From Macrostomum lignano (lineage: Eukaryota): a DNA stretch of 64,000 bases. The stretch covers positions 147,447 to 211,446 of the forward strand of contig NIVC01002447.1 of NCBI GenBank assembly GCA_002269645.1. The letters run 5' to 3'. Below are positions 1 to 64,000 of this stretch, one piece after another; the first letter of the stretch is position 1; every line of letters starts with the position of its first letter. A model generated the notes under the pieces. The model was not told the origin of the DNA, did no database searches, and saw only the letters and a program-made list of their open reading frames with translations. Position numbers and translations under genes: made by a program.

Positions 1-879
1 GATCTAGAGTAGGGACTAATTTAAGTTGATGGTCCATATAATATATCCAACAAGCTTTCATTGGTATCATAGATTTAGTACTTTAGTTAGTATATAATAG
101 GTGGGCTTTATAGCAACTAAGCTAATATGTATCAATATATACTTAGCAGATATATAAAAAAATAAATAACGCATAGGCAAATAAACAATAAAAGTCAAGA
201 TCAAAGTGGTTAAAATATATTGAAGGTTGAAATGGGTTCAAATGGAAGAAAGTTAGGATATAACCTTTTAGTAAAATAACTTTTAGCTAAAAAGTTTTTG
301 ACAAAGCATCTAACTCTGTATGATTATAACAGTTAGTAACAATTTACTATTAAATAATTAATATGATTATACCCATCTACCCCTGCCCTATCTTCAATGC
401 CTTGCTCCAACCTGACCTACCTACTTTGCCTTGCCTTGCCCTAGGCTAAATTTGCCTTGAATTTTTAGTGAAAAAAACAATATTCCTGACTATCTTGAAT
501 CATAGGTCTAAAAATTTTCATTGCAAACAAACTAATCAAATTGGTGACAAAATGAATTTGTATGAATATTAGTAGATAAAAAGATGGCAAATATAGTCAG
601 ACAAGCTGTTGAAACCCGCGGATTTTGAACCCGGGGAATTCCAATCCCCGGAACTACTTTTGCCTATATTCTGAAATCTAAGGCCATACCCCATACACAA
701 ACAAATTAATAGTTAGTAGGATAGAGGTAGACATAAAATGGAGCACATTCGTGTAAAATTAGGGTTTGAGGCAAACATTTATACTGTTTGCTGGAATGCT
801 GGGGTACTCCACAGAATGCCAGGCAATGTCTGTCTGACTCTAAAACATGTATTGGCAAACTCTGGCCTCTCCCTGACTC

Positions 880-1385
880 TCCCTATGTCCCTTGGATCCT
901 TTAAAATTTCTATCGTCTCTTTTGTTTCCTTTCTTCTCTCTCATCCCTTGTCTCTTGTCTCTCCTCTCTCTTCTCTTGTATCTTCCCTCATCTCTCTTAT
1001 CTCATCTCTTCCCTATTCTTTTCTCTCTCCTCTCCTCTCTCCTTTCTACTTTTCATTTTCTCTCTGCTCTCCTCTCTCCTCTACTCTTTCATTTTCTCCC
1101 TCCTCTCCTCTCTCCTCTCTCCCCCTCTTCTCTCGTCTCTTCCTTCTCCTCTCTATTCTTTTCTCTCTTCTCTTAACTCTTTCCTCTCTCTCTCATCTCT
1201 CCCCTCTTCTCTCGTCTCTTCCCTCACCTCTTTCCTCTCATCTCTTTTCTTGTTTTATATCTTCTCTCTCCCCTCATCCCTCGTCTCTTCCCTCACCTGT
1301 CTTCTCTCTCGTCTGCTCTTTCATCTCTCCTTTCTCTTCTTTTATCTTTTCTCTCTTATCTCTTCTTGTTTCTATATGCTCTGCA

Positions 1386-1452
<67 letters not shown>

Positions 1453-1684
1453 ATCTCTCTTCTCCTCTCTACTCTTTCCCCTCTTCATTCTCCTATTTCC
1501 TCTTCTCTCTCCCTGTCTCTCCTCTAGTCTCTGTAATCTCTTCTCTCTTATCTCTCCTCTGTTCTCTGTACTATCCTATCTCTTGTCTGTTCATCTGCTC
1601 TCTCATCTGTCATCTTTACTCTCTTATACGTTCTCTCACTTATCTCCTCTGTACTCTTCTCTTTCACCTCTTCTGACTCCTCTC
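880..1684. repeat. CT-rich low-complexity tract including a pure (CT)n run at ~1389-1450
   Basis: Degenerate ctct/tctcc sequence; the overlapping Ser/Leu ORFs are artefacts of composition. Confidence 0.9.
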
Positions 1685-3019
1685 TATGAGCTGCATAAAA
1701 TGCAGTCATATTTGCAAAGGACGTCTGCACCAAAAACTTGCTGCGAAATTTGCATTTTGTTCTGTGTAGCCTTTAAGAGTTTACGTTCCCACGCGCCTGT
1801 TCTGCAGTGTTTTAAATAAAAGGAGAGACAGTGGAGGCGCTGGCTTCACTTTCCTCTTGCCCGCATCTGCGGGCCTAAAGGCATGGCCATTGCCTCGGCT
1901 GGGCTGTAGGCCGCAGCAGCCTGGGCCCAGAAAAACCGTGCTTCGAGTTCAATTCTTTGTTGTCTGACGTGAGCAGAAGGTGCAGGCAGGATGGACACAA
2001 AATCCTACCTGTTACAATGGTTCCCTGACCGCGTGAGTCTGCTAGACAAAGTTCCTGTCACGAAGGATAACAGAGGGTTGAATAGAAGCCGGTTGAAGGA
2101 CAGCACAACATCAGCAAATCGAGATCCGGCGACCAGAGGACATCTTGCGTCGTTGGCGTGCTTGACGGCATTAAGTCGCAATGGTGGTTCAGTTCAACTG
2201 CCACCACGGTGCAGCCGCCGCCCCAACTGACGCGTGTTCAACAGCCGTTCGGATGGATCAACAAGAAGAAAGTCAGCCCCGGCGTCACTGTCTCGGCGAC
2301 TGGCATGCAGATCAATTTTCCTGCCCTGAGAGGCGATGCGTCTCAAAAGCGGAGCAGTGTTTCAGCCCAAAGGCCAAGAGTCGCCTCCCCACAGCAAGAA
2401 GACTGCGAGGGAAATCTGCGGTGCATCTGGCAGGAAGACCAGAGCACGATCTGTGCATGCAAGAGACATGCCAGTGAAGCTACTTAAGATAGCTCACGAG
2501 GACTGCATGCCCGTTTCCGAGGTGGCGGACTTCAAGGTTGACCCCCTTAGAGCAGCGCGAACTGAAGAATGGTAGCGACCCGGCTGGAGGAGTCCAACAT
2601 TACTATACTCATGGCTGATATTTTCAAGTACGGTTCAACTTTCAACAATACTTCGAGGTGTCGAAGTTTTTTTGAACCACGGAGGGATATGAGCTGCATA
2701 AAATGCAGTCATATTTGCAAAGGACGTCTGCACCAAAAACTTGCTGCGAAATTTGCATTTTGTTCTGTGTAGCCTTTAAGAGTTTACGTTCCCACGCGCC
2801 TGTTCTGCAGTGTTTTAAATAAAAGGAGAGACAGTGGAGGCGCTCGCTTCACTTTTCTCTCGCCCGCATCTGCGGGCCTAAAGGCATGGCCATTGCCTCG
2901 GCTGGGCTGTAGGCCGCAGCAGCCTGGGCCCAGAAAAACCGTGCTTCGAGTTCAATTCTTTGTTATCCGACGTGAGCAGAAGGTGCAGGCAGGATGGACA
3001 CAAAATCCTACCTGTTACA
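1685..3019 (+). mobile_element. Small non-autonomous LTR retroelement (TRIM-like)
   Basis: Two ~332-bp direct repeats (1685-2016, 2688-3019) ending TTACA; PBS TGGTTCCCTGACCG at 2018-2031; purine run GGAGGGA just before the second repeat; CTCTC on both flanks (1680-1684, 3020-3024), a weak TSD given the CT-rich context. Confidence 0.8.
2018..2031 (+). promoter_or_regulatory. Primer binding site complementary to tRNA-Glu 3' end
   Basis: TGGTTCCCTGACCG is the reverse complement of the conserved animal tRNA-Glu(CTC) 3' end CGGUCAGGGAACCA; lies 1 nt after the 5' LTR. Confidence 0.8.
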
Positions 3020-3630
3020 CTCTCTTTTCTTACTCCTCCTCTTTTATCTTCCCTCTTCTATACTCTCTCTCTCATCTATTATCTTCTCTCGTCTCTCTGC
3101 ACTCTCCTCTCACCTTTTTCATCTCTCATCTCTTCTTTCATCTGTCTCATCTCTACAATCTCATCTTTTCCTCTCTCCTCCTCTTCCCTTTACTCTCTTA
3201 TCTATATCTCTTCTCTTCTCACCCCTTCTCTCCCCCTTTTATATCTCCTCTCTTTTCTATCCTTTCTACTCTCTCCTCTTTAATCTCTCCTCTCCTCTTG
3301 ACCCTCTGTCATATTCTTTCTGCTCTCTCATCTCTACTCTCTTCTCACTCTTCGCTACTCTCCTCTCATCGATCCTCTGTCTCATCTCTCCCCTCTTCTC
3401 ACCTTTACTCTCTCCTCTCCCTCCTCTCTCCCCTCTGTCTCATCTCTCCCCTCTTCTCACCTTTACTCTCTCCTCTCCCTCCTCTCTCCCCTCTTCTCCC
3501 TTTTCCTCCCCTCTTCTCTGCTCTCTCCTCACCACTTGTCTCTCCTCTTATATTCCATGTTTTCTCATATCCCCCTCTCGCCTCTCCTCTCTTCTAATAG
3601 TCTATTCCTTCTCTTTTCCACTCTCATCTG
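3020..3630. repeat. Continuation of the CT-rich low-complexity tract
   Basis: Same composition as 880-1684; interrupted by the TRIM insertion. Confidence 0.85.
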
Positions 3631-3928
3631 GCCCGCACATAAGCTGGATACTGGATTCTTTATCTGGCTTTTGAAGTAAAAGTCTGCCCATTCCTGCTTG
3701 GAAAGCCAGTTTGTGGGACGTAGTACTCTCATGGCTGTTCTCATGCTTTGATCATGTCATCTTTCTTGCCAATTTGCAGTCCTGAAAGGAATTTGTGTAT
3801 TTTCAGCTCCACTGCAGTCTGCATCAGTCTAACAACCAAGGAAATACGCATTTCTTAGGACATTTAAAATTTAAAGTACTTTTAAGAGAAACCTAAAATT
3901 TCCATGGTGTGCCTAATTTAGTAGGGTT

Positions 3929-4843
3929 GTATTGCATTGCATCGCATTGCCTTTTCATAAATCTTTCGCTTTTACAAACCATGCTGGATTCCCTCAATTT
4001 GCCAATTGCCATCCACTGTTAAACTGGTGCAGAGTTTGCCAATAAAGAGGGCAGTGGTTAGAATTTCTCACTAAACTGTTATGGCTAAACGTAGCCTCTC
4101 CACTCTCGGGGTGCAGAGAAGGCTATAAATAAAGTTATTCCAAACACTGTACATTTGCTATGTACATTCAGTCCTATCGCCTGACCCTTTGTCTGAGCTG
4201 GGGGAATGAGTGAGTGAGTGGCACAAACAACAGAAAAAGCAGACAAACTTTACATGCTTACAGTTTCTATCCTGATTGAGATACAGAGTTGAGACTTTAC
4301 ATATAGGCAGAGAATGAGTCAATAAAGAATTGTGTCAAATTTGAAGTCAATCGCTTCACGTGTAGCAAAACTATGGCAGCTGAAAGTTAGGCATTTTAAA
4401 ACCTATTCACACCCTTAGCCCAGATCGGGAAAGAGAGGCAGGTGGGCGGAGGTTGGGGTGGCTGCCTCGCTGAAAAAAACAGCCCAACTTTAAAAGTGCA
4501 CAGCACCGCTCAGGATTAACTTTGAGACTCAAAATTTTACATGATTGTGCCAAAATAGTTGAAAATTGCCTGTGTCAAATTTGAAGAGAATCGGTAGAAG
4601 TAAAGCGGCGCTATGGAGGATTAAGTGAAAAAATCACGCATTTTGAGCAGTTTTTGTACTTTTAGGTAGGAAGACTTGAGTCTAGGAAATTAAAAGGTAG
4701 CCTAAGACATTCTCTGTAGTAGGTTTAGGGTGGGTGTAAAGTTTGGTGTAATTTGGTTGAGCAGTTTGGGAGTCCATAGCGATCAAAATTGTCCACACAC
4801 AGACAGACAGACAGACAGAGTTTTGATTTTTATATGTAGAGAT
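3929..4843. mobile_element. Possible non-autonomous Helitron/Helentron (HINE/DINE-like) repeat; boundaries approximate
   Basis: (ATTGC)n-like start, internal repeated tgtgtcaaatttgaag motifs, (GACA)n microsatellite at ~4800-4818 followed by ttttatatgtagagat, a layout typical of invertebrate HINEs. Confidence 0.35.
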
Positions 4844-5089
4844 AAAATAATCATTAGCAACTTTGTATATATAAAAGCCATGACTATCATTGCTCTAAAT
4901 AGGGCTTATTGCTTAGAAAAACAAAGTTGCTCTGTTCTGTTTTAGTGTTTTATTGTTTTTTAATAAGCTAGTTGGGACTCCTTAAAACTAAAAAATCACT
5001 TTAACTATAAGAAAAAAATTACAAATGCTCCTGCAGAATAACCTAGACAACAAATTTTTGTTAACAATGTTTTATACAAATCTATAGTT

Positions 5090-5876
5090 GGCTCATTCCA
5101 TATAAGCATGGTCGTAACATGACAGGTTATTTTCACTTATAAAATGAAATCTAATAATAGAATATACTAAACCAATATTTTAAATGAAAGATTATTTTGT
5201 CTAGAATATATTTATAGAGTTTCATATAGATATCATCATTAGTATAGATGCTATTAAACCTTAAATGACACTTATGGTCGTAACGACAGGATTTTTGACA
5301 TATAGAAACTAAAAGGTAAAAGTCTTATAACATTTTTCATTTTTGATATTTTGCAATACATTTTTAAAATTGGACTAAGAACATCTTTAGAAATCATACT
5401 CTTTTATTAGAATAAATAAACTCAAAAGGCAACAAAGATACAAAAGAAAAGGCAGCCTTATGGTCGTAACATTATGGTCATAACATATTTTTTTCTGTCA
5501 ATTCAGTAACTTTGAAGTACTAATACATTAAAAATATAATAGATTATTTGGTCACCAATGCTTTTATCTGATGATGCAAGTACTATACTTTTATCTATAG
5601 TTTGTTTCAACCTTCAAAAGCTTTCTATTTGTTTTTAAAAGGTACAAAATCTTAATGATGTCTTTTGCTTCGAAAAATGTCCAAATTTTTACAAAAATGA
5701 CTTTTTGCCAATTGATAAAATACTAATCCAACATTTTACCATTCCTTTATTCTTAGATTGTATATATTGCACAATATAAACATTTGGTAAAAAAAATAGG
5801 CTAATTAGGCAATGGCAAGCAAAAATATTGACTTTTTTCTATTTTCCAAATATGTGTATCTTATATGGAATGAGCC
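5090..5876. mobile_element. MITE with 17-bp terminal inverted repeats and 4-bp TSD
   Basis: GGCTCATTCCATATAAG (5090-5106) / CTTATATGGAATGAGCC (5860-5876); AGTT on both sides; internal repeated ATGGTCGTAAC motif. Confidence 0.7.
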
Positions 5877-5888
5877 AGTTTATTTTTT

Positions 5889-6000
5889 GGCAATCCTGAA
5901 GATTCCCGCATTTAATTATAACCCCCATCCCCCACCACCCTTGAATAGAGGGTGAAATAATTCCATAAAATAATTTAACGCGGGAATCTTCAGGATTGCC
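5889..6000. repeat. Short fold-back element with 21-bp inverted repeats
   Basis: GGCAATCCTGAAGATTCCCGC ... GCGGGAATCTTCAGGATTGCC; no clear TSD. Confidence 0.65.
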
Positions 6001-9000
6001 TATTTATCTATTTTCTATTTTCTTTAATGTTTTCTATTTTAATATTTTCTATAGTTAGACTCAAAATTAGTTTAATACAAACATCAAATACTTACATTTA
6101 TGGACTGTGCAGTAGTGCTATATACAGAAAACAAAATTGCAGCAAAAGCAAAAGTAATTATGTCTTTTAAACCCATTTTTTATAAGCCTATTAATAATAA
6201 AAATATCAAATATGAAAATCTTGAACTGGATAAGGATTATTTTAACAAAGCTATAACCACTAATAGTTTAGATAGAGCTGAAGTTAGTGCAATAGAACTT
6301 CTGACTAAAATTAGTCACGACTTTGAATCACTTAAATTCTAGATTAGGCCTACGGCTTAGGGTTTTATGGGGTAGGGCGTTGGCCAATAATTGAATAAAA
6401 GAGTAACTAATATAAAAGATAGGTAGGCTGTTTTTAAAATCGATTTTTTCAAAGATTAAACACTAATAGAAAAGAACACCAAAACTTTTTAATGCAACAA
6501 CTAAAAATGGTTCGTTCTAGACACTCGTGTCTTTTTAAATACATAAAGTCGTCAGAAGACATATATGATGATCAGTTCTACAACGAAGATTTTTCTACTC
6601 TTAAAATGATGCGCGCAAATACAATATAAGTAACTTGTAAATAATTACAAAAAGACTCAATAAACCTTTGAACTGCAATTCCTGCAGACCAATTAGGTTC
6701 CTGTGAAAAAAACTGAATCCAATCTTGCTCAGTTTGTTAAGCTCTGTAATAAAAAGTTCTTTGAAAAGCAAACACACAAATTTATTAAAAACCACTGTAC
6801 GAGCTAGTTTAGTACCACAAGACGGACATGCCGTTATTGAACTTACTGCCGTTACAGGCAGGTGGCATGCAGCATTTAGGTTTGGAGCAGTGGAGAAACT
6901 CGATAGACAGGTTTCTCTTTATATTGTGCACATTGATTTGTTTTAAAAATCCAAGTATAAGTGTTTTCCTGAATTGAATTTAATTTTAAGTTGAAGTTTG
7001 GGTGTCACAACAATAGTTTTTTAAAAGCCTACTTGTGTTGTGTATGAAAACCACTTTATTTATTTGACATATATGGGCCTAATTTTGATAAACACTATGC
7101 CCCTGCCCCTGGTTGTTTTAATAAGCTTTTTGGGACTCCTCAATAGCTAATAATCACTTTAACAGGCCCCTATAAGAAAAAATATAGTTTAAGACAAGTG
7201 GGAACAGGACATTTCGTCCAAAGACTTTTCGTCCAGGTCTCTTTGCCCAGATGAGACATTTTGTCCAAGGGGTATGACATTACATCCAATTGGTATAACA
7301 TTTTGTCTAAGTCTGATATACAAATTTTAGTCTAGGCCTAATCAATGGAAGTGTTTTAGTGAGGGTGCATCACTGCATTTGAGTGTGTACTCTGGTGCTT
7401 GCATGCTAATTCCCACATAACTTATCCATCCTTGTTCTCTCTCTAAAATTACACCCATACATATATGCCATGGTATACTATACTATATTGTAATTTGTAA
7501 GCTTCAACATTAATTGTAGCCTAGAATTATACATGATTAAAAATTTGGGCATTCTTTTGTTTTACAATCCTTATTCCTAGGCAGTTCGTTATATGATCCC
7601 CATGTAAAAGATGTAATCAAAGAATAAAAACCAGATGAAACAGTATCCATGAGTCAAATTCATTGCAACAAGGTAGTTTCAATTGATATCTATTTGATTT
7701 GAAGTGGAGTTCAACCAAAATAAGGCAATCAAACACAGCCACAACAAGATTCTTAGCAAGAAAAGGACATCTTTATATTCATTTTCGTTATTCACAATTA
7801 TTTAAATAGAAGAAATATATGCAAAAAGATTGGATAATGAAACTTGGGCTTTTCATCAATTTTGTAATACAATAGGCCTAGGCCTACCCAAGTTAAAAAT
7901 TTGTTTGTAGGGAATTGTATATTAAAAATGAAATCAAGGTATTGCATTTATAGATGAAGTAAAAATAGTTCATATACTATCTAATAATTCCATGCCTAAT
8001 CCCTTTCCCCTCAATTTGTGTTTTATGATCCCCTTACAGTATAGACAATATTGTTTCATGTTGTTGGGGATTATATAATGAAAGTTAAGAGGGGTTAAAA
8101 AAAAGAAAGGAGAGATACCAAAAAATTACAATTTACTTTTATGGAATCTCTATCATGTATCCTAAGACAAGGGTTTGTACATGTTATATAATCCCCTATA
8201 AACAAATTTTCAACTTGGGGCATTGTATTACAAAATTGATAAAAAGCCCAAATTTCCTTATCTAATCCCTTTCCATACATTTCTTATATTTGAATGATCA
8301 TATTCTCGTAGGGCTTACTTCTGTCTTCTAATTATCACACTAATTGCCACCAAATTGTTATAGGTTTATAATTTCCTCTATTAAATTTCTATTGCTAACA
8401 CTAAATCTTGCCTTAATGTTTCTAACTGCTTCTTAAAATTTCATTTTGAATATCTCTGGATAGCATCTTTAGTAGCATTTCTAGTAGCATTCTGGTAGCA
8501 TTTCTAGTAGTGTTCTGGTAGCTTATAGCCTGAGCGGTCTAGTACTGGTACATGTTTTAGTAAATAGTCGTAATTGGGCATTCACCGAGACTAGAGGGTC
8601 ACGGTGCCTCTTAGTATGCTTCTGTGAATTATTCCCCAATTCTCTTTTCTTAGCAAGTTTCTTGAATCTTGGTACTGCTCTCAGCTTTTGTAAATGAATA
8701 AGTTGCTATTGAACTCAAAAGACTTTGAAATGTATTGATTGAACTGCTATTTTGTTTGCAATGTTTTGCTTACAGGTCCAGACAGTTGGTTTTATTTGCT
8801 GCAAAATTGCTACTATATATACCCCTGATTTCCCGATATTTTTATAACAAAAAATATTTCCCTAATTTATTTCATGCATTAAAACAAATGATTTTACTGT
8901 ATTATAGAAAACATTTAGTGTATTTAAACAAACTATTATTAAATATTTCATGTAAATTTGATTTCTAAGAAAGGCTACAATATTATTCAATTATATAGAT

Positions 9001-10523
9001 ATTACATGGAAAAAAATATTTGAGCATACTATTATAAAGGCATTAGTACTAGTTAAGTATAACAAAAGTGAATATAGAGACTCCCTACTCTTGCCAAGAA
9101 TTGTGGCTTACAATTAATTAGAGTAATCATGCTTTAAATATTTGCATCATATTACCTTGATAGAGAATTTATATCCTCATTGATCTACCAGACTAGGCCT
9201 GCCTCGTGTTGTACCATCATTGATAAGTAGAAAATAGCTGCTGACAAAGCTAGTATGACTGTGGCCCTGATTCAATAAGGAGCTGCTGAGGGAGCTAGTG
9301 CAACTGCAGCCCCAATTTGATGAAAAGCTGCTGATAGAGCTAGCGCGACTGCAGCCCTGATTTGATGAGGAGCTTCTTATACTGCACACCTCACAGATCC
9401 ACTTCAGACTCTGTGCACCCCAACATGTGGCCCAATATTGTGGTCTGGAAATTCTAGTGCTGCACATTCAATGCTACCAATGGCTGCACTTATTGTATGC
9501 CATAGCTTCTTGTCGTGGCAGTACAGACTTTTTGCACCTAATGCACTTGTCATCAGTGTTGCTACAGGCTGCGTTTTTAACGCAGCTGGGTTTTTTCTTT
9601 GAAAAATCTGCGTTTGTGCATTTTTTTCTGCGTTTTTTTTCATTCTGCATTTTTACTTGCTAGCTGTTTTGTTGGTGACTTAAGTGGTCCTTTTTGCTGT
9701 TGTATTATCTAAAATCCCACGTTTTATGTTTGTTGCATCAGCTTTGTTTATCTTAAAATCCATTGTTTTAAAAATACAAAGAAAACTACTTCATGCATTT
9801 GGGGTCGCTTCACAAGCTCGAAATTTCACAACCTCGAAAAGCATATCCTTTCATAAATCCAAAACTTCATAGGCTCGAAAATTCACAACCTCAAAGACCA
9901 TTTTAGCAGCCAACTTCATAAGCTTGAATCTTCACATCCTCGAAAACCATTTTAGCAGCCAACTTCAAAAGCTCAAAATTTCACATCCTCAAAAGTTTTA
10001 GCAGCCGACTTCACTTTTAGTCTTTGGTTTGGGTTAGGATTGGCTAGGGTTAGGCTAGTATAGTGTTTTGAGGATGTGAAATTTCGAGCTTATGAAGTTG
10101 GCTGCTAAAATGGTTTTTAGCAGCTGGAAGCAGCACCTGGAGCGGCAGCGGGAGGAGAATGAGGAGAAGCAGAAGAAGTTGGCAAAGGAGAGAGAGTTGG
10201 CAGTAGAAATTGCACAGGAAATTAAGAAGGCAACACACTCTGCACAGTTGCAGGCATAGGATGAGAGCATACGGAAGAGGATACTGGAGGTAGATGCACA
10301 AGCAGACAGAGCTACCGCAATGCTTGACGAATATCAGCGACAGGTAGCTGCCCTAGCGATTGAGTGCAAGACACTGGAGAAGGAGACTGAGGGCCTCAAA
10401 GAGAAAAAGAGAAAGTTGGAGGAGAAGGCGACCAAGTCTACCATCGCCAGTTATTTCAAAAAGTGACGCCGGTAACTTTTGGTAACAATGATTTTTGGGC
10501 TTACATAGACATAAATAGATAGG

Positions 10524-10741
10524 CAGTGTTGGGCAAGTTCACGAAAAAGGAACTTTCGTACAACGAACTTTTGAACTTTATGCAAGGGCATTTCCTACTT
10601 GGTCAGTCATGCTCGAGTAACAACCATTTCTTTACCTCATTCTACTGCCAAACAGTTAAAAATGATCTCATTCTCCTATTCTTTCAATATCATTTTAAAA
10701 ATGAATTGAACTTTTCCAAAAATAAACTTTGCCAAACACTG
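10524..10741. mobile_element. Possible degenerate hAT-like MITE
   Basis: Imperfect TIRs CAGTGTTGGGCAAGTT / AAACTTTGCCAAACACTG; no matching 8-bp TSD. Confidence 0.3.
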
Positions 10742-11030
10742 CATATGGGGATACAGGGTTTGCAACAAAGATGCATCCAGGTATGATCTAGGCATCAGTT
10801 TTATTTTACATGCATTTTATTACGAACAGCTATGCTCGCAATCTTGCTCTTTGAGTGACTGAGAGGGTAGAGACAGTGAGAACTGAAAGAGTAACAGATG
10901 ACATGAATTTTTACATTTATTCTTCAAGTTGTTGCATTGTTGTCGTGCTGTTTCCATGTATGTTTGCATCGGCCATCGATCGAGATACACATATTGCACG
11001 TATACGTACTCACTGTCGCTCTTATATGTA

Positions 11031-11524
11031 TAGGTTGTCCAATGTCTAGAAAGTTCTGTCCATTTTTTTATACAAATGTTCGTTCGACTATTTTTCATGA
11101 ATAACCTGGTTTCAGTCGGTAATGTATGCGACATCGGTGTCCACGGTCCACCACCTGTCGCCAGCGGTGTGGTGTGGCAGGGAACCAACGCCGTCCCTGT
11201 AGAACTGCTCTGGCCGAGAGTCGAAAAAGTTGCCGATCTCCAAGATGAGGGCCAGTTCGTTGTCGAAGCTCTTGCCTTGCAGATGCCGGTCAATGGCGTG
11301 GAATAGATAGATAGAGCAAGCAGTGCAAAAGGTGCTCTTTATCATGTGCCATTCTTTGCTGGAAAGAAGCAACTTTCAGTTAGATGCAGGTGGTGGTAGA
11401 AAGGTGAGTAACATGTATTGCTAATAGGCAAATATGAACAACAATGGATAATAGATAAGAAAGTTTTAGTATAAGGAAGTTAGACCATGTGAAAAAATCG
11501 GACAGAACTTTCTGGACAACCCAA
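11031..11524 (-). mobile_element. Internally deleted mariner/Tc1 transposon relic
   Basis: Imperfect TIRs (TAGGTTGTCC...AGAAAGTTCTGTCC / GGACAGAACTTTCTGGACAACCCAA) flanked by TA; minus-strand peptide LFHAIDRHLQGKSF...FFDSRPEQFYRDGV...W..VD..AYITD resembles the mariner transposase C-terminus. Confidence 0.75.
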
Positions 11525-12396
11525 TAAGTGCAGGATAAGTTGCGTATCCTAGTTTGTCTGTTAGCCAATATCCATCGGCCAATTTTTGTGCACTCGCTGG
11601 CCGCTGCTGATTAAAGAGGAAAAACATAAATTTTTGCATGTGACCATTTATGACATCTGCTGGTTGGCTGGTAGCCATGTTGATTTTGGAATAAAATGTA
11701 CTGATGTACTCTCAGCCTTTTTACTATCGTATTGCTCAGCATTGTCGTGATTTTCTATTATGCATTCGATATAAGAACATGTTTCGTTGCTAATGTATCT
11801 TGTTGTTAATCATCCTAGGGCTGCTAGTCACTTGTGTGCATTTATACAGTATAGTTGTATGTCCAGGGCACAGTGCTAGGATGTTTCAGGGCCTAGATCA
11901 TTTCTCTGTATTCTACTAATAGTGCAATGTAAATTTGTTCCTCGAACTCCTTGATGTCGTTCATCATTATTTGCTCAACAGACAAGGGTACAGCCTGCAG
12001 TTGTGCAACTCGAGAACAGCTTCTTAATACTTGTATTAGCTACTGACTGGCATCTAACATGTAATGTACTAGCAGTTCGCATCTAAAAATTAAGGACAGC
12101 AGGCTTCGGATTTGTTAAGAAAATTGTTGCTTTACACGGTGCCGTGTACATATGCAAAAACACAGAGCACACCCACGTAGGCAGGGCAGAGGCATGAATG
12201 TACAATAGAGTAGTTCTGAGCTTCATTATAATTTTTAGTACTACCTGCGTTTTTTTTATTGACTGCGTCTATTTTTTTCAAATGCCTGTAGCAACACTGC
12301 TTGTCATCAGACATTGTATTTGTAATTTTGGCTTAGGCCCTAGTGTGTCAAAAGGTGACTCGTTGAATTTATATTGCATGTACAACACATGCTTGG

Positions 12397-12552
12397 GTGC
12401 AACCTTGGGATTCACTCGGCCATTTCTATTGGCAACATACACATGTAAGTCGCTATTGGACGGAATAGTAGTCACGTGACTGCTCTCAGCCAATAGTGAC
12501 TTACATGTGTGTGTTGCCAATAGAAATGGCCAGGTGATTCCCAAAGTTGTGC
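12397..12552. repeat. Imperfect long hairpin
   Basis: GGCCATTTCTATTGGCAACATACACATGTAAGTCGCTATTGG pairs with CCAATAGTGACTTACATGTGTGTGTTGCCAATAGAAATGGCC, with further outer pairing. Confidence 0.7.
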
Positions 12553-14259
12553 ATGTATGGTACAACATCCAAGCTAGACTAGCACTACCACTTCAGTAAC
12601 AATGTGCAGCAATAGTTACAATAGCTGTATACATACATGCGCAACAGTCAGTAGTACTAAGTAGCTGATGAGGCATTTTGGCTCAATAAGACAGTCATAG
12701 TTACTCCTGCTGTTTACCCAAAGTTGTGTTAATTTTGCTTTAGGGCTTTTTACATGTAAGTTGCATTTTTGGCCAAAAACTACGTCGCATTTTTGTTAAA
12801 ACTAAGTCGCACGGCTAACCAAATTTTGGAGGTTGCCCATGTATGGCTGTAGAAGGGTTGAGTGGCAGAGTGTAACAAACCCTCCTCTTGGCCAAATTTG
12901 GGTGTTCTCTAGGGCACAGTTTGTACACTGCCTAATGTCAAGAAAATCAGGGCAGATGTATACCTAGTGGGCATTCTTGAATGGGATTTGAAATGCCCAA
13001 AGAAACCCCAGCAAACTAACCAACTTTACATAACCAAATTGAATACTCATACCCATTTTCTTTATACCCACTCTACTCCACTCTTAGATGTATTTATGAA
13101 ACTATATATATGTCTTTCAGCACTAGGCACAATGAACCTTCCACTGAACGCACCTTTTTAAACAATGAACATTGAACCATCAGACTAAAATTAACAAAAT
13201 TTTCGAACAAAATGTCCCTTAGACAAAATTTCATAGATTCAAATAAATAACATTAACCATAATCAATGTTATAATGGTAATAATATGCCAAAGTTAAACA
13301 AATGGTATAAATTTAGGTTGTATATAACATCTCATATGACATCTTATTAGGATTGGGAATTATAAATAGGACTAGGTCTTTAAGTGCACTATAGTTTTGC
13401 AAGTCTATATAGAGTTGTAAAGAAAAGGTATGCAATATGACCTAGGCAAAAGATATTAGCTAAGTTGAACATGCAATGTCAAGACTCAAGTCAGATCAAA
13501 GGGTGAAACATGATAGAGTAGATGCAAGTTTTTTAACTAACAAAGTAATAACATAATGAGTACAAGTTAAGATAAATTGCATTTAGGCCCTAAATAATCA
13601 CTTGTTCTATAAATTTTAAAACAAAAGAATTCTTAATGGGTTATAGCCATAATCATCATAGGCCTATTCAAAATTGTCATTATGTTATCATAACAACTTT
13701 ACCAAATCCTAAACCTTAAACATTTAAATATGAAACTTTAAACAAAAGCAAATGCATATTCTGTATATTTTTGTTATATAATAAAATTAATGACTATTTT
13801 TCATATTTTTATATTTTTATTTATACCAAACTTGGATTTCTTGTCAGTATACCCATTTTTAAAACTTTATACAGTAAACTATTTACTTATATACAAAACG
13901 AATTGTATTGCAATTGTAGCAATATTTTGTTATAAATAAGTTGCTTCTTTTTCAAAAATATATTTTATTATCTAATTATGTATGTTATACCCAACAACAA
14001 GTTGAATATTTGGCTTTTCATATTAGGCCACCAATTCCAAAATTAGTATAGTAGTCTATATTCATAAGTATCTATTTTTATATGTAAATAATTATAAAAT
14101 TATCTATTCTTTTATGCAAAAAAGTATTTCTATAAACAAGTAAAATAGTTGCTAGTAGCCAAAAATGAATCTGTATGAAACTTAAAAAACATTCTATAAT
14201 TTGTTTTAAAAAGCAAAGTATTGCAAAATTAATTTTTGATATAAATGAACCCCTTAGAA

Positions 14260-14295
14260 CCCATTCAGCTTATATATATATATAAGCTGAATGGG
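14260..14295. repeat. Perfect 36-bp palindrome with (TA)7 centre
   Basis: CCCATTCAGCT-(TA)7-AGCTGAATGGG. Confidence 0.9.
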
Positions 14296-15317
14296 CAACA
14301 AATAAACTAGACTGTTAATGTCACAACTTGGTGCTTTATTAAGGTGCTTTGTAGGCAAACCTGAGCTGGTGCAGTGGCTGATGCAATCAGGCTGCCAAGC
14401 TGCTGTCTACTCCATCGGATTGTCAACCATATTGAGACAAATAGGGGCAAGCAAATGGGCAGTAAGCAGGAACATCACAATCAATGGGCAGAAGGGCACA
14501 GATAAACAAGATAAATCAATGGGCAGAGATAAATAATAAGGGCACAGGCAGCAGTTGGTAACTTGGTAAAGTATCAAAGATGGAGATTTACACAGTCAAG
14601 TCACACAGTTAAGTGCAATGGCTTAGTTTCACCTTTAATACTCCTCCAGCTGTCTTAACCAATTGACAAACAAATCCAATTGCTGGAGCTGGAATCACCC
14701 CGCATGCACTCTAATTGAGATTTTGCCTAGTGGGGTTCCCAGTTGATTTGTTGGCCACCAACTACTCGGCTGCTGCGGCAACCAACTGAAATGAGGCCTG
14801 CATGTGTGCATTTACCCTAACTGCTTTTTGTAAAATTTTAATACATACATACATGATTAAAATTTCTACCTTAGAGCTCAATCCGGATTAAAGCTATTTA
14901 CAAATTAAAGTAAATCTAAGAGAGACAGGAAAACCTTCCTGTTTTTATTTAGGTCCTTTAGGACTGATCTTTAAAAAGATTCTTAAAGCTTTAATCTCCA
15001 AATTAAGCTTTGTTCAAAAAGTTGAAGAAATACCACTTGATGTTGCAGACCAGTATAGCAATCGCTTCCATCACTTTTATCATTGAGAATTCATTCATCC
15101 CAAAGGGCATTGAAATTGTTTTTTGGTCATATGGAAGCCGCATGTATACTTAACTACTATAAGTAGGCTGAGGGCTCTTTAAAATAATAAAACACGCCCG
15201 CATCTTTCAGGTCCAGCAGCCATCCGCCAGGACCTGAACCGTGGCGTCATCCAATCGGCCATTCTGCCATCGTCGCCACTCAGCCGCCCTCCGCTTGACG
15301 CCGGCTGAGCGATCGTC

Positions 15318-18300
15318 ATGAGCGGCCCGGATCCGGCCGCCGATCCCGCCCGGCCGCCACCGCCTCCGCCTCCTCCACCGCCTCCGCCGGCCTCTGCAAC
15401 GGCCGCGGAAAAGTCGACCACCCCGACCGACGAGCTGGAAGCCCCCGCCGACCAACCGGACGCGCCCTGCGACTGCCGTGTCTGCCGGGCAGCCAGCGCC
15501 GCCGGGAGCGCCGGCCGAAGGCGGGTGGCCACCGTTGCCGCCAGGGTGCAGCGAAGCCTTCGAGCGCTGAGCAGCGGCGGCGACTGCGCGGATCAGCAGC
15601 TGCAGCAGCCGGCAACCCCGGATCCCAAGCTGGCGCGGATGGCCGACTGGCTGGTCGATCGGGACCCCGGAGCTCTGTACAATGCGCTCGAGGATGTGGG
15701 CCGGCAGCAGGTAGCTGCTTCTTGCTATCCCCTAGTGTTCCCCAATCCCCATCCCCTAGTGTTCCCCAATCCCCATCCCCTAATGTTCCCCAATCCCCAT
15801 CCCCTAGTGTCCCCTAATCCCCATCCCCTAGTGTTCCCCAATCCCCATCCCTTAGTGTTCCCAAATCCCAATCCCCTAGTGTCCCCCAATCCCTATTCCT
15901 TAGTGTTCCCCAATCCCATCCCCTAATGTTCCCCAATCCCCATCCCCTAGTGTTCCCCAATCCCCATCCCCTAGTGTCCCCCAATCCCCATCCCCTAGTG
16001 TCCCCCAATCCCCATCCCCTAGTGTTCCCCAATCCCCATCCCCTAATGTTCCCCAATCCCCATTCCCGTAGTGTTCCCTAATCCCCATCCCCTAGTGTCC
16101 CCCAATCCCTATTCCTTAGTGTTCCCCAATCCCCATCCCCTAATGTTCCCCAATCCCCATTCCCGTAGTGTTCCCTAATCCCCATCCCCTAGTGTCCCCC
16201 AATCCCTATTCCTTAGTGTTCCCCAATCCCATCCCCTAGTGTTCCCCAATCCCCATCCCTTAGTGTTCCCAAATCCCAATCCCCTAGTGTCCCCCAATCC
16301 CCATCTTCTAGTGTTCCCCAATCCCTATCCCCTAATGTTCCCCAATCCCCATCCCCTAATGTTCCCCAATCCCCATCCCCTAATGTTCCCCAATCCCATC
16401 CCCTAGATTATTCAATTCCCCTTTCCCTCCCCCATGACCCATACACTCCAATCGCTCAGCCAGCCCCTTCCTCAACCGCCAGGTGCAAGACGCGCAGAAC
16501 CGGCTGCTGGCGCAGCTGAAGGACACGGGGCTGGGCAAGCGAGAGCACTGCCGCGCCTTCGTGCTGGCCATGTGCCGCGAGTTCGAGCGCCTCCGCCGGA
16601 CAGCAAAGCGTCAGTCAGAGGTGATTCGCACACTGGAGGCGACGCACCTGTCAGAGATGGACCTGTCCTGGGAGCTGCTGTGCCAGCACTGGTTCCACTC
16701 GCTGGTGTACTGCTGTGACCAGATGCGCGCGGTGCACTGCGTGCTCATGGAGCGGCTCAAGCCGCTGCCAGACGAACGCGAGACTCCGTCGCCGTTGAAG
16801 CGATTCCTCGAGCTGGACTCGGCGATGTCTGAGGTGGCCAAGCGGTGGCGCAAGGCACAGCAGCTGCTTGACACCTGGCAGGAGAGGAACTGCCCGCCGC
16901 CCACCGCTGCCGCCTGCCTTGGCCTGGCCGAGGACCTGCTGTCCGACGAGTCTCTCATGCGCCAGCTGTATAAGATGCACGTCAGCCAGGGTGAGCTGCC
17001 ACCGACCTCTGGTCCCACTGGTCTGATCCCACTGACTACTCTGATCCCACTGACTGCTCTGATCTGATCCATGTGTCCTAAAAATCTTAACTACTTTGAT
17101 ATTCCATCTGATGCTACTGATCTACCACCAGAAGACCCTACTGTCCCACTACTGAACCCTCGCTCTCTCCCCCTCCATCAGGCGGTCAGTTAAACGGCGC
17201 CAGTCCGGCCGGCGGCAGCCAGTCGCCAGCAGCGGCAGCATCTTCAGCCTCATCTACTGCGTCAACCAGCGGCTTGGATGGCACGGCGGCGTCCTCGTAC
17301 ACATGCATGAAGTGCCGTCGCACCCTGTGCGCCTGCTCGGTGTGCTCATTCTCTCACTACGTGACCTGCGGCATGCGGCCCGGCTTCGTCGACGCTGAGG
17401 ATCTCGAAGCCGAGGTCGAAGCGGAGCGGCGGCAAAGGCGGAGGCGCAGGCGGCGGCAGCAGGAGCAGCGGGAGCAGCAGCGCGGCTGCTCCGCCGGCTC
17501 GCGGGGCTCCTGTCGCTGCGGCAGCGACGCGGACTCGGCGTCCGGCGGCTCCTCGGCGTCGTCGTCTCCGGCCGATTCGCCTGACCGGCTGTCGCTATCC
17601 GACTCGTCCTTCTACTCCACTTCTTCGTCTACGGGTTCGTCGCGATCCGGGTCGAATTTCGAGGCCGCCGCCGCCGCTGTCATGGCCGACCAGCGCGGGC
17701 GGGCGCGGCAGAGACGCCGGTTGAGGCGCGGTGGCGGCAGCGGCGATGGCGAAGGCAGCGGCGCAGAGTCGCGCAACGCCGCCGCGGCTTCGGTGGCCTC
17801 GGCGGTCATCGAGTCGGCGGCAGCGAATGTTGCCTCCAGTCGCGACGACGGTGGCGGTGGGCGTCGCGGAGTTTCTCTGTCGCCTTCGGGCGGGTCGCGG
17901 TCTTTAGAGGTCGGCGCAATCACGCCGTTGTCAACATCGCCGAATTCGAAGTTCTGCGACTGCTGCTACTGCGAGGTGTTCGGGCACGCGGGCGGCACCC
18001 CGGCTGGCCAGCAACCGGCCGTGCCGCCGAAATTCTACGAGAAGCGCGAGCAGCTGCGGCAGAAGCTAAAGCGCAAGAAGGAGCTGCAGCAGCAGCGGCA
18101 AGAGGCCGCGCAGCAGCAGCCGCAGCCGGCGGCCGAAGGCGGCGACATCGACGAGCTGGTGAAGTTCATCGAGGGCGAGCCGGCGACCTCTACGGCGGCC
18201 AAGCGGGAGGCCAAGAAGGCCAGGCAGAAGGCCAAAAAGGCGGCCGCTAAGAAGCCGAATGCGAAATCCTCGAACTGTCTGGAGGCTGCGGATGTCGATG

Positions 18301-19900
18301 AGGCGGCCGAATCTCCGGCGCCTAGCGCCGACGTTCCAGTGGAGACCCCGCGGTCCAAGGCGGTGCCGGAGCAGCCGGCAGAGGCGCCCAAGTCTGCGGC
18401 GGCGGCCTCCAGTCAGCAGCGGCAGGAGGCGGCCAGCCAGCCATCACGCAAGCCTGCAGCTCCCAGCAGCAACGGCAGCAGCAAGTACGGCTGCTCCATC
18501 GGCGCGAGGCCTCGCGGCTTTGCCCACCCCGCCGCCTCCGCCGCAGCTCCGCCAATCGGTGCAAATCAGCAGCAGCAGCAGCAGCCCCTAGCAACCGTTG
18601 CTAACGGAGCCATTGGAGCCAAGAGTCGGCACCAGAGCAATAGCTACCAGCACTACCAGCAGCAGCCGCATCAGCAGTACTTCACTAACCATCCTCCTCA
18701 GCAGCAGCAGCAGCAATATTCCAGGCAGGTCAGGCAGACCCGCACCATAGTCAGCTCGAGTCGGCAGCAGGCGCACCAGCAGACAAGGCAACAGCAACAG
18801 CAGCATGTGTACAGCTTTGGTAGAACCAAGAACTTTGCACCGTCACCAGCGGCAATAGGCGGTTCAATGCAGCAGCAGCAGCAGCAGCAGCAGCCACTGC
18901 AATTCAGACCCCAGCAGCGCCATCAGCTGGGCTACCAGCATCGCGGCAAGCAGCCGCAGCAACAGAGACAACATCAGCAGCAGCAGCATCGACAGACAGC
19001 AACTGGCAGTAGAAACGGACCCGCTAGAGAAGATATTGGTGAGTGCAGGGTTGGGACATTTGAGTGCAGGGTTGGGACATTTGGGTGCAGGATTGGGAAA
19101 TTTTGGTGCAGGGTTGGGACATTTGGGTGCAGGGTTGGGGCATTTGGGTGCAGGGTTGGGGCATTTGGGTGCAGGGTTGGGACATTTGGGTGCAGGGTTG
19201 GGGCATTTGGGTGCAGGGTTGGGACATTTGGGTGCAGGGTTGGGACATTTGGGTGCAGGGTTGGGACATTTGGGTGCAGGGTTGGGGCATTTCATTTGGG
19301 TGCAGGGTCGGAACATTTGGGTGCAGGGTTGGGACATTTAGGTGCAGGGTTAGGACATTTGGGTGCAGGGTTGGGGCATTTGGGTGCAGGGTTGGGACAT
19401 TTGGGTGCAGGGTTGGGGCATTTGGGTGCAGGGCTTAGATTTTTGTGAGATGCTGGATGCAGGTGAGGCTGGGTGCAGGTGGACTGGGTGCAGGGGAGGC
19501 TGGATGCAGAGAGGCTGGGTGCAGGTGGACTGGGTGCAGGGAGGCTGGGTGCAGGGAGGCTGGGTACAGGTGGACTGGGTGCAGGTAGGAATTAGATTTG
19601 CGTACTTCATTATCATTAATCCCATGACAAACAGCAGTGCATTTGCTTACCCCTGTGGCAGAGGAAGTGTTCAAACCGCGCCTTGGCAGCTGCGAGGGAG
19701 AAGAGGTGGACCCAGTTGTGGAGCAGTTCAAAAGGTAAGTGAAACAGTGATTTCACTATTCATAATTTGCTGTTTGGTGCTCAGCAGCTGGAAAATCAAA
19801 ATTCCGACCTCGCAGCTTCGTGATGAACGTTGAGGCGCCGAAGGAGCGGCAGAAGGTGCGGCTGGACATCGGCACCATCGCTCTGAGCAAGAAGAAATGA
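15318..19900 (+). CDS. FAM193: FAM193 family protein, ~971 aa, 5 exons: 15318-15710, 16483-16990, 17182-19038, 19662-19734, 19816-19900
   Basis: All introns GT-AG with consistent phases (2916 nt total). Motifs CDCRVC, FCDCCYCEVFGH...REQLRQKL, DIDELVKFIEG and C-terminal EEVFKP...EVDPVVEQFKSF...RQKV match FAM193A/B conserved blocks. Confidence 0.85.
15728..16406. repeat. ~24-bp minisatellite (CCCCATCCCCTAGTGTTCCCCAAT) in FAM193 intron 1
   Basis: Direct tandem copies; source of the PNPHPLVF and GDGDWGTL pseudo-ORFs. Confidence 0.95.
19043..19585. repeat. 21-bp (TTGGGTGCAGGGTTGGGACAT) then ~15-bp (CTGGGTGCAGGTGGA) minisatellites in FAM193 intron 3
   Basis: Tandem copies start right after the donor at 19039. 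Confidence 0.95.
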
Positions 19901-20242
19901 TAATCCAGCCCCACCTGCAGATTGTCTCGATATTAACAGTGCATCGTGTTTGTGCGTTTGTGCGTTATCCATTTTGCTTTAAACTTGCGGTTCTGTGGTA
20001 GCTTTTTCCCATCTGCGCTTGCTATAATTGTAGAAATCTAATTTCCTGTTAATTTGCATCTCCGTCGAAGTTTTTGTCCAATAATGCTTTTTTTCTTTTG
20101 CTCCGTTTCTTGGCTTTTTGTTTGTTTTTTGCTCTCTGCTACTTTTAATCTGCGGCATGCAGTAAGTGTTTGCTGTCAAGTATCATTTGTTAGATAAAGT
20201 CATTTTCAAATTTGCTCCACAATGAGACTGTGCATGGGGAGG

Positions 20243-21625
20243 GGTGTTCCCCTTCCCCTAGTGTCCCCCACCCCTTGTGTTCCCCTTCCCCTAGTGTCCC
20301 CCATCCCCTAGTGTCCCCCATCCCCTGGTGTTCTCCTTCCCCTAGTGTCCCCCATCCCCTTGTGTTCCCCTTCCCCCTAGTGTCCCCCATCCCCTAGTGT
20401 CCCCCATCCCCTGGTGTTCCCCATCCCCTAGTGTCCCCATCCCCTAGTATCCCCATCCCCTAGTGTTCCCCATCCCCTAGTATCCCCATCCCCTTGTGTT
20501 CCCCTTCCCCTAGTGTCCCCATCCCCTAGTGTCCCCATCCCCTTGTGTTCCCCTTCCCCTAGTGTTCCCCTTCCCCTAGTGTTCCCCATTCCCTAGTGTC
20601 CCCATCCCCTAGTGTCCCCATCCCCTAGTGTCCCCCATCCCCTAGTGTTCCCCACCCTCGAGTGTCCCCCATCCCCTAGTGTTCCCCACCCTCGAGTGTC
20701 CCCCTTCCCCTAGTGTCCCCATCCCCTTGTGTTCCCCTTTCCCTAGTGTTCCCCATTCCCTAGTGTCCCCATCCCCTAGTGTCCCCCTTCCCCTAGTGTT
20801 CCCCATTCCCTAGTGTCCCCCATCCCCTAGTGTCCCCCACCCCCTAGTGTCCCCCTTCCCCTAGTGTTCCCCATCCCCTAGTGTCCCCATCCCCTAGTGT
20901 CCCCATCCCCTAGTGTCCCCATCCCCTAGTGTCCCCCATCCCCTTGTGTTCCCCTTCCCCTAGTGTCCCCATCCCCGAGTGTTCCCCATCCCCGAGTTTT
21001 CCCCATCCCCTGGTGTTCCCCATCCCCTGGTGTTCCCCATCCCCTGGTGTTTCCCATCCCCTAGTGTTCCCCATTCCCTAGTGTTCCCCATCCCCTGGTG
21101 TTTCCCATCCCCTAGTGTTCCCCATCCCCTGGTGTTTCCCATCCCCTAGTGTTCCCCATCCCCTAGTGTTCCCCATTCCCTAGTGTTCCCCATCCCCTGG
21201 TGTTTCCCATCCCCTAGTGTTCCCCATCCCCTAGTGTTCCCCATCCCCTGGTGTTTCCCATCCCCTAGTGTTCCCCATCCCCTAGTGTCCCCCATTCCCT
21301 AGTGTTCCCCATCCCCTGGTGTTCCCCTTCCCCTAGTGTCCCCCATCCCCTAGTGTCCCCCATCCCCTAGTGTCCCCCATTCCCTAGTGTCCCCCACCCC
21401 CTGGTGTTCCCCATCCCCTAGTGTCCCCCATCCCCTAGTGTTCCCCATCCCCTAGTGTCCCCCATTCCCTAGTGTTCCCCATCCCCTGGTGTTCCCCTTC
21501 CCCTAGTGTCCCCCATTCCCTAGTGTCCCCCACCCCCTGGTGTTCCCCTTCCCCTAGTGTCCCCCATCCCCTAGTGTCCCCCACCCCCTGGTGTTCCCCA
21601 TCCCCTAGTGTCCCCCATTCCCTAG
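20243..21625. repeat. ~18-19-bp C-rich minisatellite (CCCCATCCCCTAGTGT[T/C]) related to the intron-1 repeat
   Basis: Tandem copies downstream of the FAM193 stop. Confidence 0.95.
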
Positions 21626-22364
21626 TTTTGTAAACGCACAATCCCCTGCTTCGGTGCCGTGGTCGAGGGCGCATTCATTTGGATCTTGTGTGCACAAAAA
21701 TTGGCTAAGGGGTTCTCGGGCGATTGCAAGCCACGGAGAGTGTACATGCCCGAAGGATTAGAAAGTCAGGGCGGCTGTACACCCTGTGTGAACGTTCAAG
21801 ACAAACAGACTATATGCAGTGAATTGCAACAGCGCAAATTTGGAAATGTTTTACTCTGACAAACGGTACAGAGAGTCGAGAGAACAGAGGTTATAGAAAT
21901 TGCGCAAATAACTGTCGTGTATTTTTAGCTGACTTTATTTTTTTGTCTGCTTTGACGTGTGTGCCGCGCTTTATTAATCAACATGCCAGGATGCTTGCGC
22001 ACTGTCTGCTGCTGTTGTTACAGCTGTCTGTCTATCTGTCTACAGCGCATCAAGTGGAGTTGGTCCGATTGAAATTTGAATTTTGCGCTCTGACTGTCTC
22101 GCCTCCGCCTGCGGTGTACATTCACTGCTGCCCGCATCATCATGGATAATGACATAATTTATTTAAATATATATATATATATAGTGTATAAATTCGTTAC
22201 TAATGCACAGTATATTTCACTGCAACAATTCCCCGATGGAGCAATCCGCGCTAAGGAAATGTTGCACTTGTGCGTAAGCGTTAATTCCCGCTAGGAAAAT
22301 GTTTTTTGTGTCAGTTGCTTTGGGGATCGAGTTGGAAGGAATGACGTTTAGCCATCGTTTTGAA

Positions 22365-23082
22365 ATTCTGGTCACTAATCAGTGTGCAATCTGGTCACAG
22401 ATCAGTGTGCAATCTGGGCACTAATCAGTAAGCAATCTGGTCACTAATCAGTGTGCAATTTGGTCACTAATCACTGTGCAATCTGGTCACTAATCAGTGC
22501 AATTTGGTCACTAATCAGTGTGCAATCTGGTCACTAATCAGTGTGCAATCTGGGCACTAATCAGTGTGCAATCTGGTCACTAATCAGTGTGCAATCTGGG
22601 CACTAATCAGTGTGCAATCTGGGCACTAATCAGTGTGCAATCTGGGCACTAATCAGTGTGCAATGTGGTCACAGATCAGTGTGCAATCTGGGCACTAATC
22701 AGTGTGCAATCTGGGCACTAATCAGTGTGCAATGTGGTCACAGATCAGTGTGCAATCTGGGCACTAATCAGTGTGCAATCTGGGCACTAATCACTGTGCA
22801 ATCTGGTCACTAATCAGTGTGCAATCTGGTCACTAATCAGTGTGCAATCTGGTCACTAATCAGTGTGCAATGTGGTCACTAATCACTGTGCAATCTGGTC
22901 ACTAATCACTGTGCAATCTGGTCACTAATCAGTGTGCAATGTGGTCACTAATCACTGTGCAATCTGGTCACTAATCAGTGTGCAATCTGGTCACTAATCA
23001 GTGTAATCTGGTCACTAATCAGTGTGCAATTCTGGTCACTAATCAGTGCAATCTGGTCACTAATCAGTGTGCAATTCTGGTC
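22365..23082. repeat. 23-bp minisatellite (TCTGGTCACTAATCAGTGTGCAA), with two more units at ~23641-23685
   Basis: Direct tandem copies with no unique spacers. Confidence 0.95.
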
Positions 23083-24616
23083 ATGGTAACTAACAGTAGC
23101 AATGCCAAGCCATTTTTCCGCCCGTCGAACTACCAAATAGGGGAAGGGGGAAATTGCCCCCCCCCCTGACAATTTTTTTGCTGCGCCAGAACGGAGCAAC
23201 GCAGGCACACGAAATTCAAGAACACGGGCTAACTTTTTGTTGCGCACCTTCTCAAACAAGAATCAAGTCGCCAGCCCTCCGGACCGTCGAGATATTCGAC
23301 GATTCTGCCAGAAGGTCGGATTTTTCCCCATATTCCCATCAGTACACCCCTGTGCGCCAATTAGCACTGCGCCTCAGTACGGCCGTGCCAAGTCTCCAAA
23401 TTTCATCAGAACATCGACCACATGTGTCCGCATCAGTTCTGACTTCGTTGGTCACTAGCCTTCACCCAGGTGGAGCTTCTGGACCCTCAACAGCTGTGGC
23501 ACCAGGTGACTATGGACACCCTGATGCGGATTTCTCTATTTTCGCTGATCAAGCCTCGACAGTGGGCAAAAATCAACTGCTGGACATCCTCAGCTAGTCA
23601 GTCAAACATTCAGCCATCACCCCGACGCCGTCGGCACCTTCAGTGTGCAATCTGGTCACTAATCAGTGTGCAATCTGGTCACTAAGCAGACCCACCGAGT
23701 TGTGCCCCCATTCAGTGACCAACTTTTAGAAAATTCAAAGCTGACTGTGTCGTCAAAACTTAAAATGGTTTGGGGGGAGCTGCAAAGGTCAACAATGCGT
23801 CAACATGCATCAGAGACAAGGCCACGTTCTTCCTACACGTCGTGCAGACTTGAGTGTTTAGAATAATAAAGCCTGCGCTGCCATAGCAACTGCATGAGGC
23901 ACTCCAAGCACTTAAATCACTTTGTGCCGTATCAAATAGAGGTCAAACGTGCTTCCGGATCTTTTGCACTGACGGAGCATTTATTTTTGCTCATTCGAAA
24001 TGCCTATTGCTTACTGCCGCAATGGTCTGCTTTCACATGGAGCTCTAGATAAAGAAACTGCAGGAGTGGAAATTGCTGGCTGGGCTGGGTATAGCACCCA
24101 TTTTCCTGGCCTACACAAGTGCTCAAAGATAAACAAAAGTAGTTAGCAGTTGTTGCTATCTTATGATCAAAGCATCGAGAGGGGTTGCGACTATACGCTT
24201 GTATCGATAGACTTGCTGTAGGTGCGAAATGAGAACACCAACAGCACTAATCATTCTCGTAAGAATTTTTTAAAGAAACCACATTTATAAAATTCATATT
24301 TTTAAGTCATGAATACCAAAAGTAGCCCCCCATCAGCCTCCTCATTGGTCAGTTTCCCATCCAGATTCTGCCTCTAAAAGCCCACGGCTATCTGACTTGA
24401 CCCTACGGGACGTGCCTGACTGCTGGAAAAACAGCGCGGCTGTTATCTGTTATCTTTATCGGCTGCCCAGCAACGCCTTCAATATTAGCCTGCTGACTTA
24501 CCTGCCTACTCCACCCACCTGTGAGCGGCCACGCTTCCTTGTGGTTTCTTGTGGCCTTCAAACTAGGTAGCAACTATCGATATAGTCTCTCTGCGTAGTC
24601 CCAACTGCATGTTGTC

Positions 24617-36317: not shown

Positions 36318-39300
36318 CTAGCGTGGTCGTAGGTTGTAGCCATGTGGCTGGCTCACATCTGTCGTTTGAGTCTCCTCGTGCTTCGTCGCGATGTGGCGGT
36401 TCGTTGAACGCGTGCGATCAGCGTTGTCTAATGTCGGTAGAAACGTCGCTGTGTCAGTGTTGATCTTCTTTAGTCGATGAATGTGTACGTAGAACTGGTG
36501 CTGATGTGGATCTTGTACATTAGCCAGGCGTGCCGTTGTTGGTGACGTTAGTTGGACCACTCGATAGGGTCCTTTGTACTTCTGTGCATGTTTATGCGTC
36601 TGCTGTGGCGGGTAGTGTAGGTAGACGATGTCGCCGGCCGTCAGGGTTGTCGATCTCGCGTCGTTGCCGGTGGTCAGAGCCACCTGGTTGTCAATGTTGT
36701 GCTTGGCGATCTTCCATGCGAGGTGTAGTTGCGTGACGAATTTCTGAATGGAAGTCGGTACTTCCACGTACTGCGATGGTAGCAATTGCTGTGCGAGCAG
36801 ATTCGGCGGTTGGAAGTCTCGTCCAAACATTAGGAAGAATGGCGTATTGTCCGTTGATCGATGAATAGCGCTGTTGTAGGCCATTGTTACAGATTGCAGG
36901 TAGATGATCCAGTCTTCCGGCTGTTGGTGCGCGAAATGTGTAATCATCTCGTGCAGGTTGCGGTGAAACCGTTCAACCATGTTTGCCTTCGGATTGTAGG
37001 TCGATGTGTAGATCTGCGTAATGTTGAGAATCCTTACGACTTGCTGAAACAGTTGCGATGTAAACTGCGATCCGTTGTCCGATGTGAGGTTCTTTGGCGT
37101 GCCGTACTTGCAAATGATTTCGTTGAAGAAACTCATTGCCACTGTCTGAGCTGTGATGTCCGGTATCGGTATGGCGATAGCAAACTTCGAGAAGATATCC
37201 AAGGCGGTTAGAATGTAGGTGTAGGCGATGCCCTGGAGACAGCTCGGTGGCAGTGGTCCGGTGATGTCGATGCTTAGACAGTCCATTGTAGTCGACTTCG
37301 GAATGGACTGTAGCTGCGGTTTCTGTCGTCGTCCTGTCTTTGATGCAGCACATGAATGGCAGTTGTTGCAATACTGCTTGATGTCGCCGTACATAGTTGG
37401 CCAAAAGTAGTATTGTTCCACTCTCGCGATGGTCTTTGCGGCCGACAGGTGTCCAGCGAGTGGGTTGTCGTGCAGCTCGTTGAGAATTGCTTGCCGAAAC
37501 GAATATGGTACGTAGATCTTGGGTTTATTGTCGCTCATCCAGTAGAGCCGTGACTTATTGATTGTTAGGTGTTGTCGTTGCTTGCGTAGGAATTTTCGTT
37601 CCATGGGACTGAGTTTGATGTTCTTGTCGTCGTCTTTAACCGCTTGGTAGAAGTTGTCGCGCTCGGTTTCATCCACCAACTCCTTGATGTTAGGGATTGG
37701 ATGAATGGCGTTGACTTCATAGGCTCTTGACAGGGCGTCCGCGGCTTTGTTGGTAATTCCTGGTTTGTAGACGAGTTTGTAGTTGTAATCCTGGATCTTG
37801 AGTGTCATCCTGATGAGTCGGTTGTTGGTCTGTCCTTTTGTAGTTACGACGTAGGTCAATGGTGCATGATCCGTGCGTACTATCGTCTGTATTGGAGAAC
37901 CATAGATGTAGTAATGAAACTGTCGCAGGGCGAACAAGACTCCTAGTAGCTCTCGTTCCGTAGCTGACCACTTTGTCTCATTTGGTTTGAGTGCTCGACT
38001 GACGTAAGCAATAGGTCGTTCCTTCTTGTCCTCGGTTTCCTGTAGTAGGACTGCTCCGAGTCCCGTTCCTGAGGCGTCTGTCTCGATGATGAAGGGCTTG
38101 TCGAAGTCCGGATGCTGTAGCAGTGCGTCTGATGTCAGCTGTCGTTTGATTTCGTCGAAACTTTCCTGTTGTCTCTGTGTCCAGTTGTCTTGCTTCCATT
38201 TGTCGAACTTGAGCAGGTCGTACAGTGGCTTTGCTGTCTTTGCGAAGTTAGGTAAGAACTTCCTGAAGTATTGCGCAAGTCCAAGGAATGATTGGACCTT
38301 CGTTATACTGGTTGGCGTAGGAAACTTCTTCACCTTTTCCACGTTGTCTGGGTCCGGTGAGATTCCTTTGGCTGTCACCTGATGTCCCAGGTAACGCACG
38401 TTGTCTCGGAAGAATTTGCATTTAGTTGGTTGTAGCTTCAGACCTTGGCGTTGAATAGCGCGAGGGCCTTCTCCGTCGCTTCATAGAGTCGTTCGAAATC
38501 TCTCCGTAGGCCAAATGTCGTCGACATAGTGCAACAGGTTCGTGCATCCTGCTAGCATGTATGCTGTTAGTCGACTCATCGTTGCTGGGCTGTTGCTAGT
38601 CCCATCGGCGATCGATTGTACTCGTATACTTGTCCATTGTAGGTTTTGAAAGCCGTGTACTGTCGTGACTCTTTCTCGATTTCAATTTGCCAAAATCCAT
38701 GACGTAGGTCGAACACCGTGAACAATTTTGCCGTGTTGAGCTTTGCTAGTAGTTCGGAGATCTTCGGTAGGCTTTGCTGATCCGTCGGTATGTACTTGTT
38801 CAACAGTCTGAAGTCGCATACGAGTCGTCTTTCGTTTGTCTCCTTCTTCTGTACCAGTAGGCACGGTGAGGAGTAAGCCGAAATAGCTTTGCTGATGATG
38901 CCGTGCTTTAGCATTTTATCGATGATTTCGTCAAAGTGTTGTTGCAGATGCTTGGCGATCGGGTACGGCTTGCACTGAATTGGTTCCGTGTGCGGCAGAA
39001 GTTTGATTTCCTGTTTGATGTCCTTGGCTCGTCCGATGTCGTAATCATGATGGCAGAAGGCTTCGTTGTACTTCCACAACAGCTGTCGAACTTTCCTCTT
39101 TTGCTGTTCCGTAATCGGGCTGTCATCCAAATTGATCTTCTTTTGAAATTCTTCCTCTGTTAGTCGTGGAGTCGCTTGTTCAATCAGCATAACCGATGCT
39201 TGGGTGTTGAGATGACCGATGCACATTCCTTGTCGTAGATGAACCGTTTCTGTGTTCGGGTTGAAGATTTGTACTGGCAGTTGCTTATCCTTTGCAACCA

Positions 39301-39823
39301 GCACTAGTGCCGTAGGCATCATGATTTGATGTTTTGCCGTGACTCTCCTGTGTGGATCAAATATCATTGCTTCATCTGCCGCGCTGGTCGTTTTCGCTCT
39401 GACCCAGCATGCGCTTTCAGGCTGGATAATGACATCTTGCTGCAGAGTTACTTTCGGTAGTACTCGAATCTGGTTGATCAGCGGTTGCTCCACCGTGTCG
39501 ATCCTAAACGTTTGCTTGTTGAAGTCGAAGGTCAATGGTAGTTGAAGCTGCTTGAACGTGTCGATTCCAACGATGACGTCTTGGTTTGGTAGTCTGTCGA
39601 TGATGTACGTCGGGACCGTCAGCTGTTTATTAGCAATTTTCAAGTCGATATCTGCTTTTCCTAGGATGTTGAGTGAATGTCCTCCTGCTCCTGCAACTGC
39701 GATTGCTGCTGGTCGTACCGCGAGTCGTAGCTTGTTGCATAATTGTTGCGAGATGACTGTGATCGAGCTGCCTGAATCCAGTAGTGCTCGACATGGCAAG
39801 TTGTTGACAATGACCTGAGCCAT
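36318..39823 (-). CDS. pol: pol (protease-RT-RNase H-integrase), copy 1, broken by indels at ~38450-38600; frame open upstream to 40063
   Basis: ALLDSGS; LVCDFRLLN; FDLRHGFWQI; YVDD; ETDASG...ERELL...TDHAPL; HHCC; DITGP, SDNGSQF, MVERFHR; GPY. Confidence 0.95.
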
Positions 39824-40008
39824 TGCTTTGCCAATCTCGGCGTGTAGCGTACAGACGTAGTTTTCCGGCCATTTTGGCTCGTGCTGTTCTGCTTGATAGT
39901 TGGGTGGTTGTATCCTTGGTGCCGTTGGTGTTGTCGGAATCGATGGATATAGCCGCGTTGCTAGTGTCGGTTGCCCTTGAACCTCACAATGTGCAGTTTC
40001 TGTTAGTT

Positions 40009-42456
40009 CTAAACTGTTGTCGCTTCCGTTGTCGTTCTTTGCATTATGGCATTCACTGTCTTCTTAGCTCTTGGACAAGTTTGACTGAAGCACCGTACGA
40101 TCGATGAAATGATGAAGATTGCCGTGACAATCCACACAATGCAAGCACCGTAGAAGATGAATCCTTGATAGAGACTGCCTCTTCCATTGAGCAGCTCCCA
40201 GAAGCTATTTGTCCAAAATGATTTGATGGCGCTGTCCATTGAAACAAGGACGGGAAATCTTCCTGTCCCGGTTCCTTTGTCCTTTCTTGTGAACAGCTGG
40301 TGAATCATCTTGCGTTGGGTGATGAACGCTTGCAAGAAGTCGTTGATCGTCCATCCTGGTGTTATCTCGTCAAGTTGGATATCGGCGAATGGCGTATACT
40401 TCGTTCTGTTGAATCGGATTTTCAAATCCTCCATGTCGTAGTTTTCGTCGACGATTACTTCCGGTTCTGTGACGTTTGCTGTCGTTCCAGTTGTTTTGAT
40501 GACGTGTAGTGCATTGTCCAGTTGATAGTAGTTTGCTGCCGTGGTGCAAGGTCTCGGTATTGCGGTGCCAACGATGATGTTGTGTACCGTGTCCAAGAAT
40601 CCCTGAATTCGTTTTCCTTCGTAGAACGCTTCAATCCTTGGCTTGTCGTAGCAGGTTGTTGACGTGTTCGACGGCAAGATGTTAAAGTGCTGTATCGGCG
40701 TGCACTTGTATATCAACAGATGCTCGTATATTGGAACTGCCAAAACGTTCGTCATTCCGGTGATTTTACGAAAAGTCATCGTAGGGTTGACATAGTAGTT
40801 TTGTCTGGCATAATTTAAGTTGATTGCGTGCATTTTGCAAGTTAGCTGGACCAGTGTTCGATGCAAGTGGTTTAACTGGTTGTGTAGATTGTGATCCAAA
40901 GCCGTTATCTTTGCTGACAGTAGTCGGTTTGACACCAGTTTGGGACGTTCGATGTCACGTCGTCGTCTGTTCTGTTGTTCCTGCTGTTGATACGTTCCGT
41001 TGATGATCGCCAGAAAGGTTTGTTTGTCGTCATCTTTTACGTAGACTGGTATCTCTTGTTCCGAGATGAATAGTGTCTTGTCTGTATCCTTGCATTTCAG
41101 TTTTTGCTCGACTGGTTTCTTTTGAAACGTCAGTGCCAAGTCTCCTGACTTTGCCAAAAACGTATTTGACAGTAGTCCTCCTTCAACTGTGTGATACTTT
41201 TGAAGCTTGCAGTCAATTTCCGGCTCAACTTCCCACGCGAAGAAGTATTGTCGTGACTTAGATGGTTCTTCATATCGTGAGTCGCCTCTGCGTATAATTT
41301 GCCATCGATAGTCTTGATGATATGTTGGACTCAACGGTAAGCTGTATAGTTCCTCATTCCGCAGTATCGGCGTTGGACACCATCCTTTGCTGTATCGGCA
41401 GTCGCTTAATTGCAGTTGTAGCGACTCCATTTTTTCAAAAGGATTGTGATAGAATGGAATATTCCTGATTAGGTAACTGTTTCGTGTCATGTAGTTAGTC
41501 CATGCTTCCGAAAAGTGTACATATCGTCCGTTTGCTGAGTTCTTCGTTCGGTAAAGTTGTGCCTCCCCCACTTTCTCATCCGGTTCTAGCTGACCATCCT
41601 TTGAGAACAGTGTTTGGTTCCATTGTAGACATTCAGCGTGCGACACATGTAGTTCGTGTTGCCAAAATCGAATTCTGTTCCACTGTCCTCGCCAAACTTT
41701 TTCCACTAGGTGCTTGTCTCTAAAGCACACTATTCCGAGTTGTCGATGCTTCTTGATGTTAGCTTTGTAGAGATCAATTGTGATCTTCTTTGGCTTCGTC
41801 TGGTTTGTCTTGAAGTAGCTGCATTTGATGTCGGTTGGTATCTTGTAGATCATTGGTTGGATATGCGCATCCGTTGGACATATCATTGGTTTCTCCATTG
41901 CCGTTGCTTTGGCGACTACTGCTATCAGTAGTATCACGATGATCCAGAGCAGCCAGTTTTTCCACTTCTTGGACCTTGCCGTTGTCTTTGCTGGCATTGG
42001 CTGCGATTGCCATTCGTTATCCTCCATGTCCGCATCGTATTCTTTCGGTTGTTCCATTGGCTGATTCAGGCGGAAGGCTTCTGATTTGCTTTGCTCTTTG
42101 GTTATTTCAGTATCTTCGTCTGTAGCTTCTTCCGATGTTTCCGTTGTTTCACTCCATTGCGTTTGGTATCTTTTCTCTGCCTTGTAGTCGACCGTTTGAA
42201 TATAGGCTTCACCATTTCGTTTGTATCGGATCTCGTAGCATTCGTCGCTGTCGGAACTCGGCTTTTCTTTCATCTGTTCTTTTTCCATTTCTTCATCTTT
42301 CCATTGTATTTCGTAGCCTTGATCGCTGTCGGAACTTAGATTTTCCGCTCTCAGTTCTTCCTGCATTCCTTCTTCGGCTCGGTATCCATTCGTATCATCA
42401 TGCACTTCGCAGTCGTGATCGTTGCCGTAACTTATACATTCTTCTTCTTCCTTCAT
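40009..42456 (-). CDS. env: Acidic linker plus envelope glycoprotein (gB/class III-like), copy 1
   Basis: Signal KWKNWLLWIIVILLIAVVAKATA, Cys-rich ectodomain, RRRR furin site, C-x16-NP-x8-G-x17-C block, C-terminal TM and short tail. Confidence 0.85.
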   Translation of the reverse strand: MKEEEECISYGNDHDCEVHDDTNGYRAEEGMQEELRAENLSSDSDQGYEIQWKDEEMEKEQMKEKPSSDSDECYEIRYKRNGEAYIQTVDYKAEKRYQTQWSETTETSEEATDEDTEITKEQSKSEAFRLNQPMEQPKEYDADMEDNEWQSQPMPAKTTARSKKWKNWLLWIIVILLIAVVAKATAMEKPMICPTDAHIQPMIYKIPTDIKCSYFKTNQTKPKKITIDLYKANIKKHRQLGIVCFRDKHLVEKVWRGQWNRIRFWQHELHVSHAECLQWNQTLFSKDGQLEPDEKVGEAQLYRTKNSANGRYVHFSEAWTNYMTRNSYLIRNIPFYHNPFEKMESLQLQLSDCRYSKGWCPTPILRNEELYSLPLSPTYHQDYRWQIIRRGDSRYEEPSKSRQYFFAWEVEPEIDCKLQKYHTVEGGLLSNTFLAKSGDLALTFQKKPVEQKLKCKDTDKTLFISEQEIPVYVKDDDKQTFLAIINGTYQQQEQQNRRRRDIERPKLVSNRLLSAKITALDHNLHNQLNHLHRTLVQLTCKMHAINLNYARQNYYVNPTMTFRKITGMTNVLAVPIYEHLLIYKCTPIQHFNILPSNTSTTCYDKPRIEAFYEGKRIQGFLDTVHNIIVGTAIPRPCTTAANYYQLDNALHVIKTTGTTANVTEPEVIVDENYDMEDLKIRFNRTKYTPFADIQLDEITPGWTINDFLQAFITQRKMIHQLFTRKDKGTGTGRFPVLVSMDSAIKSFWTNSFWELLNGRGSLYQGFIFYGACIVWIVTAIFIISSIVRCFSQTCPRAKKTVNAIMQRTTTEATTV

Positions 42457-43808
42457 TTCTTTGTCTTTCGTGCTTGTTTTTCGTCATCCACTGTTGTCGA
42501 TTCATAGTTGTTTTCTCTGCCAGTCTTCATCTTTTCTTCGTTGCCGGTGTCGCTCTCCGTCTCCTCCCTTTTTTTGTGATTTACTTTCTTCCTGTTTTCT
42601 CTGCTGTCTCCGGTGGTCTCTTTTAATTTGATCATTTCGGTTTCATTCGCCTCTTCTGTGTTGTCAGTGTTGTCCTCGTGCGTCGTCTTCTTTTCGATCA
42701 AGCTGATGTCAAGTTCCGGGACTGTGAAGTCCATTTCCAAGTCGTCAATTGTGAACACTTGCTGTTCCTGCTGCTCATTTTCCGGTGTGTACGTGATGGC
42801 ATTCGCGTATCGTGGCATTGCTTGCGTTGGCTGTCTTTGTGCGTACCTGGCATTGCGTGGCCTGTAGCCATTATTTCTGAAGCGGCCTTCGTTTCCGAAG
42901 CGGCCATCATTTCCGGAGCGGTCATTATTTCCGAAGCGTCTATCATTTCCGACGCGTCTTATGCTTTGTTGTTGGCGATTTTGATATTGCTGCCATGGTT
43001 TCTGCGGCTTCTGATTGTTGAATATCTGTCGCGGCTTGTCGTATCTTGTTGACCAATGAGGACAATTAATCTGATAATGTCCTTCTTGTCCGCAGTAGTA
43101 ACATCTGGCTGAGGCTTGTTCATTTCGTCTTTTTTGTTCGGCGATAGCAGCTGTCTGGTGCTGCATTAACTTGTTTAGTTGCTGCGTCAGTTTCTGCACT
43201 TCATTGTTGCCTGTCGTCATTAATGGGGCACTGGCTTCCCACTGCATTCCGCACCGCAAAAGGTCTTCTTCGGTTTCGATATTTTCACGCAAAAGTCTAT
43301 CCCGAAGTGACGGCTGTGCGTTGTTTATTACGTGCAGGATGAGGTTTTGTTCGCGATCCATCAATCGTTGTCTTTCTCTGGCGGCCAATTCTGCCGCTCC
43401 CAGTGGCGGTTGGTCCGCAGCTTGCAGCGGTGGCTGATGCAGTGCCTTAATTATCTGGCGGATATCGTCCACAAAGGCGAGGAAGGATTCTGTTGCTTGC
43501 ATCCTTCTGTTATGCAACTTGTGCAGCAGCACTGATCTGTTTGTGCCGCAACGGTTGAAATGCGCGCGCAGTTGAATGATTAGTGCTGGATAATTTTGCT
43601 GTGTTGCTGCATCCAGCTTGCCGTAAATTTCTCGCGCAGTACCTTGGAGAAGAGGTGGCAGCAGCTGTGCCTTCTCTGGATTTTGTAGGTTGTATTCCCT
43701 ACATACCAGGTCAAAGTGGTCGACAAATGTGTTAAAATCTTTCTCCATCGAGAAGGTACCGACCGTTTCTTTGATGTCTCTGTGTACCGTTGGATTGCGC
43801 CGCGCCAT
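42453..43808 (-). CDS. gag: gag, copy 1 (separated from env by a 1-nt difference in an A-run relative to copy 2)
   Basis: Capsid-like N-terminus (F..F...F...LL.G.A...Y..L...Y..L...L...F) and CYYCGQEGHYQINC zinc knuckle. Confidence 0.9.
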   Translation of the reverse strand: MARRNPTVHRDIKETVGTFSMEKDFNTFVDHFDLVCREYNLQNPEKAQLLPPLLQGTAREIYGKLDAATQQNYPALIIQLRAHFNRCGTNRSVLLHKLHNRRMQATESFLAFVDDIRQIIKALHQPPLQAADQPPLGAAELAARERQRLMDREQNLILHVINNAQPSLRDRLLRENIETEEDLLRCGMQWEASAPLMTTGNNEVQKLTQQLNKLMQHQTAAIAEQKRRNEQASARCYYCGQEGHYQINCPHWSTRYDKPRQIFNNQKPQKPWQQYQNRQQQSIRRVGNDRRFGNNDRSGNDGRFGNEGRFRNNGYRPRNARYAQRQPTQAMPRYANAITYTPENEQQEQQVFTIDDLEMDFTVPELDISLIEKKTTHEDNTDNTEEANETEMIKLKETTGDSRENRKKVNHKKREETESDTGNEEKMKTGRENNYESTTVDDEKQARKTKK

Positions 43809-44496
43809 GTTGTTGATAGGATAGAACGGTAGTTCAAGATCTGGATCGATTTGTAACGGATCGTCCAGTGTGGTGTTTGCCTCGGAATAAACCTCGACTG
43901 TAACGAATTGTCTTGTGGTGTCGATTTGTTATTCGCTGGCCTCGGATGCGGTGTGGCTTGCTGCCACTGGTTGTCCTCAAATGAACTTGTTCTGTTCGCT
44001 TGCTGATTTCGCACTTATGCGGCGTCCCGCAAAGTGTATCTTCAAGTTGAAGTGGGCTTTGTCTTCTTGTTTTGCAAAGTCTTTTTCTCTTCTTTGACTC
44101 TCTCTCTTTTGTCAATTAACTCCGCTCTCCACGAAGTTTCAATTAATTTCGGTTTTGTTTTTGTGCCGGCAAAATGTTTCAGTTATTTTTTGTTTGTTTT
44201 GCGTCGACGATTCTTTTATTTTCGGTTTGTTTTCAGTGTACCGATGAATTTAATTTCGGTTTTATTTTAACTCACACTTGCTCGAGCTCGTTAAAACAAA
44301 ATTTAACACGCGTGCTCAAACTGTACTCAAATTTGACAGGTGCTCAAACCTGTACACCAAAATTTACTCGAGTTTCAAAACGTAACGGACTTAAAAAGTG
44401 TTAACTCTAACACGTGCGCGCAAAATTAATGAAGTCGCTCTGTCGTCACTTTACAATAGCTTGATCAGGGCTATTGCTCAAAGTTTGAGTAGTGCC

Positions 44497-44514
44497 GAGA
44501 GGGCGAGATCACCA
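44497..44514 (-). promoter_or_regulatory. Primer binding site TGGTGATCTCGCCCTCTC; identical at 54228-54245
   Basis: TGG starts 2 nt after the LTR end on the minus strand; tRNA identity not assigned. Confidence 0.75.
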
Positions 44515-44516
44515 AT

Positions 44517-45372
44517 TGATGTGTTCCTTATTACCCGACTTTCGATAATCAAGGAACAATCACTTCTAGCTCAGCAGCTAGGCAACCCAGTAAGTCAACA
44601 GAAGGTATTCAATTACCTTGAGTCCTTTGGAGATCTCTCGGAGTAGTTCTCGATTGTCTTCAGTTGCTCTCGTATAGTCACTTCTGACTTTCGTTTGTAG
44701 AGCGGGTCCGATTCTTCTTTCTTCTTCAAATAGTTCCGGCCGGATTCTGTCGCTCGGACCAATGGGAAGCTTCCGAATTAACAGTGGGATCCCTGCGCCA
44801 AACTGCGGTCTAAATTAAGCCTCCTTCTTCTAGCAGTGCCTCTATGCACTCTAGGTATAGCTCCGGAAACCACTGATAGTCCTCTAAGATCTATCAGGGG
44901 CAGTCCTTCTGGAGACTGCAACCAATGGAGTCTAAACAGACTCAAGAGTCTCAACAGACTCAAATAGACTCAAGTCTCAATAGACTTGAGCGAGACGTCT
45001 CTAACACAACGGCGCAAATAAGGAAGGCTTACCGCAACAACTCGACCGAGTCTCGATTGACTTGGTATATCAGGAAGTCCTCCTAAGGCTTCCTCTTCGG
45101 AGCGCTCCTCTTCCGTGGGGAGAATGGCTCCGGTACCGCTTCAGATCGCTTGTATTTATAGACAAGTTTTTGATCCAAAATAGTATCATGACAATTCACG
45201 TGTTGCGCTAAAAGGGGAAAATGGCTCATGGCGTATTATTCTGGTAACATCTTTTTCTGGTAGCGTGATTCATTCAAAGCTTAGGCGCACATGCGTGTAC
45301 TTACTTACTTATAGTAGTATTATACGATTATCTTCTTTTTTCCTTTTTTAACGGGAGGTAGAACACTCTACA
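44517..45372 (-). repeat. LTR2 (shared middle LTR, 856 bp)
   Basis: Preceded by the PPT of copy 2 and followed by the PBS of copy 1 on the minus strand. Confidence 0.95.
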
Positions 45373-45552
45373 AAATCTCCCTTTTTTACGAAAAAACTCG
45401 TCCCGAGTTTTAACAATAAAATTCTGTGGTGATCAGTTAATATAGGAAATAAACAATTGATTTTGTGCGCGTCTAGTGAAGCGAGGGTTTGGTCAAAACT
45501 CTAAAAACTTTTCAGTACATATTGCGGTCAAAACTCGAATATCGCGTAGACA

Positions 45553-45927
45553 TCAAGTGGCATCAGGTTTGATCCGACACCACTTTCGAAACGTGCAGTC
45601 TCGCGGCATACTATTACATAAGGGGCATCCTATAACGCCCCTACTAGCGGTTTGCTTCAAACAGTGCATGCAAATAAAATGTTGGTGGTTACAATATTGA
45701 AACGTGCGCCAAGAATAACAATAGGCACATTGTCGCAAACTATCTCTACAGAGGGGACAATTCTGCCATGGCTGAATATAATGTGAATCGCTTAAACATT
45801 GTCCGCAAACTTTATGTTCGTTGATGCAAATAGTCGGTGGCTTGACAGCCAAGTCATCAGTTAAACATATCGGGCAGTCATATAGCTGCTGAGGCTGGGG
45901 CGCCTGTTTTGACAGTGCGTTGCCCAT
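45553..45927 (-). CDS. Accessory myristoylated tandem-RING protein, copy 2
   Basis: Same translation as copy 1. Confidence 0.85.
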   Translation of the reverse strand: MGNALSKQAPQPQQLYDCPICLTDDLAVKPPTICINEHKVCGQCLSDSHYIQPWQNCPLCRDSLRQCAYCYSWRTFQYCNHQHFICMHCLKQTASRGVIGCPLCNSMPRDCTFRKWCRIKPDAT

Positions 45928-46047
45928 AATTGTCGTCAATTTGTCGCTGTCTTTGTGTCGCTCGGATTAGTCGCCTTTTACGACAAGCTTGCGAAGCTGT
46001 AGTGCTATTCTTTATCCCGGTCACTACACGGGGTTGTTCTCTAAACT

Positions 46048-49000
46048 CTAGCGTGGTCGTAGGTTGTAGCCATGTGGCTGGCTCACATCTGTCGTTTGAG
46101 TCTCCTCGTGCTTCGTCGCGATGTGGCGGTTCGTTGAACGCGTGCGATCAGCGTTGTCTAATGTCGGTAGAAACGTCGCTGTGTCAGTGTTGATCTTCTT
46201 TAGTCGATGAATGTGCACGTAGAATGATGCTGATGTGGATCTTGTACATTAGCCAGGCGTGCCGTTGTTGGTGACGTTAGTTGGACCACTCGATAGGGTC
46301 CTTTATACTTCTGTGCATGTTTATGCGTCTGCTGCGGCGGGTAGTGTAGGTAAACGATGTCGCCGGCCGTCAGGGTTGTCGATCTCGCGTCGTTGCCGGT
46401 GGTCAGAGCCACCTGGTTGTCAATGTTGTGCTTGGCGATCTTCCATGCGAGGTGTAGTTGCGTGACGAATTTCTGAATGGAAGTCGGTACTTCCACGTAC
46501 TGCGATGGTAGCAATTGCTGTGCGAGCAGATTCGGCGGTTGGAAGTCTCGTCCAAACATTAGGAAGAATGGCGTATTGTCCGTTGATCGATGAATAGCGC
46601 TGTTGTAGGCCATTGTTACAGATTGCAGGTAGATGATCCAGTCTTCCGGCTGTTGGTGCGCGAAATGTGTAATCATCTCGTGCAGGTTGCGGTGAAACCG
46701 TTCAACCATGTTTGCCTTCGGATTGTAGGTCGATGTGTAGATCTGCGTAATGTTGAGAATCCTTACGACTTGCTGAAACAGTTGCGATGTAAACTGCGAT
46801 CCGTTGTCCGATGTGAGGTTCTTTGGCGTGCCGTACTTGCAAATGATTTCGTTGAAGAAACTCATTGCCACTGTCTGAGCTGTGATGTCCGGTATCGGTA
46901 TGGCGATAGCAAACTTCGAGAAGATATCCAAGGCGGTTAGAATGTAGGTGTAGGCGATGCCCTGGAGACAGCTCGGTGGCAGTGGTCCGGTGATGTCGAT
47001 GCTTAGACAGTCCATTGTAGTCGACTTCGGAATGGACTGTAGCTGCGGTTTCTGTCGTCGTCCTGTCTTTGATGCAGCACATGAATGGCAGTTGTTGCAA
47101 TACTGCTTGATGTCGCCGTACATAGTTGGCCAAAAGTAGTATTGTTCCACTCTCGCGATGGTCTTTGCGGCCGACAGGTGTCCAGCGAGTGGGTTGTCGT
47201 GCAGCTCGTTGAGAATTGCTTGCCGAAACGAATATGGTACGTAGATCTTGGGTTTATTGTCGCTCATCCAGTAGAGCCGTGACTTATTGATTGTTAGGTG
47301 TTGTCGTTGCTTGCGTAGGAATTTCGTTCCATGGGGCTAAGTTTGATGTTCTTGTCGTCGTCTTTAACCGCTTGGTAGAAGTTGTCGCGCTCGGTTTCAT
47401 CCACCAACTCCTTGATGTTAGGGATTGGATGAATGGCGTTGACTTCATAGGCTCTTGACAGGGCGTCCGCGGCTTTGTTGGTAATTCCTGGTTTGTAGAC
47501 GAGTTTGTAGTTGTAATCCTGGATCTTGAGTGTCATCCTGATGAGTCGGTTGTTGGTCTGTCCTTTTGTAGTTACGACGTAGGTCAATGGTGCATGATCC
47601 GTGCGTACTATCGTCTGTATTGGAGAACCATAGATGTAGTAATGAAACTGTCGCAGGGCGAACAAGACTCCTAGTAGCTCTCGTTCCGTAGCTGACCACT
47701 TTGTCTCATTTGGTTTGAGTGCTCGACTGACGTAAGCAATAGGTCGTTCCTTCTTGTCCTCGGTTTCCTGTAGTAGGACTGCTCCGAGTCCCGTTCCTGA
47801 GGCGTCTGTCTCGATGATGAAGGCTTGTCGAAGTCCGGATGCTGTAGCAGTGCGTCTGATGTCAGCTGTCGTTTGATTTCGTCGAAACTTTCCTGTTGTC
47901 TCTGTGTCCAGTTGTCTTGCTTCCATTTGTCGAACTTGAGCAGGTCGTACAGTGGCTTTGCTGTCTTTGCGAAGTTAGGTAAGAACTTCCTGAAGTATTG
48001 CGCAAGTCCAAGGAATGATTGGACCTTCGTTATACTGGTTGGCGTAGGAAACTTCTTCACCTTTTCCACGTTGTCTGGGTCCGGTGAGATTCCTTTGGCT
48101 GTCACCTGATGTCCCAGGTAACGCACGTTGTCTCGGAAGAATTTGCATTTAGTTGGTTGTAGCTTCAGACCTTGACGTTGTATAAGCGCGAGGGCCTTCT
48201 CCGTCGCTTCATAGAGTCGTTCGAAGTCTTCTCCGTGGCCAAGATGTCGTCAACATAGTGCAACAGGTTCGTGCATCCTGCAGCATGTATGCTGTTAGTC
48301 GGCTCATCGTTGCTGGGCTGTTGCTGAGTCCCATCGGCGATCGATTGTACTCGTATACTTGTCCATTGTAGGTTTTGAAAGCCGTGTACTGTCGTGACTC
48401 TTTCTCGATTTCAATTTGCCAAAATCCATGACGTAGGTCGAACACCGTGAACAATTTTGCCGTGTTGAGCTTTGCTAGTAGTTCGGAGATCTTCGGTAGG
48501 CTTTGCTGATCCGTCGGTATGTACTTGTTCAACAGTCTGAAGTCGCATACGAGTCGTCTTTCGTTTGTCTCCTTCTTCTGTACCAGTAGGCACGGTGAGG
48601 AGTAAGCCGAAATAGCTTTGCTGATGATGCCGTGCTTTAGCATTTTATCGATGATTTCGTCAAAGTGTTGTTGCAGATGCTTGGCGATCGGGTACGGCTT
48701 GCACTGAATTGGTTCCGTGTGCGGCAGAAGTTTGATTTCCTGTTTGATGTCCTTGGCTCGTCCGATGTCGTAATCATGATGGCAGAAGGCTTCGTTGTAC
48801 TTCCACAACAGCTGTCGAACTTTCCTCTTTTGCTGTTCCGTAATCGGGCTGTCATCCAAATTGATCTTCTTTTGAAATTCTTCCTCTGTTAGTCGTGGAG
48901 TCGCTTGTTCAATCAGCATAACCGATGCTTGGGTGTTGAGATGACCGATGCACATTCCTTGTCGTAGATGAACCGTTTCTGTGTTCGGGTTGAAGATTTG

Positions 49001-49552
49001 TACTGGCAGTTGCTTATCCTTTGCAACCAGCACTAGTGCCGTAGGCATCATGATTTGATGTTTTGCCGTGACTCTCCTGTGTGGATCAAATATCATTGCT
49101 TCATCTGCCGCGCTGGTCGTTTTCGCTCTGACCCAGCATGCGCTTTCAGGCTGGATAATGACATCTTGCTGCAGAGTTACTTTCGGTAGTACTCGAATCT
49201 GGTTGATCAGCGGTTGCTCCACCGTGTCGATCCTAAACGTTTGCTTGTTGAAGTCGAAGGTCAATGGTAGTTGAAGCTGCTTGAACGTGTCGATTCCAAC
49301 GATGACGTCTTGGTTTGGTAGTCTGTCGATGATGTACGTCGGGACCGTCAGCTGTTTATTAGCAATTTTCAAGTCGATATCTGCTTTTCCTAGGATGTTG
49401 AGTGAATGTCCTCCTGCTCCTGCAACTGCGATTGCTGCTGGTCGTACCGCGAGTCGTAGCTTGTTGCATAATTGTTGCGAGATGACTGTGATCGAGCTGC
49501 CTGAATCCAGTAGTGCTCGACATGGCAAGTTGTTGACAATGACCTGAGCCAT
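46048..49552 (-). CDS. pol: pol, copy 2, with single-base indels near 48285, 47825, 47320 and 46225; frame open upstream to 49792
   Basis: Same domains as copy 1; breaks lie at different positions from copy 1. Confidence 0.95.
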
Positions 49553-49737
49553 TGCTTTGCCAATCTCGGCGTGTAGCGTACAGACGTAGTTTTCCGGCCA
49601 TTTTGGCTCGTGCTGTTCTGCTTGATAGTTGGGTGGTTGTATCCTTGGTGCCGTTGGTGTTGTCGGAATCGATGGATATAGCCGCGTTGCTAGTGTCGGT
49701 TGCCCTTGAACCTCACAATGTGCAGTTTCTGTTAGTT

Positions 49738-52700
49738 CTAAACTGTTGTCGCTTCCGTTGTCGTTCTTTGCATTATGGCATTCACTGTCTTCTTAGCTCT
49801 TGGACAAGTTTGACTGAAGCACCGTACGATCGATGAAATGATGAAGATTGCCGTGACAATCCACACAATGCAAGCACCGTAGAAGATGAATCCTTGATAG
49901 AGACTGCCTCTTCCATTGAGCAGCTCCCAGAAGCTATTTGTCCAAAATGATTTGATGGCGCTGTCCATTGAAACAAGGACGGGAAATCTTCCTGTCCCGG
50001 TTCCTTTGTCCTTTCTTGTGAACAGCTGGTGAATCATCTTGCGTTGGGTGATGAACGCTTGCAAGAAGTCGTTGATCGTCCATCCTGGTGTTATCTCGTC
50101 AAGTTGGATATCGGCGAATGGCGTATACTTCGTTCTGTTGAATCGGATTTTCAAATCCTCCATGTCGTAGTTTTCGTCGACGATTACTTCCGGTTCTGTG
50201 ACGTTTGCTGTCGTTCCAGTTGTTTTGATGACGTGTAGTGCATTGTCCAGTTGATAGTAGTTTGCTGCCGTGGTGCAAGGTCTCGGTATTGCGGTGCCAA
50301 CGATGATGTTGTGTACCGTGTCCAAGAATCCCTGAATTCGTTTTCCTTCGTAGAACGCTTCAATCCTTGGCTTGTCGTAGCAGGTTGTTGACGTGTTCGA
50401 CGGCAAGATGTTAAAGTGCTGTATCGGCGTGCACTTGTATATTAACAGATGCTCGTATATTGGAACTGCCAAAACGTTCGTCATTCCGGTGATTTTACGA
50501 AAAGTCATCGTAGGGTTGACATAGTAGTTTTGTCTGGCATAATTTAAGTTGATTGCGTGCATTTTGCAAGTTAGCTGGACCAGTGTTCGATGCAAGTGGT
50601 TTAACTGGTTGTGTAGATTGTGATCCAAAGCCGTTATCTTTGCTGACAGTAGTCGGTTTGACACCAGTTTGGGACGTTCGATGTCACGTCGTCGTCTGTT
50701 CTGTTGTTCCTGCTGTTGATACGTTCCGTTGATGATCGCCAGAAAGGTTTGTTTGTCGTCATCTTTTACGTAGACTGGTATCTCTTGTTCCGAGATGAAT
50801 AGTGTCTTGTCTGTATCCTTGCATTTCAGTTTTTGCTCGACTGGTTTCTTTTGAAACGTCAGTGCCAAGTCTCCTGACTTTGCCAAAAACGTATTTGACA
50901 GTAGTCCTCCTTCAACTGTGTGATACTTTTGAAGCTTGCAGTCAATTTCCGGCTCAACTTCCCACGCGAAGAAGTATTGTCGTGACTTAGATGGTTCTTC
51001 ATATCGTGAGTCGCCTCTGCGTATAATTTGCCATCGATAGTCTTGATGATATGTTGGACTCAACGGTAAGCTGTATAGTTCCTCATTCCGCAGTATCGGC
51101 GTTGGACACCATCCTTTGCTGTATCGGCAGTCGCTTAATTGCAGTTGTAGCGACTCCATTTTTTCAAAAGGATTGTGATAGAATGGAATATTCCTGATTA
51201 GGTAACTGTTTCGTGTCATGTAGTTAGTCCATGCTTCCGAAAAGTGTACATATCGTCCGTTTGCTGAGTTCTTCGTTCGGTAAAGTTGTGCCTCCCCCAC
51301 TTTCTCATCCGGTTCTAGCTGACCATCCTTTGAGAACAGTGTTTGGTTCCATTGTAGACATTCAGCGTGCGACACATGTAGTTCGTGTTGCCAAAATCGA
51401 ATTCTGTTCCACTGTCCTCGCCAAACTTTTTCCACTAGGTGCTTGTCTCTAAAGCACACTATTCCGAGTTGTCGATGCTTCTTGATGTTAGCTTTGTAGA
51501 GATCAATTGTGATCTTCTTTGGCTTCGTCTGGTTTGTCTTGAAGTAGCTGCATTTGATGTCGGTTGGTATCTTGTAGATCATTGGTTGGATATGCGCATC
51601 CGTTGGACATATCATTGGTTTCTCCATTGCCGTTGCTTTGGCGACTACTGCTATCAGTAGTATCACGATGATCCAGAGCAGCCAGTTTTTCCACTTCTTG
51701 GACCTTGCCGTTGTCTTTGCTGGCATTGGCTGCGATTGCCATTCGTTATCCTCCATGTCCGCATCGTATTCTTTCGGTTGTTCCATTGGCTGATTCAGGC
51801 GGAAGGCTTCTGATTTGCTTTGCTCTTTGGTTATTTCAGTATCTTCGTCTGTAGCTTCTTCCGATGTTTCCGTTGTTTCACTCCATTGCGTTTGGTATCT
51901 TTTCTCTGCCTTGTAGTCGACCGTTTGAATATAGGCTTCACCATTTCGTTTGTATCGGATCTCGTAGCATTCGTCGCTGTCGGAACTCGGCTTTTCTTTC
52001 ATTTGTTCTTTTTCCATTTCTTCATCTTTCCATTGTATTTCGTAGCCTTGATCGCTGTCGGAACTTAGATTTTCCGCTCTCAGTTCTTCCTGCATTCCTT
52101 CTTCGGCTCGGTATCCATTCGTATCATCATGCACTTCGCAGTCGTGATCGTTGCCGTAACTTATACATTCTTCTTCTTCCTTCATTTCTTTGTCTTTCGT
52201 GCTTGTTTTTTCGTCATCCACTGTTGTCGATTCATAGTTGTTTTCTCTGCCAGTCTTCATCTTTTCTTCGTTGCCGGTGTCGCTCTCCGTCTCCTCCCTT
52301 TTTTTGTGATTTACTTTCTTCCTGTTTTCTCTGCTGTCTCCGGTGGTCTCTTTTAATTTGATCATTTCGGTTTCATTCGCCTCTTCTGTGTTGTCAGTGT
52401 TGTCCTCGTGCGTCGTCTTCTTTTCGATCAAGCTGATGTCAAGTTCCGGGACTGTGAAGTCCATTTCCAAGTCGTCAATTGTGAACACTTGCTGTTCCTG
52501 CTGCTCATTTTCCGGTGTGTACGTGATGGCATTCGCGTATCGTGGCATTGCTTGCGTTGGCTGTCTTTGTGCGTACCTGGCATTGCGTGGCCTGTAGCCA
52601 TTATTTCTGAAGCGGCCTTCGTTTCCGAAGCGGCCATCATTTCCGGAGCGGTCATTATTTCCGAAGCGTCTATCATTTCCGACGCGTCTTATGCTTTGTT

Positions 52701-53538
52701 GTTGGCGATTTTGATATTGCTGCCATGGTTTCTGCGGCTTCTGATTGTTGAATATCTGTCGCGGCTTGTCGTATCTTGTTGACCAATGAGGACAATTAAT
52801 CTGATAATGTCCTTCTTGTCCGCAGTAGTAACATCTGGCTGAGGCTTGTTCATTTCGTCTTTTTTGTTCGGCGATAGCAGCTGTCTGGTGCTGCATTAAC
52901 TTGTTTAGTTGCTGCGTCAGTTTCTGCACTTCATTGTTGCCTGTCGTCATTAATGGGGCACTGGCTTCCCACTGCATTCCGCACCGCAAAAGGTCTTCTT
53001 CGGTTTCGATATTTTCACGCAAAAGTCTATCCCGAAGTGACGGCTGTGCGTTGTTTATTACGTGCAGGATGAGGTTTTGTTCGCGATCCATCAATCGTTG
53101 TCTTTCTCTGGCGGCCAATTCTGCCGCTCCCAGTGGTGGTTGGTCCGCAGCTTGCAGCGGTGGCTGATGCAGTGCCTTAATTATCTGGCGGATATCGTCC
53201 ACAAAGGCGAGGAAGGATTCTGTTGCTTGCATCCTTCTGTTATGCAACTTGTGCAGCAGCACTGATCTGTTTGTGCCGCAACGGTTGAAATGCGCGCGCA
53301 GTTGAATGATTAGTGCTGGATAATTTTGCTGTGTTGCTGCATCCAGCTTGCCGTAAATTTCTCGCGCAGTACCTTGGAGAAGAGGTGGCAGCAGCTGTGC
53401 CTTCTCTGGATTTTGTAGGTTGTATTCCCTACATACCAGGTCAAAGTGGTCGACAAATGTGTTAAAATCTTTCTCCATCGAGAAGGTACCGACCGTTTCT
53501 TTGATGTCTCTGTGTACCGTTGGATTGCGCCGCGCCAT
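49738..53538 (-). CDS. Gag-Env polyprotein, 1266 aa (copy 2)
   Basis: Single ORF: capsid, CCHC, GNDxRF repeats, acidic linker, internal signal peptide, gB-like ectodomain, TM. Confidence 0.85.
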   Translation of the reverse strand: MARRNPTVHRDIKETVGTFSMEKDFNTFVDHFDLVCREYNLQNPEKAQLLPPLLQGTAREIYGKLDAATQQNYPALIIQLRAHFNRCGTNRSVLLHKLHNRRMQATESFLAFVDDIRQIIKALHQPPLQAADQPPLGAAELAARERQRLMDREQNLILHVINNAQPSLRDRLLRENIETEEDLLRCGMQWEASAPLMTTGNNEVQKLTQQLNKLMQHQTAAIAEQKRRNEQASARCYYCGQEGHYQINCPHWSTRYDKPRQIFNNQKPQKPWQQYQNRQQQSIRRVGNDRRFGNNDRSGNDGRFGNEGRFRNNGYRPRNARYAQRQPTQAMPRYANAITYTPENEQQEQQVFTIDDLEMDFTVPELDISLIEKKTTHEDNTDNTEEANETEMIKLKETTGDSRENRKKVNHKKREETESDTGNEEKMKTGRENNYESTTVDDEKTSTKDKEMKEEEECISYGNDHDCEVHDDTNGYRAEEGMQEELRAENLSSDSDQGYEIQWKDEEMEKEQMKEKPSSDSDECYEIRYKRNGEAYIQTVDYKAEKRYQTQWSETTETSEEATDEDTEITKEQSKSEAFRLNQPMEQPKEYDADMEDNEWQSQPMPAKTTARSKKWKNWLLWIIVILLIAVVAKATAMEKPMICPTDAHIQPMIYKIPTDIKCSYFKTNQTKPKKITIDLYKANIKKHRQLGIVCFRDKHLVEKVWRGQWNRIRFWQHELHVSHAECLQWNQTLFSKDGQLEPDEKVGEAQLYRTKNSANGRYVHFSEAWTNYMTRNSYLIRNIPFYHNPFEKMESLQLQLSDCRYSKGWCPTPILRNEELYSLPLSPTYHQDYRWQIIRRGDSRYEEPSKSRQYFFAWEVEPEIDCKLQKYHTVEGGLLSNTFLAKSGDLALTFQKKPVEQKLKCKDTDKTLFISEQEIPVYVKDDDKQTFLAIINGTYQQQEQQNRRRRDIERPKLVSNRLLSAKITALDHNLHNQLNHLHRTLVQLTCKMHAINLNYARQNYYVNPTMTFRKITGMTNVLAVPIYEHLLIYKCTPIQHFNILPSNTSTTCYDKPRIEAFYEGKRIQGFLDTVHNIIVGTAIPRPCTTAANYYQLDNALHVIKTTGTTANVTEPEVIVDENYDMEDLKIRFNRTKYTPFADIQLDEITPGWTINDFLQAFITQRKMIHQLFTRKDKGTGTGRFPVLVSMDSAIKSFWTNSFWELLNGRGSLYQGFIFYGACIVWIVTAIFIISSIVRCFSQTCPRAKKTVNAIMQRTTTEATTV

Positions 53539-54247
53539 GTTGTTGATAGGATAGAACGGTAGTTCAAGATCTGGATCGATTTGTAACGGATCGTCCAGTG
53601 TGGTGTTTGCCTCGGAATAAACCTCGACTGTAACGAATTGTCTTGTGGTGTCGATTTGTTATTCGCTGGCCTCGGATGCGGTGTGGCTTGCTGCCACTGG
53701 TTGTCCTCAAATGAACTTGTTCTGTTCGCTTGCTGATTTCGCACTTATGCGGCGTCCCGCAAAGTGTATCTTCAAGTTGAAGTGGGCTTTGTCTTCTTGT
53801 TTTGCAAAGTCTTTTTCTCTTCTTTGACTCTCTCTCTTTTGTCAATTAACTCCGCTCTCCACGAAGTTTCAATTAATTTCGGTTTTGTTTTTGTGCCGGC
53901 AAAATGTTTCAGTTATTTTTTGTTTGTTTTGCGTCGACGATTCTTTTATTTTCGGTTTGTTTTCAGTGTACCGATGAATTTAATTTCGGTTTTATTTTAA
54001 CTCACACTTGCTCGAGCTCGTTAAAACAAAATTTAACACGCGTGCTCAAACTGTACTCAAATTTGACAGGTGCTCAAACCTGTACACCAAAATTTTACTC
54101 GAGTTTCAAAACGTAACGGACTTAAAAAGTGTTAACTCTAACACGTGCGCGCAAAATTAATGAAGTCGCTCTGTCGTCACTTTACAATAGCTTGATCAGG
54201 GCTATTGCTCAAAGTTTGAGTAGTGCCGAGAGGGCGAGATCACCAAT

Positions 54248-55103
54248 TGATGTGTTCCTTATTACCCGACTTTCGATAATCAAGGAACAATCACTTCTAG
54301 CTCAGCAGCTAGGCAACCCAGTAAGTCAACAGAAGGTATTCAATTACCTTGAGTCCTTTGGAGATCTCTCGGAGTAGTTCTCGATTGTCTTCAGTTGCTC
54401 TCGTATAGTCACTTCTGACTTTCGTTTGTAGAGCGGGTCCGATTCTTCTTTCTTCTTCAAATAGTTCCGGCCGGATTCTGTCGCTCGGACCAATGGGAAG
54501 CTTCCGAATTAACAGTGGGATCCCTGCGCCAAACTGCGGTCTAAATTAAGCCTCCTTCTTCTAGCAGTGCCTCTATGCACTCTAGGTATAGCTCCGGAAA
54601 CCACTGATAGTCCTCTAAGATCTATCAGGGGCAGTCCTTCTGTAGACTGCAACCAATGGAGTCTAAACAGACTCAAGAGTCTCAACAGACTCAAATAGAC
54701 TCAAGTCTCAATAGACTTGAGCGAGACGTCTCTAACACAACGGCGCAAATAAGGAAGGCTTACCGCAACAACTCGACCGAGTCTCGATTGACTTGGTATA
54801 TCAGGAAGTCCTCCTAAGGCTTCCTCTTCGGAGCGCTCCTCTTCCGTGGGGAGAATGGCTCCGGTACCGCTTCAGATCGCTTGTATTTATAGACAAGTTT
54901 TTGATCCAAAATAGTATCATGACAATTCACGTGTTGCGCTAAAAGGGGAAAATGGCTCATGGCGTATTATTCTGGTAACATCTTTTTCTGGTAGCGTGAT
55001 TCATTCAAAGCTTAGGCGCACATGCGTGTACTTACTTACTTATAGTAGTATTATACGATTATCTTCTTTTTTCCTTTTTTAACGGGAGGTAGAACACTCT
55101 ACA
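54248..55103 (-). repeat. LTR3 (5' LTR, 856 bp)
   Basis: Essentially identical to LTR2. Confidence 0.95.
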
Positions 55104-55155
55104 AGGGGTAACAGAAGAAAATGGATTTACGAAAAAATTATTTTTACACTCTTAG

Positions 55156-58100
55156 GGGACTTTGATAAGGTCGACGGCAGCAAGATCTGGGACAATGCCG
55201 CTGAGATAGCGCTGAAGCGGTTGAACATCCCTCCAGGCGTGTTCAAACCTGAGAACTGCTCAATCGTCACTTCGGCCGCGGTGTCAAGAAAGAACTGTCC
55301 GCATTTCACTGTGCCTCCGCATCTTCCTGAGGGCGCCAAGTGCAGAATTAGCGACGACTGTCTGGAAATGGATTGCTGTGTCGACCTGCAGCTGCTATCG
55401 TTTAAAAAGCAATTCCACGTCTGGCTCGAGATCGACCCGTGCGGTCTGCGGTTCGAAACTGGCTTTGAAAACTGGAAGTTCAACATTAGTCTTCTTAATC
55501 ATATCGGTGAGACTATTCATATGACGATTTGCGACAGAACTGTGTGCTCAAAAAGGCTTAAACCAACTGTCTAAAAATTCATAGGTCGCAGCTACAAGGA
55601 GAAGATTGGCAACTCGCTGTCAGTCAATTTCGAATATGGCCGAGCATCCGACGGTCAGCTGTTGGCCACGCTGTCAGTAGAGTTTTGCTACGACTTCCAG
55701 TGTACATTCGACATCAAGCTGCTTGATATGGCAGTGATACCCATTCCAGCCTGCGGAGCATCAGGACTCGTGTGGCCTGAATGTGAGCCGTATTGTAGTT
55801 CCTTTGTACTTTGAAGCTATTACTTATCAGGAATTTGATAATAACTGAATTTGTAATTTCAGTAAACGCGGCCGGTCATGCCAAATCTGTCGAAGAGGCC
55901 ACAAGAGGTCTTATCGCTAACCGGCTGAAGCTGTCCCCGAACTTCCTGGCGGATCGTCAATGCGTAGTGAACGAAATTTTGAGCAGAAATGTGACTTGCT
56001 CACACGCCAATGTGCCTGCCTTGCCAGAATTCACAACTTGTGGCCTGGCACCCGGCTGCCTAGGAGTTGAGTGCTGCCAGCTAGTGGACTACAAGCTGCT
56101 CAATAGGAGCTTCTCCACCTGGATTCAGTTCGATCCTTGTACCTACACGTATTCAGTTGGCTTTGAGCGCTGGTATCTGAATGGCACTCTCATGAATTTT
56201 ACTGGATGGAATGAAGAGCAGCAGCAGAAGATCGGCGACCAGCTCACCCTGCGATTCAAGGTGGCAAAAGCGCAACAACTGCAAAGCTTCATAGTAGGCA
56301 TGTCGCTTGAGTACTGCGATGCCAACGATTGCAATCGAGTAGCGAATATTCTTCACGATCAGGAGTTCCCGGTTCCCGTCTGTTTGGACGGCTCCAGGCT
56401 TGAATGGTCGAATGTTGACCGCGGAGTCAGCGGCATCGTGGCGACTCAGCTCGGAATGGACATCGGCCTGCTTAGAGAGCGACAGTGCCAGAAGTCCGAC
56501 CTTGGACAAGCCAGTGTCCAGTGCCCGCACGTGTCTGCGCCCGACTCGCGTGAGGTCAGCTGCTCTGCCATCGGCATTTGCACCGGCCTTGACTGCTGCT
56601 CACTGGTCAACTTGAAGGTCGCCGAAGTGGCATTTAAAACTTCTATCGATGTGAACCCGTGCACGTACGAACTGGCGCTTACGTTTGAGAAGTGGTCCTT
56701 CAATCGATCTTTGCTGGGATTCGAATGGGCCAGAAAGACAGAGCACTCCATCGGGGAGAATGTAAAACTGGTGTACACACTCGGCCTAGCCAATGAGATG
56801 AAGGACCTCATTTTTAATCTGGAGCTTTGGGTTTGCCCGCTCAAAACAGCTTGCTATAGTGTTCCAGTGTTGACAGACTTGCACCTGTCCATTACGGCCT
56901 GCATTAACGGAACGTTGATCTGGCCTGGAGGTAAAAAATTAATTAGAGTCTGACTGGTTTCTGGCTTCATGTAATAAAATTTTATGCATACTAATCTGAA
57001 ATTTTAGTACCGTCGCCCAACCAAGTCGACACGGTGAGCGGTTTGATAGTAAACCGGCTGAAAATCGAACCGGCCACTCTCATGGACAGGCAGTGCTACA
57101 ACTCCTCTCTCGTGATTCCCGATAAGTCACAGTGCCCGTTTGGAGACAAAGTCAATGTTCAGGCTGCAGATCCCAGATCAATGTGCGTCCTGCAGTCAAG
57201 CTGTGTCGGAGCTGTGTGCTGCCAGAACATGGACCTCATGGTAGTGTCCCGATCGTTCCATATCAGCGTTTTTATCGACGTTTGCCAGTTTGAATTTACA
57301 ATCACCTTTGAAAAGTGGCACGTCACCGCTTCGTTTCTAACTCTAGAGTTCGGTAAGGTTATCTTTGTTTGTGTCAAGTAACTGAATTGTGAATTATTTA
57401 AACAAAAAATACTTTGAATTATTACCAATGCAGACAAACCGCACGAAGTCGCCGTGTCTCCAACTTTGAAGCTGTACTACGAGGTAAACAGCCACTTCTC
57501 CGGCAGCGGCGCCCTGATATCTGCCGGCTACATTCTGTGTCTCGAAGAAGGCGAAGCTTGCCAAGCACCAATGCCAGTAATGCAGCCTACTTTCTTCTAC
57601 CTACCGATCTGCGACAGTGGCAAACTCATCTGGCCTCCTGTGGACAATCCGGACGACCTTAACAAGGTGCCGAGCACTCTGATCCTTAATAGACTGGGAC
57701 TTCAGTTCGATGACATGTACACCCAGCAGTGCGAGGTGGACTATCTGCAAAAATCTATTTGGGAATCTTGGTGTCGAGATCACGTCAGAAATGAGACGGA
57801 CACCGCTGATCTGCGCTGCACACCAACCAAGTCTTGTACAGGCATGGAGTGCTGCTACACAATAGATCTTAAGATAACAAAGCATAGCTTCAAGCTTTGG
57901 ATGTTCGTTGAGCCGTGTACTCTGCAACTGTCGCTGGGATTCGAGCGGTGGAGCATGAACAAGACGCTGTTGGGATACAATTTCGAGACTAAGCACACAG
58001 AACAAGTAGGCAGAGCAGTGCAGTTGGAGTATCAACTGCAGCTTGCCTCCGACTACAAAGAGTTTGTTATGTCCTTGGATTTGCTGATCGGTGTAGGAAG

Positions 58101-64000: not shown

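Follow-up and report, generated by a model that had tools for sequence, protein, structure and literature searches.

Positions 49738-51627 (minus strand) of a 64,000-nt stretch of Macrostomum lignano DNA (hereafter the window) encode an envelope-like protein. A preliminary description took it for a class III fusogen of the herpesvirus gB / chuvirus G type, acquired by an independent capture. The locus raises the question of what this protein is, what kind of element carries it and where it came from. Our analysis indicated, at a probability of roughly 0.88, that these positions are env, sharing a frame with gag, in a Ty3/gypsy element of gag-env-pol order (likely Mlig_errantivirus_2), and that they encode a predicted gB-type class III fusogen that would serve particle-cell fusion.

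All of the features on which the class III proposal was built (furin-type site, helix, cysteine-NP motif, aromatic membrane-proximal segment and transmembrane segment, TM) were found where it had placed them. The Env features are as follows:

49900-51627 (minus): Env ectodomain and membrane-proximal region, predicted gB-type class III fold, 6 N-glycosylation sequons
51409-51423 (minus): putative fusion loop 1 (WRGQW), forming the tip of one long beta hairpin (DSSP E51-70/E73-83)
51220-51243 (minus): putative fusion loop 2, FSEAWTNY, ahead of strand E134-151
50686-50697 (minus): RRRR, a furin-type site; the loop that holds it (model residues 304-321) is of low confidence and precedes the central helix
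50518-50658 (minus): central helix of 47 residues (H324-370 in the model, equivalent to gB domain III), followed by the NP motif
50649-50566 (minus): helix segment LSAKITALDHNLHNQLNHLHRTLVQLTC
50568-50431 (minus): C-x16-NP-x8-G-x17-C
49983-49918 (minus): aromatic membrane-proximal helix
49825-49893 (minus): C-terminal TM, Kyte-Doolittle 19-residue peak 2.43, followed by a 28-residue tail and a stop at 49740-49738

Two hydrophobic segments flank the ectodomain, which gives a type I topology as judged from hydropathy alone. When the env protein was shuffled 20,000 times, the strict C-x16-NP-x8-G-x17-C pattern arose once, a weak figure since the motif was written from env itself, and the looser C-x16-NP arose 775 times. 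Comparison with homologues is the fairer test: C-x16-[ND]PT was present in 28 of 52 independent homologues. WRGQW and FSEAWTNY both sit at hairpin tips in the model and, by analogy with gB, are putative fusion loops; the counterpart of the first in the homologue P0001 is the aromatic WFYSW.

The homologues came from an exhaustive search, which gave 52 proteins at E<=0.001; a word-index search found 1 match among 3306 candidates and, with a profile, 2 among 5142. When the single env sequence was searched against the PDB with phmmer, no gB was returned, just 4 chance matches at E 0.29. A profile of 38 sequences (the ectodomain and 37 of the 52 homologues, mostly shorter ones) gave 36 PDB matches at E<=10, all of which were herpesvirus gB, 16 of them at E<1e-6. 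The best match was EBV gB (E 7e-13); it took in the N-terminal cysteine strand and core helix as well as the NPT motif and domain IV. In this family profile the central helix and NPT motif of Env align with the core helix and NPT motif of EBV gB. Pfam PF24664 (Monjiviricetes_fusion) matched env at E 1.4e-5 with 23.7 bits, under the 27-bit cut-off; it was found in 16 of the 30 homologues scanned (30 of the 52) and was above the cut-off in 10 of these 30.

Structure comparison pointed the same way. The AlphaFold model (pLDDT 77.8, pTM 0.55) shows long hairpins and the 47-residue central helix, and its predicted ectodomain layout is gB-like, with a fusion domain, a PH-like domain, the central helix and a crown. 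The preliminary description had named a failure to superpose on class III folds as the refuting outcome; this outcome was not seen, and the model matched gB. All of the 32 PDB rows listed by Foldseek were gB (best E 3e-22); the superposition was moderate overall (TM 0.41-0.47, rmsd 12-18 A), which could be explained by hinge differences between the model and gB. With VIA-align, Z>=8 was reached by 5 chains among 48,161, every one a gB, the best being PRV gB domain IV (Z 11.5, rmsd 3.6 A, 163/175 residues), with lower scores for Chandipura G of the rhabdoviruses (6.6), Bourbon Gp (6.1) and GP64 (4.8). The BFVD matches listed were glycoproteins of rhabdo-like, nyami-, chu-, entomopox- and herpesviruses, with identities of 8-14%. 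The Atlas top score, 0.96, was to PF24664 clusters, with a recognition value of 1914, below the reliability mark of 2300. The assignment of Env to the gB / chuvirus-G type is backed by the profile search, the structure prediction and the three structure comparisons, and is well supported as a prediction.

An F-type env (class I, baculovirus/paramyxovirus-like) is very unlikely given the positive gB match. No F protein was among the structure matches listed by Foldseek, BFVD and VIA-align, and Pfam gave no Baculo_F match in this env. The homologue P0005 has a weak Baculo_F match in its TM region.

Env shares with herpesvirus gB (EBV, KSHV, HSV, HCMV) the predicted domain layout, the central helix with C-x16-NPT and the domain IV crown, and also the furin loop, the membrane-proximal region and the TM. 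It differs in being shorter (629 aa) and in being made within a Gag polyprotein, and the identity is 9-14%. No gene for a gH/gL/gD-like partner was found in the element.

The env region is not a free-standing gene. It is the C-terminal half, residues 678-1306, of a longer frame that also contains gag, and it is followed by pol:

49738-53658 (minus): single open gag-env frame with 1306 codons between stops; its likely initiating Met is at 53538
52792-53538 (minus): gag, a capsid-like region and a CCHC zinc knuckle (knuckle 52833-52792), recognised by PF00098 and P0001
51628-51684 (minus): internal hydrophobic segment, hydropathy peak 2.6, directly ahead of the ectodomain
46200-49792 (minus): pol (protease, RT, RNase H, integrase), in another frame, overlapping the env end by 55 nt and split into four ORFs in copy 1

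The start Met at 53538 was chosen because the homologue P0001 begins at the matching place. The gag region has 60% identity to the gag part of P0001. Its PF00098 match (E 5.8e-4) is just under the cut-off, and a weak DUF1759 match (E 0.0017) was also seen. Between Gag and the hydrophobic segment lies an acidic low-complexity spacer of about 270 residues (about 52500-51700, minus), whose sequence differs in P0001 and P0003. From its sequence, the hydrophobic segment is likely the signal that sends Env into the ER, with a presumed signal cleavage before Met 51627. A comparable hydrophobic segment stands ahead of env in P0001, P0011, P0026, P0044, P0047 and P0065.

The pol region matched PF13650 (E 2.5e-10), PF00078 (5e-16), PF17917 (1.7e-33), PF17921 (4.8e-21) and PF00665 (6e-15). 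The order protease-RT-RNase H-integrase, the gypsy-type RNase H and the integrase zinc finger (PF17917, PF17921, PF00665) are those of Ty3/gypsy pol. Between protease and RT, at about 49200-48930 (minus), there is a beta-rich segment with no Pfam match, which we presume to resemble the inactive dUTPase-like fold of some gypsy elements. An assignment to Bel/Pao was dropped, as no Bel/Pao-type RNase H family was among the Pfam matches at E<=1.

The whole element is a gag-env-pol Ty3/gypsy LTR retrotransposon on the minus strand, present in two tandem copies. Self-comparison of the window gave an array LTR-body-LTR-body-LTR running from 55103 to 34779 with a period of 9730-9731:

54248-55103 (minus): LTR-A, the 5' LTR, 856 bp, TG...CA
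54234-54245 (minus): primer-binding site (PBS), 2 nt past the end of LTR-A
45553-45927 (minus): 124-aa accessory ORF of copy 1, between pol and LTR, starting MGNALSK, with two RING-like Cys/His clusters; in copy 2 at 36197-35823 (minus)
45373-45388 (minus): polypurine tract, directly before LTR-B
44517-45372 (minus): LTR-B, the middle LTR, 856 bp, TG...CA, common to both copies
35643-44516 (minus): second element body, 26 differences over ~8,875 nt from the first copy
34779-35642 (minus): LTR-C, the last LTR, 864 bp, 92% identity to LTR-A and LTR-B

The TG...CA ends, the PBS and the polypurine tract expected of Ty3/gypsy (Metaviridae) LTRs are all present; the PBS lies 2 nt past both LTR-A and LTR-B, and a polypurine tract precedes LTR-B and LTR-C. 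LTR-A and LTR-B are identical in 855 of 856 columns, i.e. they differ at one site. The differences of LTR-C from both cluster in alignment columns 500-800, its 3' part. The gag-env frame is open in copy 1; in copy 2 it is broken near 42480, and pol is broken near 38500. No target-site duplication was found as a 4-6 bp match between the outer flanks. Since the last LTR is another sub-variant and there is no such duplication, the array has likely recombined; an assembly artefact is the alternative. The missing duplication lowers the case for a single clean insertion and leaves family membership untouched.

Several other observations were made in and around the array. The window has an N gap at 31689-31889 and minisatellite arrays at about 15600-27800 with periods of 8, 17, 21, 23, 24 and 34 nt. 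Adjoining the 5' LTR, exons at 55083-64000 (plus) belong to a large host gene that is rich in cysteine and contains repeated modules as well as Ig/FN3-like parts; Pfam gave no confident match for it. In contigs of public runs, joints that skip 50865-54248 and 46033-50909 suggest internally deleted, non-autonomous derivatives.

The family of the element has very likely been described already. The C-terminal half of env shares 98% identity with P0057 (ALD16272.1, Macrostomum lignano), and pol shares 98-100% with it; among the 10 proteins in the P0057 cluster, 9 are named M. lignano. In the accessible parts of the survey of Chary & Hayashi (eLife 2026, PMC13524379), all elements are classed as Ty3/gypsy by HMM, and the table has one Macrostomum element only, Mlig_errantivirus_2 (Platyhelminthes_Rhabditophora, Supplementary file 1 row 1445), with an env of type ENV_HSV, 16 copies, LTRs at 0-863 and 9727-10591 and a PBS at 865-877. 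The PBS of our element is identical to this PBS, which occurs once in the table. The two also agree in host, env type, the PBS offset of ~2 nt, LTR length, LTR spacing and multicopy state; the LTR is about 864 with a spacing of 9727 in the entry, against 856/864 and 9730-9731 here. As two of our three LTRs are 856 bp, our element is likely another copy or an LTR sub-variant, and it differs from the entry in forming a tandem array with broken pol. At the family level we are highly confident of the identity, which rests on PBS, LTR geometry and host. The sequence of Mlig_errantivirus_2 was not in the supplements of PMC13524379 that were searched, where the env alignment has just Schmidtea rows for flatworms. 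The element's env is not mentioned in the available portions of Zhou 2015 (PMC4604429) or of a paper on heat-induced LTRs (PMC12801592).

Our results do not support an independent capture of env. The gag and/or pol regions lie in the same protein, in the same gag-env-pol order, in 26 of the 52 env homologues. As far as the accessible text of PMC13524379 goes, gB-type env is as widespread as F-type env in animal Ty3/gypsy elements, gag-env-pol order occurs in flatworm, nematode and bryozoan elements, an ancient acquisition is argued for gB-type env, and env ectodomains flanked by two transmembrane segments are noted. The earlier statement that insect errantivirus env is of the F type is incomplete, as the same source describes env of the gB type in errantiviruses of Hymenoptera and of other insects. 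The gB-type env of gypsy elements and the gag-env-pol order are therefore already in print.

A recent capture specific to this lineage, from a chuvirus, nyamivirus or rhabdo-like virus, was also considered. The best BFVD matches listed, the G proteins of Beihai rhabdo-like virus 3 (E 2.7e-24) and Nyavirus midwayense (1.4e-23), are ahead of gB, and env stands on a long branch of the env tree, where it has no well-supported deep placement among the homologues. That tree was made with a quick method from 44 rows, none of them viral, and its long branches meet, so that it says nothing on origin; 10 short or split rows were left out (P0001, P0003, P0005, P0017, P0018, P0023, P0025, P0031, P0036, P0052). 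In the pol trees of PMC13524379, as far as available, gag-env-pol elements are not monophyletic. Against a recent capture, Env has 8-14% identity to every viral structure listed, but 59% to P0001 and about 19-29% to those retroelement envs that lie outside the family. The chuvirus and nyamivirus glycoproteins (PF24664) belong to the same fusogen superfamily, but at 8-14% identity no donor can be identified among them. We regard a recent capture as very improbable; repeated ancient captures are possible. The mosquito env Anakin (Dezordi et al. 2020, PMC7642597, seen in part) is of the same superfamily and is likewise retroelement-borne, in a Bel/Pao element, in contrast to the Ty3/gypsy pol found here. 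The homologue P0006 has a NADAR domain upstream of its gB-type env in the same protein.

The homologues also bear on how the three parts are translated. A gag region or CCHC knuckle lies upstream of env in the same protein in 21 of the 52, protease or RT lies downstream in 16, and 11 have both; env after pol was found in none of the 52 compared. Four deposited proteins of the element's family include the env tail, and all of them continue into pol. In P0049 (2627 aa, 8,281-nt contig) and P0050 (2991 aa, 9,424 nt), gag-env-pol is practically a single frame because nearly the whole contig is filled by it. These results suggest that Gag and Env, and probably Pol, form one membrane-threaded polyprotein; some of the Env-Pol read-through proteins may be products of gene modelling across breaks. 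A second M. lignano gag-env-pol family, P0003 (PAA86625.1 and its cluster), is one 2852-aa protein with 27-28% env identity and a Thr/Ser/Pro-rich mucin-like insert ahead of the furin site. Some nematode elements, attributed to Sacco et al. 2022, reportedly have a continuous gag-env-pro-pol ORF, a nyamivirus-like glycoprotein and small extra ORFs. These non-canonical nematode endogenous retroviruses (J Gen Virol, PMID 35550022), cited in the parts of PMC13524379 available, have env before pol as here, in nematode hosts.

Gag-Env and Pol could instead come from different frames, with Gag-Env abundant and Pol scarce, if a programmed frameshift or a separate mRNA were used. Retroviruses regulate Pol by control of this type. 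In both tandem copies env is closed by the same stop after its tail, with the 55-nt overlap with the pol frame, and one deposited protein, P0064, has the first pol Met as its N terminus. Yet the overlap contains no canonical slippery heptamer in either copy, and the four family proteins mentioned above read through the boundary. Two public contigs that span it each differ from the window by a gap, the place of which they do not show. The remaining pol breaks of copy 1 behave likewise: near 48.2, 47.8, 47.3 and 46.2 kb the window disagrees with public contigs of four runs, and the pol breaks are therefore copy-specific lesions or assembly errors. The stretch searched was present in 19 of 24 public runs, none of them on record as RNA, and such contigs cannot show transcripts or splicing. 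Expression from two frames is unlikely in our judgement, and the single polyprotein is the preferred reading.

With a single polyprotein, the element would work as follows. The full-length RNA would be translated from gag onward, and the internal signal would thread Env into the ER, where signal peptidase likely frees Env from Gag. The C-terminal TM would return the chain to the cytosol, so that the polyprotein would span the ER membrane two times, with Env on the lumenal side and both Gag and Pol on the cytosolic side. In intact family members the chain likely runs on into Pol and would be cut by the element's protease. Both copies in the window, their pol frames being broken, would depend on other copies. 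gB and rhabdovirus G are trimeric and insert two aromatic loops, then refold to fuse membranes. By analogy, Env would trimerise, be cut by furin and decorate budding particles, and would insert its own two aromatic loops and refold to fuse the particle with a cell. The element was found to have no gH/gL-like partner, and we therefore propose that Env would drive fusion alone, probably at low pH.

This scheme supposes that env is still used for entry. Were the element confined to intracellular transposition, Env would be a relic or a mere membrane anchor for assembly. The internal-deletion derivatives among the contigs, which lack gag and part of env, are consistent with this, and how gB-type errantiviruses enter cells is described as unknown in the accessible text of PMC13524379. 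On the other side, the 629-codon env is open and its protein is identical in both tandem copies, and the fusion-loop aromatics, the cysteines and the core motif are kept across a divergence from 59% to about 20% identity. Loss of the entry function is thus rather improbable, and a fusogen for particle-cell fusion is the better account of env.

The accessory ORF between pol and the LTR is identical in both tandem copies. Pfam RING matches were under the cut-off (zf-RING_2, E 0.002), and the sequence search found no homologue. Its MGNALSK start presumably fits an N-myristoylation motif. Of 6 variant sites, a small sample, 4 are synonymous and none changes Cys or His. Contigs in two runs diverge at 45967, and some family members therefore likely carry a different 3' region. 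Atlas neighbours were viral RING proteins (0.91) and arenavirus Z (0.88), which we take as a lead only; the single-sequence model (pLDDT 35.6) was unusable. For its product, a role as a membrane-bound ubiquitin ligase directed at host factors is more likely, and a Z-like matrix is the bolder idea. In its boldest form, one membrane-threaded Gag-Env-Pol polyprotein, processed in a flavivirus/alphavirus-like manner, would build an enveloped particle, with the double-RING protein as an arenavirus Z-like budding matrix. By analogy this can be imagined, and we think it quite improbable. If true, the element would have borrowed both its class III spike and its matrix, and would travel from cell to cell in a flatworm model that is open to transgenesis, so that its movement could be observed.

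Our literature search found no paper on a RING or myristoylation additional ORF in gypsy LTR retrotransposons, and the available part of Rodriguez 2017 (PMC5408684) has no RING ORF3. The words 'polyprotein', 'frameshift', 'fused' and 'RING' are absent from the main text of PMC13524379, whose figure supplements may show ORF structure. The single polyprotein layout and the 124-aa double-RING ORF are small additions in that they were not found in this main text.

As gB-type env of gypsy elements was already known, the value of this element is more practical than one of discovery. With an intact, multicopy env, it lends itself well to the question of whether membranes can be fused by a gB-like protein without gH/gL. 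M. lignano is described, in the sources as far as available, as amenable to transgenesis and RNAi, and the element would be useful for asking whether elements with a gB-type env move between stem cells and the germline.
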